Shown here one piece after another: positions 1 through 64,000 of a stretch of 64,000 nucleotides of DNA. The notes beneath the pieces are model-generated. The model was given only the letters and a program-made list of their open reading frames with translations. It had not been told where the DNA came from and did not search any database. The first letter of the stretch is position 1. Every line of letters starts with the position of its first letter. The DNA lies in assembly GCA_031415375.1 (NCBI GenBank), contig JANORP010000479.1, forward strand, positions 485 through 64,484. The letters are read 5' to 3'. This stretch comes from Bacteroidota bacterium. Its GTDB lineage: Bacteria > Bacteroidota > Bacteroidia > J057 > JADKCL01. A program made the position numbers and the translations under genes.

Positions 1-1
1 C

Positions 2-337
2 GGACCGACAACCCATTTCACGATCGGAGTCTTGGACCAAATGGGCAAGCTTGAACTCACTCGCATTTATGTGACCCAGTGCAGCAAAATCAATATGCTG
101 CTGCCTTACGTCCCTTTTAATCAAAAAGGCGATGCCGTCTCATTGTCCGGAATGGGTATTCCAGACACCAAAGACAACAACGGTTTCATTAAGAAACTGG
201 ACACTAGCAGCGGTACTCACAATGAGACCCTAGACGAGACTCTCAACATCATCATCCCTTACGCCGATAAGGAAGACATCATCAAAGCGATTCTTTTCTT
301 GCAAAGTGTCGTGGAGCGTATTGAGACAGGACTCTAA
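2..337 (+). CDS. 3' end of a hypothetical protein gene, truncated by the window edge
   Basis: The frame of listed ORF 32..337 stays open back to base 2 and its first listed codon is TTG, so the real start is probably upstream of the window. No recognisable motif. Confidence 0.35.
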   Translation, partial: GPTTHFTIGVLDQMGKLELTRIYVTQCSKINMLLPYVPFNQKGDAVSLSGMGIPDTKDNNGFIKKLDTSSGTHNETLDETLNIIIPYADKEDIIKAILFLQSVVERIETGL

Positions 338-391
338 AACTGGTGTTCTTTTTCAAAAGGAAGCCCGCAATCCGATGGGCCACAATACAAA

Positions 392-428
392 GATCGGCGG
401 GACATCAAGTCTCGCCGATCTTTGCTTT
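392..428. terminator. bidirectional rho-independent terminator between convergent genes
   Basis: 12-bp stem GATCGGCGGGAC / GTCTCGCCGATC (one G-U pair) with a 5-nt loop. It is followed by TTTGCTTT on the plus strand and preceded by an A-rich run, which gives a T-run for the minus-strand gene ending at 454. Confidence 0.7.
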
Positions 429-453
429 GATAGCCGATTGCCAAAATCGCCGA

Positions 454-2145
454 TCAAAACTTCATTACCTGATTGGGGAGATTGATGCGCATCGAGCCTA
501 GCACACTCATCGAAGTATTGCCATTTTCCTTACGGTAGCGCCCTTCCAGATCGACATAGGCATCTAGATGCAATAGACGGTAGCTCAATCGGCCATACAA
601 TTGGGTGATTTTGAAGGGGTCCCCCTGCCCCACAAAGTTGTTGTAGTTCTGGAAATTGGATGTGTATGGCCTGAAGATGTCTCCTCCATAATTGTTGCCA
701 TTCAAGTCCCTCCCTTTCAGGACAGAGCTGAAAATCGCCAGTCCAGACCAGCGTGCAAATGGCTGGTAGCGAATGATCAGATTAGCATCGTGTGCATTTG
801 CGCCATAGGAATAGCCTAGGTATTGGCCGTAGTGCGAATAACTCGCCGCAGGATTGAAGTGGGAATAGGTAAAGGGGCGCACCCAGTTGTACTCCATCTG
901 TAGATCAAGTCCCATTACCGCGAATGCATCAATGTACTTGATTCCCAGCTGGTACCCAAATTTGTTTCCATAATAACCCGGGCCATTGGCGCGGTTGCGA
1001 AAGTTGAGGTCATCCAGTAAAAATTGGCCATACTGCTGAAAATGCTTGAGTGCATTGAGTTTCCAAGTAAATCCTAGCATCGAGTTGTCGGGCGAACCCA
1101 AGGATTGCTCGACCGAGCGGTAAAAAATGAGTGGGTTCATGTACTCGAGTTCAAAACCACGATGCCCGCCCGGCAACCGTGGCGAATAGACGACCGACTC
1201 AAACACGCCAATCGACAACTGCTTCCATGGTTTGTAGTTGAGCTGATGCATCACCGCATATTTCTTGGGATATGTGCCATAACCATCGGGCTTGCCCTTG
1301 ATGAAATCGGTCATCAAGGCATAGTGGTTCACATACTCAAACTTCCAAATGCGTGTATTCAGATTCAGAAAAAAATGCTCCGTTGCATTGTCTGAAAGGA
1401 AAAGGCTCTGGTAACCATTTCCCAAAAACGCCCGATCCTTCCCAAATTTAAGCCTGAAATGCTTGTCGGGGCTATAGGTGATGTAGCCGCGCGCATTGAA
1501 AAAGTCAAATCCTGTGTTGGGGGTGCCGCCATCAAAGATTTTCACAAAGTTTTGCCCATTGAGGACACCCAACTCTGAAAAAGCACCACGTACAAATTGC
1601 GGGTGTTTCACCTGATTTTCAGTTACTTCCGTAAAAAACCCGATTCGTTTGGAAATCGATCCCCGCAATTGCACACCACGGGTGTTGCGATAGTTAAAGA
1701 GATTGATTTTGCTCAAATCGGCCGTATAGTTGTGCTGATCGATGCCGCCAGCAATGTGACCCACGACATTCGCATACAGGCGCACCTTACCGCTTTCAAA
1801 GTGGTAAAAATCCCGTTGGTTGGTGTAGAGGTACTTGAGAATGCCCTTTTTTTGATTCAAGGCTGCAAAATCGTCGTCGGCCGCCAGCCGTGTGAGGCGA
1901 AACCAATCACGCTCTCGCATATTCATCGCTGAGGTATCGGTCGCCGCAAAGATCGCCGAGACAGCTTGCCGACTATAGGGCTTGACATCGGTATGGACTG
2001 TCTCCCCAGTGAGTCCCTTGATATCCAAGCGATCGACCATTTGATAGGCCTCGTGCTGCAAAGGCAGATCTGCATCTTGTGCAAAAATAGCAACACCTAG
2101 GAGAGTATGGAACAAGGCTAGACAGATGAGTCTCTGAGTATTCAT
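454..2145 (-). CDS. outer-membrane beta-barrel protein, capsule-assembly Wzi-like (family call tentative)
   Basis: 563 aa with signal peptide MNTQRLICLALFHTLLGVAIFAQ and an aromatic/Gly-rich alternating strand pattern ending in C-terminal ...NQVMKF. From memory I associate the N-terminal YQMVDRLDIKGL motif with Wzi-family OMPs. Confidence 0.6.
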   Translation of the reverse strand: MNTQRLICLALFHTLLGVAIFAQDADLPLQHEAYQMVDRLDIKGLTGETVHTDVKPYSRQAVSAIFAATDTSAMNMRERDWFRLTRLAADDDFAALNQKKGILKYLYTNQRDFYHFESGKVRLYANVVGHIAGGIDQHNYTADLSKINLFNYRNTRGVQLRGSISKRIGFFTEVTENQVKHPQFVRGAFSELGVLNGQNFVKIFDGGTPNTGFDFFNARGYITYSPDKHFRLKFGKDRAFLGNGYQSLFLSDNATEHFFLNLNTRIWKFEYVNHYALMTDFIKGKPDGYGTYPKKYAVMHQLNYKPWKQLSIGVFESVVYSPRLPGGHRGFELEYMNPLIFYRSVEQSLGSPDNSMLGFTWKLNALKHFQQYGQFLLDDLNFRNRANGPGYYGNKFGYQLGIKYIDAFAVMGLDLQMEYNWVRPFTYSHFNPAASYSHYGQYLGYSYGANAHDANLIIRYQPFARWSGLAIFSSVLKGRDLNGNNYGGDIFRPYTSNFQNYNNFVGQGDPFKITQLYGRLSYRLLHLDAYVDLEGRYRKENGNTSMSVLGSMRINLPNQVMKF

Positions 2146-2236
2146 GCCGCGAATCTATTCATTCTCGCGGGCAATGAGAAGTATTGATTGCTTGAAATGA
2201 CAACAAAATAGGTCTTATCTGCAAGTCTTCCAAGCA

Positions 2237-2269
2237 TTTGTAAATTTCGCTCGCAATTGCCTATATTTG
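2237..2269 (+). promoter_or_regulatory. Bacteroidota-type promoter (-33 TTTG / -7 TATATTTG)
   Basis: TTTG at 2237-2240 and TATATTTG at 2262-2269, separated by 21 nt. The -7 box lies 24 nt upstream of the ATG at 2294 and matches the TTTG...TAnnTTTG consensus known for Bacteroidota sigma-A. Confidence 0.5.
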
Positions 2270-2293
2270 TATTTGGTCATCTAGAATAAGAAA

Positions 2294-5200
2294 ATGTCGA
2301 GAAAATCAACTACTTCAACATTGAGCTTGCTGAGAATTTTTTCCGGGTCATTCTTGCTCTTGCTACTGTTATTGTTGGGTGCAGGAACCTCCTATGCACA
2401 GTACTGTAACTCAGGGGCGACGAGCACCTTTGATTCCAACGTTGGATTGGTTCAATTGAATACCATCAACAATAGCACCTTGGGGGTTTGTGCCACCTAT
2501 TCCAACTTCACTGCGCAAAACACCAATCTCACGATCGGTCAACCCTACAGTATCACGGTGACCTTGGGTACCTGCGGCGGGAACTTTACCAAACATGGTA
2601 AGGCCTATATCGATTGGAATCATGACTTTGATTTTTTGGATCCGTTGGAAAATATTGCTGGTTTTGGGCCTGCAGCTAACACCAATACGTTCACCATCCC
2701 CTTCACTGTACCTGGCGGCGCCCTTCCAGGTGCCACTCGCCTACGTGTGGTCGGGCAGGAAACCGGCTCTCTCGCAGCGGTAAATTCCTGCGGTACATTC
2801 ACCTGGGGTGAAACCGAAGACTACACCGTTACGGTACTTCCCTCCTCGCCCAATGACATGGGGGTGACAGCAATTCCAACCCCTAATTCTGGCTGCAGCC
2901 TGTCTGCCTCAGAACAAATACAAATACAAGTCACCAACTTTGGAACGCTCACGCAGACAGCTTGGAACGTGAACTACCGCATCAACGGTGGCGCGACGGT
3001 CACCGAGCCTATGACTGGGAATTTGGCGACTGCAGCATCGCAAAATTTCACGTTTGCCACGACTGCCAACTTGAGTGTGCCAGGTAACTACACCATCAAG
3101 TGCTGGACATCGCTGACAGGCGATGCCTACCCAGCAAATGACACGACAACCAAAATCGTGACAGGTATCCCTAGCGTGAGCACCTTTCCTTATATCGAGG
3201 ACTTCGAACTCGGGAACGGCGGATGGCTTCCAGGTGGCGTGAACGGGACTTGGGCCTATGGCACACCCGCTAAACCGACCATCATTGGTGCAGCCTCCGG
3301 AACCAAAGCTTATGTCACTGGTGGCTTAGGCACTGGGTCCTACTCCAACAATGATCAGTCTTTTGTCCTAGGCCCATGTTTTAATCTCAGCACTCTTCAA
3401 AATCCATGGATGTCTATGAAGGCATGGTGGTTTTCTGAATTTAGCTGGGATGGCACCAATGTCCAGTATACCACCAACTTTGGAACCACCTGGATCAACG
3501 TCGGCAATTACAACGATCCTGGAAACTGGTACAATGACAACACCATCGTCGGCAATCCTGGCGGTTCGCCCGAGGGCTGGACAGGTGGTGCCTTTGGTAA
3601 TACCAGCGGCTCCAATGGATACATCACCGTTGCTCACCGTCTCGACAACTTGGCTGGTGTATCCAGTGTACGCTTCAGGGTCACCTTTGCTTCAGACGGT
3701 TCAGTACAATCAGAGGGCTTCGCATTTGACGACTTCAAAATTGCCGAAGGCCCTGTCTGCAACCTCGGTCCAAATACTTTGATTTGCGGCGGGGACAGCC
3801 TTGTCCTTGATGCGGGACCATTTGCGACATTTCTCTGGACACCCGGTGGCCAGACAACACGGTATAAAACAATCACCCAGACCAATACAGGTCAGCACGT
3901 CGTGCGCGTGACCGATATTTTTGGGTTTTATGATTTTGACACCGTGTTGGTTTCACTTTCCAATCCATTCTTGAACATTGGCCCAGACTCAACTGTCTGC
4001 CCAGGTGATACTGTGCTGCTCGATGCAGGCTTCCACAATGGTGCGAGTTATGTTTGGCAAAATGGCGCAACCACACAAGATTTCCCAGCCACCGTGGCTG
4101 GCATCTATTATGTAGAAATCACCGACTCAGTGGGCTGCCAAAAGACAGACTCGATGAGGCTCAACATCTTCATTCCACCGTCCCTGAGCCTTGGCAACGA
4201 CACCACCGTCTGTGCCAACACGCCAATTGTGTTGAATGCAGGAGGTGGACCGACAGGAACGACCTATCAATGGAGCAATGCCGCCAATACACAAGTGTTG
4301 GTAGTGACCTCGGCAGGTCAATACACTGCGAGCGTGACAACACCTGGCGGATGCGCTGCGATCGACAGCATCATCATCAACCACTTCCCGACACCAGGTG
4401 TGAATCTAGGTCCCAATCGCGTGGAATGCGGCACATTCACCTTGGATGCAGGTGCAGGCGGCACATCTTATCTCTGGAGTACTGGCGCACAGACGCAAAT
4501 GATTACATCGCCGACGCCCGGTACCTTTACTGTCACGGTCACCAACCAATTTGGTTGTACCGCGACCGACAACGTTACGATTACATTGGGCGTCGTGCCC
4601 ACGGTATCGCTCGGTCCTGACCGATTGCTCTGCAATGGCCAAACAGCTGTTCTCAGTGCAGGCAACACTGGCTCTACCTACCTTTGGAGCACCGGCGCCC
4701 AGACACAAAGTATCACCGTGACCACCCCAGGCACATTTGTCGTGAATGTCACAAGCCCTAATGGCTGCGTAGGGCGCGATACGATACTCGTAAGTGCATC
4801 GGCACTCCTCGTCAACCTTGGCCCCAATACCAATATCTGCGACAACGGGTCCCGCACACTCGATGCCGGCAATCCAGGGCAAGTATTTCTCTGGAGCAAC
4901 GGTGCTACCACACAGACCATCGTCGTGACCCAACCAGGCAACTATTCCGTGACCGTGACCGATGGACAAGGCTGTAGCGCAGGTGATGTCATCATCCTCT
5001 CCCAAGTGCCCGGCGTCTATGCAGCAATGGGCGCGCCATCGACCTCCAACGTATTCTTCCCTGTCCAATTCAACGACTTGAGCACAGGCGGTCCCAATAC
5101 TTGGGAATGGAGATTTGGCGATGGGCTATCTAGCACACAGCAGAATCCGACGCATACCTATGCTGCGCTCGGCCTCTATACCGTGACCTTGATCATCTCC

Positions 5201-5524
5201 GACGGATTTTGCCGCGATACGATCACCCAGGAAATCAACGTGAACACTTACGTGGGCATGGAAGACGGCGACTTTGCAATCGCATTTGACCTCTACCCCA
5301 ACCCATCCAATGGATTGTTTCACATGTACCTGGAACTCTACAAGCGTAGCGATCTCGAGATTGGCGTGATGGACATGCATGGTCGGACAGTATATACTGA
5401 CCTCGTGCGCAGAGCCCAAACATATCAAGGTGACCTTGATCTGAGTGGTATCAGCAAAGGTGTCTATATACTCTCCTTGAAAGCTGGCGATCGCAAGATT
5501 TTCCACAAGTTGGTAATCCAATAG
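2294..5524 (+). CDS. large multidomain T9SS-secreted surface protein (GEVED, CARDB-like, MAM/LamG-like, 6 Cys-bracketed repeats, PKD, T9SS CTD)
   Basis: 1076 aa with a signal peptide. Domains read from the translation: GEVED motif TWGETEDYTVTV; a CARDB-like segment (NDMGVTAI...PANDTT); FPYIEDFELGNGGW...WAYGTP; six ~70-aa repeats; a PKD domain (WEWRFGDG..NPTHTY..YTVTL); and a type-A CTD (LYPNPSNGLFHMYLE...KLVIQ). Confidence 0.9.
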   Translation: MSRKSTTSTLSLLRIFSGSFLLLLLLLLGAGTSYAQYCNSGATSTFDSNVGLVQLNTINNSTLGVCATYSNFTAQNTNLTIGQPYSITVTLGTCGGNFTKHGKAYIDWNHDFDFLDPLENIAGFGPAANTNTFTIPFTVPGGALPGATRLRVVGQETGSLAAVNSCGTFTWGETEDYTVTVLPSSPNDMGVTAIPTPNSGCSLSASEQIQIQVTNFGTLTQTAWNVNYRINGGATVTEPMTGNLATAASQNFTFATTANLSVPGNYTIKCWTSLTGDAYPANDTTTKIVTGIPSVSTFPYIEDFELGNGGWLPGGVNGTWAYGTPAKPTIIGAASGTKAYVTGGLGTGSYSNNDQSFVLGPCFNLSTLQNPWMSMKAWWFSEFSWDGTNVQYTTNFGTTWINVGNYNDPGNWYNDNTIVGNPGGSPEGWTGGAFGNTSGSNGYITVAHRLDNLAGVSSVRFRVTFASDGSVQSEGFAFDDFKIAEGPVCNLGPNTLICGGDSLVLDAGPFATFLWTPGGQTTRYKTITQTNTGQHVVRVTDIFGFYDFDTVLVSLSNPFLNIGPDSTVCPGDTVLLDAGFHNGASYVWQNGATTQDFPATVAGIYYVEITDSVGCQKTDSMRLNIFIPPSLSLGNDTTVCANTPIVLNAGGGPTGTTYQWSNAANTQVLVVTSAGQYTASVTTPGGCAAIDSIIINHFPTPGVNLGPNRVECGTFTLDAGAGGTSYLWSTGAQTQMITSPTPGTFTVTVTNQFGCTATDNVTITLGVVPTVSLGPDRLLCNGQTAVLSAGNTGSTYLWSTGAQTQSITVTTPGTFVVNVTSPNGCVGRDTILVSASALLVNLGPNTNICDNGSRTLDAGNPGQVFLWSNGATTQTIVVTQPGNYSVTVTDGQGCSAGDVIILSQVPGVYAAMGAPSTSNVFFPVQFNDLSTGGPNTWEWRFGDGLSSTQQNPTHTYAALGLYTVTLIISDGFCRDTITQEINVNTYVGMEDGDFAIAFDLYPNPSNGLFHMYLELYKRSDLEIGVMDMHGRTVYTDLVRRAQTYQGDLDLSGISKGVYILSLKAGDRKIFHKLVIQ
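3758..5005 (+). repeat. six in-frame coding repeats (~200-225 bp each) inside the 2294..5524 gene
   Basis: Protein-level pattern repeated six times: LGP(D/N)...C......LDAG.....Y(L/V)WS.GA.TQ.I.V...G.Y.V.VT...GC...D.I. Confidence 0.6.
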
Positions 5525-5540
5525 ATCGACCGACGATATG

Positions 5541-5580
5541 AAAAGCCGCCTCCCGACAACGGAAGGCGGCTTTTTGTTTT
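5541..5580 (+). terminator. rho-independent terminator of the 2294..5524 gene
   Basis: AAAAGCCGCCT - 12-nt loop - AGGCGGCTTTTTGTTTT. GC-rich 7-bp stem with an A/T extension and a T-run, starting 17 nt after the stop codon. Confidence 0.85.
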
Positions 5581-6274
5581 CAAGGATAACGACGATGACT
5601 TCAGTATTTGTGAGTGGAATCAACCACATTGAACACGTTGGATGGCTACAGTTTTTGAGTCACTCCGATCGAATGATCGCTGCCCAGTTTCTCACCTCCC
5701 ACTCCCTATCCCGCAAGAATGGTGATTGGGTGCAGCCCCAAGTCGTGCAGCGAACGACGTGGACAATTTATTGCCTAAAAAGCTCATATTCCTGCATTTT
5801 TCACTTGATTTTGACCCAATAAAAGCAGTAGATTTGAGTATCAACGTTCTCATTATGGCTTGTCAAGTATAGCTGCGCTGCATCTCCCAAGTATAGGGTC
5901 AGGCAGGCTACTTGAAACAACGACCATCACCTTTCGGGATTCGGTTTTTCAACACCCAATCTCAAAGGTTACATCGGTGCTGGAGACAGCCCACATCACA
6001 AGACTTAAAGACTTTTAGAGAGGAATGCTAATTGGCGTTCACGGGCCCCGACCTTCTCAGTCGGGGCTCTATGTTTGGAATGTCACCATTGGAAGCTGCC
6101 AGACAGGAACTCGCCCATGCGCATGATCCAAAGGCACGCATTTATCATTGTCAAATCTAGGCGAATATAGCTTGGGTGCAGACTCCAGGAAGCACAAGCC
6201 AATGCGACCAAGAAAGTGCCGAAGACCAAGCTCGCCCAATTTCACGTTGCAAATGGCTGCCTGCGACCTATCCC

Positions 6275-6757
6275 CTACAGCGGCTTAAACTGCTCAAAGG
6301 TCTCCCTACAGTTGCGGCAGTGGTGCACTGCGCGGCATGCTGTCGGGCCGAAAGCATTCATCATAAAGGTATTGTTGCTGCTACACTTCGGGCACATCGC
6401 ATTTTGCAGCACCTCCAAGGTGAGCATGCCGTCAAACGCTGGCGGCGGCGAAAGGCCAAAGTCCTTGAGCAGCACGCGCCCACGTGGACTGATGAGGTTG
6501 GTGCTCCAAGGCTCGTTGTACATCACATCCACGCGACTGTGGGTGACGCCGTGGGCCGTGAGCACCTGCACGATATTTTCCTTCATGTGATGGATCGCTG
6601 GGCAACCTGCAAATGTGGGCGTCAATTGCACGACCACAGAGCCATCTGCTTCAATGATCACATCTCTGATCACCCCGAGATCCACGACCGATATCACCGG
6701 AATCTCAGGGTCTTTGACCTCCTCTAGGGCGGCATAGATCTCAGCCTCGGTCACCAT
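6275..6757 (-). CDS. paaD: 1,2-phenylacetyl-CoA epoxidase subunit PaaD
   Basis: 160 aa. It has the N-terminal DPEIPVISVVDLG and PTFAGCPA motifs, the C-terminal CPKC...CRNC zinc-ribbon typical of PaaD, and a 7-nt overlap with paaC. Confidence 0.85.
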   Translation of the reverse strand: MVTEAEIYAALEEVKDPEIPVISVVDLGVIRDVIIEADGSVVVQLTPTFAGCPAIHHMKENIVQVLTAHGVTHSRVDVMYNEPWSTNLISPRGRVLLKDFGLSPPPAFDGMLTLEVLQNAMCPKCSSNNTFMMNAFGPTACRAVHHCRNCRETFEQFKPL

Positions 6758-7509
6758 ACAGCCGTTTCGTCGATGGCGAAGACCTCGTCCATCTCAGCCA
6801 ACAGCTTGTCGAGGTGCTCGGTATGCTTGCCATGGCGACCGCCATAGTGTACGGTTTTATCGACCACGGCTGGCAGACGCAGCCCACTCTCGCTCAGCAG
6901 TTGCGTCACAGCTTCGATCCACTTCGATTCCAATTCACCTTCACTCGCTTGCAAGCCCTCAGCGACAATCGTATCATCTTGTGCGGTAGGCTCAAACAAT
7001 GCCAGCGCGTGAGGATAGGCAAAATCGATGGCCGACTGCAAGCGCTGATTGGCCTCTTGCGTGGACAGGCCCAACTGCTTGATCCAAATCGTCGCGTGCA
7101 TGTGGTGGTAGCGCTCCTCGCGCAAGAGTTTCTTGGACAGCTCGGCCAAAGGGCGAAAGCTGCTCTTGGTCAAACTCTCCAAGCGAATGCTCTCGGCCAA
7201 ATCGTACAGGGCATGCCGCACGAGGCTGAAGGCATAATCCCCAATGGGAAACTCCACCAACTGGCAGCAACGAAAGTCGCCTGCCTTGCGCCCAAAAGCC
7301 AAGGCATCTGGGCTACCCTCGCCAAAAAGCTCGTTGAGGATCACATAATAGGCCTGTGCATGACCGATCTCGTCTTGGGCCATGCTGGAAAAGGCGATGT
7401 CTTCTTCCAAAATCGGCCCGATGCCGGTCCATTCGCTCTGTCGGTGGCCGAGGATCAAGTCGTCATCGGCGAGGCGGTAGAGCAGATCTTTAATCGCAAC
7501 TATATTCAT
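6751..7509 (-). CDS. paaC: 1,2-phenylacetyl-CoA epoxidase subunit PaaC
   Basis: 252 aa. LADDDLILGHRQSEWTGIGPILEEDIAFSSMAQDEIGHA is the characteristic PaaC (PaaI in the older nomenclature) ferritin-like N-terminus. Confidence 0.85.
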   Translation of the reverse strand: MNIVAIKDLLYRLADDDLILGHRQSEWTGIGPILEEDIAFSSMAQDEIGHAQAYYVILNELFGEGSPDALAFGRKAGDFRCCQLVEFPIGDYAFSLVRHALYDLAESIRLESLTKSSFRPLAELSKKLLREERYHHMHATIWIKQLGLSTQEANQRLQSAIDFAYPHALALFEPTAQDDTIVAEGLQASEGELESKWIEAVTQLLSESGLRLPAVVDKTVHYGGRHGKHTEHLDKLLAEMDEVFAIDETAVW

Positions 7510-7689
7510 GGAGCAAAATTTACAGAATTTGCAGAATCAATGTTGGGTGCTGAATTCTTGGTCTTCCACCGAAGTGGGTCGGTTGCTGATGCCTTGGTGC
7601 GCGAAATGCAAGCTGTCATATCTGCTTTCTATTCCCAATCCGCCAACTGCCAAAATGATCAAACACCCATCCAAATAGGAGAGCTTCCC

Positions 7690-8106
7690 TCAGCCACCAG
7701 AATTCACAACTGGAGCAGAATTCTGAGGATTCTGAGAATTCTGCTCAGCGTTGAATTTCTGGATGATATGTTTGTTTTTGTAGCCAAAGGCCTCGCGGTA
7801 ACTCTTGTCGGTCGCCGGCTCAAACATATCACTGTCGTCGTAGCTCGTAGCGGTGATCGCCGATGTGCGCACCACCCAGAGATTGACGCATTTCATGCGG
7901 CGGGCATATTGCTCCTTCGCAAAGATGAGTGCCAGCTCGGCATTTGCGGCGTGGACGCTGCCCACGTGTACATGCTGTGCGCCACGCGAGGTTTGGTGCA
8001 TCACCTCAAAAGTTTCCCATTGGTCTAGGCCACCCTTGGGGACATATTCGCTTTCAGAAGGCAAATCTGCACGGCTGATGCGAGGATCGAGAGAATCAAC
8101 TTTCAT
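7690..8106 (-). CDS. paaB: 1,2-phenylacetyl-CoA epoxidase subunit PaaB (with N- and C-terminal extensions)
   Basis: The core WETFEVMHQTSRGAQHVHVGSVHAANAELALIFAKEQYARR matches the PaaB signature. At 138 aa it is longer than the ~95 aa I remember for proteobacterial PaaB, and it has a Q/N-rich tail. Confidence 0.8.
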   Translation of the reverse strand: MKVDSLDPRISRADLPSESEYVPKGGLDQWETFEVMHQTSRGAQHVHVGSVHAANAELALIFAKEQYARRMKCVNLWVVRTSAITATSYDDSDMFEPATDKSYREAFGYKNKHIIQKFNAEQNSQNPQNSAPVVNSGG

Positions 8107-8118
8107 ATATCTGGATGT

Positions 8119-9105
8119 TTAGGACAATGGTGCAACATATTCTCCACTATAAACCTTGAGTGCCTCGCGCACCCAGCGGCCGTTTTCCTCGGCCATGCGG
8201 CGCACGGCAAGACGCTCTGCATTGCAGGGGCCGTTGCCGTTGATGACTTCATAGAATTCATTCCAATCGGGGTCGGAAAACTCCCAGATACCATCGGCAT
8301 TCTTGCGGAGATTGGGATCGGGGATGATGAGGCCCAGTTCCTTGATCTTGGGGACGTAGGTATCGAGGAAGATGTTGCGCATCTCATCATTCGTTCCCAT
8401 TTTGACCTTCCAGCGCATCAACACCTCGGTGTGTTGGCTCGCTTTGTCGGGCGGTCCATGAAAGTGCATGATGGGTTTCCACCAGCGATTGAAGGCCTCT
8501 TGAACCATTTTGCGCTGCGTGGGCGTGCCAGTGGCGAGATGCACGACGGAGTCGTGACCATATTTGAGGTGAAAGGACTCCTCATAACAGATGCGCTCAA
8601 GTGCTCGGCAATAGGGCCCGTAGGATCCCTTGGCGTTGATGGTCTGGTTCACGATCGCACCAGCGTCGATGAGCCAAGCAATCACAGCTGTGTCGGCCCA
8701 AGTCTTAGCGGGGTAATTGAAGACATTGCTGTATTTGCTTTTGCCGCTGATGAGGTCATTGATCATGTCCTCACGACTCTTACCAAGGGTCTCGGCGGCA
8801 GAATATAGCAATTGGCAGTGACCAGACTCATCTTGAACCTTGGCCATCAGCGCCAGTTTGCGCCTGAACCCAGGCGCACGCGTGATCCAGGTGCCCTCTG
8901 GCAATGCGCCAATGATCTCACTGTGCGCGTGCTGCTCAATCATGCGGATGAGCTGCTTGCGGTACATATAAGGCATCCAATCCATGGGCTCGATCTTCTC
9001 ACCGCGATCGATTTTGGCCTCAAACTCGGCCAAACACTCTGGATCTTCATCCTTTAAATCCTTGCCGAAGTTATCAAACTCCGTCACTGTCAACGCTCCG
9101 TACAT
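8119..9105 (-). CDS. paaA: 1,2-phenylacetyl-CoA epoxidase catalytic subunit PaaA
   Basis: 328 aa. Contains [28 protein letters not shown] and AKVQDESGH di-iron ligand motifs; operon position paaA-B-C-D. Confidence 0.9.
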
Positions 9106-9115
9106 ACAATTAATA

Positions 9116-9128
9116 GTTAATAATTAAC
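9116..9128. promoter_or_regulatory. candidate operator palindrome upstream of paaA
   Basis: Perfect palindrome GTTAAT-A-ATTAAC, 11-23 nt upstream of the paaA ATG (9105), inside the AT-rich tetR-paaA spacer. Confidence 0.3.
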
Positions 9129-9202
9129 GATTAATAATTTTTTCATTCTGCACTATGCGCGCCCCGATGGGCTGCCAACCTAGTCTTTTTAGTGTCCACT
9201 TT

Positions 9203-9790
9203 TCAGACTGTTCGCACCAGGCCATTCAGGAGTATCCCCGCCAAGTGCTGCCCGATTTCCTCTGAACTCAACTCCCCATCTGCGCGGTACCAAGTATGCG
9301 TCCAGTTAAGGGCGCTCATAATGGTGCGGGTACTGAATCCCTCATCATAGTTTTTGAAAAGATTTTCCTCGATGCCTTTGCGTACCACGGCCCTGAAAAT
9401 TCCTTCGTATGCATTGCGACGTTCGGCATAGGCCGAGCGCCGTGGCTCAGAAATATGCCGCCATTCCCTGAAAAAGACAGCCGACGCATCGATGTTGCGC
9501 GTGATCACCCCCACGTGGGCAATGATCATGTCTGTAAGTTTCTTTTGCGTGTGCAATTGCGACTCGGCAATCGGGGTGATGGAATCAAAAAATTCGTCGG
9601 CGCACCCATCTGCGATCGTCCAAAGAATATCTTCCTTGGATCGATAGTGGGAATAAAGGCTTGCAGCTTCCATGCCCAAGCCTTCGGCAAGGTCACGCAC
9701 ACTTGTGGCCAAGTAACCTTTCTGGTTAAAAAGTCGCTCAGAAACTGCCAAAATCTGCGATTTCCTTTCGCTGATCGATTTTACCGCCAT
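9203..9790 (-). CDS. TetR/AcrR-family transcriptional regulator (likely paa regulator)
   Basis: 195 aa with N-terminal HTH ILAVSERLFNQKGYLATSVRDLAEGLGMEAASLYSHYRSKEDIL. First gene of the paa operon orientation. Confidence 0.85.
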   Translation of the reverse strand: MAVKSISERKSQILAVSERLFNQKGYLATSVRDLAEGLGMEAASLYSHYRSKEDILWTIADGCADEFFDSITPIAESQLHTQKKLTDMIIAHVGVITRNIDASAVFFREWRHISEPRRSAYAERRNAYEGIFRAVVRKGIEENLFKNYDEGFSTRTIMSALNWTHTWYRADGELSSEEIGQHLAGILLNGLVRTV

Positions 9791-9803
9791 ACAAAAAACC
9801 TCC

Positions 9804-18953: not shown

Positions 18954-19952
18954 CTAGCCCCCGATCTTTACCATCGCCCGCTTGCTGAGCTGCTCGGCAA
19001 GTGCTGCATCCTGAAACTCCGGTAAGCCACCCAGACGCTCGGCCTTGGCGGCGACTGTGGCCGCAATGAGGGGGCGAATGTCTTCCCCGGCACGAAAGGC
19101 GGAAAGCAAATCGGTCTCGGCTTTCGCAAAGAGGCAATTGCGCAGCCGGCCCTCTGCTGTGAGCCGTAGGCGGTTGCAGCCTTCACAAAATGGCTGCGTG
19201 ACGGTGCTGATCACTGAAAATGTGCCCTTGAAGCCAGGCACGCGGTGCGCCTTGGAGGTGCTATGGGGTTTGTCGCTGAGTTTCTCGATGGCATAGCGCG
19301 TGCCGATTTTGGCCAGCATGTCAGCGTAGGAAAAGACTTTGTCCCAATTCCAGGCGTTGCCGTCAAAGGGCATGAACTCGATGAAGCGCATGTGGAGGTC
19401 GGCGGTCTCCCCGAGGGCGACAAAGTCGATCAGCTCGTCCTCGTTGAGGTTGCGCATCACGACCATATTGACCTTGACCCTAAAGCCACGCTTGAGGGCC
19501 ATGTCGATATTGGCCTTGACCAATGCAAATTGGTCGCGGCGCGTGATGGCCGCGAAACGCTCGGCATCGAGGGTGTCGAGGCTGATGTTGAGGGAATGCA
19601 AGCCGATTTCCTCGAATACATCGAGGAATTCATGCAGCAAGGTGGCGTTGGTGGTGATGGCGAGCTCGACGGGCAGGCTGCCCAGCTTGCGCAAGATGAG
19701 CTCGGCGTCGCGGCGCAGCAGCGGCTCCCCGCCTGTGAGCCTGATTTTGCGCACGCCCGCCTCCACAAACACCGAGGCGATCCCAAAAATCTCATCTGCA
19801 GTCATGAGCTTGCTCGGTGGCAAGAAACGAATGTTTTCGGGCATGCAATACGTGCAGCGCAGGTTGCAGCTGTCCACGAGCGAGATGCGCAGATAGTCGT
19901 GCCCGCGCCCAAAGGCGTCGGTCAAGATGGGGCTGATGGACTGCTGCGACAT
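18954..19952 (-). CDS. moaA: GTP 3',8-cyclase MoaA (radical SAM)
   Basis: CNLRCTYCMPE radical-SAM cluster motif and C-terminal ...MVKIGG. Start moved from the listed GTG (19979) to the ATG MSQQSISP at 19952. Confidence 0.9.
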   Translation of the reverse strand: MSQQSISPILTDAFGRGHDYLRISLVDSCNLRCTYCMPENIRFLPPSKLMTADEIFGIASVFVEAGVRKIRLTGGEPLLRRDAELILRKLGSLPVELAITTNATLLHEFLDVFEEIGLHSLNISLDTLDAERFAAITRRDQFALVKANIDMALKRGFRVKVNMVVMRNLNEDELIDFVALGETADLHMRFIEFMPFDGNAWNWDKVFSYADMLAKIGTRYAIEKLSDKPHSTSKAHRVPGFKGTFSVISTVTQPFCEGCNRLRLTAEGRLRNCLFAKAETDLLSAFRAGEDIRPLIAATVAAKAERLGGLPEFQDAALAEQLSKRAMVKIGG

Positions 19953-19956
19953 GGTG

Positions 19957-19964
19957 TAAAGATA
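19957..19964 (-). promoter_or_regulatory. -7-like box TATCTTTA directly upstream of moaA
   Basis: The minus-strand sequence cTTATCTTTAcaccATG is almost identical to the gTATCTTTAccgtATG context at 34772-34786. Confidence 0.3.
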
Positions 19965-20043
19965 AGAAAATGCACTCACAATGCAGTGAATTTCGGTCGT
20001 TGCCTCAAGGGAAACGCCATTTCAAGGCTAGGTCACGCTTTCC

Positions 20044-20406
20044 TCAAAGGGGTGGCAACTTTGATTTTGAGCGATCTGCCTTGCATTTCCCTTCTGGGAC
20101 TTCGCTAGGGAATTTGCCATTGGCATCAGCTTCGGGATGGCGGTTGGTCCAAGCTTCTTGGCTGTCTCGACCGTAGGGCTCGTCATCGGTGCCTGGTCCT
20201 CTGAACTTGTAGGCAAATTTTGGGTTTGGGCAGCGCGAGCATTCACGGTTTTGGTTTCCCTCATTGGCAATAGGACATTGATGAATGAGACTCAATTTAC
20301 GCTCAATCGATGTACCTCGCCAGCCATTCCCCAAAATACCTTGGCAATTGTCTGGCAACCGACATTCCCCTTGCTGTCTGATATTCAAATAGGTAGGTAC
20401 AAACAT
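20044..20406 (-). CDS. possible small Cys-containing hypothetical protein
   Basis: 120-aa ORF with a polar, P/G/charged-rich composition that is more protein-like than the overlapping plus-strand ORF. It contains CSRC. No homolog recognised. Confidence 0.3.
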   Translation of the reverse strand: MFVPTYLNIRQQGECRLPDNCQGILGNGWRGTSIERKLSLIHQCPIANEGNQNRECSRCPNPKFAYKFRGPGTDDEPYGRDSQEAWTNRHPEADANGKFPSEVPEGKCKADRSKSKLPPL

Positions 20407-20457
20407 TGCATTTTGCAGTGAAATTGCGTACCCTTGATTTCAATTCATGTGTTTCAA

Positions 20458-21915
20458 ATGTCTGAGTTTGCCACCCCCACAAAAAAAGCGATTGCCCCTG
20501 GTTCAGATTCTAGTTCGGGGCGCAGCCTTGCTCCGCCTCCTTTCCAGCTCAAAACGGATTCTCCAGGATCGGAGAAATCTAGTTCTCAGGGCGAAAAAGA
20601 CCACTCGGCACGTTTTGCGGGAGACTCTGTGCTCGTCGGAATCGCCAAGGGATCAGATGTGGTCAAAAAAGGCGACAAGGGTCTCAAGGTCTGCAAACTT
20701 CAGCAAGCGCTCATCGACATGGGCTATTCACTCCCCAAATATGGCGTCGATGGCGACTTTGGAGACGAAACAGTGACAGCACTTCTGAAGTTTCAATTTG
20801 ACAGCGGCATCCCAGAAACCTCCAAGTTTGACCAGACGACGATCAATACGCTCGACACCCGATTTGATACACGTCGGGATTATCTGCAAGCTGCAGCTGA
20901 CTATGATCCTGTCGATCCCAAAAAAGGGACGCGTACACTCACTGCGAAACAGAAAATAGCTGCGGTGGGTGAACTCAATCCAAAAATGGGGCCTCCAGGG
21001 GCCAAGTTTCAAGAAACGGTTGCAGGCAAGAAATACGGCGATGAGATCATTGCGGAGCTCACGCCCATGATCCCAAGGATGCAAAAGGAAAAATTTACGG
21101 ATATGGAGCCCTTGCGTGCCGATCCCGCAAAAAATTTCCACAAAGACGCCGATTTGGAAGGCGCCGCCAATGCTGGCAAGGACGCCACTGACAGTGTTTA
21201 TGGCAAACTCAACAGTGGCCCGGCCTTTGTCATGGGAACCAACCTGATCGATCAATGGGATGATGAAAAATTGAGAATCTCCAAGAAGCTGGACCCCGAG
21301 AAAAAGGAAAAGGCAAAAAGACAAGTTGCTTACTTGATCGATTCGGAATGTACCGCGATCAACTATGCACACAATGCCGATACTGGAGACACCGCCGAAT
21401 TGGCGATCCTCACCCCGATCATCGACTTCTTTACCGACACGACGGCCAAAGTCCAAGCATTGCTCGAAACAGAGATTGGCTGGGAAGGTGCGCAATTGGA
21501 TGGAGATCAATATTTACAAGTATTCAAGGATCCCAATGCAGAAACCAATCGCCTCAGAATGTGGAGGTTATTTCATGTCTCCATCCATGAATACATCCAT
21601 ACGCTGCGCGAAAAACGATACTCTGATTGGGCAAAAGCACTTGGTGGCTCCAAAAATCATACATTGATAGAAGGATTTTGTGATTTTTTCACGATGAATG
21701 TCCGTGCGAAATACAATAAGTCTGCGCTAAAAGCATTCCAAGCAAAGGTCGAAGGCAGTTTCCATGATCCAGTGAAGCCTGGGGTAATTCCAGATTTTTC
21801 CGATTTGCCCTATGCCTCCAATGCTGAAGCCGAGCGCATGGTGGGCCTCATCGGAATCAACAATGCACAGCTCGGCTATTTCAAGGGTGAGGTAGAACTC
21901 ATGGGCAAGGTATGA
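20458..21915 (+). CDS. signal-less protein with PG_binding_1 domain and C-terminal HExxH metallopeptidase-like region
   Basis: Start moved to ATG MSEFATP. PG-binding motif KLQQALIDMGYSLPKYGVDGDFGDETVTALLKFQ; HExxH at HVSIHEYIHTL; low-complexity N-terminus with APPPFQLK. Confidence 0.75.
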   Translation: MSEFATPTKKAIAPGSDSSSGRSLAPPPFQLKTDSPGSEKSSSQGEKDHSARFAGDSVLVGIAKGSDVVKKGDKGLKVCKLQQALIDMGYSLPKYGVDGDFGDETVTALLKFQFDSGIPETSKFDQTTINTLDTRFDTRRDYLQAAADYDPVDPKKGTRTLTAKQKIAAVGELNPKMGPPGAKFQETVAGKKYGDEIIAELTPMIPRMQKEKFTDMEPLRADPAKNFHKDADLEGAANAGKDATDSVYGKLNSGPAFVMGTNLIDQWDDEKLRISKKLDPEKKEKAKRQVAYLIDSECTAINYAHNADTGDTAELAILTPIIDFFTDTTAKVQALLETEIGWEGAQLDGDQYLQVFKDPNAETNRLRMWRLFHVSIHEYIHTLREKRYSDWAKALGGSKNHTLIEGFCDFFTMNVRAKYNKSALKAFQAKVEGSFHDPVKPGVIPDFSDLPYASNAEAERMVGLIGINNAQLGYFKGEVELMGKV

Positions 21916-22589
21916 CCAAGGGATACTATGGCCCGATCATCCTCTGGTTTTGCTGCCTAGCAATTGTTGCTGGTTGCAAAGTCCATTCATCCAGAAATCC
22001 AACTCAGCCATCGGCATCGATTGCACTTGCGCCAGCGACTGTTGTTGAAGAAATCAAGCCCACGCCCATGAATCCAAGACCTACACCAAGTACTTGCGAC
22101 ATCGCCAAGCAAATGATTCTAGACCGCTCTTTTTCGCAATGGCAGGGCTTGCCAACAGATTGCGACTGGACATCGCTCACTGGCCCCCTCCCGGCAGATT
22201 GGACCTTGGTTCCTGGACGTAGTATGATCACTGAGTATGCGCACCACGCATCGATCAAATTGAAAGTCAATGGTTATTATTTGCCATATTTCACATATAC
22301 TGAGGGTAGGCTCATCCTTTTTGATGCAAGCCTCGTTTCCACGCCAGCAGAGGATGCAGCATTGCTCGCGACCTTGGGAGAGCCTGAGAAATGTCTCACA
22401 TGGCAAGATGGCATGGAACCCATGCCTGCCACGGAATGCATATTCGCATCACGCGGCATGACCGTCTTCACCAACCGAGACCATAGCCTCATTGCACACA
22501 TTGCGCTCTACCCACCTTGTGCCACAGCGCACTATGAGCAATACTTGCGCCCCAATCTTGCCAAGGAGAGACTGCCAAAAGGAAATTGA
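21912..22589 (+). CDS. hypothetical lipoprotein (candidate cognate immunity/partner)
   Basis: 225 aa with lipobox LAIVAGC. Its ATG overlaps the upstream stop (ATGA). Confidence 0.7.
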   Translation: MTKGYYGPIILWFCCLAIVAGCKVHSSRNPTQPSASIALAPATVVEEIKPTPMNPRPTPSTCDIAKQMILDRSFSQWQGLPTDCDWTSLTGPLPADWTLVPGRSMITEYAHHASIKLKVNGYYLPYFTYTEGRLILFDASLVSTPAEDAALLATLGEPEKCLTWQDGMEPMPATECIFASRGMTVFTNRDHSLIAHIALYPPCATAHYEQYLRPNLAKERLPKGN

Positions 22590-22660
22590 TGGCATGAGCG
22601 CATGCTCAATTCCCCCCAAATAAGCAGCTGCTTCTCTGGAGTTTTGAATACATTTACAGT

Positions 22661-23761
22661 ATGAGAAAGACATCAGCGCACTTCTGGATTATCCTGCTTG
22701 CAACCCTCTTGGGCCATCTATCCACCTCTGCCCAGCCTGTCGGCAAAAAGCTCCTCCTCGAGAAAATCACGAGTGCCGGCTGCCCGGGCTGCCCCAACGG
22801 TGATCTCATCTTGCAAAATTACCTCGCGGCCGACAGCAACCTGGTGCCTGTCGCGATCCACGTGAACAATGCTGCCCACGTGGACCACATGTTTTCAGCC
22901 GATGGCGACGCGATTTTGGCGGATTACCTCTGGGCCCACCCGACGCTCATGGTCGATCGTTACAAATTTCCCGGCATCCAATATGTCGCGGGTACATCGG
23001 GAAGCTGGAGCGCGATGATCAATGACCGCAAGCAGCAACCTCTCATTGGCACGGTCGGCGGCTCGACCACCTATACCAGTGGTGATCGCAGCCTACAAGT
23101 GCATCTAGAGGGTGCAATCCTCTGGGATCTGAGCTGGGACCTGCGGGTCAATGCCTACATCGTCGAGAATGGCGTGACCGGCACTGGCCTCGGCTATGAC
23201 CAACTGAACGGCAACAACACTACGCAGGGCCATCCTTTGCAAGGATTGGGCAACCCGATCGTGGGCTATGTACACAATTGGGTGCTGCGCGACATGCTCG
23301 GCGGCCCGCAGGGCGCGCCAGCATTTCCCAATCCGATCCCAGCCGGCCATCTCTACAGCTATGATTTCACGACGGCACTCGACAGCAACATCGACGCGAG
23401 CCAAGCCTATATCATCTTGGTCTTGCAGCGCTATGATGCGCTCAAGGAGCAACGCGAGGTGCTCAATGTTGCCAAACTTGGCCTCAACGGTGCCATTCTC
23501 GCAGGCGTGGAGATGCCTGCGCGGCAGCCGCTCGCGCTCCTGTGGCCCAATCCTGCCACTGACCGTGTACATGTGCAAGTCGGCGAAACCGCCGATTGGA
23601 CTGTCACCGCATTTGACCTGCAAGGGCGCAAGCACATGCAGACCGTTTTCTCGGGCGACGAATCCGATCTGAACACATCATCACTTGCTGCTGGCATCTA
23701 TCTGCTACGCTTGGAGTCGCCAGGCAAGCTTACGGTCACGCAAAAGCTGAGCATCCACTAG
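22661..23761 (+). CDS. Omp28-related/thioredoxin-like T9SS-secreted protein
   Basis: Signal peptide, an early CPGCP motif (EKITSAGCPGCPNGD) as in Omp28-related proteins, and a T9SS CTD (LLWPNPATDRVHVQV...KLSIH). Confidence 0.65.
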   Translation: MRKTSAHFWIILLATLLGHLSTSAQPVGKKLLLEKITSAGCPGCPNGDLILQNYLAADSNLVPVAIHVNNAAHVDHMFSADGDAILADYLWAHPTLMVDRYKFPGIQYVAGTSGSWSAMINDRKQQPLIGTVGGSTTYTSGDRSLQVHLEGAILWDLSWDLRVNAYIVENGVTGTGLGYDQLNGNNTTQGHPLQGLGNPIVGYVHNWVLRDMLGGPQGAPAFPNPIPAGHLYSYDFTTALDSNIDASQAYIILVLQRYDALKEQREVLNVAKLGLNGAILAGVEMPARQPLALLWPNPATDRVHVQVGETADWTVTAFDLQGRKHMQTVFSGDESDLNTSSLAAGIYLLRLESPGKLTVTQKLSIH

Positions 23762-23764
23762 CAG

Positions 23765-24616
23765 ATGAGGATGCGCAGCCCCGTCCAAGCGAGCGACGTC
23801 CATCGCTACGGTGATCAGACGCGCGGCAGCAGCGACATGCTAGCTGTGGAGGAACCATTGGAAATCAGATTGGAATTTGGGCCTGCCCAAGATCGGCGGC
23901 AGCGCAATATTGCGGTGACGATGCGCACGCCGGGGCATGATTTGGAATTGGCTGCGGGGTTTTTGTATGGCGAAGGCATATTGCGCGCGGTGACCGACAT
24001 CCAAAAGATCGATTGGTGTAGCAATGTGCGCAAACCCGAGGAATATGGCAATGTCGTGAAGGTCGATTTGGTGCCCGATGTGATGCCAGACTTGGACAAG
24101 CTGGACCGCAATTTTTACATGAGTAGCAGCTGCGGGGTCTGTGGCAAGGCGAGCATTGAAGCCTTGCAACTCGAGCGCTGCCCTATGCTTCCTGCTGATG
24201 GCATGCGCTTCAGTGCAGATTTCATCCGCAGCCTGCCTGCTATCGCCGACCAGGAGCAGACAGTCTTCAAGCACACGGGAGGCATCCATGCGGCGAGCAT
24301 TTTTGAGGTCTCGGGGGCGCTCTTGGTGCAACGTGAAGATGTGGGACGTCACAATGCCGTCGATAAGGCAATCGGATCCATGTTTCTCCAGGGCAAACTG
24401 CCCTTGCAGGACCATGTGCTACTCGTAAGCGGCCGCGCAGGTTTTGAATTGGTTCAAAAGGCCATCTTTGGCGGCATAGCAGTGATGGTGGCCATCGGGG
24501 CACCATCCAGTCTCGCGGTCGATTTGGCGCGGCAGCATGGGCTCTGCCTGGTGGGATTTTTGCGTGGCGAGCGATTCAATGTTTATGCGGGAGAAGGGCG
24601 TATCGGGCCTGCATAG
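23765..24616 (+). CDS. fdhD: formate dehydrogenase accessory sulfurtransferase FdhD
   Basis: 283 aa. SSCGVCGKASIE catalytic-Cys motif, plus GGIHAA and GRHNAVDK motifs. Confidence 0.9.
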   Translation: MRMRSPVQASDVHRYGDQTRGSSDMLAVEEPLEIRLEFGPAQDRRQRNIAVTMRTPGHDLELAAGFLYGEGILRAVTDIQKIDWCSNVRKPEEYGNVVKVDLVPDVMPDLDKLDRNFYMSSSCGVCGKASIEALQLERCPMLPADGMRFSADFIRSLPAIADQEQTVFKHTGGIHAASIFEVSGALLVQREDVGRHNAVDKAIGSMFLQGKLPLQDHVLLVSGRAGFELVQKAIFGGIAVMVAIGAPSSLAVDLARQHGLCLVGFLRGERFNVYAGEGRIGPA

Positions 24617-24714
24617 ACAGAACTTGCGTCACAAAGTATGCAACCAATACGGGGAAATGAAACGCTGAATGGAGCAAAAGCCAGCGAACTTGCGATCAAA
24701 ATACTTCAGCAACA

Positions 24715-26070
24715 ATGAGAACGCTGCTCCTCTCCACCCTGCTCCTATTGTCCATGGTCGCGCATGCACAATGGAATGCATTTGGCACAGGTTTCACCGC
24801 CAATGACTATGTCGTCGGATTCACGCCCTACAATGGCGACTTGCTTGCCTATACCTTTCCTAGCCCATTGATCTATGTCTATGATGGGTCAGGTACTTGG
24901 ACGACCCCTATGCCGCCTGTGCCTAACTCAAACGGCATCCACCGGCTACTCGTCGCAGACAGCGTGTTGTATGCTGCAAGCTATTCGACGGGCACATTCA
25001 ACCAATTTTACAAATATGAAAATGGAGCTTGGGTACAAATGGGCCTCAATTTCAGGAATTGGGCTAGCAGTGGCGAGCCCAATATTTACGATGCGATCAT
25101 CTTTCAGGACACGCTCTACATTTGCGGGGAATTTGCGCGCAACGGCACAGATACCATCTATGGCGTGGCCAAGTGGGCAGACAGCACTTGGCTTCCTTTG
25201 GGCGAGGGCCTCGTGCAAGGCCTGCAACCCAATGGCGACCTCAAATACCCGCACCAAATGATCGTGTACAACAATGAGCTTGTCGTGGTCGGCAATTTCA
25301 AAAGGGCAGGTGGACAAATTGTAAACGGGATTGCTGCTTGGAATGGAAGTACATGGCATGGATTTGCGGATGGCTTCAACCGTGCCGCCTATGGGGCTGG
25401 CATCCACAACAACGAGTTGTATGTATGCGGTGAATTTACCCTTGCAGACAGCCATGCCGTGAGGCACCTGGCAAAATGGGATGGCACCACGTTTGTGGAT
25501 CCTGGCGTCGGTGTGGAGGGTGTAAACTTGCCTTTTGGCAATGCCTACATCCACAGTTTGCTCTCTTTCCAAGGTCGCTTGTACATCGCAGGTGGATTCA
25601 ACCGCATCTGGCAAGGAAATACCCAACTCATGGGGCGCGGCGTATTCGCCTGGAATGGCTCGCTCGTCGATCTCATGGATGGCGGGGTGACTGGCGACGT
25701 CGAGGCCCTGATGCCCTATCAGGATGGACTCTTGATTGGTGGAGATTTCGTGATCGCGGGTGGCAATGTAGTGGTCGATCATGTGGCCTATTATGATTTG
25801 CTCACCCATGTACAAGCACCGAATAGCAATGCCTTGCAGGTCTATCCCACACGTTTCACAGACGGCATAAACGTCACGGGCGTCATAGGGCAGGCAGATG
25901 CGCCCTCCTCCATACGCTTGATCGACTTGCACGGGCGCGTGCTGCAAGCAGGCCCTTTGCAATCCACCTACGTGTCGATGGTGGATTGCCCGGCCGGCAT
26001 GTATCTCTTGCAAATATGGCAGGGTGATGCCTTGCTGCATCGACAGTTGCTGGAGAAGGTGAGGCTGTGA
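24715..26070 (+). CDS. beta-propeller-like repeat protein with T9SS CTD
   Basis: Signal peptide ...SMVAHAQ and repeated (I/V)A.W(N/D)G(S/T).W..(L/F)G.G blades. CTD: LQVYPTRFTDGINV...YLLQIW... Confidence 0.75.
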   Translation: MRTLLLSTLLLLSMVAHAQWNAFGTGFTANDYVVGFTPYNGDLLAYTFPSPLIYVYDGSGTWTTPMPPVPNSNGIHRLLVADSVLYAASYSTGTFNQFYKYENGAWVQMGLNFRNWASSGEPNIYDAIIFQDTLYICGEFARNGTDTIYGVAKWADSTWLPLGEGLVQGLQPNGDLKYPHQMIVYNNELVVVGNFKRAGGQIVNGIAAWNGSTWHGFADGFNRAAYGAGIHNNELYVCGEFTLADSHAVRHLAKWDGTTFVDPGVGVEGVNLPFGNAYIHSLLSFQGRLYIAGGFNRIWQGNTQLMGRGVFAWNGSLVDLMDGGVTGDVEALMPYQDGLLIGGDFVIAGGNVVVDHVAYYDLLTHVQAPNSNALQVYPTRFTDGINVTGVIGQADAPSSIRLIDLHGRVLQAGPLQSTYVSMVDCPAGMYLLQIWQGDALLHRQLLEKVRL

Positions 26071-26466
26071 GCCGCCCGAGACAGGTATGTCGCCGTAGCT
26101 GAGAGACTACTTCCTTCAAAGCCGATATTTTGGCGTCGCACTTCTCGATATGCAGTCTGTAGGCCCACTGCGAAGATCAAGCGCCTGCTTGTAATGGATC
26201 GTACAAGGGTCCAGAGCAATACGCCTCGGCGCACACGGTCGCATGAAAATGCTTGAGGGTTGGCATTCAAATTTCCTTTCAATAGCCGTCGATCATGTGC
26301 AAGCCTACACAACGCGACCTCCGCTCACCAAAATCGCTCAGCATGGCGGTTCATTTTTCGTTTCACAAGCATTTTTCTGGTGAAGGCCTTGCCAAATTCG
26401 CCCCAAAGATGTTGGCCAATAGCTGATCGAGGCGAATCTAGGGCAATTTCGGGGGCGAGCGGAAAA

Positions 26467-26643
26467 ATGCATCCACCAGAAAAATACCCGCGAAACGAAA
26501 AATTGAAGTCCCTCAAGGCGCAAGCCGAGCTGCTCCTGGATGTCCTGATGCAGGAAATGGATTCAAACGCCGCCATCATCCCAATCTTGCTCCTCCTCAT
26601 CGAATTCATAGAGGCTGAGGAGGAACCTGAGGATCCCGGGTGA
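26467..26643 (+). CDS. possible small acidic-tailed protein
   Basis: 58-aa sub-ORF MHPPEKYPRNEKLKSLKAQAELLLDVLMQEMD...EEEPEDPG. Only the C-terminal part of listed ORF 26260..26643 looks protein-like. Weak evidence. Confidence 0.2.
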   Translation: MHPPEKYPRNEKLKSLKAQAELLLDVLMQEMDSNAAIIPILLLLIEFIEAEEEPEDPG

Positions 26644-26723
26644 TGGATTTTTTGGGTTCATTGGTTTCATGCAATCGCCCGGCATCAGGGTCGCCTCGGC
26701 ATGAGACATCGAGGATTTTGACG

Positions 26724-26731
26724 TATATTTG
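26724..26731 (+). promoter_or_regulatory. -7 box TATATTTG upstream of the sigma-like gene
   Basis: Exact TAnnTTTG match 22 nt upstream of the ATG at 26753. Confidence 0.4.
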
Positions 26732-26752
26732 TGTGCATTGCGTAGGAAGAAT

Positions 26753-27538
26753 ATGACCGAAGAGGAAATCATAAAAGGCATTGCCGAGGAATCGCCGGAC
26801 CTAGATGTGGTGATCAAAGAGTTCTATGACCACACTTTTGATCGTTTTACATCATGGCTTGTGTACAAGGGAGCTACATTGGAAGATGCCAAAGATGTCT
26901 TTCAAGATGCCATCCTAATCCTCATTCAGAAGGCCAAGGCAGATCCTGAGTCCATGCCCAGAAACCTTTTCTCCTACTTTTATCAAATGTGCAAGAACAT
27001 TTGGTATCATCGGTCGCGCTTGCAGCATTACAAGCAATCGCTCGTGGACATTGACGACCTCCTCGATCATGAAACGACGCACGAGTGGCTGCTCTTGGAG
27101 CAAGATCAAGAGAGCGACGAGGAGGCTGCGAAGGGTATATTGATGCAGCTGATTGAAAATGATCTTGACGGGCCCTGTCGGATCATTTTTGAGGCGATGA
27201 TGAAAAAAAAGCAATACGACAGTGCAGAATTGGCATCCAGATTGGGCCTCCCGAGCGCAAACGCTGTCGCTCAAAAAGCGAAGCGATGCAAGGCCAAAAT
27301 CATTCAGATTGCCCTGTCTGATCCATATTACTTTGCCGCTGCGATGCAATATTTGGATGGGACTACAGCCTATCCACAATTTAGAAAATATCGCGCACAC
27401 GTTTATAGCCTCATGTTGCTTCTAAAAGGCACCTTGAGAGATGAAAAGGAGCGCCTAAGCATTGAAAATCGCTTAAAAAGCGACGAAAATTTCAGGGAAT
27501 TTGCAACCTATCTCAAGCGACAAACAAAACTCAGCTGA
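26753..27538 (+). CDS. sigma-70/ECF-like sigma factor with ~70-aa C-terminal extension
   Basis: Region-2-like DAKDVFQDAILILIQKA and LFSYFYQMCKNIWYHRSR; region-4-like YDSAELASRLGLPSANAVAQKAKRCKAKI. Start moved to ATG MTEEEI. Confidence 0.65.
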   Translation: MTEEEIIKGIAEESPDLDVVIKEFYDHTFDRFTSWLVYKGATLEDAKDVFQDAILILIQKAKADPESMPRNLFSYFYQMCKNIWYHRSRLQHYKQSLVDIDDLLDHETTHEWLLLEQDQESDEEAAKGILMQLIENDLDGPCRIIFEAMMKKKQYDSAELASRLGLPSANAVAQKAKRCKAKIIQIALSDPYYFAAAMQYLDGTTAYPQFRKYRAHVYSLMLLLKGTLRDEKERLSIENRLKSDENFREFATYLKRQTKLS

Positions 27539-27539
27539 C

Positions 27540-28163
27540 CTAACCCTGGTGCCTGTCCTTGAATTCCTGCAGCATGAATTTGCAGAACCTTGGTCCACAA
27601 TTTTTGTGAACCACATTTACAACATCTCTCACTGTTTTTGACCGCTTTAGCCTTCTGGTGATTACTTTGAGTTCAGCGTCTGGGTTGATGTTGGCGTATT
27701 CCTCCTCGATGAGTTCGACAAAAAAATCGATCAATTGCTTGCAATAATGCTCCTCAATCCCATTTGCCTCGACTTTGGAAAATTTAAACTTTAACCGCAA
27801 TGTGCTCAAAGCCACGCGCGGTTTTACAAAAAGCTCCAACATTTCCAGGAAAATCTTGAGTCCGACGGGGAATTTGCGTGCCGCATACTTCCACGAAAAA
27901 ACATCAAAGGACATGATCGCTTTGGCCGTCATTCCGATCACAGCCGCACGCAACCATGGATCGTGGATTTTAATATCCAGGTCAAACTCAGTGATAAGAC
28001 TATAGATGGCGATCCCAAAAATGCCGATGATTCCACCGTAGAAATAAACCCATCCAGAACGTAGGCTCAGAAAAAAATGATCCGTATAATTCTCAGTTGT
28101 CCATGACAAAATTGCAATCGTGGCTGCAGAACAGAATACGACTAGTAAGTAATAAATCATCAC
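27540..28163 (-). CDS. hypothetical membrane protein (3 N-terminal TM helices plus helical cytoplasmic tail)
   Basis: 207 aa, in an AT-rich region, with hydrophobic segments at the N-terminus. No family recognised. Confidence 0.55.
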   Translation of the reverse strand: MMIYYLLVVFCSAATIAILSWTTENYTDHFFLSLRSGWVYFYGGIIGIFGIAIYSLITEFDLDIKIHDPWLRAAVIGMTAKAIMSFDVFSWKYAARKFPVGLKIFLEMLELFVKPRVALSTLRLKFKFSKVEANGIEEHYCKQLIDFFVELIEEEYANINPDAELKVITRRLKRSKTVRDVVNVVHKNCGPRFCKFMLQEFKDRHQG

Positions 28164-28456
28164 CCGATGTCAAATAATTGCGTTTCAAATGAGTTGATGT
28201 GCTAAAATAGGTCGGGAGGACATCAAACGCAACTTTTTTTTTCGATTTGGAATATTTTCAAATCCATTTTGGATAATTTTTGGCTCACTATTGAGCCTTT
28301 TGCATACAGGAAAGCGATCTCTCACACTTCAGGTCGATCAATGCCTTTGGGCCATTCGTCCTACTTGCATGGCATCTCCTTGTACAAGACGAGCGCCATG
28401 AATATGATGCTGCATCGATTCTTGTCAAAATACGAGGAACAAGCAAGGTGACAGAC

Positions 28457-28831
28457 CTAAATCCCCGATTGCTCAAATAGACGCCCGATCACCTTGATGA
28501 CAGCATCTTTGCTTTCGCTGTCCAATGGCTGCGATTGGGAGGCTTTGATGGCTTTGTCACGTTTCGCTTTGGAGCGTATGCGCACCTTATCGGGCTTGCT
28601 CGCGTGAACCTCTACAAAGTGGGCCAAAATAAATGTAGGCAACAATTCCTCCACCATATTTTCAGGCATACCCGCCTCAAATGCCAGCAATTCCTTTTCG
28701 ATCCAGACATCTTGGGGGAGTTCAGCCAAAGCAAGGCCAAGATCGGTCAAGTCTGCAATATTGACGGATGGCGACCCAATGAGGTCTGCAATGGGTTTTT
28801 CCTTGAGAAAAATAGTGCTACGGTGCGTCAT
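28457..28831 (-). CDS. hypothetical protein
   Basis: 124-aa ORF with protein-like composition in the AT-rich islet. No motif recognised. Confidence 0.45.
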   Translation of the reverse strand: MTHRSTIFLKEKPIADLIGSPSVNIADLTDLGLALAELPQDVWIEKELLAFEAGMPENMVEELLPTFILAHFVEVHASKPDKVRIRSKAKRDKAIKASQSQPLDSESKDAVIKVIGRLFEQSGI

Positions 28832-29427
28832 AAAATAGAAGCGATGAAAGACTGATGGGATTGTCTAGTCTATCCCAAACAAACTGTGGAACTTGAAATA
28901 CTTTGGCAGGGCCAAATCTGCAAACAATCTAGGGCAATCCACAGCCCTAAAAAGCACATATCAACCAATGAATATTGCACAAACGCAATATTTTCAGTAG
29001 TTTTAAATCATCGCTCTATTGAATTCTCAATAGTTCAATTCAAAGGCGATTGCTACGTCTATCTTGATCTACTCTCTCTAGGGGTATCCTCCTTTTTTTA
29101 CGACCTTCCTTTCATGCATATAGTGTATGCAGGGCCCTAAAAGTGACGGGGAATTTCTGCCTATTATGGATACCAATATCCTCCATTATATACTGCATGT
29201 AAATCCATTTTGAATACATTTATCTATAATTGATCATTTTCGATCCATTGAGATTATGATCGGCTCCATCCGCAGTGCTTGCCCCATGTTCACGATGCCA
29301 GCGCATCGGGCAAAGTCGTCGCCAATGTGCTGGCAAGCCCCGGGTAATGCAAAAATTCATCCCCTACATTTTTTCTCACCGAGATAGTGCGACCTTCGGG
29401 GAATTCGATGAAAAACACTGCAAGAAA

Positions 29428-30645
29428 ATGGGAATTGTAAGAAGGTTGTCCTACCTGCTCGGTGGGCTGGTACTGAGCCTCGGTGCACACGCCCAGCTCG
29501 ACACGATCATCCAATATGAGGTCGCCACTGGGGCCGTCATTGTCATGCCTTCTGTGGCTGTCGATACGAGCATCCACTTTGACCATACCGCCTATGAAAT
29601 CGGCCCCTTGGGAGACCAGCAGCTCTTGGATCTCGTGCCGCCCACCGCCAACCTATTCCTCAATTCTCAGTTCAGCGATATCGCCAGGACCGAACCCTTC
29701 ATGCCCGTCACCAGCTATCCTGCCCGCACAGCGATCAAGCTATCCTATTGGCACAATGACACCTTGCGAGACGACTGCTCGGGCATCATGGTAGGTGACC
29801 AATTTGTGCTCACCTCAGCACATTGCGTTTTTTCACACTCTGGCAACCCCACTTGGATTGGTGATAGCCTCCTAGCTGTGCCTGCCTATGACAACGGGCA
29901 GGCGCAGCCCAGTCTGCCCAGCAGCCTCGTGGAATATTGCTATATTTTCAAGACAAAATATGACAATACCTCTGGCAATGACCTCGCGCTGCTACAGTTG
30001 CGCACTCCCATCGGGCAGACAACAGGCTATGTCGGCTTTGCCTTCAGCTCAGATACCAGCTATTTCCGAGGAAAGGTCTTCCATAAATTCAGCTATCCAG
30101 CAGCGCGGCACATCATCGACACCACACGCGTGTACAACGGCGACACGATGTATTACAACTACGGCTACATCCGAGCTATCGGCAACCAATGGTTGGAGAT
30201 CCCTGCAAATTCAGCAATTGGTGTGCAGGGGCAAAGCGGGAGTACATTCCTCTATACTGACAACCAAGCCTATTATGGCTTTGGTGTCATGAATTTTGCA
30301 AGCCGTTGTCGCCATTACCCGATCCACCAAGGGGAGTTTTACCAGCTCAAACACATCATCGATACCCATCTGGTAAACGTCGCACCCTTAGCGCAACAGG
30401 CAACTTTGCTGCAAGCATATCCGAATCCCTTTTCGGAACAAACAACCTTGCGGTTTGCCAACCCCACGCACGCAGCCCATTGCCTGCGCCTATGCGACAT
30501 GCAAGGCCGGGTGGTACTGACGATCGATGGCATCCGCGATGAAGCGCTCACCCTCGATCGCGGAGATCTTGCCAGTGGCATGTATTCTTTCCAACTCCTT
30601 GCTGGCGAGCAGCTACGTGGATCGGGCAAGGTGATTGTAGAGTGA
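29428..30645 (+). CDS. trypsin-like (S1) serine endopeptidase with T9SS CTD
   Basis: Start moved to MGIVRRLSYLLGGLVLSLGAHAQ. Catalytic triad motifs LTSAHCV, GNDLALLQL, GQSGSTF. CTD: LQAYPNPFSEQTTLRF...KVIVE. Confidence 0.85.
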   Translation: MGIVRRLSYLLGGLVLSLGAHAQLDTIIQYEVATGAVIVMPSVAVDTSIHFDHTAYEIGPLGDQQLLDLVPPTANLFLNSQFSDIARTEPFMPVTSYPARTAIKLSYWHNDTLRDDCSGIMVGDQFVLTSAHCVFSHSGNPTWIGDSLLAVPAYDNGQAQPSLPSSLVEYCYIFKTKYDNTSGNDLALLQLRTPIGQTTGYVGFAFSSDTSYFRGKVFHKFSYPAARHIIDTTRVYNGDTMYYNYGYIRAIGNQWLEIPANSAIGVQGQSGSTFLYTDNQAYYGFGVMNFASRCRHYPIHQGEFYQLKHIIDTHLVNVAPLAQQATLLQAYPNPFSEQTTLRFANPTHAAHCLRLCDMQGRVVLTIDGIRDEALTLDRGDLASGMYSFQLLAGEQLRGSGKVIVE

Positions 30646-31007
30646 ATGGGCGGCAGGCTTGAGGGTTTGGTGCTTTGTAGGAATTGATTGGTCGTCGCTG
30701 AGGAATGATCTTTCCATCAATCCAACACTCAGTTTGTCTTTTCTTTTCAGCAGATGACTTAGATCAAGCCGTACTTTTTGTGGAGGATGTACCACAGCGA
30801 TCAGGTTTAATCAGCAGGAGAGGCACATGTTTTGGGCACCAGATATTGCGCAAGTGTTGGGATGCAGCACTTTACTCTCAGGCCATTGTATCTACATCGA
30901 TCCTGCAACGGAAGCAATGGGTAAGGCATTGGGAATGTAGGTCAGAGCCGTCATTCCACCCTATCCCAAAATCAGCTATCTTTAACCCAAATCCAAGGTA
31001 TCTGCAC

Positions 31008-33341
31008 ATGGCCGAATTTGAAATTGAAGTCGAGATTCCACGTTACGTCCGCGCAGGTGTGCGCTTGCTGCCGCCTGAGAAGTTTCGTAACATCACGCTC
31101 ACACAGCCAGAAAACAAGGCTGCGGGCCTCAAGGCGGTCAAGGAGTCGCTCGCGCACCTGCAGCGCGAGATGGGCCTTGGAAAAGGGCTACGCCTCGCTG
31201 GCAAGATGAACCAACAAGATGGCTTTGATTGCTCGGGCTGCGCATGGCCCGATCCCGAGGACCATCGCAGTAGCCTCGGCGAATATTGCGAAAATGGCAT
31301 CAAGGCACTGGCAGAGGAGGCGACCGAGGCCAAGGTCGATCCTGCATTTTTCAGGGCACATGCGGTGGAGGAATTGAGCCTCTGGCCTGATTTTGAGCTG
31401 GGCAAGGCGGGGCGCATCACACAGCCCATGCTCTTGCGCAAAGGCAAGTCGCATTATGAGCCGATCGAATGGGAGGCTGCATTTGCGCTCATCGGGGAGC
31501 AGCTCAAAGCATTGGACAGTCCCGACGAGGCGATCTTCTATACCTCGGGCCGCACGAGCAACGAGGCCGCTTTCATGTACCAACTCTTGGTGCGTGCATT
31601 CGGCACCAACAACCTTCCCGATTGCAGCAATATGTGCCATGAGAGCAGCGGCACCGCGCTGAGCGCGACACTCGGCATCGGCAAGGGCAGCGTGAAACTG
31701 GAGGACCTCCATATCGCCGAGCTCATCGTCGTGATGGGCCAAAACCCCGGCACCAACCATCCACGCATGCTCAGCGCACTCAAGCAGTGCAAAGACAATG
31801 GCGGTACGATCATCGACATCAACCCCCTACAAGAAGCTGGCATGCAGCGCTTTATCAATCCTCAAAGCCCGATGGAGGTGCTCAAGGGGGGAACAAAGCT
31901 GGCAGATATGCACCTGCCTGTGCGCATCAACGGCGACGTGCCCCTGCTCAAAGGCATCGCCCGATTGCTCTGGGACTTGGAGCAAAAGGCACCCGGCAAG
32001 GTCTTTGACATGCCCTTTATCGCGGCCCATACGCTTGGCTACGATGCATTTTGTGAGGATATGAAGGCCACCGACCTCGCGGTCTGCGAACGCGAGAGTG
32101 GCATCTCCCTGGCCGATATGCGCAAGGTCGCCCAGCTGATCGCCAACAAAAAACGCATCATTTTTTGCTGGGCCATGGGCCTCACACAGCACAAGAATGC
32201 CGTCGGCAATATTCAAGAGATCGTGAATCTCCTGCTCTTGCGCGGCGCGATCGGGAAGCCAGGCGCAGGCACCTGTCCGGTACGCGGGCATAGCAATGTG
32301 CAAGGCGATCGCACGATGGGCATTTACGAGAAGCCCGCCGAACGCTTCCTCGCCGCGCTTGACAAGCGATTTGGCATCCAAACGCCGCGGCCACATGGCT
32401 ACGACACCGTCGAGGCCATCCATGCCATGCAAGACGGCAAAGGCAAGGTCTTCATTGCCATGGGAGGCAACTTCATTTCGGCGACACCCGATAGTGAGGC
32501 CACGGCCAAAGCATTGCAAAACTGTGACCTTACGGTGCAGATCAGCACCAAACTCAACCGCTCGCATGTCATCACAGGCGCCACTGCGCTCATCCTTCCC
32601 TGTATCGCGCGGTCTGAAACCGACCGCCAAAAATCGGGGGTGCAGCATGTGAGCGTGGAAAACAGCATGGGCGTCGTGAGCAAAAGCGTGGGGAGCGGCG
32701 ACCCTGCTTCTCGCTATTTGCTGAGCGAGCCGGCGATCGTGGCTGGCATTGCCAATGCCACCCTCCCCCACTCCATCCACATGAATTGGGACGATATGGT
32801 AGCCGATTACGATACCGTGCGCGACCACATCGAGGCGGTGATCCCTGGTTTTGAGGACTACAACCGCCGTCTCCTGCACCCGAACGGATTCTACCTGCCC
32901 AATGGTCCCCGCGAAGGCACATTTACGACCGACAGTGGCAAGGCGCACTTCACCGTCAATGCCCTCCCAGCAAACAAGCTGGAGCCTGGGCAATATGTGA
33001 TGATGACCATCCGCACCCACGACCAATACAATACCACGATCTATGGCCTCGACGACCGCTACCGTGGCATCCTCAATGAGCGCCGTGTGATCCTGATGAA
33101 TACCGACGACATGCATACCCTAGGCTTGCATTCGCGGGACAAGGTCGATCTCACCAGTCACTTCAGAGGCGAAAAACGCCACGCCCCAGGCTGGATCGTC
33201 GTGCCCTACAAGATCCCCAAGGGCTGCATGGCCACCTATTTCCCAGAGGCCAATGTACTCGTGCCGCTGGACAGCGTCGCCGACAAGAGCAATACGCCTG
33301 TGTCCAAATACATCGTCATTACGGTCACAAAAGCAGTATGA
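31008..33341 (+). CDS. FdhF/YdeP-family molybdopterin oxidoreductase
   Basis: Start moved to MAEFEIE (778 aa). NQQDGFDCSGCAWPDP, EYCENG, FYTSGRTSNEAAFMYQL, GTNNLPDCSNMCHESSG and GQNPGTNHPRML match the YdeP family closely. Confidence 0.9.
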   Translation: MAEFEIEVEIPRYVRAGVRLLPPEKFRNITLTQPENKAAGLKAVKESLAHLQREMGLGKGLRLAGKMNQQDGFDCSGCAWPDPEDHRSSLGEYCENGIKALAEEATEAKVDPAFFRAHAVEELSLWPDFELGKAGRITQPMLLRKGKSHYEPIEWEAAFALIGEQLKALDSPDEAIFYTSGRTSNEAAFMYQLLVRAFGTNNLPDCSNMCHESSGTALSATLGIGKGSVKLEDLHIAELIVVMGQNPGTNHPRMLSALKQCKDNGGTIIDINPLQEAGMQRFINPQSPMEVLKGGTKLADMHLPVRINGDVPLLKGIARLLWDLEQKAPGKVFDMPFIAAHTLGYDAFCEDMKATDLAVCERESGISLADMRKVAQLIANKKRIIFCWAMGLTQHKNAVGNIQEIVNLLLLRGAIGKPGAGTCPVRGHSNVQGDRTMGIYEKPAERFLAALDKRFGIQTPRPHGYDTVEAIHAMQDGKGKVFIAMGGNFISATPDSEATAKALQNCDLTVQISTKLNRSHVITGATALILPCIARSETDRQKSGVQHVSVENSMGVVSKSVGSGDPASRYLLSEPAIVAGIANATLPHSIHMNWDDMVADYDTVRDHIEAVIPGFEDYNRRLLHPNGFYLPNGPREGTFTTDSGKAHFTVNALPANKLEPGQYVMMTIRTHDQYNTTIYGLDDRYRGILNERRVILMNTDDMHTLGLHSRDKVDLTSHFRGEKRHAPGWIVVPYKIPKGCMATYFPEANVLVPLDSVADKSNTPVSKYIVITVTKAV

Positions 33342-34681
33342 GCAGCGCATCATCACATTCGCCAGGTCATCAGAAGATCACTGTCAGGTGCCTCCTGACC
33401 TGCGTCTTAGTCTGTCTTTTTGTGCCGATCGTTGCACAAAAAGGTCAATCAGCCCATGAAAGGCCAGTTGCCGCCGCGCAAAATCGGATTGCATTGCATG
33501 ACGAGACGCCTGGTCACTGCTTTGCATTTGTCTGGTGGAATCGGCTGGAATGGGACAGCCTGTGGCAGGAGACCTATACCTATTCCCCGCAGGGGCAAGT
33601 GATCGCCGTGCTGCATGACGCCTTTGCGAGCGGTGTATTCATTCCCTTTGAACGGCAGGCCATTGCCTACAGCAACAGCGGCTACCTGAGCGAGCGTGTC
33701 ACGCAACGCTGGGTCACAGGTATGTGGACCAACGCAGTGCGCGAAACCTGGGCGACCGATGCACAAGGCAATGACACGCTGCGGATAGCCTATTCTTGGC
33801 GCCAAATACAAGGTCAGTTTGGATGGGACACCACCTCGGGCGACCATTCGATCATCGCGTATGATGGTAGTGGGCAAATCACCAATAGCGAAACCTCGTA
33901 TTGGGTGGCAGGGTTCCCTAGGGGACATTGGGAAAGGCTTTCTAGAAGCGAATATTTTTTTGATGGCCTTGGCCAATGGGATTCACTCATTGTCTCCAGC
34001 CCATCGGGCAATGCATGGGTCCCCAGCAATCGACTCGTGCAAGTCCAGTGGCACGACTACGCATTGGGCCAGCGTAGCGGCTACCGCACGCAATATTACC
34101 AAGGCTCCTGGATCGATGCCCAACGGGTCAGCTGCGTCTATCAAGGGCTCGGCAGCAATTGCGTCTCAGAGTCCTACACCAACAATGCATGGGATACTAC
34201 TTACCGCGAATCTCGAGATTTTGATGTCGAGGAGCACCTCACCCAGTGGGAGCGGCAAGAATTCAACAACGGCAACTGGCTCATTTCCAATGGTGGAAAA
34301 CATTTCTATACCTACAATGGGATTGGGCAGACCGAGCAAGTAATCGACCAGAGTTGGGATCCTACCATCGGTTACCTCAATGCGCAAAAGCGGATCTATG
34401 ATAGTTTTTTTGTCAGTGCGACGACTCCACAGGTGAGCGATTGGGCTGTGACAGCATTCCCCAACCCTGTCACTGATGTCTTGCATATCCAGAGCCGCAC
34501 GCGCGAGCAAGTATGCATCAAGGTGCTCGACATGCAAGGCCGCATGCGCATGCAAGCCACACGCCTCTTCGCGGGAGAATGCACGATCCCCATCTCAGAC
34601 CTGCTCCCCAATGGGACTTATTTCTACCAAGTGTCGAGCAAGACAGGTCAGGCCCAAGGCAAATTCATTTTGCTACGATAG
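33338..34681 (+). CDS. Trp-rich repeat T9SS cargo protein, paralog 1
   Basis: Signal peptide, ~10 repeats of ~30 aa ending in W(N/D)G..W with YTY(D/N)G.GQ cores, and a CTD (AFPNPVTDVLHIQ...KFILLR). The ATG overlaps the ydeP stop (ATGA). Confidence 0.85.
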   Translation: MSSASSHSPGHQKITVRCLLTCVLVCLFVPIVAQKGQSAHERPVAAAQNRIALHDETPGHCFAFVWWNRLEWDSLWQETYTYSPQGQVIAVLHDAFASGVFIPFERQAIAYSNSGYLSERVTQRWVTGMWTNAVRETWATDAQGNDTLRIAYSWRQIQGQFGWDTTSGDHSIIAYDGSGQITNSETSYWVAGFPRGHWERLSRSEYFFDGLGQWDSLIVSSPSGNAWVPSNRLVQVQWHDYALGQRSGYRTQYYQGSWIDAQRVSCVYQGLGSNCVSESYTNNAWDTTYRESRDFDVEEHLTQWERQEFNNGNWLISNGGKHFYTYNGIGQTEQVIDQSWDPTIGYLNAQKRIYDSFFVSATTPQVSDWAVTAFPNPVTDVLHIQSRTREQVCIKVLDMQGRMRMQATRLFAGECTIPISDLLPNGTYFYQVSSKTGQAQGKFILLR

Positions 34682-34783
34682 CCCTCCAGCAAGCCCCAAG
34701 GTTTCATTTTTGAGCTGGGATCGAGGAATTTTTTCTACTGGGTTTTGAGAAGGGAATTGCGCCTTTTCAAGTATCTTTACCGT

Positions 34784-36091
34784 ATGCGTAACACGATATT
34801 GACAGGAATCCTTGCTTGCCTACTGCTTCAACTTGCCCATGCGCAAACCCGCATTCACCGTCCACTGCATGAGGATGAAGGCAGGCAATTGACTGTAGCC
34901 TCCAAGGTGAGCAGCCACAATGACCGTCCACAGTTGTACACGACATTTAGCTGGATGGACTCTTTGAGCGCCTGGGACACGATTTCGCAGACGACGCTGA
35001 GCTATGATGGCAACGGATATCTTGTGGAGGAAGTCACATCCAACTATTTGGGCAATGCTTGGATCCCCTCGTTTCGTGCGTTGTATGTACACGATGTGAA
35101 CGGGAGATATATCGATGAACGGTACTTTGATTGGAACGGCGCAAGTTGGGATTCGACCATACGGTATGTCTCTGCCTATGATGCCGTGGGGCGGCCCAAT
35201 CTGTTTCTGATTATCCAGTGGAATGGAACCGCTTGGGATACGATCAATGGTACACGATCGGTCTATACCTATCGCAATGTCGATCAAGTGGAAAGCAGAG
35301 TGAAGTCACGCTGGCAAACGCTGCAATCGACTTGGACACTCATAGACTCGACATGGTACAGCTACGATGCCGCCAACGAATGGGATACGGTCACCACCTA
35401 TAGCTATGCTGGCCCCGGATGGACTGTTTCAAACAGGACTGTGGGTTATACCTGGTACGATTTCAGCAAGCGCCTTCCTTACACAGGGAGGTATCAAACC
35501 TATGGCACTGGTTGGACCGACTATACCCGCTACCGCGCTATCTATGGTGCCAACGACAGCCAAACCTTTGTGTACCATACCTACAATGCCCCCAACTGGG
35601 ACTCGACAGGCAAGGAAGTCTTTGTGTATGATGCGCAGGAGCATCTCATCGACTACCAATACTACGATTGGATCGGCGCATGGGAGCAAAGCGATGGCCA
35701 ACTGAATCATTATACTTATGATGGCACTGGACAGACATTGGAACTCGTAAGGGAGCAGTTTGATGGTTACCTCTACCGCTTTGATCGCCGATTTGTATAT
35801 GCCAATTTCTTGGTTGGCATCGCGATACCCACATTGCCAGCAATCAAGGTGCGCGCATTCCCCAACCCGGTGGCCGATCACCTGCAATTCAGCGTGGAGC
35901 AAAGCAAGCCTGGCCCTGTGAGCATACAACTGTATGACCTCCAAGGCCGCTTGCGTGCAGAGACACTGGTGCAACATGCCGACGGCGTGATCGACTTTCC
36001 GATTCCTGTGCAACTGCCGAGTGGTAGCTATAGCTATCGCCTCATAACACGCGAAGGCAGCGCCACTGGCAAGGTCATGGTGTACCAATAA
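34784..36091 (+). CDS. Trp-rich repeat T9SS cargo protein, paralog 2
   Basis: Start moved to MRNTILTG... Same architecture as paralog 1. CTD: AFPNPVADHLQF...YDLQGRLRAE...KVMVYQ. Confidence 0.85.
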   Translation: MRNTILTGILACLLLQLAHAQTRIHRPLHEDEGRQLTVASKVSSHNDRPQLYTTFSWMDSLSAWDTISQTTLSYDGNGYLVEEVTSNYLGNAWIPSFRALYVHDVNGRYIDERYFDWNGASWDSTIRYVSAYDAVGRPNLFLIIQWNGTAWDTINGTRSVYTYRNVDQVESRVKSRWQTLQSTWTLIDSTWYSYDAANEWDTVTTYSYAGPGWTVSNRTVGYTWYDFSKRLPYTGRYQTYGTGWTDYTRYRAIYGANDSQTFVYHTYNAPNWDSTGKEVFVYDAQEHLIDYQYYDWIGAWEQSDGQLNHYTYDGTGQTLELVREQFDGYLYRFDRRFVYANFLVGIAIPTLPAIKVRAFPNPVADHLQFSVEQSKPGPVSIQLYDLQGRLRAETLVQHADGVIDFPIPVQLPSGSYSYRLITREGSATGKVMVYQ

Positions 36092-36194
36092 TTGCCTATT
36101 TCCGCATAGGTGCAAGGCTATAAATTCGTATCGACCGCAGGCTCTCAGTATTTGCGGCTTGTTATACGTTTTCGAATTCATAGAATCCCCCCTT

Positions 36195-37511
36195 ATGCGC
36201 TACAAAATTGTTTGTCTTTTTTTGCTATTCCTTGCATCTGCCAGTGTGCATGCACAGCGCCGCTTGCAGGGTTTTGAAAAACGCGTGACTGCAAATACAC
36301 AGGCGAAACCGCAAACAGGCAACAAGATCGCGACCCACGACGATTACCCGACCTTGTGCCTGAGTTTTGACTGGGACAGTACCATGACACTATGGGACAG
36401 CACCTACCGCACGACCTTTACCTACAACGTCAATGGAAAAGTGCAGGAGGAACTCTGGGAGCAATACAACGGCAATACCTTTGAAAACTTTACCCGCAGT
36501 GCAAATGCCTACAATGCGCAGATGCTCAGAGATACACTGACTTCCTGGTATTGGGATGGCACTGCATGGCAAAAAGACGCTCGCAGTGAGTGGACCTATG
36601 ATGTCAACGACAATGTGGCCGTTTCAGTAGAATATTTTTGGAGCGGGAGCACTTGGGACACCGCCTATGGTCAACGCTATGCGAATACCTATGTGCTGGG
36701 AAATCGCCTCGTCAAGCAACAGCAGGAAGACTGGAGTTCAAGTACTGGCTGGACCAAAAATTATCTGAGCGAATACTACTACCCGGCTGCCAATGGCTGG
36801 GACAGCGCTGTCTTTTCCACTTGGAATGGCATCGCTTGGGAACTCCAAGAGCGCTACCTCGACCTCACTTGGTATGATTTTGCAAAAGAATTGCCTTATT
36901 ATGCACGCATTCAACGGTTTATCAACCCCGGCTGGGAAGACTCCGATCGGTTCACCGCCACCTACGGCCCCTTTGACAGCCCCAACTTCCTCTATGAATG
37001 GTGGAATGGGAATGCATGGGAAAACGACTACAAGGAAGTGATCTTGAATGATGCTGAGGAACATGAAATTTCCTACGAAGGCTTTGAATGGCTCGGTGCT
37101 TGGTCGCAGATAGATGGCTACCGTAGCAACTACACCTATGATGGACAAGGCCATACGATGGAGATCATCAATGAAACCTATGTCGGGTCGGTCTATGAGC
37201 TGAGTCAACGCAGGGTGTATTCCTCCTTTTTCACTGGCCTCGACGATGCCCCACGCGCCGCATACGTAAAGGCATGCCCCAATCCGTGCAATGAACGCGT
37301 ACAATTTGCATTGGAAGCTGGCACGCTGGGGCTTGTAGAGATCACCCTGTATGACATGGCTGGCCGCCTGCGCGCGCAATCCATTTCCCAAGTGGGCAGC
37401 GAAGCAGCTGTCGCCATGCCACTGTCAGCAAGTTTAGAGACCGGGCACTATACCTACCGCATCTCGACGGCGCAAGGCAAGTACAGCGGCAAGCTTGTCA
37501 TCCAGCACTGA
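36195..37511 (+). CDS. Trp-rich repeat T9SS cargo protein, paralog 3
   Basis: Start moved to MRYKIVCLF... Same architecture. CTD: ACPNPCNERVQF...KLVIQH. Confidence 0.85.
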   Translation: MRYKIVCLFLLFLASASVHAQRRLQGFEKRVTANTQAKPQTGNKIATHDDYPTLCLSFDWDSTMTLWDSTYRTTFTYNVNGKVQEELWEQYNGNTFENFTRSANAYNAQMLRDTLTSWYWDGTAWQKDARSEWTYDVNDNVAVSVEYFWSGSTWDTAYGQRYANTYVLGNRLVKQQQEDWSSSTGWTKNYLSEYYYPAANGWDSAVFSTWNGIAWELQERYLDLTWYDFAKELPYYARIQRFINPGWEDSDRFTATYGPFDSPNFLYEWWNGNAWENDYKEVILNDAEEHEISYEGFEWLGAWSQIDGYRSNYTYDGQGHTMEIINETYVGSVYELSQRRVYSSFFTGLDDAPRAAYVKACPNPCNERVQFALEAGTLGLVEITLYDMAGRLRAQSISQVGSEAAVAMPLSASLETGHYTYRISTAQGKYSGKLVIQH

Positions 37512-37633
37512 AAATGAGCATTGAAAACATTCTCTTTTCCAATATCTTGGCTCGAATTTTGACGCATTTGCAGTAGTTCAAACAGAGCTCACCGCAAGAT
37601 ATTGTACTTTTTCATGCATCACCTCAAAAACCA

Positions 37634-38953
37634 ATGATTATGCGTATTTCGACTTGTACATTTGCTTTCCTGATTTTACTTACGGCGACAGGCTTTGCCC
37701 AAAGACGTCTTGATACGTTCAAGAACAAAGTCCACAGCCACCATGGGACGCAGGCTGCGAGTAAGGCCGCTTCCCACGATGACTTACCCACGATGTGCAA
37801 CAATTTTGATTGGAATGATACGCTGAATCAGTGGGATTCTACGTCACGCACCCATTTCACCTATTTCCCCAATGGCGATTTTGCAGAGGTTATCTCTGAA
37901 CAATATGTCGGCCTCACGTTCGTTCCTTCCTACAGAGCGACCTACTCCTTCAACAACCAGACAAATACTTACAAATCAATTAATTATAACTGGAATGGGA
38001 GTGTTTGGGAAAATTCTTATCGGTCTGACGAGACGCGTGATGTCAATGGCAACCCCATTTTATTCATCGATTATTTCTGGAACGTAAGCCAATGGGATAC
38101 ATCAGGCGGAGAGCGACTCAATCTCTCCTACGTACTCGTCAATAAAATCGGTCAATCGGTCTCTGAAGTTTGGAATGCTGGCCTTTGGGAGACGCGGTAT
38201 CGGGAAGAATATGCTTGGCCCAACGCCCAAGGTTGGGATAGCGCGACCTTTTCCGATTGGAATGGCAGCGCATGGGATTACACTGAGCGCTATGTCGATG
38301 TCACGTGGCATGACTTTCCCCAATTTCTAGCCACTACTGCACGTTACCAGAGCTACGTAGGGCCGCAATGGGAAGACGGTGATCGATTTACTGCGACTTT
38401 TGGGACTTATGACAGCTACACCCAAATTTCGGAAGAATGGACCGGCAGCAGCTGGGTCAATAGCTACAAAGAAGTGAACGTAAATGATTCCTTGGAGCAC
38501 AATACCCTCTTTGAAGACTACATTTGGAATGGCCAATGGGATCCAAGTTATGCATACGCCACCGCCTACACCTATGACCTACAAGGTCATACAGAGGAGG
38601 CCATCTATCAAAGCTCAACGAATGGCGGCCCCTTCATCAACAACTATCGGCAGGTCTATTCGACCTTCTTTACCAATGCGCCTGACCCAGACATGGCCAC
38701 CACAAGCGTGCAAGCCTATCCCAATCCTTGCACGGATCGCCTCAATTTCATGGTGGAATTGCAGCAAAACGGTCCTGTGCAAATCGCGCTCTACGACTTG
38801 CAAGGTCGCTTGAGAGCACAGACGCTTACACCAGCACAAGTCGGCCAGGCCATCACCATCCCCGTTTCTGAGGTTTTGGAGAATGGGACTTATGTCTATC
38901 GCGTGACCAGCAAGCTGGGCGAGGCGACCGGCAAGGTGGCTGTGCAACGATAG
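37634..38953 (+). CDS. Trp-rich repeat T9SS cargo protein, paralog 4
   Basis: Same architecture. CTD: AYPNPCTDRLNF...YDLQGRLRAQ...KVAVQR. Confidence 0.85.
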   Translation: MIMRISTCTFAFLILLTATGFAQRRLDTFKNKVHSHHGTQAASKAASHDDLPTMCNNFDWNDTLNQWDSTSRTHFTYFPNGDFAEVISEQYVGLTFVPSYRATYSFNNQTNTYKSINYNWNGSVWENSYRSDETRDVNGNPILFIDYFWNVSQWDTSGGERLNLSYVLVNKIGQSVSEVWNAGLWETRYREEYAWPNAQGWDSATFSDWNGSAWDYTERYVDVTWHDFPQFLATTARYQSYVGPQWEDGDRFTATFGTYDSYTQISEEWTGSSWVNSYKEVNVNDSLEHNTLFEDYIWNGQWDPSYAYATAYTYDLQGHTEEAIYQSSTNGGPFINNYRQVYSTFFTNAPDPDMATTSVQAYPNPCTDRLNFMVELQQNGPVQIALYDLQGRLRAQTLTPAQVGQAITIPVSEVLENGTYVYRVTSKLGEATGKVAVQR

Positions 38954-38977
38954 CAGCTGGCTGCAATCACTTTTGAA

Positions 38978-39039
38978 CATGAAGTGCTGAGGCTTTTGCG
39001 CGATGGAGCGCTTATGCCTCAGCACTTCATGCTTTTTTG
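38978..39039 (+). terminator. strong rho-independent terminator after paralog 4
   Basis: Perfect 16-bp stem CATGAAGTGCTGAGGC / GCCTCAGCACTTCATG with a 22-nt loop, followed by CTTTTTTG. Confidence 0.85.
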
Positions 39040-39177
39040 CACACGGAGATCGCTGTTTTTGGATGGAGGAATCTCGCATTTTCGATCCCGAATCAGGCAA
39101 TTGTGCTATTTTGCGGCTTCAATGCTGAGCTTGCAATTGCAAACGACAGCCAGTTTTCAATTTCGCAATAAGAAATC

Positions 39178-40473
39178 ATGCGTCACGCTTTCCTGATCAC
39201 CCTGCTTTGCACACTCATCTGGCCATTATGGGCGCAGCAATTGCCGACAGGCGCAGCCTCAAAATCCGCCCCCTTTGCATCCGCCAAAACTGCAAGTCAT
39301 ATGGATACACCATTGACTTGTTGGGAATTTGCGTGGACAGACTCGACCAGCGCTTGGGACAGCACCCAGCAGACGACATTTACCTACACCATCAATGGCC
39401 ATGTACAAGAGGAAATCATTTCCTATTACATCTTGGGCGCTTTTGAACTGTCTCAGCGGTCTGTGAATACCTATACCGCCAATGGCAAACTCAGCGATAC
39501 ATGGCTGTTTTACCGCAATGGCAATGCATGGGACTCGACCATCGAGCGCCATTATCGTTACGATGCCTTCGGCAACGACACCCTCTTTTATGAGCGCAAC
39601 TGGAATGGCCTATTTTGGGAAACGACCGCTGGCGAATACAAAGTCCTCACCTACCGCAACGTCGATCAAATCGAGACCAAAGTCGGCTCCCAATGGGCCT
39701 TTTCGCAAGGCGTCTTTGTGCGCAACGACTCTGTCGTGTACACCTTTGACGGCAACAATGCATGGGCGAGCGATACGCACTATGGCTGGAATGGCAGCGG
39801 TTGGGACCCGAGTTTTAGGTGGCTGGACTATGTGTGGTACAACAACAGCCTGGTATTGCCCAGCGCAGCCCGCAAGCAAGTCTTCACGACCGCTTGGGAG
39901 GATCAAGAGCGCTTTCGTGCGACCTACTGGCCATTCAACAGCCCGGTTGCCATCTACGAATCCTACATTGCCCCCAACTGGGATACGACTTTCAAGGTAG
40001 ATATCATTTATGATGCACAAGGCCATGAGCGCACGAGCGAATATTATGTCTATCAATCTGGCTGGCAGCTCGCCCTCGGCGAGCTCAACGCCTACACATA
40101 CAATGGCAATGGGCAGACCGTCGAGCGCATCCGCCAATCATTTGATGGACTGGGCTATGTCAATGACCGCAAGTATGTCTATGATGCATTTTTTGTAGGT
40201 GCGGCCTCGCCGGCCACGCAGTCGCTCGACGTGCAAGCATTCCCCAATCCAGCCACAGATCGCTTGCAATTTCGGCTGCGCGATGTGAAGCCCGGCCCGG
40301 TGCAAGTGCAGCTCTATGACCTGCAAGGTAGGCTGCGTGCAGAGACGCGCCTCGCGCATGCGGGCGAGGTCATCGTCTTTCCAATTTCTGAGCAGCTGGC
40401 AAATGGCTGCTACACCTACCGCTTGACCACCACCGCAGGTCAAGCATCGGGCACGGTCATCGTGCAGCACTGA
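39178..40473 (+). CDS. Trp-rich repeat T9SS cargo protein, paralog 5
   Basis: Same architecture. CTD: AFPNPATDRLQF...YDLQGRLRAE...TVIVQH. Confidence 0.85.
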   Translation: MRHAFLITLLCTLIWPLWAQQLPTGAASKSAPFASAKTASHMDTPLTCWEFAWTDSTSAWDSTQQTTFTYTINGHVQEEIISYYILGAFELSQRSVNTYTANGKLSDTWLFYRNGNAWDSTIERHYRYDAFGNDTLFYERNWNGLFWETTAGEYKVLTYRNVDQIETKVGSQWAFSQGVFVRNDSVVYTFDGNNAWASDTHYGWNGSGWDPSFRWLDYVWYNNSLVLPSAARKQVFTTAWEDQERFRATYWPFNSPVAIYESYIAPNWDTTFKVDIIYDAQGHERTSEYYVYQSGWQLALGELNAYTYNGNGQTVERIRQSFDGLGYVNDRKYVYDAFFVGAASPATQSLDVQAFPNPATDRLQFRLRDVKPGPVQVQLYDLQGRLRAETRLAHAGEVIVFPISEQLANGCYTYRLTTTAGQASGTVIVQH

Positions 40474-40635
40474 TCGCTTACCCTTGGGCACCTCGGCCGA
40501 TTCAAAAAATCGCTACGAGACTGGCGTGCTTTTGTTTCATTGGCATGAAAATTGCAAAGTTTCTATTTCTGGGCAGCCTACAAGGGTGTTCGGAAATAGA
40601 AGCTTCCCCTTTTTTGTCCTTACAAGATCACCCCG

Positions 40636-40989
40636 ATGCTACGCAAGATCACCCTCCTCTTTTCCCTTGTATGTACACTTGCCACGATGAGCATGGCGCA
40701 ACGTGGCGAATTTCCCTGGCAGGTGGGCCGCACGGCCGCTCCTAGCAGCGAGAGCGCACCCTCGTTTTTGGGGGTGCATATCCACGCAACGGGCTACCCC
40801 GATGGCGCTGTCACGGTCGTGCTCCATGACCTGCACGGCCTCACGTGTGCCCGCGTGCATGCCTACTCGCAGCACGGGGAGATCATCCTCCCCATTCCCA
40901 AGCACCTCGCCAACGGTCTGTATCTGTACCGCATCCCCACCTCGGGCGCCCCCATCGAGGGTAAATTGGTCGTGCAGCGCAGAGGATAG
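40636..40989 (+). CDS. mini-protein: signal peptide plus T9SS CTD-like domain only
   Basis: 117 aa. MLRKITLLFSLVCTLATMSMAQ, a ~20-aa linker, then a CTD-like segment (VTVVLHDLHGLTCARV...NGLYLYRIPTSGAPIEGKLVVQ). The canonical PNP motif is replaced by YPDGA. Confidence 0.55.
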   Translation: MLRKITLLFSLVCTLATMSMAQRGEFPWQVGRTAAPSSESAPSFLGVHIHATGYPDGAVTVVLHDLHGLTCARVHAYSQHGEIILPIPKHLANGLYLYRIPTSGAPIEGKLVVQRRG

Positions 40990-41026
40990 TATAGAATTCG
41001 TTCTCTTTTTCTTAACTTGATGGGCA

Positions 41027-42163
41027 ATGAGAATACCCATCACGCGCCTATTGCCATTGCTTTGCCTGCTGCTCTCCACGCAGCTTGCCCACGAGCTATC
41101 TGCACAGTGCAATGGGGATCCCGCCCTCTGCAGCAAGCGCTTTGACGAGGTCTGCTACGTCACGACGCACAACGCCTTCAATTACCAAGGTGCCTTCCTC
41201 TTCCCCAACCAGAGCTACGACATCGCAAGACAACTGCAAGATGGCGTGCGCGGGTTCATGCTCGATGTGTATTGGTACAACAATCGGCCTACGGTCTATC
41301 ATAGCAGTAATTTTCTGGGCAATCAGCCGCTGATCGACCTTTTGAATGATGTCAAAGTCTTTCTCGATGCCCATCCCAGCGAGGTCATGAGCATCATCTT
41401 TGAAAGCTACATCAGCGCGGCGCAGATGAGCGATGTATTCACCCAAGCTGGACTCCTCCCCTACCTGCATGCGCAGCCGATCGGCAGCGCATGGCCCACC
41501 CTCGCAGACATGATTGCAACCAACCATCGCCTCGTCGTGCTCAGCGACGCCAACGATGGCCAGGCCTACCCGTGGTACCACTACGTCTGGAACTACGCGG
41601 TAGAGACCGACTACACCGCCCACGGCCGCAGCGACTTCAGCTGCGCCTACAACCGAGGGGATAGCAGCAACAGCCTATTCATCCTCAATCACATGATCAC
41701 ACAAGCGAGCCTTGGTTACGGCCTCATCGACTCCGCTGCCGCCGTCAATGCAAATCCCTATCTCACCAGCCGTGCCATGGGCTGCTGGGCTGCCACTGGC
41801 AAGCTGCCCAATTTCCTCACGGTAGATTTTTATGAGCAAGGTGATGTGATGGCGGCCAAAGATGCGCTCAATATGGGTTTTGTAGGCGCTGATGTCGCGG
41901 GAGTACGCAACAATACACCTGTACAAATCAGCCCCAATCCAGTAACCGAGCATTTTCTGCTGCAGTGGAATGCAAAATCGTCGGGTACCACGGCCTTTTC
42001 GCTCTACGATCTACAAGGTCGCCTGCAGATGCAGGTCCCGATTCCTGCAACCCAAGGCCCATTGAAGATCGATGTGCCCCATAGCCTTGCGAATGGCACC
42101 TATTTTTGGCAGGTGACCGGCCTTCATGGAGCCGACCATGGCAAGGTGATCGTGCTGCGCTGA
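41027..42163 (+). CDS. PI-PLC X-domain-like phosphodiesterase with T9SS CTD
   Basis: Signal peptide; AQCNGDPALCSKRFDEVCYVTTHNAF, GVRGFMLDVYW...TVYHSS, PNFLTVDFY. From memory it resembles the plant/bacterial PI-PLC X domain-containing (At5g67130-like) family. CTD: ISPNPVTEHFLLQW...KVIVLR. Confidence 0.75.
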   Translation: MRIPITRLLPLLCLLLSTQLAHELSAQCNGDPALCSKRFDEVCYVTTHNAFNYQGAFLFPNQSYDIARQLQDGVRGFMLDVYWYNNRPTVYHSSNFLGNQPLIDLLNDVKVFLDAHPSEVMSIIFESYISAAQMSDVFTQAGLLPYLHAQPIGSAWPTLADMIATNHRLVVLSDANDGQAYPWYHYVWNYAVETDYTAHGRSDFSCAYNRGDSSNSLFILNHMITQASLGYGLIDSAAAVNANPYLTSRAMGCWAATGKLPNFLTVDFYEQGDVMAAKDALNMGFVGADVAGVRNNTPVQISPNPVTEHFLLQWNAKSSGTTAFSLYDLQGRLQMQVPIPATQGPLKIDVPHSLANGTYFWQVTGLHGADHGKVIVLR

Positions 42164-42189
42164 TCCAGCAATTTGCATAACTTGCTACC

Positions 42190-43059
42190 ATGCAACCCTG
42201 CAAATTCCTTGTGGCCATTTCTCTGCTGCTGTCAGCGGCTTTGCTCCAGCTGCTGTCGGCCCCGACCGCCTTGGCCCAATGCAACGGCGACACAAACCTC
42301 TGTGGCCGGCGATTCGACCAAGTCTGCTTTCTCTACACCCACAACAGCTACAATGTGCGCGGCGCGCACAAGCTGCCCAATCAAAACCTATCGGTCGCCC
42401 AGCAACTCGCGCTCGGCGTGCGTGGCTTGATGCTCGATGTATATGCCCACCACGAAAAGGTGATGCTGTACCATGGCAAGCGCATCTTGGGGCATCGACC
42501 ATTGCTGGAAGATTTGAAAGCCATCAAAGATTTCCTAGATGCACACCCCACAGAGGTGATGAGCATCATTTTTGAAAGCTACATCAGCCCAACGCAGATG
42601 GCATCTGCGCTCGCGCAAGCGGGCCTGCTCCCTCACTTGCATATGCAGGCGCGCGGTGTCCCTTGGCCCACACTCGGGGAGATGGTCGTCTCAGGACAAA
42701 GGCTTGTCATCTTTTCAGAGAAAGACCAAAGCAATCCCTACCCTTGGTTGCACCATATCTGGGATTTCGCGACAGAAAATCACTATTCCAACCATGGCCG
42801 CGCCGATTTTAGCATGCGCTACAACCGAGGCGATAGTACCAATGGACTCTACCTGATGAACAATTTCATCACCCATCGCAAATTTGGGACAGGCCTTCAA
42901 GACTCGGCCATCGTCGCCAATGACAAGGATTTCATTCTCATGCGCTGCGCAGAGCTCGCGCGCATGCAAGGCCGCATCCCCAACTTTATCGCTGTCGATT
43001 TCGTGGAGATAGGCGCGGCAAAGGCAGCCGTGGATCAGGTGAATTTACAGGGCAGGTGA
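42190..43059 (+). CDS. PI-PLC X-domain-like phosphodiesterase, paralog without CTD
   Basis: Signal peptide; AQCNGDTNLCGRRFDQVCFLYTHNSY, GVRGLMLDVYA...MLYHGK, PNFIAVDF. It ends right after the catalytic domain. Confidence 0.75.
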   Translation: MQPCKFLVAISLLLSAALLQLLSAPTALAQCNGDTNLCGRRFDQVCFLYTHNSYNVRGAHKLPNQNLSVAQQLALGVRGLMLDVYAHHEKVMLYHGKRILGHRPLLEDLKAIKDFLDAHPTEVMSIIFESYISPTQMASALAQAGLLPHLHMQARGVPWPTLGEMVVSGQRLVIFSEKDQSNPYPWLHHIWDFATENHYSNHGRADFSMRYNRGDSTNGLYLMNNFITHRKFGTGLQDSAIVANDKDFILMRCAELARMQGRIPNFIAVDFVEIGAAKAAVDQVNLQGR

Positions 43060-43181
43060 CAATCGTGGAGCTTGCAACGAAACTTGCAATACAAATACTG
43101 CAATCTTGCCCAGAAAGTCACTTTGAAAATCCTATTTGAGATTCGCTAGAGGTGTGGCTCCTGATCAACCACAGGAAGGGT

Positions 43182-43475
43182 TCAGGAAATTACTTGCCAC
43201 ACACGCTTGAGCGGGATACTGCCATCGCCTTTCAAAATCACACGATCGTCGGTGATGGACCATATCGTGGTTTCCACATACTTCAAGCCGACTTCGTCTT
43301 CAAATACAACGCGCACCTTGCTCTTCTCGACGTTGCCTAGCATGACGGCACGCTCAAGATCTACACGGCGCTGGCGAATGTCGTCTTGATTCTTCAGTAC
43401 CTCTCCAGATGGGAAGCGCAGCTGATTGACCTCCTCTTTGGGAACTGAAATCGCTTTTCTTTCCGCAGCACTCAT
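43182..43475 (-). CDS. hypothetical small protein
   Basis: 97-aa ORF with protein-like composition downstream of fhs. No family recognised. Confidence 0.5.
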   Translation of the reverse strand: MSAAERKAISVPKEEVNQLRFPSGEVLKNQDDIRQRRVDLERAVMLGNVEKSKVRVVFEDEVGLKYVETTIWSITDDRVILKGDGSIPLKRVWQVIS

Positions 43476-43646
43476 ACGTCATTCGAAATATTGGGTAAAA
43501 AATAGAATTGGAGTTAAGACTAAAGCTACGGAAAAGAAATCTGATTTGCAAGCACTTGCAAGCACAAATAATATCCACATTTCGAAATATCCGCCATCTG
43601 TCGCTCACGGTATCTTGGAGCTGTATCACCCTCAACGAATCTTATG

Positions 43647-43704
43647 CCAAATCCCCATATTCACGTGACAATGCATGCATTGCACCTCGAATATGGGGAT
43701 TTGG
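43647..43704 (-). terminator. hairpin 25 nt downstream of the fhs stop (terminator-like, no U-tract)
   Basis: Perfect 16-bp stem CCAAATCCCCATATTC / GAATATGGGGATTTGG with a 26-nt loop. The loop itself contains the palindrome CAATGCATGCATTG. Confidence 0.5.
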
Positions 43705-43728
43705 CCGCGAATCATAGCACTAGACGCC

Positions 43729-45420
43729 TCAGAAGAGCCCAGATATCTTGCCGTTGCTGTCGATGTCGATTTTTTCTGCACTGGGTACCGAGGGCAAGCC
43801 CGGCATGCGCAGCATATTCCCCAAGATCGGAATCAGGAAGCCTGCACCTGCCGCAACCTCGATCTCACGCACTGTCATTTCGAAGCCCGATGGCCGGCCC
43901 AAGATCTTGGGGTCATCGGTAAATGAGCTCTGGGTTTTGGCCATGCAGACCGGCAAGTGCTCGAGCCCAAGGCGCTTGATGCGGCGCAAAGCCACTTTAG
44001 CTTCGTTACCAAACACAACCGAACCTGCGCCATAGACCTTCTTGGCAATGGCCTCGATCTTGTATTCGACAGGATCGTTCCAATCATATACTGGCCGATA
44101 GGGTCCCGTGCAACTCGCAACTGCTTTCACGACCTCGTTGGCGAGGTCCTTGACGCCTTCGCCGCCTTTGGCCCAGCCCTCGTTGAGCGCGACGCCGACG
44201 CCAAGCTCACGACAACGATCCATCACGATCTTGATTTCCTCTTCGGTATCAGCCGAGAATCTATTGATGCTCACCACGCCGGGGACGCCATACATACGGA
44301 TGTTCTCGATGTGTTTTTCGAGGTTGGGCAACCCTTTGCGCAAAGCCTCAGTATCGGGTTGCTTCAAATCGGCTAGTGGTTTGCCGCCATGGTATTTGAG
44401 GGCACGTATCGTGGCCACCAAGACGATGGCCTTGGGAGATAGGCCCGAGTAGCCGCATTTGATATTGAGAAACTTCTCGGCACCCAGATCTGCCCCAAAC
44501 CCTGCCTCTGTCACGACATAGTTGCTCATCGTGAGGCCCATCTTGGTGGCGATCACCGAGTTGGTGCCTTGGGCAATGTTGGCAAATGGGCCGCCGTGGA
44601 TGATGGCAGCATTGCCCTCAAGCGTCTGCACGAGATTGGGCTTGATGGCGTCTTTGAGCAGCACGGCCATGGCACCTTGGGCGTTGAGGTCACGGGCATA
44701 GATCGCCTTGCGTTCAAATGTATCTCCGACGTAGATATTGCCCATCTTTTGCTTGAGGTCATCAAGGTCTTTGCTCAGGCATAGGATCGCCATGATCTCG
44801 GATGCAGCGGTGATGTTGAAGCCGTCTTCGCGAGGCATGCCACCTGCCTTGCCGCCCAGGCCTACGACGATATTGCGCAGGGCGCGATCGTTCATGTCCA
44901 TGACCCGCTTCCATGCGACCGAGCGTGGGTCGATGCCCAGCGAACGCTCGGCATCTTGAATGTTGTTGTCGATGAGTGCCGCCAACAAATTGTTGGCCTT
45001 TTCGATCGCGGAGAAATCACCCGTGAAGTGCAGGTTGATGTCTTCCATGGGCACGACTTGCGAGTAACCACCGCCAGCAGCACCGCCCTTGACCCCGAAA
45101 ACTGGGCCGAGCGAGGGCTCGCGCAAGACGACCGTCGCCTGCTTCCCGATTTTGTTGAGTCCCTCTGTAAGGCCGATCGAAGTCGTGGTTTTTCCTTCAC
45201 CTGCCGGCGTCGGCGTGATCGCCGTCACGAGGATCAAATTGTTTTTCTTGACTTTGGCCTCGTTGATGAGGTGCAGCGGCAGCTTGGCCTTGTACTTGCC
45301 ATACAACTCCAACTCATCGACAGGGATGCCCATCTTGGTTGCAATCTCGTTGATGTGGCGCAGCGTGGCCGCCTGCGCGATGGCGAGGTCGGGATCGGTA
45401 GTCATTTTCGAATCAGCCAT
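43729..45420 (-). CDS. fhs: formate--tetrahydrofolate ligase
   Basis: 563 aa. It has the ITPTPAGEGKTTT P-loop and the overall Fhs sequence pattern (LELYGKYKAKL, EPSLGPVFGVKGGAAGGGY). Confidence 0.95.
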   Translation of the reverse strand: MADSKMTTDPDLAIAQAATLRHINEIATKMGIPVDELELYGKYKAKLPLHLINEAKVKKNNLILVTAITPTPAGEGKTTTSIGLTEGLNKIGKQATVVLREPSLGPVFGVKGGAAGGGYSQVVPMEDINLHFTGDFSAIEKANNLLAALIDNNIQDAERSLGIDPRSVAWKRVMDMNDRALRNIVVGLGGKAGGMPREDGFNITAASEIMAILCLSKDLDDLKQKMGNIYVGDTFERKAIYARDLNAQGAMAVLLKDAIKPNLVQTLEGNAAIIHGGPFANIAQGTNSVIATKMGLTMSNYVVTEAGFGADLGAEKFLNIKCGYSGLSPKAIVLVATIRALKYHGGKPLADLKQPDTEALRKGLPNLEKHIENIRMYGVPGVVSINRFSADTEEEIKIVMDRCRELGVGVALNEGWAKGGEGVKDLANEVVKAVASCTGPYRPVYDWNDPVEYKIEAIAKKVYGAGSVVFGNEAKVALRRIKRLGLEHLPVCMAKTQSSFTDDPKILGRPSGFEMTVREIEVAAGAGFLIPILGNMLRMPGLPSVPSAEKIDIDSNGKISGLF

Positions 45421-45720
45421 TTGAACAATCTATTTTTTTTAATGCGGGCTGAATATAGGATTTTTTTGGACTGGCACAGCAATGGGGATAGTTGTCGCCA
45501 GCCTATTCCACGCCTATGGAGAGTACAATTGGAGATTCCTATCACCAAAACGTAAGGCAATTCAGAATACCAGTTGTGCCTACGGCTCAGAATTATTTTT
45601 ATCCGTTGTGGAATTTTTCCATCCATCCAGTCTATCCAACAAGAACGTGCCAGCCGATGCATAGTAAACTTTGGGGCACAATCTAAATTTCTAGATTCAA
45701 AAATATCAGATTACAGAACT

Positions 45721-46452
45721 ATGAAAAGTCACAAGTTTCCTACCCCTTTTATCTTAGCCTTGGCGCTTGGTCTCTTTTTGGCCGCTTGCAGCCGTGAAGA
45801 AATCCAGCCTACTTCCAACGAAGCCTTGATACCCGTCATCGACTTCAAGCAAGACATGAGCGAAACAGATTACCTCATCGCGATGGACGCGTTGCAACAC
45901 CCTACAAACGGCTCAGCAGTGCAGGGGCCACACCTGCAAGGTGCCCTAATCGACAGGGTTTTCAGCCTTGACTATGCAAATCATAGCCTCATCAGCATCG
46001 GCGGTGCAGCCTATGATCGCCCCAATGACCAATGGCTTTCGGGCGCAAATGCAGGCAGCGTAGCCATCTCTCCTGCGTTGTTTGCACAGCTCAATGCGGC
46101 GGCGACACGCTCGATCCGCGTGCGCATCGACGACAACCCATTCCCTTTGTTTACTGGCTTTGACTTGCGCAATATCCATATCACGATGCTCGACAAAGGC
46201 AATCAAGTGATCGACGGCCTCTTTCAAGTCAGCACCCGTCAATACCTCTTTCTAGGCGCGGGCAATGCCGTCGGCGGACAGGTGGGCAGCACCGCTTGCG
46301 GAGCGGTGTCCCTCGGCCGACTCTATGGCGGCTTCAATCCTGCTTATACCAGTGTCACGGGAACGATCGACAATGCCTTCATCGCAGGCTGCTCACCTAT
46401 CCTGATCGCTGCATCGATCTCATTTTTCTTCACTGGAGCCCTCGTGCCATAA
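45721..46452 (+). CDS. hypothetical lipoprotein
   Basis: Start moved to MKSHKFPTPFILALALGLFLAACS (lipobox LAAC). The listed ORF start at 45574 is an upstream in-frame extension. Confidence 0.65.
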   Translation: MKSHKFPTPFILALALGLFLAACSREEIQPTSNEALIPVIDFKQDMSETDYLIAMDALQHPTNGSAVQGPHLQGALIDRVFSLDYANHSLISIGGAAYDRPNDQWLSGANAGSVAISPALFAQLNAAATRSIRVRIDDNPFPLFTGFDLRNIHITMLDKGNQVIDGLFQVSTRQYLFLGAGNAVGGQVGSTACGAVSLGRLYGGFNPAYTSVTGTIDNAFIAGCSPILIAASISFFFTGALVP

Positions 46453-46484
46453 GGAAAATCATTTCCGCTAAGGAATAAGGCTTT

Positions 46485-46526
46485 CGATAGGTTCCAATTC
46501 CGACGCCTCGGAATTGGAACCTATCG
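46485..46526. other. perfect 19-bp inverted repeat with 4-nt loop
   Basis: CGATAGGTTCCAATTCCGA-CGCC-TCGGAATTGGAACCTATCG, 33 nt after the lipoprotein stop. No clear U-tract. Confidence 0.6.
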
Positions 46527-46735
46527 GAATTTCATTCCCAAGTAGGCAAATTTTCAAGGATGGCATTGCCCACTACTGAGTCCCAATTCACATCCATTCA
46601 CTCAAAATATCCTACCTCTCACGCAATCTCCCATCACAATCCACGATCTCCAATTACCTTTGCACGACTTGGATCCAAACCTTCAATCGGTAGCTGCTGT
46701 GGCCAAGCGCAGCAAGCGAAAAACAAATACAATAC

Positions 46736-47725
46736 ATGCGCACATTAGCATCCATTCAACGCATCAAAGCCCTTGCCCCTATTGTGGGCGCAGACGCCAT
46801 CGAGAAAGCCACCGTGCTCGGCTGGCAACTCGTCGTGAAAAAAGGCGAATTCCAAGTCGGTGATCTTGCGGTCTATTGCGAGATCGACTGCCTCATGCCC
46901 GACCGACCTGAGTTTGAGTTTCTCAAGGCGCGCGGCATGCGCATCCGCACCATCCGCTTGCGCGGAGAGATTTCCCAGGGGATCTGTTTTCCATTGAGCA
47001 TTTTGCCTGTTGAGGTCGAGGCTGTCGAAGGCATCGATGTCACCGAGGTCATGGGCGTCGAGAAATATGAACCCCCGATTCCTGCATCGCTCTCGGGCGT
47101 CATGAAGGGTGGATTCCCAAGCTTCATTCCCAAGACCGACGAGACCCGCGTTCAAGTCTTGCAAGACATGCTCGACAAATATGCTGGCACTAGATGCTAT
47201 GTCACCGAAAAGCTTGATGGCAGCTCAGTCACTTACTACTTGAAGGACGGTGAATTTGGGGTCTGCTCACGCAACCTTGAATTGCTGGAATCTCCAGAAA
47301 ACAGCCTTTGGAAAGTCGCACGCACGCTGCAAATCGAGGAAAAACTACGCGCCCGTGGAGGCAACCATGCCTTGCAAGGCGAGATTGTGGGCGAGGGCAT
47401 CCAAGGCAACCTCTACAAATTGCGCGGCCAAACGGTATTTTTCTTCAATCTCTTGGACATCGATGCCTACCGCTTTCTGGATTTTGCTGAATTTGAGGCT
47501 GCGATGACCGCCATGGGATTGCAGTCGGTACCCATCCTCGACCGCGCCTACATGCTTGTGAGCGACATTCCCGCACTCGTAACCCTAGGCACTGGCATAT
47601 CGACCTTGTTCAAGGTCGAGCGCGAAGGCGTCGTCATTCGTCCGCTCAGCGAGGCACGCGACCTCATGGGGCGGGTCTCGTTCAAGGCCATCAACCCCGA
47701 ATTTCTCCTCAAACACGACCATTGA
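46736..47725 (+). CDS. ATP-dependent RNA ligase, DRB0094/Rnl5-like family
   Basis: 329 aa. The N-terminal OB-like segment (IKALAPIVGADAIEKATVLGWQLVVKKGEFQVGD) precedes the NTase motifs: motif I VTEKLDGSS, EGVVIRP, SFKAINPEFLLK. Confidence 0.75.
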   Translation: MRTLASIQRIKALAPIVGADAIEKATVLGWQLVVKKGEFQVGDLAVYCEIDCLMPDRPEFEFLKARGMRIRTIRLRGEISQGICFPLSILPVEVEAVEGIDVTEVMGVEKYEPPIPASLSGVMKGGFPSFIPKTDETRVQVLQDMLDKYAGTRCYVTEKLDGSSVTYYLKDGEFGVCSRNLELLESPENSLWKVARTLQIEEKLRARGGNHALQGEIVGEGIQGNLYKLRGQTVFFFNLLDIDAYRFLDFAEFEAAMTAMGLQSVPILDRAYMLVSDIPALVTLGTGISTLFKVEREGVVIRPLSEARDLMGRVSFKAINPEFLLKHDH

Positions 47726-47823
47726 GTTGCGATTCCACAAATGCAAATCGTGTGGGAAGGCGAACGCAAGCATCGATTTTCCCTTTGCGGATCAATGCAA
47801 TTGTGCCTAATTTTCGGCTGTAA

Positions 47824-49080
47824 ATGCATACTTCAAGCGCGATCGTACCTCGGCGAAACAACCTGCTATTCGCATTCATCCCCTTGCTTGGGCTATGGCT
47901 GGCGCTTGGGGCTGGCTGTCAGGAGCCTGCCGCAGCCGCAGGAAATTCCGATCCGGTGGTAGAAGTAGCTTCACCGCCAAGCGTTCGCAAATTGACGTCT
48001 GAACTTTGGGAGGAGTTTGCTGCCGAGTGGGATTCGATATTCGCTGCCAAGTTGGATACCATGCAATGCCCTGGCACCGCTGTCGTGATCGTTCAAGACA
48101 GCCAAGTGATTTTCCAACGCGGCTATGGCCTGCGGTCGATGCACGATACTGCAATGGTCGATGTGCATACACGCTTCAGAATTGGCAGCTTGTCCAAGGG
48201 CTTCGCCGGTGTGGTCGCGAGTTTGGTCGCGGCGCAAGGCAAGCTCCGATTCGATGAACGGGTGATTGACATCCTTCCCGAATTCAGGCTCAATGACTCC
48301 GCACAGACCGAGCGCATCCGGGTTTGGCACCTGCTTTCACATTGCACGGGATTGCCGCGCCATACTTTTACCGCACGGTTCGAAGGAGATGAAGACCGAA
48401 GGGCCATCCTTTGCGACTTGGAAAACGTGCCTGTGATTGGTGCCGAAGGAACGGTGTTTGCCTACCAAAATTTCTCATTTTCACTCATCGAGGAGATTCT
48501 TCAATTGCGCACGGGCAGCACCTATGCAGATCTGGTCGAATCCTTGATTTTTGAAAAGACCGGAATGGAGGATGCATCGATCAGAAAAGACAGCTGGTTG
48601 GCAGCGACCAACAAGGCCCTACCGCATAGCAACGACCGAGCCGGGAACTATCATCCGATGCCACTGAATTCCAAATACTTCAAATCACCCTCCGCTGGCG
48701 GCATCACAGCCTCTATTGCTGACATGGGCAAATGGCTCACGGTGTTGTTGGGCCATCGCCCTGATGTCGCGCCGCAAACTGTGCTTGACTCGACATTTTT
48801 CCGCCGGGTAGTAACCCAATCGCGCGCCTTTGCCAACCGCTGGGAAGGCTCGCTCGCTACCTATTATGGCGCTGGATGGCGTATCATAGACCTTGGCGAC
48901 CAAGAGATTATCTGCCATGGTGGAAATGTGAATTTCTACCGCAGCGAAATCGCCTTTGACCGCAAGGCCGGCATCGGCATCTGCTTCCTTTTCAATGCCA
49001 TGAGTGCGGGGCAGTCTGCGGCTCCGCATGACTTTTTCCAGTTCTACAATGCCTTCATGGCTGCCCATGTTCCAAACTAG
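47824..49080 (+). CDS. beta-lactamase-family serine hydrolase (lipoprotein)
   Basis: Lipobox LGAGC; SxxK (SLSKGF), YxN (YQN) and HGG (ICHGGN) motifs. Confidence 0.8.
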   Translation: MHTSSAIVPRRNNLLFAFIPLLGLWLALGAGCQEPAAAAGNSDPVVEVASPPSVRKLTSELWEEFAAEWDSIFAAKLDTMQCPGTAVVIVQDSQVIFQRGYGLRSMHDTAMVDVHTRFRIGSLSKGFAGVVASLVAAQGKLRFDERVIDILPEFRLNDSAQTERIRVWHLLSHCTGLPRHTFTARFEGDEDRRAILCDLENVPVIGAEGTVFAYQNFSFSLIEEILQLRTGSTYADLVESLIFEKTGMEDASIRKDSWLAATNKALPHSNDRAGNYHPMPLNSKYFKSPSAGGITASIADMGKWLTVLLGHRPDVAPQTVLDSTFFRRVVTQSRAFANRWEGSLATYYGAGWRIIDLGDQEIICHGGNVNFYRSEIAFDRKAGIGICFLFNAMSAGQSAAPHDFFQFYNAFMAAHVPN

Positions 49081-49189
49081 GCGAGTGGCTGTGCCTACAA
49101 TCAAATGACATCCGAAGCACCCTATATTCAAAATTTCAGCCCGATTTCAGCCAGAATTGTTAAATTCTCGCACAATTACTGATTTCAAG

Positions 49190-49468
49190 ATGGCGCGTAC
49201 CCACTCCACCGAATTTTTCCACTGCAACAACTGCGGCGAGGAAGTCAACCTGAAAGCCAAATCCTGTCCCAATTGCGGTGCCGACGACGAAACCGCTTGG
49301 AAAGATGGGATCAATAGTTATTTAATCGAGGAACAGGAAGATTTTGACTATGACGAGGTCGTCGCACGTGAGGTTCACGGGCATGCACCCAAGTCGCAGA
49401 CGAAGTGGTGGGTCGTTGTATTGGCCATCGTATTGTTGGCGATCACGTTGTGGCGTTTTTTGTCGTAA
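49190..49468 (+). CDS. zinc-ribbon protein with C-terminal TM anchor
   Basis: Start moved to ATG MARTHS. CNNCG...CPNCG ribbon, acidic linker, and TM WWVVVLAIVLLAITLW. Confidence 0.6.
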   Translation: MARTHSTEFFHCNNCGEEVNLKAKSCPNCGADDETAWKDGINSYLIEEQEDFDYDEVVAREVHGHAPKSQTKWWVVVLAIVLLAITLWRFLS

Positions 49469-49664
49469 GGCCATCCGCTCATCGATTCATTCCCTAGCCT
49501 TATTTGTTACACGGTCGCATCGCAGCACCACCTGCTGCTTGTGGCTCCCTCCCCTCACGACGAAATGCAGCCTTGTGGCAGCAATCCCACGCATGCCATG
49601 AAACGCACATCGGCCACCCCATTGATGGAGTGGCCGACGCGATGCTTCATTGCTGAAGAAAAAC

Positions 49665-52600
49665 TTATTTAGGTACCACCTTACCACTTACCGGCGGGCA
49701 AGCTCCTTGCTTGTCACCATGCTTGGCATGCACCGCCCAATCGGTTGCTGGGATCTCCAAAGTCACTGGCGCTTTGGGATTCTCTGGCGGAATATGGCAG
49801 ATGACGATTTTGGCGACCACCGGCTGCTTCACAGCGCCTTTTCCGTCCACCACACCCGTTTTCCCACCGACCGGCACTACTGCAGGCTTGCCGCCACCAT
49901 CGATTGGCTTCACGCCACCATCGACTGGCTTGCCGCCGCCATTGCTGCGACCTTGGTCACCTTCGAGGCAGGCACCCTGCGTGGCACCTTGCTCTTGGTA
50001 AATCGGCCACGACACGATCGGGATCAAAATCGTCTGATTTTGATAGCAGATCGTGATCTGCTGCAAGTTGCATGCACCGACTACATCGCGATGTGACTGG
50101 TGACCAGCCCAAGCCGACTCAGCAATCTCGATCGTCTGTGGATGCAAGGGATCGCCGGGCGGGATATGGCAGATGGTGATGCGTGCCTCGGGGCATGGCC
50201 CCTGCGTAGCACCTTGTGATTGGTAAGCCGCCCACGACGAGCTAGGCACGTTCATGTTTTGACCATCGATACAGATACTCATCAAGGTCATGTTGCAAGC
50301 GCCTTGCGTGTCGCCATGTGCCTGATGGGCAGGCCAGGCATTCTGCGGGATCGTGAGCGTCTGCGGATTTTCAGGATTGCCCGGCGGAATGTGACAGATG
50401 GTGATGCCTTGCGAAGGACATGGACCCTGGATCCAACCTTGTGATTGGTAGTAAGGCCAAGCAGCCGTAGGAATCTGGCGCGTGTTACCGTCGGCGCAAA
50501 TGCTCATCATCGTCATGTTGCAAGCTCCTTGCGTGTCGCCATGCGCTTGGTGAGCAGGCCATGCACTCGGTGGTACCGAGATCGTCTGCGGATTGTCGGG
50601 GTTGCCCGGTGGAATGTGGCAAATCGTAATATCGACCTCAGGGCAAGGCCCTTGGGTGGCACCTTGCAGTTGGTAATAATTGAAGGTCGCATTGGTGATG
50701 TTCATCGTCTCACCGTTGAGGCAGATGGTCATTCCCCCCATGTTGCAGGCACCTTGGGTATCACCATGACCTTGGTGAGCAGCCCAGGCACTTTGCGGAA
50801 TCGTGAGCGTCTGAGGATTGCGCGGGTTGCCCGGTGGAATGTGGCAGATCGTGAGTTGCGGCTCTGGGCATGGCCCTTGCGTCGCACCTTGGGACTGGTA
50901 GGCTGGCCATGCCGCAGTTGGCACGGTCATCGTCTGCCCATCCACGCAGATCGTGACGGGCGTCGTGTTGCAAGCACCTTGCGTATCGCCATGCGCTTGG
51001 TGGGCAGGCCATGCACTCGCAGGCACAGTGATCGTCTGCGGATTGCCGGGATTGCCAGGCGGGATATGGCAGATCGTCAATTGTTGCTCAGGGCAATCCC
51101 CTTGCTGCGCTCCAAGCGCCTGGTAGGCTGCCCAGCTGGAGGTCGGGATATTGATCTCCTGGTTGTTGTAGCAGATGCGCATCGGCGTCATGTTGCAAGC
51201 GCCTTGCTGGTCACCGTGGGCTTGGTGTGCAGGCCATGCGCTCGGGGCGATCGTGAGCGTCTGCGGATGCGAGGGGTCGCCCGGCGGCACGTGGCAGATG
51301 GTGATGTCAGCTTCTGGGCACTCGCCTTGCACCGCGCCTTGGGATTGATAGACTGCCCAACTTGCCGTTGGGACATTCAAGTCCTGACCATTCAAGCAGA
51401 TGCGTATCATCGTCATATTACAAGCCCCACGGGTATCGCCATGCGCTTGGTGTGATGCCCAAGCACTCTGCGGGATCGTGATCGTTTGCGGATGCGATGG
51501 ATCGCCTGGCGGGATATGGCAAATGACAATCTGAGGCTCTGGGCACGCACCTTGAGTAGCCCCCTGAGACTGGTAAGAAGGCCAAGCCGCAGTCGGCACG
51601 GTGATCGTCTGGTCATTGAAGCAGATCGTAATCGGCGTCATATTGCAAGCACCTTGCGTGTCGCCATGTCCCTGGTGGGCTGGCCATGCACTCTGCGGGA
51701 TAGAGATCGTCTGCGGATTGCCGGGATTGCCAGGTGGGATGTGACAAATCGTAATCTCATTTTCCTGCGGACAATCGCCTTCTATCGCACCTTGGGTGAG
51801 ATAGACTTGCAAGGATGCCCTTGGCACCTGGACCTCGCGGCCATTGAGGCAGATGACCACCATGGTCATGTTGCAAGCGCCTTGGGTGTCACCATGGCTT
51901 TGGTGCGAAGCCCAAGCACTTTGCGGAATCACGATCGTCTGCGGATGCGAGGGGTCGCCCGGTGGAATGTGGCAAATGGTGATCTCCTGCACAGGACATG
52001 GCCCCTGCGTCGCACCTTGGGATTGATAGCTAGGCCACGCTGCTTGAGGCACACTCATCGTCTGCCCGTCGATACAGATTTGCACAGGAGTCAAGTTGCA
52101 AGCACCTTGGGTGTCGCCATGTGCTTGGTGCGCTGCCCAGGCACTTTGCGGAATCGTGAGCGTCTGCGGATTGCCGGGATTGCCGGGCGGGATGTGACAA
52201 ATCGTAATCTCTGGATCAGGACATGGCCCCTCGGTATCGCCATGTGACAGGTGATAAGCCAGCGAAGCCCTAGGGATCTGCATGGTCGTCGATTGCCCAC
52301 GGGTCGTCCCTACATGGCAAATGGTCACCGTGCTCATGTCGCAGGTGCCTTGGACATCCCCATGTGCCTGGTGGCTAGGCCACTCGGTCATCGGGATCGT
52401 AAGCGTCTGCGGGCTATTGGGGCTGCCTGGTGGGATATGGCAAATGGTGATGCTCTGCACGGGGCAAGGCCCTTGCGTTGCACCCAATGCCTGGTAGGCA
52501 GGCCATGCAGCCGTCGGGATTTGCAGGGTTTGGCCCGTGCGCGAATCACCTTCGCGGTAGCAAATCGTCATCGGCGTCATGTTGCAAGCACCTTGGGTAT

Positions 52601-55600
52601 CGCCATGCGATTGGTGTCCCAACCATGCATTCTCGGGAATGGTAATCGTCTGCGCACCACTGGGATTGCCCGGTGGGATATGACAAATCTGGATCGTGCG
52701 GGTAGGACAAGCGCCACGGGTTGCACCCAAGCTCTGGTAATAGGGCCATACGCTCTCTGAGATGAGCAAGGTCTGATTTTGATAGCAGATCGAGATCAAG
52801 TTGCTGGAGCAAGCACCTTGCACGTCGCCGTGGCCTTGGTGGGCAGCCCATGCAGATTGCGGGATGGTGATCGTCATCGCACCACTAGGATTGCCTGGCG
52901 GGATATGGCAGATCTGGATTTCCTGTGGTGGGCATGCACCCTGGGTCGCGCCGAGGCTCAGCAATGCCTGCACTGCAGTATTGCTCACGGTCACGGTCTG
53001 CCCTTGGTAGCAAAGCGTAGTCTGTTGCGTGGCACAGGCGCCTTGCACGTCACCATGGCCTTGGTGGGCAGCCCACTGGTTTTCGTTGATCGTCATCGTC
53101 ACTGGCGCCGTCGGGTTGCCGGGCGGGATGTGGCAAATCGTGATCTGCCGCGGGGGGCACGCACCTTGGGTGGCTCCGAGATTTTGATAGACGGGCCAAG
53201 CGCTTTGCGAAACCGTCATCGTCTGGCCTTGGTAGCAGATCACCACCATGGTCGTCGAGCAAGGGCCCTGCACGTCGCCATGTGCTTGGTGCGATGCCCA
53301 AGCGGTCTCAGGAATGGTAAGGGTCTGCGCTGCCGCAGGATTGCCCGGCGGGATATGGCAAATGGTCACCGTGCGTGGCGGACATGGCCCTTGGGTAGCA
53401 CCGAGGTTTTGATAGACTGGCCACACCGTCTGCGAAACCGTAATGTTTTGGCCATTGTAGCAGATCGTGAGCTTGGTTCCGGAGCAAGCTCCTTGCACGT
53501 CGCCATGCCCCTGGTGCATGGACCACGCACTCTGCGGGATCGTCATCGTCGCTGCAGCCGCAGGATTGCCCGGCGGGATGTGGCAGATTTGGATATTGGG
53601 TTCTTGGCAAGGTCCCGTGGTGGCACCCATATTTTGGAATGCCCCGAGCGCAGATTGTGAGATCGATATCTGCTGACCTTGGAAGCAAATCGTGACCATG
53701 GTCTGTGAACAAGCGCCTTGGATGTCACCATGACCTTGGTGGCCCAGCCACTGGCTCACAGGGATCGTAAGCGTCTGCACATTTGCGGGATTGGCGGGCG
53801 GGATGTGGCAGATGGTGATCTGCTGCTCGACAGGCTGGGTACAGCTCAGCGACACACTCGCTTGGTCAGTCCCGACACTGTTGGTACCGATGATCGTGAA
53901 TTGCTCGACGATGCCAGGCGTGAGCGGCACGTCCATCACAAAGAGCTGGTTCATCGGGTTGAAGGAGTAGTTTTGCGGCGACACCACGCTGTTGCCAAAA
54001 AGCACGCGGATGTCTTGGATCCCATTGATGTTGAAGATCTGCGCCGTCACAATTTGATTGCAGTCGCTGCCTTGATAGACGCCACCCGTAGGGCGCACGA
54101 TCACGACATCAGGCGGTGGCAATTGCTGGTAGCAGCGCAGCATCTGGATGTCTGATGCGCGGCCAAACTGGTTGCTGGCGATGATTTCCACGATCGATTC
54201 GATGCCCTGCATGAGCGACACCGTGAGGGTCACTTGGCGCGTGTTGGGATTGTAGGACCAAGCATTGGGGGAGAGTAGCACGCGATCGACATAGACGCTG
54301 ATGTCATTTTTGCTTTGCACACCCGTGATCGTAGCGACGACAGTCTGCAAGCAGTTGGGGCTCACGAATGGCGTGATGCTCGGCGTGATGATCACGACAC
54401 CAGGTAGGTTGGGCTGCGCTTCTGGGCAGCGCAACATCGCCGTAGCGGTAGCCCGGCCAAATGGCGTCTGTGCAATGAATTCAAAACGATGGTCGCCAGG
54501 CGTGAGATCGACATTCATGACGACCTCATTGCTGCTAGGATAATACTCGTAATACTGGATCGGCACCTGCAAGCCGTTGTGATAGACAGCAACGTCTTGC
54601 TTGCTGCGAATATTATAGACAGTGACCTTGATCACACCACGGCAATCGGCCATGATTGCTGGGCAAGCGGTAGGATAGGTCACAAAGATCTGCGGCGGCA
54701 CACCGGTCGGCTGCGGATCGATCGGTATGATGATCGGCGCTTGACAGGTTGCAGAGAAACTCTGCGTCGCATTCGCATAGCGGTTGCGAGCAGTAAGTGT
54801 GAAATTATTGATGCCAGGAGCGAGATTCACCATCGCACTAAATTCGCCGGTGGATTCGTTGAAACTAAAGGAAGCAGGATCAACCGTGGTTCCATTTTGG
54901 GTGAAAATGACCAAAGCCTTGGAATGTACATTGTAAATGCGGGCTTTGACCTCAAACCGACATACACCCGGAACCTCATACGTCGGCCCCGATGGCATGA
55001 CCATCACGATTGCGGCACCATCGCCGCTCGGGGTATAGACATGTGGATCGGTGGGCGTGGTGCTGTGGTAGCTACCGCCGCCAAATAGCCCAAAGTCGAG
55101 ACTCAGACCTGCATAGTGGTGGATGTCTTTGTTGTAATTGAAAGCGTTATTATTGGTCGCGGCAAAGCCGTCGAGCAGATCGGTCTGGGGGAAAGTGATC
55201 TTCCACTCGGCCGACATCGCAAAGTAGCGGCTGAATTCGTAGCCAAAGCCGATGCCGACCGATGGTGCAAACCGCCAATGTGCCCAAGATGGGACGGGCA
55301 CACGGGTCTCCGAAGTACCATCACGCAAGAAATCGAGCTGGGTCCCGACCGACAATATGGAACCATTGCCGATTTGAGACGCATAGTTGTAAGGCGTTGA
55401 GCTAAAAAACTCATCAAAATTGTTTTGCTTGGGTTTGTAGCCCATCACGCCGACGCCACCCCATACATAGAGCAAAATGCCCGTATTGGCGCGCAAGCGA
55501 TTGGCTTTCAGTAGGAGCTCAAGGTCCCAATTGGTGGCACTCGTGCGGTGGTTGAGATAGTTTTGGCCACCGGGGAAGTTGAAGTCGGTGGTCGGCTTGA

Positions 55601-55865
55601 GGTTTTTCCCGTAGGAAACGCCCCAGAGGTAGCGTGCACGCAGACCAACGCCGATCAGGCTATGGTCGTTTTCGACGATTGGGACTTCAAAAGTAGCCCC
55701 AAATCCGCCGCCGCCTATGGTGCGCACATCTGAACTTTGCCATTCGACGCCACCATTCAACCCAAACCGCACTGCGGCTCGCGTTTCTTCTTTGATCTGC
55801 GCCTGGGCAAAAAGCCCACGCGAAATTCCAAGAAACAATAAAAAGAGAGGTAAAAAACGCTTCAT
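49665..55865 (-). CDS. giant outer-membrane-anchored repeat protein (N-terminal beta-barrel, 4 Ig-like modules, 18 Cys/His modules)
   Basis: Start moved to MKRFLPLFLLFLGISRGLFAQ (2066 aa). Barrel-like region at ~55074-55865, four ~95-aa Ig-like modules at ~53820-55020, then the ICHIPPGNP...HGD.QGAC array. No T9SS CTD. Confidence 0.9.
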   Translation of the reverse strand: MKRFLPLFLLFLGISRGLFAQAQIKEETRAAVRFGLNGGVEWQSSDVRTIGGGGFGATFEVPIVENDHSLIGVGLRARYLWGVSYGKNLKPTTDFNFPGGQNYLNHRTSATNWDLELLLKANRLRANTGILLYVWGGVGVMGYKPKQNNFDEFFSSTPYNYASQIGNGSILSVGTQLDFLRDGTSETRVPVPSWAHWRFAPSVGIGFGYEFSRYFAMSAEWKITFPQTDLLDGFAATNNNAFNYNKDIHHYAGLSLDFGLFGGGSYHSTTPTDPHVYTPSGDGAAIVMVMPSGPTYEVPGVCRFEVKARIYNVHSKALVIFTQNGTTVDPASFSFNESTGEFSAMVNLAPGINNFTLTARNRYANATQSFSATCQAPIIIPIDPQPTGVPPQIFVTYPTACPAIMADCRGVIKVTVYNIRSKQDVAVYHNGLQVPIQYYEYYPSSNEVVMNVDLTPGDHRFEFIAQTPFGRATATAMLRCPEAQPNLPGVVIITPSITPFVSPNCLQTVVATITGVQSKNDISVYVDRVLLSPNAWSYNPNTRQVTLTVSLMQGIESIVEIIASNQFGRASDIQMLRCYQQLPPPDVVIVRPTGGVYQGSDCNQIVTAQIFNINGIQDIRVLFGNSVVSPQNYSFNPMNQLFVMDVPLTPGIVEQFTIIGTNSVGTDQASVSLSCTQPVEQQITICHIPPANPANVQTLTIPVSQWLGHQGHGDIQGACSQTMVTICFQGQQISISQSALGAFQNMGATTGPCQEPNIQICHIPPGNPAAAATMTIPQSAWSMHQGHGDVQGACSGTKLTICYNGQNITVSQTVWPVYQNLGATQGPCPPRTVTICHIPPGNPAAAQTLTIPETAWASHQAHGDVQGPCSTTMVVICYQGQTMTVSQSAWPVYQNLGATQGACPPRQITICHIPPGNPTAPVTMTINENQWAAHQGHGDVQGACATQQTTLCYQGQTVTVSNTAVQALLSLGATQGACPPQEIQICHIPPGNPSGAMTITIPQSAWAAHQGHGDVQGACSSNLISICYQNQTLLISESVWPYYQSLGATRGACPTRTIQICHIPPGNPSGAQTITIPENAWLGHQSHGDTQGACNMTPMTICYREGDSRTGQTLQIPTAAWPAYQALGATQGPCPVQSITICHIPPGSPNSPQTLTIPMTEWPSHQAHGDVQGTCDMSTVTICHVGTTRGQSTTMQIPRASLAYHLSHGDTEGPCPDPEITICHIPPGNPGNPQTLTIPQSAWAAHQAHGDTQGACNLTPVQICIDGQTMSVPQAAWPSYQSQGATQGPCPVQEITICHIPPGDPSHPQTIVIPQSAWASHQSHGDTQGACNMTMVVICLNGREVQVPRASLQVYLTQGAIEGDCPQENEITICHIPPGNPGNPQTISIPQSAWPAHQGHGDTQGACNMTPITICFNDQTITVPTAAWPSYQSQGATQGACPEPQIVICHIPPGDPSHPQTITIPQSAWASHQAHGDTRGACNMTMIRICLNGQDLNVPTASWAVYQSQGAVQGECPEADITICHVPPGDPSHPQTLTIAPSAWPAHQAHGDQQGACNMTPMRICYNNQEINIPTSSWAAYQALGAQQGDCPEQQLTICHIPPGNPGNPQTITVPASAWPAHQAHGDTQGACNTTPVTICVDGQTMTVPTAAWPAYQSQGATQGPCPEPQLTICHIPPGNPRNPQTLTIPQSAWAAHQGHGDTQGACNMGGMTICLNGETMNITNATFNYYQLQGATQGPCPEVDITICHIPPGNPDNPQTISVPPSAWPAHQAHGDTQGACNMTMMSICADGNTRQIPTAAWPYYQSQGWIQGPCPSQGITICHIPPGNPENPQTLTIPQNAWPAHQAHGDTQGACNMTLMSICIDGQNMNVPSSSWAAYQSQGATQGPCPEARITICHIPPGDPLHPQTIEIAESAWAGHQSHRDVVGACNLQQITICYQNQTILIPIVSWPIYQEQGATQGACLEGDQGRSNGGGKPVDGGVKPIDGGGKPAVVPVGGKTGVVDGKGAVKQPVVAKIVICHIPPENPKAPVTLEIPATDWAVHAKHGDKQGACPPVSGKVVPK
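49668..53819 (-). repeat. in-frame coding tandem array, 225-bp period (17 full units of 75-81 aa plus 1 half unit)
   Basis: Counted from the translation. Every unit starts with I(T/Q/V)ICH(I/V)PP. The unit count is 18, with a Gly/Lys/Pro-rich linker before the last unit. Confidence 0.9.
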
Positions 55866-56204
55866 AAACTTAATTGGTCTCGATGATTTCCGTAGGCAAC
55901 GCCATAAGCGTTCCAAAAAAGACATTCTACCCTGAGAAACGCCTTGCAATCGTAATTGGCTCGCAAATTAGCTAAAAATTGTGTGCAATCGATATGGAAC
56001 CGTAACTTTCAACCTGTCTGATTTAATATACGTAATGGTCATTCTCAGTGGTCACTTTTCTATTCACCTCAGCTAGCTTGCGGCCCATCTCAAGGATTCA
56101 TCTGGCAGGGCCTAGACCTGCATTGAAGGGTTGCATGCAATTGCCAATAGGATCAAGCGAAAGCTAGATTGAGCGGCAATCCATTGAATCTGCTATATTG
56201 CAGC

Positions 56205-56708
56205 ATGATTTCACATGAATTGAAAGCCCAGGCCACGCTGGCCTACCACAACTGGAAGATGCGCAGTCCGGAAACATTTCCTTCCATCAGCGAGGAGGTC
56301 TTCATCCTGAAGTTTGAGGAGCTGCAAGCCACACACAACCGTGGGTTGATGAAGCGCACAGAGTTTGACCAGCGCATCGACGAGTTGTTGCGCAATCCGG
56401 GCATGGCCCTGAGCATCACCCATTTCACGCCACAAGAGAGACCGACTGAGACGCTGTTGCGCGAGCTCGAACACCTCAAAAAATCAGGCATCTTGAACGA
56501 TGAGGAATTTGAAACACGCAAGGGCGAGTTGTTTTTCCAACGCGGTGTGGAGGAAGGGCAGCCAGCGGTGACGGCTGCAAGCCATCCTAGCGGCGAAAAT
56601 CCTGATCAGGTCAAGGCCCGCCTTGCAGGCTATTTGGAGGAATTGCTGCGCGCCGGCATCATGAGCCATACCGAATATGCGATGGCCCAACAGCGGCTCA
56701 AAGCGTGA
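56205..56708 (+). CDS. SHOCT-repeat protein
   Basis: Start moved to ATG MISHELKAQ, preceded by TATATTG. SHOCT-like motifs LEHLKKSGILNDEEFETRKGELF and LEELLRAGIMSHTEYAMAQQRL. Confidence 0.6.
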   Translation: MISHELKAQATLAYHNWKMRSPETFPSISEEVFILKFEELQATHNRGLMKRTEFDQRIDELLRNPGMALSITHFTPQERPTETLLRELEHLKKSGILNDEEFETRKGELFFQRGVEEGQPAVTAASHPSGENPDQVKARLAGYLEELLRAGIMSHTEYAMAQQRLKA

Positions 56709-56718
56709 CCAGCGACAG

Positions 56719-57381
56719 ATGACGGCTTTTGAGATTGTCTGCCTAGGGCTGGAAACACCTGCCGATGCCCATTTCAGAGAGGCGATGCGTCCGGAATTGC
56801 AACGTCGCCTACTGGAATGCACCGCTGATGACTGGGAACTGTTGCTTGTTGAATGGCCGCGCCGCCCGGTCGCTTGGTGCGGGCAGCTCGTCGATGTTTT
56901 GTCGCCGAGCAAGCATGGGCGCGCAGCGCTCGCGCTCTTGCTTGCACTCACAGTCGAGGGCCCAGTCGCTTGCATGGACGATGCCGCCCAAAAACTCATC
57001 GCCAGCCAGGCCCTCAATGCCACCGAACGCGCACTCGTCTCCACAGCGCTCACGACCCGTGGTCTCGACGGCCTCGGCCGACTCGCATTCAATCGTCGTG
57101 AAGATTTGCTGATGGCCTTCGGTCAACCAACCCAAGGACCGAGCATTCAGGAGGCTTGCGAATTTGCAGCAGATCACCGTGCAGCTTTGACGGAGAGTGT
57201 GATGGCAGCTTGCTATTATTGCCAGACAGTCTTTCCTGCGAGTCTCATCAGTGAATTCACTGATGGTCAGCAGACTGCACTCTGCCCATATTGTGGCACA
57301 GACGCTGTCTTGCCATCTGCTGCCGGCTATGACTTCACTGCGGCTGGTTTGCAAGCGCTGAACGAATTTTGGTTCATTTAG
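56719..57381 (+). CDS. hypothetical helical protein with C-terminal CxxC...CxxC zinc-ribbon
   Basis: Start moved to ATG MTAFEIV, 10 nt after the upstream stop. C-terminus: CYYCQTVFPASLISEFTDGQQTALCPYCGTDAVLP. Confidence 0.6.
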   Translation: MTAFEIVCLGLETPADAHFREAMRPELQRRLLECTADDWELLLVEWPRRPVAWCGQLVDVLSPSKHGRAALALLLALTVEGPVACMDDAAQKLIASQALNATERALVSTALTTRGLDGLGRLAFNRREDLLMAFGQPTQGPSIQEACEFAADHRAALTESVMAACYYCQTVFPASLISEFTDGQQTALCPYCGTDAVLPSAAGYDFTAAGLQALNEFWFI

Positions 57382-57592
57382 GGATGCACAAGGCTCACAG
57401 GAATCATCCAAGGCACATCGATGCAGCAATCTTCCTGCCAAAAATATTTTTAGGCAACAATCTCACAAAATGCTGGCGCTGTCGTATATGATGCTAACCG
57501 CAAATGTCCTCCCCGAAAAAATTGTTGCCCCAGTGGCAAGGCCATTGGTTTCCATTTGGCTGATTTCGATTTCTTCTTAAATTGGCTCAGAG

Positions 57593-58282
57593 ATGTCACG
57601 CAAAATATTCATCAGCTACCGCCGTTCAGACTCTGCCGATTTCTCGGTGGCGCTGTACAATGAGCTGCGTGGATACTATGACGAATCCTTCATTTTCAAG
57701 GACATCAATACCATCCAGCCAGGTCAGCAATTTGCTGAGGTGCTCGAGAATGCGCTGGACCACTGCGCAGTGGTGCTCGTGGTGATCGGCCCGACCTGGC
57801 TCACGGTGAGCGGGGCGCGCTTGTTTGAGGAGCATGATTGGGTGCGCCAAGAGATCGCCAGGGCACTCGCCCGCAACCTGCGGGTGATCCCGATCCTCGC
57901 CAACGGCACCAAAATGCCCAAAACCGAGGAGCTGCCAGATGATCTTCATGGCTTGTGCAAACGCCAAGCCCTCGAGATTGACAACCAACGTTTTGAATAT
58001 GACGTAGCACAGTTGTGCAGGGCCATCCAAGATTTGGTTCCTTCCAAAAAACGAAGGGTGGCACCTGCAGGCAGCTCATACTGGGACAATGCTTTCAAGG
58101 CCATATTGCTCCTGTTCATGCTGGCTAGCATAGGTCTCATCGTATGGGCCTGGCTGGGAAGCGAGGGGCAATTCACTGAAAAAATCACGATGTCACTGCT
58201 TGGACTAGGTGGCATGGCTGGGGGCTGGGCTGCTTTTACGCGTCAGCGATGGATAGAATTGAGGGCCCATCAAATCGAATAA
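57593..58282 (+). CDS. TIR-domain protein with two C-terminal transmembrane helices
   Basis: 229 aa. It has a TIR_2-type N-terminus KIFISYRRSDS, then VVLVVIGP and DWVRQEI (W-x3-E). TM helices: AFKAILLLFMLASIGLIVWAWLG and ITMSLLGLGGMAGGWAAF. Confidence 0.8.
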   Translation: MSRKIFISYRRSDSADFSVALYNELRGYYDESFIFKDINTIQPGQQFAEVLENALDHCAVVLVVIGPTWLTVSGARLFEEHDWVRQEIARALARNLRVIPILANGTKMPKTEELPDDLHGLCKRQALEIDNQRFEYDVAQLCRAIQDLVPSKKRRVAPAGSSYWDNAFKAILLLFMLASIGLIVWAWLGSEGQFTEKITMSLLGLGGMAGGWAAFTRQRWIELRAHQIE

Positions 58283-58284
58283 GA

Positions 58285-58977
58285 ATGACTCTACACGGAA
58301 AATTTGGAGACCCAAAAACTGAACGCGACATCCTGTCTGCCAAACGATTCAATTTTGCATCGCTGGTGGTGCTGATCATGGCCATCGTCGCCGCTTTTTT
58401 TATGTATCTGCAGCTGATTTCCCAGCAGCGTGAATTGGAAGTGAAGACGCAACAACTGGCAGACAGCACGGCCCACCTGCGCAGGATCAGAGGTGAACTG
58501 GAGGAGGCCCAGCGGTCGCTGGCTATGCGCGAACAACGCATGGAGATGCAATTGGAAAATCTCAGCAACAGCGTCGAGCAGAGACAGTTCGACAGTGCCT
58601 TGGTGCAAGCCACGGCGATCAGCTCGCAGCTGGCTCGCAAGGACAGCACGGGACTCACCTTCATCAACTTCTATGCTTGGCAGCCGCAATCCAGCATCCT
58701 CTCAACCATCAAATCCTACCTCGCTGCACCAGAGTTCATCCTCGTGAAGCAGGAAACCCTGCAAGAGCTGCCCGATTGGATGGGCAAAAAGTCTGCCGTG
58801 TATTATTATTCCAAGACCGCCGCTTCCAAGGCAGAGACCATTGCGAAACAACTCAGCGCCATGTCGGGGAGTTCCTTTGAAGCCCTGCGCGGCGATGCCC
58901 AAAATGCGCCGCAAAATGGGCACCACGAATGGATACATATTCATTACCTTGGCGGCAGTTCGTATTTGCGTAAATGA
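58285..58977 (+). CDS. single-pass membrane coiled-coil protein with unknown C-terminal domain
   Basis: Start moved to ATG MTLHGKF, 2 nt after the TIR stop. TM FNFASLVVLIMAIVAAFFMYLQLI, a ~70-aa coiled coil, and a ~110-aa alpha/beta-looking tail. Confidence 0.65.
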   Translation: MTLHGKFGDPKTERDILSAKRFNFASLVVLIMAIVAAFFMYLQLISQQRELEVKTQQLADSTAHLRRIRGELEEAQRSLAMREQRMEMQLENLSNSVEQRQFDSALVQATAISSQLARKDSTGLTFINFYAWQPQSSILSTIKSYLAAPEFILVKQETLQELPDWMGKKSAVYYYSKTAASKAETIAKQLSAMSGSSFEALRGDAQNAPQNGHHEWIHIHYLGGSSYLRK

Positions 58978-60518
58978 ATGTAGCGTCTCCAAGCCTGTCC
59001 CCTTCTCGCAAGCTCCCGCTTTGGGTGTGGTGCCTGCTTGCGTGCAGCAGCCTCGTTCTCCTATCCTACACCTGCTATCGCGCAGCGGTGGTCACCCTCA
59101 CATTTGATGAGATCTGGAGCTTGAATGCTTATGCCAAGGCTAGCTGGGCCAACATCTTGGCTTTCAAACCCCTGAGCGCCAACAATCATATCGGGAATAG
59201 CCTGCTCATGAAGCTATGTTTGCAAGCTTTTGGCGACTCCGCACTGAGCCTGCGGCTCCCCAACTTGCTAGCCCATGGAATCTTCCTTGCCTACGCCATC
59301 GCTATGGCCCGGCGACTGCGCCAAGGCGTATGGGTTCTGCTCGCTTTTTTCCTTTTGAATTTCCATCCCTACCTGCTGGATTTTTTTTCGTTGGCACGGG
59401 GCTATGGGTTGGCCATGGCCATGGTCATGGCTGCCTTGTACCACCTGTTTGCCTTTCGGGAGAATGCCTTTTCTCGCCATATCATTTCCAATATCATTTT
59501 TGCGGGTCTATCGGTGGTCTTCAACTTGTCTTTCCTTCATTTTTTTGTGGCCAACGCCTTGGTGATGGTGCTCCTCATTTACAGCCATTCTCATGCCTGG
59601 AATGTCGATTTGCGGCAAGCGATTGTCTCGATGCTGAAGCGGCTAGCGCCGCTGCTCATCGTCTCGCTAGCACTTTACCTTTTCTTGCGCAAGCCGGTGC
59701 AAGCCTTGGTTGCTGCAAATGAACTCTATTATGGCGGCCACAGCGGTTTCTGGAGCGACACCGTCACGACCCTAGCCCACGCATTGCTCTACAAGATCGA
59801 CTACTGGCACCAAGACCTGGATTTGCTATTGAAATTTGGGCTGGGCAGCCTCTTCTGCATGTTTATTGCATTTGGGATCGAGCTGTCTGAGCGGCAATGG
59901 AAGTGGCGCGAATCCCCGGGTATGCTCACATTGATGCTCATGCTCGTGCCTACGGTGACCTGCACCGTGCAACATTTCACAGTGGGCAGTCCATTTCTCA
60001 TTTACCGCACCGCATTGTTTCTATTGCCGATCTATATGCTCGGCCTCGTCTGGCTGCTGCGCACGATTGCCAAGGTTCCTGCCTTTCGCAAAGGCGTGAT
60101 CGCCGTGTCCCTGCTCATCACCGCCATGCTCAGTATCCATAATTTTTGCGCCCTCAATCTCACGCATTGCGCTGAGTGGTCCACCGATGCAGACACCGCC
60201 ACGATGTTGCAGGATTTGAAGGCCGACCGGCTGCGGCGCGGCATCTCAGGCCCGAGCACCCTGGGGATGAGCTGGCAATTGAGGCCCGGCACCAATTATT
60301 ACAGAACCCATCAACATTTGGATTGGCTGCCCGAGATTCCACAAGCTAGCTGTCCTGCAGGGATGGATTATTATTTCCTACTAGGCGGCGAATGGACGTG
60401 CAAGTTGCCCGTTGCGCCATCGGCGACCGGGGAATGCGCTGGCTGTACACTCATCCAAAGTTACCCGATCTCCAACACGACCTTGTGGCGCGTGGCGCCT
60501 ACAGCAATCGCCGATTGA
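58974..60518 (+). CDS. GT-C fold (GT39/GT83, PMT/ArnT-like) polytopic glycosyltransferase
   Basis: 514 aa with >=10 predicted TM helices. First-loop DE motif (TFDEIWS) and SLRLPNLLAHGIFLAY pattern. The ATG overlaps the upstream stop (ATGA). Confidence 0.65.
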   Translation: MNVASPSLSPSRKLPLWVWCLLACSSLVLLSYTCYRAAVVTLTFDEIWSLNAYAKASWANILAFKPLSANNHIGNSLLMKLCLQAFGDSALSLRLPNLLAHGIFLAYAIAMARRLRQGVWVLLAFFLLNFHPYLLDFFSLARGYGLAMAMVMAALYHLFAFRENAFSRHIISNIIFAGLSVVFNLSFLHFFVANALVMVLLIYSHSHAWNVDLRQAIVSMLKRLAPLLIVSLALYLFLRKPVQALVAANELYYGGHSGFWSDTVTTLAHALLYKIDYWHQDLDLLLKFGLGSLFCMFIAFGIELSERQWKWRESPGMLTLMLMLVPTVTCTVQHFTVGSPFLIYRTALFLLPIYMLGLVWLLRTIAKVPAFRKGVIAVSLLITAMLSIHNFCALNLTHCAEWSTDADTATMLQDLKADRLRRGISGPSTLGMSWQLRPGTNYYRTHQHLDWLPEIPQASCPAGMDYYFLLGGEWTCKLPVAPSATGECAGCTLIQSYPISNTTLWRVAPTAIAD

Positions 60519-60621
60519 GGGTAGCGAATTGGAAAAGCATCGGCACCGATCGCAACCCTATTCTCCGCTCGATCAATTTTTGGGAATGTCCATCCTGCCG
60601 CTCAGAAACCGCAGCATCTAC

Positions 60622-61176
60622 CTATTCCCCCGCACGCAAGGCAAGCACGCGCTCGAGACCCATCTCCCGCAGCTTTTCCACGTTTCTTGCAGGGATGCCA
60701 TCGGGGTCTGGGTGGCTGTCGATGGCACCGGTGAGGCTGTCTTCGCGCAGGATGTGCAACATAGGATAGGGAGACCGATTGGTGTAATGGCTCACATCGT
60801 CGGCATCGACACCCTCAAACAGGTATTCTGGATGGAAGCTCGCCACCTGCAAGACGCCTTCCAAATCGGCATCTTCCAGCGCCTCCTCGACGATTTCCAA
60901 GAAATCGAGGTACTGCTCAAAATCCTGCAAGACCAGCGGATGCACCAAGACGGTAGTCTCGACGACGGCAGGATCGGCTTCAATGATGAGCATCAACTCA
61001 GTGAGCAGATCGTTGTAAAGCACATCGATGTCGCGTGCTGCACTCACAGTGTAGCGCACGCGCCCTTGGGCGGCAACGGCCCCCGCAAAAGGACAGAGAT
61101 TGAGGCCGATCACAAAGCGCTCTACCCAAGCCTGTGTGGCGGGCAATGCATCAAAAGGAAGGTTTTCTGTGGACAT
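60622..61176 (-). CDS. DUF1415-family protein
   Basis: Start moved to ATG MSTENLPF. The WVERFVIGLNLCPFAG motif is typical of DUF1415. Confidence 0.7.
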   Translation of the reverse strand: MSTENLPFDALPATQAWVERFVIGLNLCPFAGAVAAQGRVRYTVSAARDIDVLYNDLLTELMLIIEADPAVVETTVLVHPLVLQDFEQYLDFLEIVEEALEDADLEGVLQVASFHPEYLFEGVDADDVSHYTNRSPYPMLHILREDSLTGAIDSHPDPDGIPARNVEKLREMGLERVLALRAGE

Positions 61177-61277
61177 AGGCCGCAATTTAGTGAATTGTGC
61201 CGATCACAAAAGCCGCAATGCAAATCGGCTACCCAAAGGGTAGCCGATTGCCAAAAACCAAAAGGTGCCATGATGAT

Positions 61278-63617
61278 TCATCGACTGTTGTGGTGGATCG
61301 ATACCCAATCCTTGCCCACATTCACGCCCAGCGTCTCACGCACGAGTGCACTGTACTTCTTGTGCAGGGACGCGGATTGTTTCTTGCCATCCACAAAAAA
61401 TTCTTCGTTGTTGATTTTCAGCTTGAAGGAGTTTGGGTTCTTCACCAATCCGTCTGAGGCTAGGGCATCACCGATGACCTCTGATGCATTTTCGGCGCGA
61501 TCAGCTTCCTCTTCGGCGCGGGCGGCTTCCTCATCGGCGCGAGCGGCCTCTTCATCGGCGCGGGTGGCCTCCTCATCGGCACGCGCGGCTTCCTCATCGG
61601 CGCGTGCGGCTTCCTCATCGGCGCGGGTGGCCTCCTCGTCGGCACGGGTGGCTTCCTCATCGGCAGCCCGTTGCTGTTGCTCTGCGGCACGCTCCATCGA
61701 GGCAGCAAAACGCTCACCCCATGCTTCCATCTGCGCCTCGAATCCTGCCATCTTTCCCTCCATAGCTGCACCTTGCATTTCGCCCATTTCATCCTGCTTC
61801 AAGGCAATTTGCTCCTTCAAGTCATCCCGCTCACGCTTTCCTTTGGCATTGTCCAACTGCTCATTCAGTTGATCCAGCTCAGATTGCAACTCCTTGAATT
61901 CGGGGGAATCATCGATTGTAGGCATGTTTTCTGCAAGATGGGCAAATTGCTCACCAAACTGCTCACCCCACTGCTCCATTTTCGCCCCATATTCCTCCCA
62001 ATCTTTGCCATCAAATTGTTTGGCAAATTCTTCACCCCATCGCTCCATCTCCTTGCCAAAATTTTCCATGTCGCGCTCAAAAGCCTTCTCATTGAAGCCG
62101 GGCGTGCCAGGCATGTCCATCGGTGGCATGGCGGGCATGGGAGGCAATGCACCCATGCTAGGGATTGGAGGCATCGGGGATAACGGGGCAAGTCCTGGTG
62201 CTGCGGATCTCTGAAAGAAGCTCGTGGCCATATCTTGATAACCCACGAGGTCTTCGGCAGGGATCGCCACGCCGTTGCGGGTGCCGCTCATGACTTTGCC
62301 GGCGCCATTGAACCGCAGCTCTACTTCCTCACCATTGTCGGTCATGGTGACTTTGGTAATGGGCGAGTCTTGGGCTACTGAAGTAAAATGCAGTGTGCCG
62401 AGCAGCGAAGCCAAGCGCATCGCATTCAGCAGCGACCCGGCGGCAGACGTGCTGCTGTTGGAAAGGCTAGTACTCGTTTCCACGACGGTCGATGTATTTA
62501 CTTTGGTAATAGCGGGCTTGGTTGCAGTCTCTGTCACGGTTTGGTCCATGAAAAAGGGCAATGCAGCCTTCACGACGGTATGGCTTTGTGTGGCCAGCAG
62601 CAATACGCAGCCCATCGTGATGAGTCCAAAGAGGAGTCCACGGGCATGGAAGCGGCGCTTGGTGGGCATCGGGCCGCCCGTGATGCGACGGATGCGGCTT
62701 GCTAGATCGCCCCCTTGAGAGGCCATCGCCAAGGCGGTCGGCTGCTGCCGCAGCAACTCCAAACTCAGCAGCGCCCGGGCATACTGCACCTTGTTGGATT
62801 TGAGGTGTACAACCAGCTCGTCGCAGCAGTTTTCACGCTCTTGACGGATGATGCCGGTGACCCACCAAGTGGCCGGATGGTAAAAAAGTACGATCTCTGC
62901 AATGCTTTGCAGCATATTGAGCAGGTAGTCCCAGCGCCTCACGTGCCCCAATTCATGGATCAAGATGCACTCCACCTGCTCCATCGTGAGGCCCGACAAA
63001 AGGCCCATGGGCAGCAATACAATCGGCTTGAGCGCACCGATGACCATAGGGGTGTCGATGAGGCTACTATAGCGGATGCCGACATATCTACGGATGCCGA
63101 CTTGGTCCAGCAGATCGACAAAACGGGTCACCAGGTCCTGAGGCACCTCTTGCGTGCCTTGCTTGCGTAGCCGATGGATATGCCAGCAGCTCCCTAGAAA
63201 GCGCATCGTCAGTGCCACCATCCCCAGCATCCAGAGACCGAAGAGGAAATAGGCATTCTCTTGGAAAAAAGCATTCACTTGATCAATAAAGCCTAGGCTT
63301 TTCACGATCGTCGCAGGTGGTCGCACCATTGCGCTATGCATTTGGAATACGGCAGGGTTCAACCCTGTCGCCACGTGTGAAGGTGTAGCCGTTGCAGGTT
63401 CATATAGCAGGCCAAATGTGGCCATAGGGAGCACAAGCATCACGCCCATGCTGCTCAAGGCTAGCCAATAGCGCAGACGGGCGGCACGTTGTGGCACCAG
63501 GGCCAGGGCCACGATGAGGGCCAATGCCACAGCGGCGAGCTGCCACAGTGAGTGCATCAAAGTAGCACCGATCGCCTCGGCGAGATGAGTTGGGATAAGG
63601 GATTCCAGTGATTTCAT
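61278..63617 (-). CDS. BlaR1/M56-family membrane metallopeptidase-type sensor with long atypical C-terminal region
   Basis: 779 aa. N-terminal TM helices and HELGHVRRWD (M56 HExxH). C-terminal Met/Pro-rich tract, W-G-E-x-F repeats, and an 8x heptad acidic repeat. 4-nt overlap with blaI-like. Confidence 0.85.
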   Translation of the reverse strand: MKSLESLIPTHLAEAIGATLMHSLWQLAAVALALIVALALVPQRAARLRYWLALSSMGVMLVLPMATFGLLYEPATATPSHVATGLNPAVFQMHSAMVRPPATIVKSLGFIDQVNAFFQENAYFLFGLWMLGMVALTMRFLGSCWHIHRLRKQGTQEVPQDLVTRFVDLLDQVGIRRYVGIRYSSLIDTPMVIGALKPIVLLPMGLLSGLTMEQVECILIHELGHVRRWDYLLNMLQSIAEIVLFYHPATWWVTGIIRQERENCCDELVVHLKSNKVQYARALLSLELLRQQPTALAMASQGGDLASRIRRITGGPMPTKRRFHARGLLFGLITMGCVLLLATQSHTVVKAALPFFMDQTVTETATKPAITKVNTSTVVETSTSLSNSSTSAAGSLLNAMRLASLLGTLHFTSVAQDSPITKVTMTDNGEEVELRFNGAGKVMSGTRNGVAIPAEDLVGYQDMATSFFQRSAAPGLAPLSPMPPIPSMGALPPMPAMPPMDMPGTPGFNEKAFERDMENFGKEMERWGEEFAKQFDGKDWEEYGAKMEQWGEQFGEQFAHLAENMPTIDDSPEFKELQSELDQLNEQLDNAKGKRERDDLKEQIALKQDEMGEMQGAAMEGKMAGFEAQMEAWGERFAASMERAAEQQQRAADEEATRADEEATRADEEAARADEEAARADEEATRADEEAARADEEAARAEEEADRAENASEVIGDALASDGLVKNPNSFKLKINNEEFFVDGKKQSASLHKKYSALVRETLGVNVGKDWVSIHHNSR
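61497..61664 (-). repeat. 8 tandem 21-bp in-frame repeats encoding (A-D-E-E-A-A/T-R)n
   Basis: On the plus strand the unit GGCTTCCTCATCGGCGCGGGC is repeated with few substitutions. Protein: ADEEATRADEEATRADEEAARADEEAAR... Confidence 0.85.
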
Positions 63618-63997
63618 TGCTTTGAATCATTTTCTATCGTGTCCAAATAGGCGCGAATCTGATCGATCTCGGCTGAGCTTGCCTTGTGCCCGCCGAGGGT
63701 TTGTAGCACGAGTTGCATCGCAGACCCACTGAAAGCGCTTTCCAAAAAGCGGTCTAGCAATGCACGTTGGGTGAGCTCGCGATCCACGATGGCAGCATAA
63801 ATATGCCCTTTGCCATCCTTTTCCCTTTCGAGCAGCCCTTTCTCATGCATGATTTGCAAAAATTTGAGCGTCGTCGTGTAGCCAATGTCGCGCTTCGCGC
63901 TCAGCACATCATTGACTTCACGCACAGAGCAAGGCCCTCGTTCCCAGAGCACTTGCAAAATCTCCAGCTCAGCATCAGTAGGTTTCAGCGTTTCCAT
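63614..63997 (-). CDS. BlaI/MecI/CopY-family transcriptional repressor
   Basis: 127 aa with winged-helix N-terminus LKPTDAELEILQVLWERGPCSVREV. Upstream of, and coupled to, the M56 gene. Confidence 0.9.
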   Translation of the reverse strand: METLKPTDAELEILQVLWERGPCSVREVNDVLSAKRDIGYTTTLKFLQIMHEKGLLEREKDGKGHIYAAIVDRELTQRALLDRFLESAFSGSAMQLVLQTLGGHKASSAEIDQIRAYLDTIENDSKQ

Positions 63998-64000
63998 CTT

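Follow-up and report, generated by a model that had tools for sequence, protein, structure and literature searches.

The gene array described here lies on contig JANORP010000479.1 of a Bacteroidota bacterium (GenBank assembly GCA_031415375.1), within a 64,000-nucleotide stretch that was analyzed as a whole and is referred to as the window. It consists of five consecutive plus-strand genes, paralogs 1 to 5, which encode proteins of 431 to 447 amino acids (aa) with a common architecture, as verified from the open reading frames (ORFs) and an end-to-end alignment. Other genes in the window also encode cargo proteins with a type IX secretion system (T9SS) C-terminal domain (CTD), including a trypsin-like protease, the PI-PLC-like enzyme, and PKD/GEVED and Omp28-like proteins. 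The features of the array and its flanks are listed in the table.

Table. Features of the array and its flanks (window coordinates).
Feature	Position	Strand	Remarks
ydeP, FdhF/YdeP-family molybdopterin oxidoreductase	31008..33341	+	TIGR01701, 914 bits; left flank
Paralog 1	33338..34681	+	447 aa; clade I, most divergent; CTD nt 34457-34669
Paralog 2	34784..36091	+	435 aa counted from ATG; clade III; CTD nt 35858-36082
Paralog 3	36195..37511	+	438 aa; clade II; CTD nt 37278-37505
Paralog 4	37634..38953	+	439 aa; clade II; CTD nt 38717-38947
Terminator-like hairpin and T-run	38978..39040	+	3' of paralog 4
Paralog 5	39178..40473	+	431 aa; clade III; hairpin body nt 39304-40197; CTD nt 40240-40467
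117-aa ORF	40636..40989	+	Signal peptide, short linker and CTD-like domain
PI-PLC-X-like protein with T9SS CTD	41027..42163	+	Pfam PI-PLC-X and Por_Secre_tail; right flank

The five proteins can be aligned end to end with pairwise amino acid identities of 27% to 44%, including 44% between paralogs 2 and 5 and 43% between paralogs 3 and 4. Residues of W, Y, R, D, and G are conserved along the alignment, and the Trp content ranges from 3.9% to 4.8%. Each protein begins with a signal peptide, as the sequence-only reading of this DNA had proposed: a 12-aa hydrophobic window with a mean Kyte-Doolittle value of 2.3 to 3.1 lies within the first 30 residues and is followed by A-Q in all five, and a motif check detected no lipobox in any of them. 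In paralog 2, a TTG is present at position 34745, ahead of the ATG at 34784. The conserved motif previously described behind the signal peptide (H-D-P-F-W) was confirmed, with H, P, F, and W invariant in all five paralogs; its Cys is replaced by Tyr in paralog 2, and the motifs had not been listed in gene order. At the other end, every protein closes with a type-A T9SS CTD, matching TIGR04183 with 37.5 to 38.8 bits (cutoff, 23), while the scores against PF18962 range from 25.6 to 40.2 bits (cutoff, 27) and exceed the cutoff in two of the five. Between the two ends, stacking of the sequences reveals ten repeats of about 29 aa, which agrees with the earlier count and with the 10 hairpins of the structure models. 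Comparison of the N-terminal half with the C-terminal half by hhalign gave a probability of 97.5% (E value, 8.6e-12), which indicates internal repeat homology. Scans of the five paralogs against Pfam and NCBIfam at E values of ≤1 returned the CTD only and no repeat model; RHS_repeat (PF05593), YD_repeat_2x (TIGR01643), and DUF3836 (PF12930) each matched none of the five at this threshold.

The 117-aa ORF downstream of paralog 5 may be a mini-cargo, or it may be what is left of a sixth paralog that has lost its body. Its C-terminal 60 aa match best the CTDs of paralogs 5, 4, 2, and 3 (E values, 5e-9 to 2e-6), and its match to TIGR04183 is weak (E value, 0.018). The ORF is kept in the related strain L008 and is absent from the corresponding loci L003 and L002.

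AF2 models were made for two paralogs, 5 and 1. The model of paralog 5 has a pLDDT of 82, rising to about 90 across residues 45 to 340, and contains 20 strands in 10 hairpins; that of paralog 1 has a pLDDT of 74 and about 20 strands. Both begin with a helix and a disordered segment, after which come the 10 hairpins and a C-terminal beta-sandwich that matches the CTD of mirolase (8qb1) in Foldseek. The hairpin stack that had been expected from the sequence thus appears in both paralogs as a 20-strand antiparallel meander, the overall curvature of which is uncertain in the models (pTM, 0.56 to 0.63). The best Foldseek matches of both models are Rhs cores (E values, 1e-7 to 1e-9), together with TcB/C and teneurin, with probabilities of up to 1.00 overall and of 0.72 to 1.00 for the leading Rhs and Tc matches. 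The whole-model TM-scores against Rhs shells are low (0.08 to 0.31), which confines the likeness to the local geometry of the hairpins. A profile of the family aligned by hhalign to a relative annotated with an RHS_repeat and a CTD with a probability of 99.6% (E value, 1e-23), which, with the Foldseek matches, bears out the suggestion that the repeats resemble YD/RHS hairpins. The DUF3836 structures 4r8o (BVU_1206) and 4r03 (BDI_3222) and the structure of BF3112 (3msw) are also among the best Foldseek matches of both models, with target-normalized TM-scores of 0.5 to 0.6 and root mean square deviations of 3.7 to 5.5 Å over 93 to 155 columns; here, too, the likeness is local, the TM-scores of the best matches being 0.1 to 0.3 when the whole model is considered. 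For 4r8o and 4r03, the probability is 1.00 and the target-normalized TM-score is 0.56 to 0.60 over 93 to 97 columns, with E values of only 1e-3 to 7e-3, and a profile search of the PDB likewise gave a weak match to 4r8o (E value, 0.047). The hairpin sheet is strongly predicted to be a remote relative of the Rhs/YD repeats and is probably also one of DUF3836.

The likeness to T6SS Rhs effectors and the BC components of Tc toxins, which are the top Foldseek matches, and the fact that some relatives match PF05593 raise the question of whether the proteins are polymorphic toxin carriers, each acting as a small YD cage from which the T9SS would deliver a toxic domain. This explanation is most improbable. 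The repeats are followed by the CTD and not by a toxin domain, the C terminus is conserved rather than polymorphic, and no immunity-like small ORF follows each gene. Moreover, with about 300 aa and 20 strands, the body is much too small to close a shell of the Rhs type, which takes approximately 1,000 aa. A motif check for the autoproteolysis motif (DPxGL or PxxxxDPxGL) found none in the five paralogs, and an Rhs toxin cage was rejected on the grounds of the missing DPxGL-type motif and the small body.

The sequence-only reading could not name the family, which hinted at rarity. A word-indexed protein search, which yielded only 12 matches, gave the same impression, but an exhaustive profile search corrected the size of the family, recovering 419 representative 50%-identity clusters at E values of ≤1e-30. 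Among the best new representatives, 130 of 145 are 380 to 520 aa long, and the W/Y/R/D columns are kept in 60% to 95% of these sequences. In a sample of 92 wider relatives, 16 match PF05593 (RHS_repeat) and 16 match PF12930 (DUF3836), which links the family to both. When a 92-sequence profile and a Bacteroidales member (P0170) served as word-indexed queries, only generic names came back, and PG1798 of Porphyromonas gingivalis was not among the matches. Among the papers available for searching, none mentioned DUF3836, and those on type IX secretion or T9SS combined with YD or RHS repeats yielded nothing on the family except a table entry for PG1798. The family is large, conserved, and unstudied, and belongs to the Bacteroidota; the array is accordingly real, yet not a new kind of system.

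The gene order ydeP-array-PI-PLC was found again in two relatives, one with 5 copies (L003) and one with at least 8 (L001 and L002). Searches with a hidden Markov model of the body detected 5 tandem copies in an unrelated context (L005) and 2 copies at another locus (L006), and a Hymenobacter locus (L004) has a single copy. The comparison of copy numbers between relatives that had been proposed thus showed variation, with 5, 5, and at least 8 copies in the three syntenic arrays. A neighbor-joining tree resolved three clades, with paralog 1 in clade I, paralogs 3 and 4 in clade II, and paralogs 2 and 5 in clade III. Clade I always adjoins ydeP, and all three clades are older than the split from the two relatives, which upholds the earlier statement that the duplication is not recent. 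Across the array, no gene conversion tracts were found, and no DNA repeat is longer than 93 nucleotides or more than 79% identical, so that cassette recombination is absent. With repeats this short and dissimilar, both cassette switching and recent gene conversion were rejected. The best reading is that the array goes back to old tandem duplications, after which individual lineages gained and lost copies in a birth-and-death process.

The array copies are only 40% to 50% identical between genomes (40% to 42% for paralog 1 and its positional orthologues J1 and M_A1), whereas the ydeP flank gene is 86% to 87% identical to its counterparts in L001 and L003 and the PI-PLC flank gene is 65% to 72% identical to those in L002 and L003. 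This divergence, together with the turnover of copy number, would suit antigenic variation or a decoy against phages or predators, in which the paralogs would be interchangeable surface variants, either driven apart by selection or switched in their expression; the P. gingivalis protein PG1798/PG99, likened to the array proteins by its RHS-repeat annotation alone, is immunoreactive (PMC9722745, PMC7712824). The selection estimates point the other way. The dN/dS ratios of orthologues are 0.125, 0.148, 0.161, 0.217, and 0.127 for paralogs 1 to 5, respectively, and the range of 0.12 to 0.22 holds for every orthologue pair and in the body and CTD alike, which suggests that all five genes are functional and under purifying selection. 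In addition, every copy is full-length with its own signal peptide and CTD, and neither invertible elements nor inverted repeats flanking a promoter were found in the array. With recombination between copies also unsupported, the antigenic variety that had been suggested found no support, and an antigenic or decoy role is quite improbable.

The ATG of paralog 1 overlaps the stop codon of ydeP (ATGA), as had been noticed before, and the longest ORFs overlap likewise in two relatives. In L003, about 45 residues separate the annotated start of the paralog from the signal peptide that follows, and translation may in fact begin farther downstream. Judging from its orthologues, ydeP itself would start at MAEFEIEV. 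Paralog 1 is probably cotranscribed with ydeP. The strong terminator claimed after paralog 4 is well founded: the hairpin (inverted repeat I1; arms 38978-39001 and 39008-39031) has a perfect 16-bp core stem within 24-nucleotide arms, is followed by a T-run, has a folding energy of -46 kcal/mol (z = -6.5; none of 200 shuffles as stable), and is conserved in the related strain L008. A consensus terminator scan gave counts at the level of shuffled sequence and missed this hairpin because its loop exceeds the 3- to 8-nucleotide limit of the scan. Termination at this point would place paralog 5 in a separate transcription unit. No exact Bacteroidota-type -7 box (TAnnTTTG) occurs in any of the array spacers, and the transcription units can therefore be delimited only in part. 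An Rfam scan of the whole window gave no matches.

Transcription and copy number bear on the possibility that the proteins form a structural surface coat, coassembling through their open beta-sheet edges into a surface layer or multisubunit shell instead of each binding an external ligand. Single-layer sheets with open edges are able to pair along those edges, and the strands of five copies, 20 in each, together come close in number to those of a single Rhs shell. A defined geometry is suggested by the constant length of 10 hairpins in 130 representatives, and purifying selection keeps all copies. However, the loci examined carry 5, 5, at least 8, 5, 2, and 1 copies, which argues against a set stoichiometry, and the terminator behind paralog 4 divides the array into separate transcription units. 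A coat is therefore unlikely, and its extreme version, in which the paralogs join edge to edge as a multisubunit Rhs-like cage, is disfavored, as the variable copy number speaks against it.

The explanation that we favor, with moderate confidence, is that the five proteins, old paralogs of one family, carry a YD-like sheet but neither a toxin nor an enzymatic domain, are exported by the T9SS, and probably act in binding. The precursor is strongly predicted to consist of a Sec signal peptide cleaved in an A-Q context, about 20 aa of disordered linker, a body of fixed length, and the type-A T9SS CTD at the protein end. In the body, ten beta-hairpins of about 29 aa are predicted to form a 20-strand antiparallel meander with the W-N-G-x-x-W turn on one edge and the Y-D-x-x-G-N turn on the other. 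The protein would cross the inner membrane by Sec and be exported by the T9SS, after which the CTD would be removed and the body either released or anchored to the outside of the cell, where its sheet, rich in aromatic residues, may provide a noncatalytic binding or adhesive surface. We infer this function because the proteins have an export signal and an aromatic-rich sheet of repeats but lack catalytic domains. The paralogs may have separate, conserved specificities, and diversification of their ligand range, as first suggested from the sequence, is plausible. A bolder form of the binding explanation, which we consider doubtful, takes the ten-hairpin sheet as a Trp ladder and as a distinct, undescribed T9SS passenger domain. 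With one W-W pair per hairpin, the pairs would stand about 10 Å apart along one sheet edge, and this aromatic stripe would bind an ordered surface, e.g., a crystalline polysaccharide or the envelope of a prey or host cell, with the arrays serving as a panel of specificities.

Among known systems, the array proteins can be compared first with the Rhs/YD proteins (PF05593 and TIGR01643; T6SS Rhs effectors, TcB/TcC, and teneurins), with which they share repeated hairpins bearing a Y-D-x-x-G turn in a single-layer antiparallel sheet. The Rhs/YD repeats are about 20 to 21 aa long, whereas those of the array are longer (about 29 aa), have the additional W-N-G-x-x-W turn, and form only 10 hairpins. 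Furthermore, the array proteins are without a closed shell, plug, autoproteolysis motif, or toxin, and they carry the T9SS CTD export signal, while Rhs/YD proteins use the T6SS or Tc route. DUF3836 (PF12930) and BF3112, which are small Bacteroides proteins, appear similar in local hairpin-sheet geometry, but DUF3836 proteins are about 100 to 140 aa long with 3 or 4 hairpins and no CTD in the solved examples, in contrast to the 10 hairpins and T9SS CTD found here. PG1798 of P. gingivalis, compared by size and annotation alone, is similar in length (405 to 423 aa) and in its annotated RHS repeats and CTD. It appears in a list of T9SS CTD proteins and has been detected in P. gingivalis proteomes and in pull-downs of host proteins (PMC7712824, PMC9722745). 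However, P. gingivalis is a host-associated anaerobe in which PG1798 occurs as a single gene, whereas the genes described here form a multigene array.

The proteins also resemble generic T9SS type-A cargo (TIGR04183/PF18962) in having a signal peptide and a C-terminal type-A sorting domain. A large part of what Bacteroidota secrete consists of T9SS cargo in which no passenger domain can be recognized. Characterized T9SS cargo mostly has an enzymatic or known adhesin domain, whereas the passenger of the array proteins is an unannotated hairpin-repeat domain. The present outcome is a better annotation, not a new type of system: one such group of cargo now has a fold class (a YD/DUF3836-like hairpin sheet), a domain definition (10 hairpins, about 300 aa), and an estimated size of hundreds of 50%-identity clusters, along with a conserved locus suited to genetics. 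If the body is a binding module, it would represent a new adhesin or carbohydrate-binding scaffold and provide the first functional hint for DUF3836 of gut Bacteroides.

Five ORFs in succession occupy the plus strand between positions 33338 and 40473 of the window (paralogs p1 to p5), with spacers of 102, 103, 122, and 224 nt. The proteins can be aligned end to end with pairwise identities of 27 to 44%; the nearest pairs are p2/p5 (44%) and p3/p4 (43%), and p1 is the outlier, sharing 27 to 33% identity with the other four. They contain 3.9 to 4.8% Trp and 4.7 to 8.7% Tyr. The N-termini have a hydrophobic signal segment ending at A-Q, with no lipobox, followed by a linker of ~20 aa and a motif that the sequence-only reading described as conserved. 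H, P, F, and W of this motif are invariant in all five paralogs, and Tyr takes the place of its Cys in p2. The type A type IX secretion system (T9SS) C-terminal sorting domain (CTD) proposed for each protein was matched in all five by TIGR04183 (37.5 to 38.8 bits; cutoff, 23 bits), with PF18962 scores of 25.6 to 40.2 bits. It is the only domain recognized by Pfam and NCBIfam, and the body between linker and CTD (~300 aa; roughly 350 aa with signal peptide and linker) had no match in either, even at an E value of ≤1. The claimed five-gene array with signal peptide, repeats, and CTD is confirmed, and the 64-kb window contains exactly five matches to a body-only HMM.

Features of the paralog array and its surroundings in the window
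Feature	Coordinates	Strand	Remarks
p1	33338-34681	+	ORF, 447 aa
p2	34784-36091	+	ORF, 435 aa counted from first ATG; TTG at 34745
p3	36195-37511	+	ORF, 438 aa
p4	37634-38953	+	ORF, 439 aa
Terminator-like hairpin	38978-39031, plus T-run	+	After p4; fold -46 kcal/mol, z = -6.5
p5	39178-40473	+	ORF, 431 aa
117-aa ORF	40636-40989	+	Signal peptide, ~25-aa linker, CTD-like domain, nothing else
PI-PLC-X-like genes (three in 26 kb)	17505-18794, 41027-42163, 42190-43059	+ (all)	Pfam
MoaA	18954-19952	-	Molybdenum-cofactor gene
Omp28-like+CTD	22661-23761		T9SS cargo gene among molybdenum-cofactor genes
FdhD	23765-24616	+	Molybdenum-cofactor gene
Trypsin-like+CTD	29347-30645		T9SS cargo gene among molybdenum-cofactor genes
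YdeP-type oxidoreductase	31008-33341	+	FdhF/YdeP family; stop overlaps p1 start
2,086-aa ORF	49665-55925	-	No Pfam match at E ≤ 1e-3

Stacking of the five sequences at ~29-aa intervals reveals ten repeat units, approximately x-x-G-x-h-x3-h-x3-W-N-G-x-x-W-x4-R-x4-Y-D, and hhalign matched the N-terminal five units to the C-terminal five with a probability of 97.5% (E = 8.6e-12). The AlphaFold2 model of p5, based on a family alignment of 13 sequences (mean pLDDT, 82; ~90 over residues 45 to 340; pTM, 0.63), has twenty long strands forming ten hairpins, followed by the CTD beta-sandwich, and p1, the most divergent copy, has the same layout (pLDDT, 74; pTM, 0.56). The best Foldseek matches of both models in the PDB were type VI secretion system Rhs cores (8qja, 8qjc, 8uy4, 8cp6, and 8h8b), Tc toxin BC components (4igl and 5kis), and teneurins (E values of 1e-7 to 1e-9; probabilities of 0.97 to 1.00 for p5 and 0.72 to 1.00 for p1). 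Global TM-scores were just 0.08 to 0.31, which indicates that the likeness lies in local hairpin geometry rather than overall shape. Small Bacteroides structures, DUF3836 (4r8o and 4r03) and BF3112 (3msw), superposed better over three to four hairpins (target-normalized TM-scores of 0.5 to 0.6), and a sequence-profile search of the PDB gave a weak match to 4r8o (E = 0.047). The body is strongly predicted to be a ten-hairpin YD/DUF3836-like sheet. With strands delimited by DSSP, each W-N-G-x-x-W would have its two Trp opposed across the hairpin turn, and one sheet edge would carry a W-W pair at every second strand, repeat after repeat.

The rarity implied by the earlier failure to name the family did not hold. 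A word-indexed search retrieved only 12 relatives; when 1.84 billion representatives were searched exhaustively with a profile, 419 were retrieved at an E value of ≤1e-30, 6,232 at ≤1e-10, and 25,893 at ≤1e-3. Since the CTD alone cannot reach 1e-30, the body is common to at least the 419 representatives. Lengths of 380 to 520 aa were seen in 130 of the 145 top-scoring new representatives. The W/Y/R/D/G residues of every hairpin, like the Pro and both Trp in the N-terminal motif, are conserved in 60 to 95% of these 130. Together these features indicate a fixed-length ten-hairpin domain rather than an expandable solenoid; the H and D of "SH.D" are subfamily specific. Among 92 sampled relatives, the CTD is present in 89, and RHS_repeat (PF05593) and DUF3836 (PF12930) each matched 16. 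The family profile aligned with one relative carrying RHS_repeat and a CTD (P0011) over 347 columns (probability, 99.6%; E = 1.2e-23), which, together with the Foldseek matches, supports the YD-like character first read from the repeats. Where relatives are named, they are called "T9SS type A sorting domain-containing protein," as in Hymenobacter cellulosivorans (WP_244717349.1) and metagenome-assembled genomes (MAGs) of Chitinophagaceae and Bacteroidales. None of the papers searched mentions DUF3836. p1 to p5 are five functional paralogs within this large family.

The possibility that the gene is single copy in all relatives is contradicted by multicopy loci in relatives. A JGI metagenome contig (L003) has the arrangement of the window, with YdeP, five family genes, and a PI-PLC-like CTD protein. 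In the Bacteroidota MAG JANMIM01, YdeP is followed by three complete copies and one partial copy on one contig, and one partial and three complete copies precede PI-PLC on another, giving a lower bound of at least eight copies over the two contigs. The body-only HMM also detected five tandem copies at an unrelated locus (L005), two copies in a distant relative (L006), and one in Hymenobacter, indicating that the family repeatedly forms tandem arrays. The two L006 copies flank an ice-binding-like gene (PF11999; 11787 to 12563), which may be coincidental or may point to a ligand with an ordered surface. Co-assembly of the paralogs into a surface coat is less well supported, because copy number is not fixed. 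A neighbor-joining tree of the window, L003, and JANMIM01 copies contains three clades: clade I, p1 and the YdeP-adjacent copy of both relatives (40 to 42% identity); clade II, p3, p4, and the expanding middle copies, including a MAG-specific pair with 56% identity; and clade III, p2, p5, and the final L003 copy. Best array matches between genomes are 40 to 50% identical, whereas the flanking genes are far more conserved (YdeP, 86 to 87%; PI-PLC, 65 to 72%). The duplications are old, with copy gain and loss.

For p1 to p5 in that order, Nei-Gojobori dN/dS between the window and a close strain (JGI 3300079869; contigs L007 and L008) was 0.125, 0.148, 0.161, 0.217, and 0.127. The body and the CTD gave comparable values. 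Each of the five genes is functional and under constraint. The longest DNA repeats within the array are ≤93 nt and 60 to 79% identical, and the sole strong inverted repeat is the terminator after p4, so these analyses point to neither recent gene conversion nor cassette switching in the array, nor to invertible promoters. Antigenic variety, suggested earlier for the array, therefore gains no support, every copy being under purifying selection without switching machinery.

The stable hairpin after p4 has a conserved counterpart behind the L008 orthologue of p4, which makes the proposed minimum of two transcription units reasonable. L008 (1390 to 1760) has ~370 extra nt, relative to window positions 39040 to 39100, between this hairpin and the p5 upstream region, an indel with GC-rich palindromic stretches. 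The exact Bacteroidota -7 box (TAnnTTTG) is absent from all array spacers, and sigma-70-type promoter matches are at shuffle level. The upstream gene belongs to the FdhF/YdeP family (TIGR01701, 914 bits), and its stop overlaps the p1 start as ATGA, as originally noticed. The overlap occurs in all three genomes (window, 33338; JANMIM01 contig L001, 4621; L003, 4088), suggesting that translation of a cytoplasmic molybdoenzyme is coupled to that of a secreted protein. The first L003 paralog is annotated as starting ~45 residues before its signal peptide, and the true start may be downstream.

The CTD-like domain of the 117-aa ORF best matches the array paralog CTDs (E values of 5e-9 to 2e-6). This ORF, kept in L008 and missing from L003 and the second JANMIM01 contig (L002), may be what is left of a sixth paralog that lost its body, or else a minimal T9SS cargo. 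Of the PI-PLC-X-like genes, two are adjacent paralogs, one with a T9SS CTD and the other without; the third matches B_lectin weakly, below threshold. The YdeP-type oxidoreductase has the MoaA and FdhD genes within 12 kb, and genes for T9SS cargo are interspersed among them. The 2,086-aa ORF region has raised GC (58 to 59%) and reversed GC skew.

The array is a well-preserved locus of T9SS cargo with YD/DUF3836-like hairpin repeats, valuable mainly for domain definition and as a tractable locus for an abundant, unstudied passenger domain. The proteins would be exported by the T9SS and lose their CTD, and the body would act noncatalytically in binding or adhesion, each paralog having its own targets. 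Along with DUF3836, Rhs/YD repeat proteins are the nearest known kind, and p1 to p5 are structurally like a short, open segment of a YD sheet, but they fall outside Rhs by sequence model and toxin cage. An Rhs-type toxin carrier is less well supported because the defining features are missing: no toxin domain or Rhs autoproteolysis motif was found in p1 to p5. They also lack a catalytic domain. Judged by size and annotation, Porphyromonas gingivalis PG1798/PGN_1767 ("PG99, RHS repeat protein"; 405 to 423 aa), an immunoreactive protein listed as a T9SS CTD cargo (PMC7712824, PMC9722745), could be a studied relative of the family.

Follow-up and report, generated by a model that had tools for sequence, protein, structure and literature searches.

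The window analysed here, a 64,000-nucleotide stretch of DNA from a Bacteroidota bacterium, encodes a giant protein carrying a long array of short Cys/His modules, raising the question of what such a chain is built for and on which side of the outer membrane it lies. A preliminary description had proposed a 2,066-residue minus-strand protein with the order signal peptide, barrel, four Ig-like modules and paired A/B units. The coding sequence was confirmed by the ORF list and translation, and the domain order is supported (Table 1). The open frame extends upstream of the ATG as far as a TTG at 55949; starting at the ATG (MKRFLPLF...) yields the 2,066 residues and agrees with the amino-termini of homologues.

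Table 1 Features of the giant protein gene in the window
Feature	Residues	Nucleotides	Strand	Basis
Complete coding sequence, 2,066 aa plus stop		49665..55865	-	ORF list, translation; collinear with orthologue L002
Signal peptide, MKRFLPLFLLFLGISRGLFAQ	1-21	55803..55865	-	AF2 helix aa 5-19; near-invariant A-Q at end
Predicted 8-stranded OmpA/OmpX-like outer-membrane beta-barrel	~30-262	55080..55778	-	AF2, Foldseek, OMP_b-brl
Gly/Pro/Thr-rich hinge	263-282	55020..55079	-	pLDDT <50 at aa 263-280; unconserved
Four Ig-like beta-sandwich modules	283-381, 382-483, 484-579, 580-676	53838..55019	-	Internal alignment; AF2; Foldseek
17 two-module units: 18 A + 16 B modules, 37 aa, beta-beta-alpha	683-1966	49968..53819	-	TRF, alignment, AF2
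Unit 7 second module, VTICHVGTTRGQSTTMQIPRASLAYHLSHGDTEGPC, B position yet H/H/H/D kept	1180-1215	52221..52328	-	Alignment
G/K/P/V-rich low-complexity linker	1967-2019	49809..49967	-	Translation
Terminal lone A module, IVICHIPPENPKAPVTLEIPATDWAVHAKHGDKQGAC	2020-2056	49698..49808	-	Module list
Short basic tail ...SGKVVPK plus stop codon		49665..49697	-	Translation

The A-Q closing the signal peptide is near-invariant in the family (Q23), a pattern that would be consistent with cleavage by signal peptidase I. For the following domain, AF2 yielded eight strands (aa 32-44, 49-64, 72-93, 101-120, 130-147, 196-210, 215-228 and 247-261), most of them with pLDDT >90. The turns at aa 65-71, 121-129 and 211-214 are short and, in the model, located at the end of the barrel that bears the termini, and the loops at aa 148-195 and 229-246 are long and located at the other end. 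The best PDB matches obtained with Foldseek were OmpA, OmpX, NspA, OprG, Ail and OmpW, with a probability of 1.0 and a target-normalised TM of 0.46-0.71. The OMP_b-brl profile remained sub-threshold for the window protein (19.6 vs 28.7 bits) and reached E 1.5e-6 for relatives, which are also matched by DUF6089. The amino-terminal domain is thereby predicted to be an eight-stranded barrel of the OmpA/OmpX type. Its family comprises 487 representatives, with hosts among Cytophagaceae, Saprospira, Aureispira and Flavobacteriaceae MAGs. Conservation within the family is unusually high for the long loops L3 and L4, and a carboxy-terminal P[KR] occurs in 19/150 members vs ~0.4% expected. The segment after strand 8, unconserved in the family consensus, is modelled as a disordered hinge and not as a pore-crossing linker.

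The four Ig-like modules expected from the preliminary description were found at aa 283-676. They span 96-102 aa each, are pairwise 24-31% identical and contain a conserved Cys pair each. AF2 placed a sandwich at aa 285-374, for which Foldseek matched titin and NCAM Ig domains. Ig-like repeats of this type, matching Big_7 and Glucodextran_B, likewise form the body of the family members.

Within the repeat array, TRF detected a 225-nt period at 50130-52229 and 53116-53585. The translation contains 19 ICH[IV] modules, laid out as 17 units of 75-81 aa followed by a terminal lone module, in agreement with the proposed count of 17 complete units plus a terminal partial one. We term modules bearing an H/H/H/D quartet A and those lacking it B. 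The total of 35 modules holds 70 of the 79 Cys of the protein, and the quartets contain 57 of its 71 His, close to the earlier estimates of about 70 conserved Cys and more than 55 His. Half B retains both Cys, lacks a 7-aa loop and shows the substitutions H5 to Y/F/L/I/V, H27 to Y, H30 to Q/L/M and D32 to A, supporting its description as a His-depleted copy of half A. The order ABABABABABABAAAB... includes an AA pair at unit 7, whose second half had correctly been noted to keep its His; the orthologue L002 has an AA pair at the matching position. Linkers corresponding to the one behind the units are present in L002, L008 and P0003, and the terminal module has close variants in L002 and P0003 and a more divergent one in L008. 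Nine CN[^P][ST] motifs were counted at half-A/half-B junctions, exactly as stated previously. The attached proposal of N-glycosylation by a GT-C glycosyltransferase encoded 3 kb away was not borne out: no match to an oligosaccharyltransferase or GT-C enzyme was found, and the sequon reads NMA in the relative P0003. The ORF at 58974-60518 encodes a membrane protein with at least seven hydrophobic segments, has no match in Pfam or NCBIfam and is not in the syntenic locus L001. Bacteroidota are not known to carry out N-linked protein glycosylation.

An AF2 model of four modules (pLDDT 94.7) showed strand-strand-helix-strand in all four, which gives a high-confidence prediction of a β-hairpin, an α-helix and a short strand for the 37-aa module. 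The module had no match in Pfam, NCBIfam, the PDB or the literature, in line with the earlier statement that it belongs to no nameable family, and Foldseek searches of the four-module model against the PDB returned nothing at E<1. Searches for relatives gave 39 + 260 matches, many of which consist of a signal peptide and a single module. Many such single-module secreted proteins are 56-79 aa long, and small ones number hundreds overall; the preliminary description was thus right that the ICH...HGD..G.C motif exists as a single copy in proteins of this kind. In several phyla the module is also found at the carboxy-terminus of proteins that are pilin-like or LPXTG-like, including the prepilin-type proteins P0016 and P0017. 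P0006 carries two copies; its end combines an LAYTG motif with a hydrophobic stretch and basic tail, which we read as a putative sortase-type anchoring signal. The mini-domain is no orphan; it belongs to a large family, as yet without a name, whose proteins are exported from the cytoplasm.

Of 448 distinct modules drawn from 90 proteins, 436 contain both Cys. All four quartet residues occur in 286 of the modules and none in 140, with 22 keeping some of them, an all-or-none pattern owed in part to the common ancestry of a few module lineages and not to many independent events. The quartet residues are a His beside the first Cys at the end of strand 1, a His-x2-His predicted at the carboxy-terminal end of the helix and an Asp two residues later. 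In P0041/L005, an A-type scaffold with its PPGN loop kept has its H, H, H and D replaced jointly by N, Y, Q and A, apparently a second route of quartet loss. Arrays among the relatives are all-A, alternating or wholly quartet-less (P0041/L005, P0084), which indicates that the chain-building role needs no metal site. Beside six single-module genes and four family genes we found no metal-homeostasis genes or conserved partner, and metal-related profile matches were insignificant only (FtrD-like, 17 bits; BagZ/FevE copper chaperone, 13 bits). Based on the quartet, the bead domain is probably metal-binding.

We give an even chance to the protein being a disulfide-stapled beaded spacer on an outer-membrane barrel, with optional metal sites in its A modules. 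The near-invariant first and last Cys would staple together the two ends of each module, and the quartet would form one divalent-metal site per A module, with Zn2+ as the likeliest metal and Cu2+ or Ni2+ as possible ones. B modules would bind no metal, their site being filled by Tyr and aliphatic residues. The array would act mainly as a long, stiff, outer-membrane-tethered spacer, ~100 nm if extended, with 19 metal sites along it and a conserved basic module at its end. The metal site looks like an add-on binding function, and a protein built for metal capacity would not be expected to lose it so regularly, in every other module. Judged from sequence, the metal-binding polymer and the disulfide-locked stalk proposed at the outset remain the best functional hypotheses.

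For the location of the chain, we consider periplasm and cell surface about equally probable. Eight-stranded outer-membrane barrels have both termini in the periplasm, so that by this rule the long chain would start there; as no translocator was found either, the periplasm is the default placement. An adhesin-like architecture suggests the cell surface. Taken to its end, the periplasmic reading resembles OmpA, with the barrel in the outer membrane and the Ig-like and bead chain wholly periplasmic, acting either as an envelope scaffold/tether or to buffer metal at high capacity, its basic carboxy-terminus touching peptidoglycan or the inner membrane. It would fit the position of short turns and long loops in the barrel model, the Pro/Thr/Gly hinge after the barrel, as in OmpA, the K/E/A-rich ends of several relatives, compositionally like TolA domain II, and the ready folding of disulfide-rich domains in the periplasm. 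Consistent with it, no export device for the chain was recognisable, no conserved partner gene was found, and a T9SS CTD was absent from the protein (E<=1) and from 39 relatives, as the preliminary description had stated for the former. However, an extended chain of ~100 nm corresponds to several periplasm widths, and long tandem Ig-like arrays are not known from periplasmic proteins. The Ig-like repeats of relatives match surface-protein types (Big_7, Glucodextran_B, cadherin-like, PKD, CE2_N), elsewhere the module rides on pilin-like and LPXTG-like surface proteins, and profile searches of the protein and its relatives gave no OmpA_C or other peptidoglycan-binding domain. We regard this reading as closely balanced, leaning slightly against it.

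Structural beads without metal, in which the quartet serves as a hydrogen-bonded or pH-responsive network or binds something other than a metal, for instance a glycan or mineral surface, within a disulfide-locked stalk or adhesin, are a rather unlikely alternative. The quartet-less arrays with unchanged scaffold (P0041/L005, P0084) and the lack of a metal-related gene neighbourhood speak for them, and the 35-module pattern common to window and L002 points to a ruler or spacer. On the other hand, three His and one Asp at fixed positions, kept or lost together (286/140/22), are a classic cooperative ligand set, and stand-alone single-module secreted proteins, which cannot be spacers, still keep the quartet. 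Three His and a carboxylate are moreover a proven Zn2+ site in Pht surface modules (PMC3842936).

Considerably weaker is the inverse-autotransporter analogy (type Ve, intimin/invasin-like), whereby the barrel would export its own carboxy-terminal Ig-like and repeat passenger through the pore. The window protein does share with these systems the amino-terminal barrel, the Ig-like repeats and the long carboxy-terminal chain, and it lacks a T9SS CTD. Inverse-autotransporter barrels have 12 strands, whereas the model shows eight and no lumen. PDB matches were OmpA, OmpX, NspA and Ail, with intimin and invasin absent from them, and no IAT_beta Pfam match was obtained. In inverse autotransporters the pore is traversed by a linker and plugged at its base by a periplasmic helical turn (PMC13078405); here, a disordered, unconserved hinge takes the place of a pore-filling linker. 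The passenger is probably disulfide-rich. Its ~39 putative Cys pairs are spaced at 33-72 residues; they would become oxidised in the periplasm ahead of any threading and would be ill-suited to passage through a narrow barrel. The analogy is thus already contradicted by the predicted barrel, and we consider it very improbable.

The repeats themselves are genuine. L002, an independently assembled orthologue, is 74% identical and collinear with 17 gap positions, and dN/dS relative to it amounts to 0.04-0.15 overall (0.04 for the barrel, 0.07 for the Ig region, 0.14 for the repeats) at synonymous sites near saturation. Purifying selection acts on the repeat array, and the gene of the 2,066-residue protein is real, with conservation within an uncultured lineage of Bacteroidota. 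Because the units are divergent (57-81% DNA identity, longest exact inter-unit stretch 32 nt) and L002 shows the same 35-module pattern, collapse or expansion of the array is unlikely. The stepwise block amplification suggested previously is plausible but ancient, the units corresponding one-to-one with those of L002. An assembly artefact or decaying pseudogene, as might be suspected from the L001 orthologue, broken by frameshifts into three ORFs, and from long antisense ORFs overlying the array, is practically negligible given the frame intact across 6.2 kb, the low dN/dS, the independent assembly and the divergence between units.

Among known systems, the streptococcal Pht proteins likewise carry repeated short modules on an envelope protein, each binding one Zn2+ via three His and Asp or Glu (PMC3842936), the same composition as the quartet. 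Their motif is HxxHxH on three strands in Gram-positive hosts, whereas the window module has H...H-x2-H-G-D on a predicted hairpin and helix, and the protein has no Strep_his_triad match or AdcAII-like neighbour, making the resemblance a functional analogy only. β-β-α metal fingers (C2H2, His-Me/HNH) presumably share the 30-40 aa size and the order of secondary structure, and we take the candidate ligands at the end of strand 1 and in the helix to be placed as in colicin-type HNH domains with three His for Zn or Ni. In contrast to these fingers, the module has no C-x2-4-C...H-x3-5-H pattern and no catalytic His-Asn pair, gave no match to HNH or zf-C2H2 profiles at E<=10, and is exported and putatively disulfide-stapled. 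Giant T9SS adhesins of gliding Bacteroidota such as SprB are also very long, repeat-built envelope proteins; they use a CTD and a separate PorP/SprF-type partner, whereas the window protein has no CTD and its anchor is the fused amino-terminal barrel. That barrel is predicted to superpose best on the eight-stranded OmpA/OmpX/NspA/Ail barrels (OMP_b-brl, clan MBB). Like that of OmpA, it leads into a flexible Pro-rich hinge and additional domains, but OmpA_C is replaced by Ig-like and bead domains totalling ~1,800 aa.

The window protein is anchored by an OmpA-like barrel and carries a widespread mini-domain without a name, here called the bead module; the preliminary description, drawn from the sequence alone, was accurate in its account of the chain and misread the anchor. 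The ATG at 55865 was taken as the start because it opens a typical signal peptide and agrees with the N-termini of all close homologues. Inspection of the translation bore out the units, their A and B halves and the Ig-like modules as described beforehand: ICH[IV] motifs occur 19 times at distances of 75–81 aa, Tandem Repeats Finder returned arrays of 225-nt period at 50130–52229 and 53116–53585, and the four Ig-like modules (~97 aa each; aa 283–676) share a mutual identity of 24–31% and each carry one conserved Cys near the start and another near the end. Aligned to the A half with MAFFT, the B half retains both Cys, has lost the 7-aa PPGNPxxP loop, and shows Tyr, Phe or an aliphatic residue for the His after the first Cys, Tyr plus Gln/Leu/Met for the helix His, and Ala for the Asp. 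In unit 7 the His/Asp set also persists in the second module (aa 1180–1215), as had been read before. Four long antisense ORFs (169–336 aa; plus strand, 50445–53660) span the array with the same period, with Arg, Leu and Ala as abundant residues, and seem to be by-products of the repeat codon composition rather than genes.

Features of the window protein and of a nearby membrane protein
Feature	Location	Strand	Description
CDS	49665..55865	minus	Frame open upstream to TTG at 55949; ATG at 55865 (MKRFLPLF...); product 2,066 aa
Array of 17 two-module units	aa 683–1966		Window protein; cut at ICH[IV] motifs
G/K/P/V-rich linker			Between the units and the terminal module of the window protein
Terminal lone module	aa 2020–2056		Distinct, basic; followed by ...PK tail
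Membrane protein	58974–60518		514 aa, seven or more hydrophobic segments; no Pfam/NCBIfam match

The closest relative found, encoded by locus L002 of a Bacteroidota MAG, comprises 2,057 aa and is 74% identical end to end with 17 gap positions. Synonymous sites between the two genes are near saturation; dN/dS was lowest in the barrel (0.04) and reached 0.07 in the Ig region, 0.14 in the repeats and 0.15 in the linker with the terminal module. Both proteins contain 35 modules in the identical pattern ABABABABABABAAAB...A, where A denotes modules bearing the His/Asp quartet (His5, His27, His30, Asp32) and B those lacking it. Collapse or expansion of the array during assembly is unlikely, since the window units are only 57–81% identical at the DNA level and their longest exact match covers 32 nt. 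The locus L001 (Bacteroidia MAG GCA_046329055.1), which holds a syntenic orthologue at greater distance, has 15 units, of which units 1–6 are one-to-one orthologous to units 1–6 of the window; its gene (L001:9947–15659) is broken into three ORFs by frameshifts in the Ig region, which could be an assembly error or mark a pseudogene. A terminal module is likewise found in L002, in the homologue P0003 and at the related locus L008, and is lacking in L001, which ends in ...PSGGQ. The unit subfamilies noted earlier do exist, with units 1–5 mutually 51–72% and units 8–16 58–83% identical. The array is old, and any block amplification, as had been proposed for these subfamilies, predates the split of the compared lineages.

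We modeled two units with AF2 on an alignment of internal unit pairs (mean pLDDT 94.7), and all four modules adopted a two-stranded hairpin, then a helix of 9 residues and finally another short strand (DSSP E-E-H(-E)). The module has no match in Pfam or NCBIfam, including searches with single modules and small relatives at E≤10; against the PDB neither the two-unit sequence nor the profile gave a match and Foldseek returned nothing at E<1, and a full-text literature search for motif strings (ICHIPPGNP, AHLAHGD, AHQAHGD and others) retrieved no paper. The two-unit search nevertheless yielded 39 proteins, among them a secreted protein of the myxobacterium Pyxidicoccus with one module (P0035), and a profile of 49 diverse modules, with the query extended by flanking residues, added 260 further proteins. 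The best-scoring profile matches are mostly proteins of 56–79 aa, the inspected full-length ones consisting of a signal peptide and one module, which agrees with the single-copy motif in small secreted proteins mentioned in the preliminary description. Among the sources with a name are Tenacibaculum, Lacinutrix, Pseudofulvibacter and Gemmatimonadota. The homologues P0016 and P0017 combine prepilin-type N-termini (prepilin N-methylation signal) with a bead module at the end, and P0006 carries two copies and closes with LAYTG, a hydrophobic segment and basic residues, resembling a sortase anchor. With these proteins and P0035, the range of the module extends well past Bacteroidota. This family is widespread and unnamed. 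Two Lacinutrix genomes (L020, L024) have a 69–74-aa single-module gene at the same position, flanked on one side by a gene for a parvulin-type rotamase and on the other by a Pfam Methyltrans_RNA gene, probably rsmE, next to tamB and tsaD; single-module genes of other genera have different neighbors. Neither a recurring partner nor any metal-transport gene was found in the neighborhoods of six single-module and four barrel-family genes.

For the analysis of conserved positions we gathered 448 distinct modules from 90 proteins with an HMM built from the A and B modules of the window. Both Cys are present in 436 modules, the rest being truncated matches, and the quartet is complete in 286, wholly absent in 140 and partial in 22. 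Its loss occurred by at least two routes, namely the loop deletion of the B lineage and, without deletion, the barrel-family protein P0041 (L005:9929–15025), where an A-type scaffold with Cys pair and PPGN loop has the quartet changed to Asn, Tyr, Gln and Ala. Arrays accordingly come as all-A (P0048, P0101, P0068), alternating (window, L001–L003) or quartet-less forms (P0041, P0084). Every quartet-less module still has its Cys, whose role therefore appears independent of the His; in an exported protein the pair would most simply form a disulfide joining the module ends. Cys2His2 zinc coordination is rejected on the same grounds. The replacement of both His5 and His27 by Tyr in B modules suggests that these two positions touch. 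We infer that the quartet is a cooperative site, retained or lost entire, and that its three His and one carboxylate, located where strand 1 ends and at the C-terminal end of the helix, would constitute one divalent-metal site. Stand-alone single-module proteins retain the quartet although they are unable to serve as spacers, so the site probably has a ligand of its own, most likely a metal; metal binding as such by the bead module we consider slightly better than an even bet. An HNH-type nuclease was dismissed, given the lack of a catalytic His-Asn pair and of a profile match and the existence of quartet-less arrays. The loop Asn of the module is unconserved across the family.

The N-terminal region was modeled with AF2 using 31 family sequences (mean pLDDT 83, most strands >90), resulting in a signal helix, eight long strands, a disordered hinge (aa 263–280) and an Ig sandwich. 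Connections are short (4–9 aa) at aa 45–48, 65–71, 94–100, 121–129 and 211–214 and long at aa 148–195 and 229–246. The strand map agrees with the OmpA-like superfamily, in which eight antiparallel strands cross the membrane and the turns facing the termini side are short. The best PDB matches in Foldseek were OmpA, OmpX, NspA, OprG, Ail and OmpW, all 8-stranded and with a probability of 1.0. The only Pfam/NCBIfam matches of the N-terminal domain are the sub-threshold ones to OMP_b-brl (14.5–19.6 bits versus a Pfam cut-off of 28.7) and to the 8-stranded T9SS protein PorG, OMP_b-brl is matched by 6/31 and 5/39 relatives (best E 1.5e-6), and neither the barrel profile nor the N-terminal 683 aa matched PDB sequences. 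OmpA_C (PF00691) was absent from the window protein and 39 relatives in a profile search. Exhaustive HMMER searching located the barrel domain in 487 cluster representatives, always N-terminal, in proteins of up to 2,896 aa, and a genome scan with a 6-sequence barrel alignment as query found hosts only among Bacteroidota MAGs (Bacteroidia, Cytophagaceae, Saprospira, Aureispira, Flavobacteriaceae). The bead module is carried by 33 of the 150 best representatives, mostly towards the C-terminus. Both long loops (window 55278–55421 and 55125–55178) contain near-invariant residues (Y159, D182, Y185, E186, D229, D232, G233), a degree of conservation that outer-membrane proteins seldom show in their surface loops; these loops are presumably extracellular.

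The domain order had been likened to inverse autotransporters, whose barrel has 12 strands. This analogy fails because the defining features, the 12-stranded barrel and the pore-crossing linker, are not found: the AF2 barrel has eight strands, no intimin or invasin is among the 50 Foldseek matches listed, and the model places a disordered hinge after strand 8 in place of such a linker. Residues 263–280 after strand 8 have a pLDDT <50 and are unconserved in the family, and IAT_beta gave no Pfam match at E≤1 in the window protein. A conserved linker crossing the barrel pore together with a periplasmic helical plug is the hallmark of type Ve secretion (PMC13078405). The absence of a T9SS CTD, on the other hand, was correctly called beforehand; neither Por_Secre_tail/TIGR04183 nor the type B CHU_C domain was detected at E≤1 in Pfam and NCBIfam, none occurs in 39 relatives, and the last elements of the window protein are a bead module and ...GKVVPK. 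Among the barrel-family representatives (P0041–P0190), Lys or Arg is the last residue in 50/150 and P[KR] closes the chain in 19/150 versus ~0.4% expected, examples being ...GKVVPK (window 49665–49697), ...GKVIPK (L002) and ...PRRPR in others. This basic end may be an unrecognised C-terminal signal. The idea that a C-terminal Lys links the protein covalently to peptidoglycan, as in Lpp, was rejected, as many relatives have Arg last.

On which side of the membrane the chain resides we judge about evenly balanced. The hinge of an even-stranded barrel exits on the periplasmic side, and by this topology rule the chain would start in the periplasm. A periplasmic location also agrees with the OmpA-like character of the hinge, the lack of a T9SS CTD and of a conserved neighbor gene, the TolA-like K/E/A-rich tails of several relatives, and the ~39 putative disulfide loops, which fit poorly with threading through a pore. 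Display on the cell surface, with equal weight, would account for the length of the chain and its long tandem Ig-like arrays, those of relatives matching Big_7, Glucodextran_B, cadherin-like, PKD and CE2_N domains; the bead module moreover occurs on pilin-like and LPXTG-like proteins, and Bacteroidota offer a precedent in N-terminally anchored lipoproteins exported by a route that is not known.

Arrays that form chains without any quartet, together with the same 35-module pattern in the window protein and L002, argue for a role as spacer. The array would first of all be a long, stiff, disulfide-stapled spacer, by estimate ~100 nm if extended, in which, in the window lineage, every second bead is a predicted metal site (19 sites, which may serve stability, capture or buffering); the chain ends in a flexible linker, the distinct basic module and the ...PK tail. 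On a further reading, a surface fibre emanating from a poreless 8-stranded barrel without T9SS signal or partner would amount to an undescribed display route of Bacteroidota. The 37-aa bead would at the same time be a new domain, widespread among exported proteins, that binds metal both as a single secreted mini-protein and, in tandem arrays, as a stalk loaded with metal. We hold this joint reading to be rather doubtful.

The CN[^P][ST] sequon is present at 9/17 junctions of the window protein, matching the count of the preliminary description. The N-glycosylation deduced from it did not stand, as the sequon is unconserved (NMA in P0003; NMG or NLQ in window units 14 and 17) and no oligosaccharyltransferase or GT-C match lies nearby. 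The ORF at 58974–60518, probably the one taken for a GT-C glycosyltransferase, has no GT match in Pfam/NCBIfam and is absent from L001. The general Bacteroidota O-glycosylation motif D[ST][AILVMT] does not occur in the 2,066-aa protein, with ~4 occurrences expected by chance on a rough, uncomputed estimate. Neighboring genes encode a formate-tetrahydrofolate ligase, an RNA ligase and beta-lactamase-fold, zinc-ribbon, SHOCT and TIR proteins, none with a functional link to the fibre gene; L001 has the same adjoining beta-lactamase, RNA-ligase, SHOCT and TIR genes. The TIR_2 (57593–58282) and SHOCT (56169–56708) proteins lie just upstream in the same order as in L001, and a defence role is possible for the TIR gene. 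The RNA ligase (46736–47725), likewise shared with L001, has a PHA02142-type OB-fold N-domain of a phage-like family. An operator-like inverted repeat was looked for upstream of the fibre gene and none was found.

Should these inferences hold, the bead would represent a new domain family in hundreds of exported bacterial proteins from several phyla, with a confident predicted fold of 37 aa for which we found no name, solved structure or literature match. The alternation of predicted metal-site and metal-free versions within one chain would then be a natural experiment, and ~490 Bacteroidota clusters fusing an OmpA-like barrel to very long Ig-like chains would pose a topology problem. The family would consist either of giant periplasmic polymers, for which we know of no precedent, or of surface fibres that leave the cell by an undescribed pathway, and either outcome adds to the knowledge of the Bacteroidota envelope.

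Among known systems, the placement of the quartet may be likened to that in beta-beta-alpha metal fingers. C2H2 zinc fingers and His-Me (HNH) fingers share with the AF2 model of the bead module the hairpin-then-helix order and a size of ~30–40 aa, whereas their ligand or catalytic patterns (C-x2-4-C...H-x3-5-H, H-N-H) do not occur in it, nor does it match them in Pfam at E≤10. Strep_his_triad likewise gave no Pfam match in the window protein or a single module. In streptococcal Pht proteins each of the repeated modules binds one Zn2+ through three His and a carboxylate (PMC3842936). This is the same ligand composition as in the bead quartet, Zn2+ binding being known for Pht and the likeness of the bead one of sequence composition; the Pht motif reads HxxHxH, whereas that of the bead module is H-x2-H-G-D, preceded at a distance of 22 residues by the third His.

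Follow-up and report, generated by a model that had tools for sequence, protein, structure and literature searches.

A TIR gene and a bitopic partner gene form a conserved pair in a Bacteroidota lineage: a possible envelope-coupled TIR membrane module

Introduction

What might a membrane-anchored TIR protein be doing in an operon with a coiled-coil membrane protein and a glycosyltransferase? The question is posed by a plus-strand locus of a Bacteroidota contig; the window, as used here, is the whole 64,000-nucleotide stretch of that contig that was analysed, and all positions refer to it. An earlier note had suggested that the three genes may be a single module, serving either defence/abortive infection or envelope surveillance linked to glycosylation. 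To our knowledge, no operonic link of a GT-C enzyme to a TIR protein has been described.

Organization of the locus

The three tightly packed open reading frames of the earlier note were re-checked, with no change of coordinates:

57593-58282, plus strand: gene 1, TIR-2TM protein of 229 aa (TIR_2 domain, then putative hairpin and basic tail)
58285-58977, plus strand: gene 2, bitopic partner protein of 230 aa (TM segment, coiled-coil stalk, alpha/beta head)
58974-60518, plus strand: gene 3, GT-C glycosyltransferase of 514 aa (accessory operon member)

Both proposed junctions are there: gene 1 ends at TAA 58280-58282, 2 nt ahead of the gene 2 ATG at 58285, and the gene 3 ATG at 58974 overlaps the gene 2 stop (TGA 58975-58977) as ATGA. 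A longer reading frame for gene 2, from ATG 58249, is also present; however, 24 of 25 gene 2 homologues begin at the methionine of an MTLxGxFGDP motif, and 58285 is therefore the real start. The operonic coupling is real. Tight junctions recur in related loci: the TIR gene and gene 2 overlap by 4 nt or are separated by 2-10 nt at most of them (54 nt in L001), and gene 2 and the GT-C gene overlap by 4 nt or lie 1 nt apart at the loci with gene calls.

The operon had also been placed directly divergent from a giant Cys/His repeat gene. It is not, because two plus-strand genes intervene, here listed with the intergenic region that follows them:

56169..56708, plus strand: SHOCT-repeat protein of 179 aa (SHOCT E=1.1e-7)
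56677..57381, plus strand: zinc-ribbon (CxxC...CxxC) protein of 234 aa (weak Zn_ribbon matches)
57382..57592, plus strand: 5' intergenic region of the TIR gene, with two conserved DNA blocks

The SHOCT gene often accompanies the TIR gene on the same strand, lying upstream of it in 8 of 11 related contexts (with a spacing of 17 nt in L001), and may belong to the operon. The zinc-ribbon gene, which has tblastn homologues in L003, L006 and L007 and whose position is occupied by similar-sized genes in L094 and L089, is a syntenic neighbour in some relatives only. Alignment of the intergenic region with L006, L007, L094 and L009 picks out one block reading TCACAAAATG...CGTAT and another, TTCTTAAMTTGG, situated 8-9 nt ahead of the TIR ATG. 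A search of 57382..57592 against Rfam yielded no family match, and scans for sigma-70 promoters and terminators gave signals not above chance.

The conserved unit is a gene pair

The TIR gene adjoins gene 2 in all 11 distinct related contexts, across which the TIR protein is 50-77% identical and gene 2 21-61%. The GT-C gene is present in six of these contexts and absent from five; it is missing from all basal branches and was lost once within the GT-C-bearing clade (L009), where the pair was kept. Synteny with both downstream genes, on which the earlier note had staked its reading, thus holds for gene 2 and breaks down for the GT-C gene. What is conserved as a unit is the pair of TIR gene and gene 2; the GT-C gene is an optional accessory, dispensable to the core pair, and the notion of an obligate three-gene combination is not sustained.

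The pair sits in a flanking syntenic block (SHOCT, DUF1415, BlaR/BlaI and Tex genes), and the synteny of the locus is stable and vertically inherited. The related loci all belong to a single uncultured Bacteroidota lineage, within which synteny is extended. Of the GTDB species representatives, only four have a full-length orthologue. At the same loci the TIR protein is better conserved than the products of DUF1415, SHOCT, gene 2 or GT-C genes. This is not the setting of a defence island: a known defence gene (SMODS/ThiF, in L092) lies near just one of the 11 contexts, a small sample. The usual Thoeris, CBASS and STAND partners are indeed absent, as the earlier note had remarked; PADLOC, run on 16 neighbouring proteins, reported nothing besides the TIR protein itself, and neither PADLOC nor Pfam recognised an effector or signal-binding domain (SIR2-SLOG, Macro, DUF2270, SLATT and others) in gene 2, in gene 3 or in any of 14 further neighbouring proteins. 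Window neighbours are metabolic or envelope genes, and a Wzy_C gene lies nearby in L001.

The TIR protein and its membrane anchor

The TIR_2 assignment of gene 1 holds: residues 5-115 match Pfam PF13676 with E=1.4e-12 and score 48.6 bits, where the gathering cut-off is 28. The same family is the precomputed annotation of all 40 orthologues, which span 50-79% identity. With a profile of these orthologues, the best solved relative is the TIR domain of SARM1 (E=1.5e-11). Two segments of the protein are set out here:

57851..57853, plus strand: GAG codon of E87, putative catalytic glutamate of DWVRQE (W83 is four residues upstream)
58094..58279, plus strand: putative membrane hairpin and tail (TM1, aa 168-188; loop; helix 2, aa 200-215; tail)

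The suggestion that DWVRQE provides the context of a catalytic glutamate is borne out by alignment: W83 and E87, invariant in the 40 orthologues, match W638 and E642 of SARM1 (numbered per chain 7knq_A), which lie in DWVHKE. The corresponding residues of the TIR consensus, W71 and E75, are ligand-binding, and the same glutamate is also frequent in the TIR domains of TLR1/2/6/10 (PMC7075850), so that its conservation does not suffice as proof of NADase activity. The gene 1 TIR is a putative NADase and probably competent as such.

Of the two C-terminal TM helices that had been claimed, TM1 (hydropathy 2.9) stands and the second is marginal. A short acidic loop joins TM1 to this second helix (aa 200-215, MSLLGLGGMAGGWAAF), which is glycine-rich and weakly hydrophobic (hydropathy ~1.2). 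We infer a membrane hairpin. The segment shows a weak RseC_MucC 2TM match (E=0.0014). The tail carries the motif F-[TS]-R-Q-R-W-[IL]-E-x-R, in which F215, R217, Q218, R219, W220, E222 and R224 are invariant across the 40 orthologues.

The partner protein

The description of gene 2 as a single-pass coiled-coil protein with a C-terminal domain is correct; it has one TM segment, followed by helices and an alpha/beta domain:

aa 1-23: conserved N-tail, probably cytoplasmic
aa 24-45: TM segment
aa 46-118: coiled-coil stalk
aa 125-222: alpha/beta head
58462..58470, plus strand: sequon D60-S61-T62 in the stalk (gene 2 has three conserved sequons of the form D-[ST]-[AILVMT], and this one comes first)

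The stalk is a long helix until aa 96 and a second helix at aa 103-118; the AF2 model has a pLDDT of 71.7 overall and 73-89 in the head. In the N-tail, no homologue, down to those that are only 21-31% identical, departs from G8, P10, T12, A19, K20, R21 and N23. Outside the catalytic residues, nothing in the two proteins is as invariant as this N-tail and the tail of the gene 1 hairpin, and each flanks a TM helix; these invariant juxtamembrane segments suggest a contact between gene 1 and gene 2.

The sole credible fold match of the head is the LytR_C domain of Rv0431/VirR, which is the best Foldseek match although a weak one (E=0.026, probability 0.98, TM-score 0.49); the gene 2 sequence has no match to Pfam LytR_C (PF13399). 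VirR has a role in cell-wall remodelling and self-associates (PMC11832169).

The other two sequons of gene 2 occupy aa 103-105 and 120-122. The three are found in 26, 22 and 12, respectively, of 28 family members, and the family averages 2.3 sequons per protein as against 0.49 in shuffled sequences. The D-[ST]-[AILVMT] pattern is one that we take to be the Bacteroidota O-glycosylation motif.

The module that gene 2 consists of (TM segment, coiled coil and head) is found in 189 cluster representatives. Four proteins have it fused behind an nSTAND1 NTPase, and since exactly one TM segment separates the two, head and ATPase come to lie on opposite sides of the membrane; in one STAND fusion, P0358, no TM segment is predicted. 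Lysines and arginines flanking the TM segment number only 4 on one side and 2 on the other in gene 2, and about 4 and 3 in the family consensus (as read from the sequences). Stalk and head probably reach into the periplasm. Only two distant gene 2 homologues have usable context, with a small 2TM gene upstream in one and nothing in the other. A search for viral copies of gene 2 found none.

The glycosyltransferase

That gene 3 encodes a GT-C enzyme is upheld by its predicted structure (AF2 pLDDT 89.6), for which the best 42 Foldseek matches in the PDB are all GT-C (probability at least 0.99), STT3/PglB, ArnT, ALG, DPY19, Emb and PMT among them. The DE motif claimed for its first loop follows a helix at residues 16-39:

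59106..59111, plus strand: codons GAT GAG of D45-E46, in the first loop past TM1 of gene 3

T43, D45 and E46 are invariant across 26 homologues whose identity goes down to 26%. Gene 3 itself has no match in Pfam (E<=0.1), and none at the sequence level in NCBIfam or the PDB, so its assignment comes from fold and homologues, 14 of the 26 aligned homologues matching PF13231 (PMT_2, best 6e-8). Gene 3 is a predicted polyprenyl-phosphate-dependent GT-C glycosyltransferase.

A working model and its alternatives

The composite picture that we tentatively favour, while giving it somewhat less than an even chance, is of a two-component TIR membrane module with a periplasm-facing partner and an optional GT-C enzyme, in which the state of the envelope controls the TIR. 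A SARM1-like TIR domain would be held in the cytoplasm by its C-terminal hairpin, with the basic tail returning to the cytoplasm; the invariant N-tail and TM helix of gene 2 would lie beside this anchor, and a ~11-nm coiled-coil stalk would project the LytR_C-like head into the periplasm. The head would sense the state of the envelope, that is, damage to or perturbation of cell wall or glycans, possibly caused by phage. Its report would alter how the complex of TM segments and tails packs as an oligomer, and the altered packing would license TIR-TIR assembly and cleavage of NAD+, the outcome being NAD+ depletion or an ADPR-derived signal. Where it is present, in part of the lineage, the GT-C enzyme, presumably facing the periplasm, may glycosylate the gene 2 stalk or a nearby envelope glycan. 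Several observations speak against the model: the small difference in charge across the gene 2 TM segment, the P0358 fusion, the weakness of the LytR_C match, the marginal second helix of gene 1, the frequency of the glutamate in TLR1/2/6/10 and the contexts of the two distant gene 2 homologues.

Genes 1 and 2 could then be a split version of widespread proteins that carry the same arrangement in one chain. The 73 nearest TIR relatives elsewhere belong to many phyla; in 58 of them the TIR domain is followed by a TM segment, and 50 have exactly one, followed by 117-526 residues that should by topology be extracytoplasmic; PASTA, Ig-like and trypsin-like domains occur at this C-terminal position, and PPIase and FGE-sulfatase domains in further TIR relatives. 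Conflict systems that combine a TM segment with peptidoglycan-binding domains have been described (PMC7159879). The more specific version of the model, a two-chain analogue of Toll-like receptors in which a periplasmic wall/glycan sensor (gene 2) signals to a cytoplasmic SARM1-like TIR NADase, is possible though doubtful. If it is true, the pair joins a large class of TIR proteins that are coupled to the envelope, TIR-TM-PASTA and Ig-like forms among them, the pathway is one of vertically inherited envelope surveillance and not a mobile phage-defence island, and the same sensor module is reused by nSTAND1 NTPases. Of the two functions that the earlier note had offered, envelope surveillance fits better than does the classical abortive-infection island.

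Immune genes are not usually inherited in so strictly vertical and syntenic a manner, and a housekeeping role would account for this pattern just as well. Such a role would have the pair, with or without the GT-C enzyme, work in normal envelope or glycan biogenesis, the TIR acting as a non-immune regulator or scaffold that, for example, links NAD status to envelope assembly. The stable order of SHOCT, TIR, gene 2 and (where present) GT-C genes, then DUF1415, BlaR/BlaI or Tex, in every context speaks for it, as do the superior conservation of the TIR protein, the PADLOC-negative metabolic and envelope neighbours and the lack of viral gene 2 copies in our search; the LytR_C-like head, the GT-C partner and the Wzy_C gene of L001 all point to envelope glycans. 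We nevertheless consider it unlikely: the catalytic tryptophan and glutamate show the strict conservation that they have in NAD-cleaving TIRs; the gene 2 module also occurs in fusion with NTPases of the nSTAND1 type, typical of conflict systems (see PMC8195603); and the restriction of full-length orthologues to four species representatives means that the function of the pair is not broadly essential. That there is no functional link at all, adjacency merely reflecting vertical inheritance of a whole block, is the least credible reading, and we give it very little weight. Adjacency on its own is weak evidence, because the related loci share one lineage and extended synteny. But the TIR/gene 2 junction stays within 10 nt or overlapping at most loci over ~50% protein divergence, and persists in L090, L092 and L004 while the flanking genes change; the pair outlasts the loss of GT-C and DUF1415 genes in L009 and replacement of the upstream genes in L092, and both proteins have invariant juxtamembrane segments.

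The remaining alternatives retain a defence function. An obligate three-gene defence or abortive-infection system of TIR-2TM, coiled-coil and GT-C proteins could invoke the tight coupling in the window and in five other distinct contexts, and the co-divergence of the GT-C enzyme with the pair (in L001 it is 38% identical, the TIR 59%); the absence of the GT-C gene from five of the 11 contexts and the want of a defence-island context make it highly improbable. Somewhat better placed, though still improbable, is a Thoeris-like pair nearest to type VII, in which the TIR would make a cADPR-type signal and gene 2 would be a SLATT-related membrane effector that oligomerises and breaches the membrane. 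Two-gene operons of TIR and SLATT proteins with cADPR signalling have recently been validated as type VII Thoeris (bioRxiv 10.64898/2025.12.03.692087). Among the 28 members of the gene 2 family, 14 have SLATT_5 (PF18160) as their best Pfam match (lowest E=2.9e-6), and the best defence-library matches of the TIR are ThsB/ThcB models. However, the best SLATT_5 score is 27.2 against a gathering threshold of 29.5, the window gene 2 has no match, and the similarity spans only the TM segment and coiled coil, which are prone to compositional matches; gene 2 has one TM segment, where the SLATT core has two. If its N-terminus is inside, just 23 residues are cytoplasmic and leave no pocket for a nucleotide signal. 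The TIR scores 59.7 bits with NCBIfam ThcB4 against a cut-off of 220, and its PADLOC match to ThsB1 is partial (E=5e-11, model positions 138-237 of 396). Defence genes are not enriched around the contexts (one of 11), and we know of no Thoeris TIR that is membrane-anchored, as that of gene 1 is.

Comparison with known systems

The single-chain TIR-one TM proteins, of whose C-terminally extended forms we know no functional characterisation, are 35-49% identical to gene 1 over the TIR domain and share with it the D[WF]VRxE motif, the N-terminal position of the TIR and the membrane anchor. They carry the partner domain beyond the TM segment, whereas here the ectodomain would be supplied in trans by a separate gene, and the gene 1 chain would, unlike theirs, hairpin back to the cytoplasm. 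SARM1 (PDB 6o0q/7knq) shares Box 1, (D/K)(V/I)FISYRR, and DWV(H/R)(K/Q)E, with the ligand-binding tryptophan and catalytic glutamate aligned; it forms soluble octamers of ARM-SAM-TIR chains under the control of NMN/NAD, whereas gene 1 has its TIR at the N-terminus, followed by a putative membrane hairpin, and neither ARM nor SAM domains.

Type VII Thoeris (ThsB TIR plus the SLATT effector ThsH) is likewise a two-gene operon of a TIR and a small long-helix membrane protein, and gene 2 homologues show weak SLATT_5 similarity; it differs in that the SLATT similarity of gene 2 is sub-threshold, with one TM segment instead of two and a body that probably faces the periplasm, in the membrane anchor of the window TIR and in the location of the locus outside defence islands. 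VirR/Rv0431 of M. tuberculosis (PDB 2m5y) resembles gene 2 in its small size, its membrane anchor and an alpha/beta head whose fold matches weakly; gene 2 differs in its lack of a sequence-level LytR_C match, its long coiled-coil stalk, its diderm Bacteroidota host and its pairing with a TIR protein. The membrane-proximal iSTAND/nSTAND conflict systems (PMC7159879, PMC8195603) also couple a cytoplasmic signalling or effector domain to an envelope-facing domain, but the window has no such NTPase and the cytoplasmic domain is a TIR from a separate gene. Gene 3 has the fold of ArnT (5f15, E=3e-5), PglB, STT3, ALG and PMT, and in common with ArnT/PMT/PglB-type enzymes an acidic DE motif in the first loop; unlike them, it goes unmatched in sequence by Pfam, NCBIfam and PDB entries. 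Set beside these systems, the arrangement looks like an undescribed mode of connecting TIR enzyme and cell envelope.

The conserved unit

Three plus-strand open reading frames, which the earlier note took to be co-translated, are confirmed in their coordinates, in the TAA/ATG spacing of the first junction and in the ATG-TGA overlap of the second:

57593-58282, plus strand: gene 1, TIR protein, 229 aa, stop TAA at 58280-58282
58285-58977, plus strand: gene 2, transmembrane (TM) and coiled-coil protein, 230 aa, start ATG at 58285, stop TGA at 58975-58977
58974-60518, plus strand: gene 3, GT-C glycosyltransferase, 514 aa, ATG at 58974 overlapping the gene 2 TGA

The window takes in nearly all of its 64.6-kb NCBI contig. 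A longer gene 2 reading frame is possible from ATG 58249; 24 of 25 gene 2 homologues start at the methionine of an MTLxGxFGDP motif. Two blocks of DNA 5' of the TIR start (within 57382-57592) are conserved between the window and related loci L006, L007 and L094. The first is TCACAAAATG, followed ~10 nt later by CGTAT; the second, TTCTTAAMTTGG, ends 8-9 nt before the TIR ATG and, but for one mismatch, looks like the Bacteroidota -7 element TAnnTTTG. Scanning for sigma-70 promoters and terminators yielded nothing above shuffled expectation, and Rfam gave a single chance match, below threshold.

Comparison of 11 distinct genomic contexts, the window included, establishes that the TIR gene adjoins gene 2 in every one, with a 4-nt overlap or a 2-10 nt gap at the junction (54 nt in L001, the exception). 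The GT-C gene is present in six (the window, L001, L006, L007, L092 and L094) and absent from five (L003, L004, L009, L089 and L090). A neighbour-joining tree built from the TIR proteins puts loci without it on the basal branches; L009, which is nested within the GT-C-carrying clade, retains the pair but has lost the third gene. The conserved unit is the pair of TIR gene and gene 2, with the third gene optional: the synteny anticipated for both downstream genes holds for gene 2 and fails for GT-C. Comparison of three homologue lists indicates more three-gene loci among close relatives.

A SHOCT gene lies upstream of the TIR gene in 8 of the 11 contexts, and the downstream flank in related contexts is DUF1415, BlaR/BlaI or Tex. 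At the same loci, identity to the window protein is highest for TIR (50-77%), the corresponding ranges being 46-72% for DUF1415, 39-78% for SHOCT, 38-67% for GT-C and 21-61% for gene 2. A full-length TIR orthologue occurs in only four GTDB species representatives, all of them Bacteroidota MAGs.

Genomic setting

A defence island, which the earlier note had considered, is not what surrounds the locus: among 16 proteins around it PADLOC recognizes the TIR protein itself and nothing else; the Pfam-identified neighbours are metabolic or envelope proteins (formate-THF ligase, a beta-lactamase-fold protein, RNA ligase, PI-PLC and T9SS cargo); and a defence-type cluster (SMODS + ThiF, ~5.6 kb upstream, on the opposite strand) is found nearby in L092 only, one of the 11 contexts. 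That minus-strand cluster (L092 1-6477; ENA ERZ4206175 NODE_447) takes the place of the SHOCT and zinc-ribbon genes ahead of the TIR operon and contains, besides SMODS (CD-NTase-like) and a ThiF/E1-like protein of 601 aa, four genes without annotation. It looks like CBASS and may mark a variable insertion site.

Several neighbours merit description in their own right. A giant ORF of 2094 aa (window 49665-55949, minus strand) consists of ~20 tandem repeats of ~70 aa with the motif ICHIPPGNP...HxxHGD...G(A/P)C; it matches no Pfam family (FtrD-like only, E=0.007) and no PADLOC model, and its position is taken by large secreted proteins in L001 (1965 aa, HYR + Por_Secre_tail) and L094 (1840 aa). 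The RNA ligase (46736-47725, plus strand) has a PHA02142-type OB-fold domain (E=1.5e-36), a domain combination that looks phage-like although the gene stands among metabolic ones. A 779-aa BlaR1/M56 peptidase-like sensor (61278-63997, minus strand) with a long C-terminal Glu/Ala-rich repeat (EEATRADEEA...) has a BlaI/CopY-type repressor as its partner, and this pair keeps its synteny with the TIR locus in L006, L007, L009 and L094. Directly upstream of the SHOCT-TIR operon of L001, a minus-strand gene (6501-8372) encodes a Wzy_C (O-antigen ligase-like) + TPR protein, another envelope-glycan gene adjoining the module.

The TIR protein and its relatives

Gene 1 scores 48.6 bits against Pfam TIR_2 (cut-off 28). 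PADLOC and NCBIfam return only partial ThsB/ThcB-type matches far under the family cut-offs (59.7 for ThcB4, cut-off 220). When a profile built from 40 full-length orthologues is searched against all PDB sequences, the only matches are TIR chains of the SARM1 family, from human (SARM1) and nematode (tir-1), with a best E=1.5e-11. The profile alignment sets DWVRQE against SARM1 DWVHKE and so pairs E87 with the catalytic E642, and W83 with the ligand-binding Trp (numbering of chain 7knq_A, 724 residues); all 40 orthologues share D82, W83, V84, R85 and E87 without exception. The catalytic-Glu context that had been read from the sequence is thereby borne out. A survey of TIR domains assigns ligand binding to the same two positions (W71 and E75 in its numbering), and cautions that the Glu by itself is no predictor of TIR activity (PMC7075850).

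The TIR domain is followed by a strongly hydrophobic helix (aa 168-188), a 13-residue acidic loop, a glycine-rich, weakly hydrophobic helix (aa 200-215) and an invariant basic C-terminal tail, F-[TS]-RQRW-[IL]-E-x-R. The first of the two TM helices originally claimed thus stands; the second, weakly hydrophobic, is putative. The simplest reading of the anchor is a hairpin with both basic flanks in the cytoplasm, for which the second helix would also have to pass the membrane. Judged by its sequence, the gene 1 TIR is SARM1-like, membrane-anchored and enzymatically plausible.

Some 570 other genome matches, from many phyla, share the TIR domain only (35-49% identity), and the D[WF]VRxE catalytic motif is kept in the relatives inspected. 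A TM segment follows the TIR domain in 58 of 73 complete ORFs of this wider family; in 50 of the 73 there is exactly one, succeeded by 117-526 residues. Pfam scans of ten one-TM relatives recognize, among the regions beyond the TM, PASTA (L063, L071), Ig-like/ASH and trypsin-like domains; PPIase and FGE-sulfatase annotations are found on further TIR relatives. This census therefore places the window TIR in a class usually composed of a cytoplasmic TIR, one TM and a domain that is outside the cytoplasm by topology. The TIR–TM–Ig-like–PASTA proteins of L063 (10001-12166) and L071 (10001-12211), both from Pseudomonadota MAGs, parallel the PknB-type peptidoglycan-sensing kinases in architecture, with TIR replacing the kinase. 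Membrane-proximal iSTAND conflict systems with TM and peptidoglycan-binding domains have been described (PMC7159879).

The partner protein

No family in Pfam, NCBIfam or PADLOC matches gene 2. Its AF2 model (pLDDT 71.7; 73-89 in the head) describes a bitopic protein with stalk and head. A helix spanning aa 10-96 contains the TM segment (24-45) and, beyond it, the long stalk; another helix occupies aa 103-118, and a beta-alpha-beta-beta-alpha-beta-beta domain aa 125-222. One Foldseek match in the PDB is credible, the remainder being noise: the C-terminal LytR_C domain of M. tuberculosis Rv0431/VirR (E=0.026, probability 0.98, TM-score 0.49). VirR has been tied to cell-wall remodelling and to interaction with LCP proteins via LytR_C domains (PMC11832169). 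Conservation peaks in the 23-residue N-terminal tail, where G8, P10, T12, A19, K20, R21 and N23 are invariant even at 21-31% overall identity.

Exhaustive profile search defines a gene 2 family of 189 cluster representatives. An unannotated family of heads has the motif RPxWL...STVxYYD...GAGLGVxxGQEKWTFFIHY; in representative P0286 the head domain occurs in three tandem copies, and nSTAND1 NTPases P0358, P0367, P0381, P0409 and P0312 end in a TM–coiled-coil–head module of the gene 2 type. A scan of viral contigs found no relatives. Across 88 fetched loci, HMM search places the family only beside orthologous TIR-2TM genes, with none near 76 TIR-only loci. Metagenome scanning for distant homologues gave only 3 loci, too small a sample to show a pairing habit of distant members. 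In one of these loci, L087, a small gene (5162-5509, plus strand) lies 4 nt upstream of the gene 2 homologue (5513-6217); its product, 115 aa long, is predicted to have two TM helices and ends in a basic, helical tail, and it has no TIR domain, no similarity to the TIR hairpin and no Pfam family. On this single example, gene 2-type proteins may generally be paired with small 2TM proteins. The distant homologue of L086 has no partner gene.

The stalk and head are likely periplasmic, as three lines of evidence suggest. Our own reading of the sequences gives a weak charge bias around the TM segment (four K+R on the N-side, two on the C-side). Four family members have the module C-terminal to an nSTAND1 NTPase, from which exactly one predicted TM separates it; another such fusion, P0358, in which no TM is predicted, is an exception that we cannot explain. 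Finally, D-[ST]-[AILVMT] sequons, which we take to be the motif of the Bacteroidota general O-glycosylation system acting on extracytoplasmic proteins, recur in the stalk at aa 60 (26 of 28 members), aa 103 (22/28) and aa 120 (12/28); there are 2.3 per family protein vs 0.49 in shuffled sequences, a difference that is not an independent statistic since the proteins are related by descent. Co-occurrence with FGE-sulfatase was rejected as periplasmic evidence because in conflict systems FGS/FGE domains frequently lie in the cytoplasm, and because P0374 is truncated at the N-terminus.

The optional GT-C enzyme

The window's gene 3 matches nothing in the Pfam, NCBIfam and PDB sequence libraries, and the GT-C and gene 2 family profiles alike retrieve from PDB sequences nothing, or coiled-coil noise. 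PF13231 PMT_2 is matched by 14 of 26 aligned gene 3 homologues. The AF2 model is confident (pLDDT 89.6), and its best 42 Foldseek matches in the PDB are all GT-C enzymes (STT3/PglB, ArnT, ALG, DPY19, Emb/Aft and PMT). With T43, D45 and E46 invariant in the first loop, the original assignment as a GT-C enzyme with a DE motif there is upheld. GT-C is an accessory enzyme of the module; that it glycosylates the sequon-rich stalk of gene 2 is a guess. The enzyme and the glycosylation-type sequons together suggest a connection of protein or envelope glycosylation with TIR control.

A split envelope-facing TIR module?

Of the initial interpretation, the domains and the tight coupling survive; the defence island does not, and an obligate three-gene system is contradicted by the synteny data, GT-C being confined to 6 of 11 contexts. 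Our tentative proposal, to which we give somewhat less than an even chance, is that the pair is a split version of the TIR–one TM–outside domain design: gene 2 would provide the periplasmic stalk and head, and gene 1 the TIR in the cytoplasm. Coupling would run through an interface made up of the TM helices and the invariant juxtamembrane segments that both proteins contribute; on sensing a change at the envelope, the pair would shift its packing so as to permit TIR self-association and NAD+ cleavage. The output could be NAD+ depletion or a signalling nucleotide, the trigger phage or general envelope damage.

A housekeeping envelope role, which we consider rather unlikely, would fit vertical inheritance and the high conservation, and would make the module a rare case of a non-immune bacterial TIR. 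Less probable still is a pair like Thoeris type VII, TIR + SLATT, a combination recently validated for other operons (bioRxiv 10.64898/2025.12.03.692087): sub-threshold SLATT_5 matches do recur in 14 of 28 gene 2 family members, but none reaches the cut-off, the window's own gene 2 has no such match, and the similarity is confined to the TM and coiled coil of a protein with one TM segment rather than two, which under its likely topology would leave just 23 residues in the cytoplasm.

What would be new in the split pair is that a TIR protein, membrane-anchored and enzymatically plausible, is coupled in trans to a partner that faces the envelope and comes from a family without annotation; a description of a TIR-2TM + partner pair was not found in the literature. 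To our knowledge, characterized bacterial TIR systems are mostly cytoplasmic, sensing phage components inside the cell and then signalling or depleting NAD+. If the proposal is true, a sensor facing the envelope can drive TIR NADases from beyond the inner membrane, and the pair offers an entry point to the many uncharacterized TIR–TM–PASTA and Ig-like proteins across phyla, as well as to the 189-cluster TM–coiled-coil–head family. The module would then follow the same outside-in logic as the animal Toll-like receptors, with the enzymatic TIR chemistry of SARM1.
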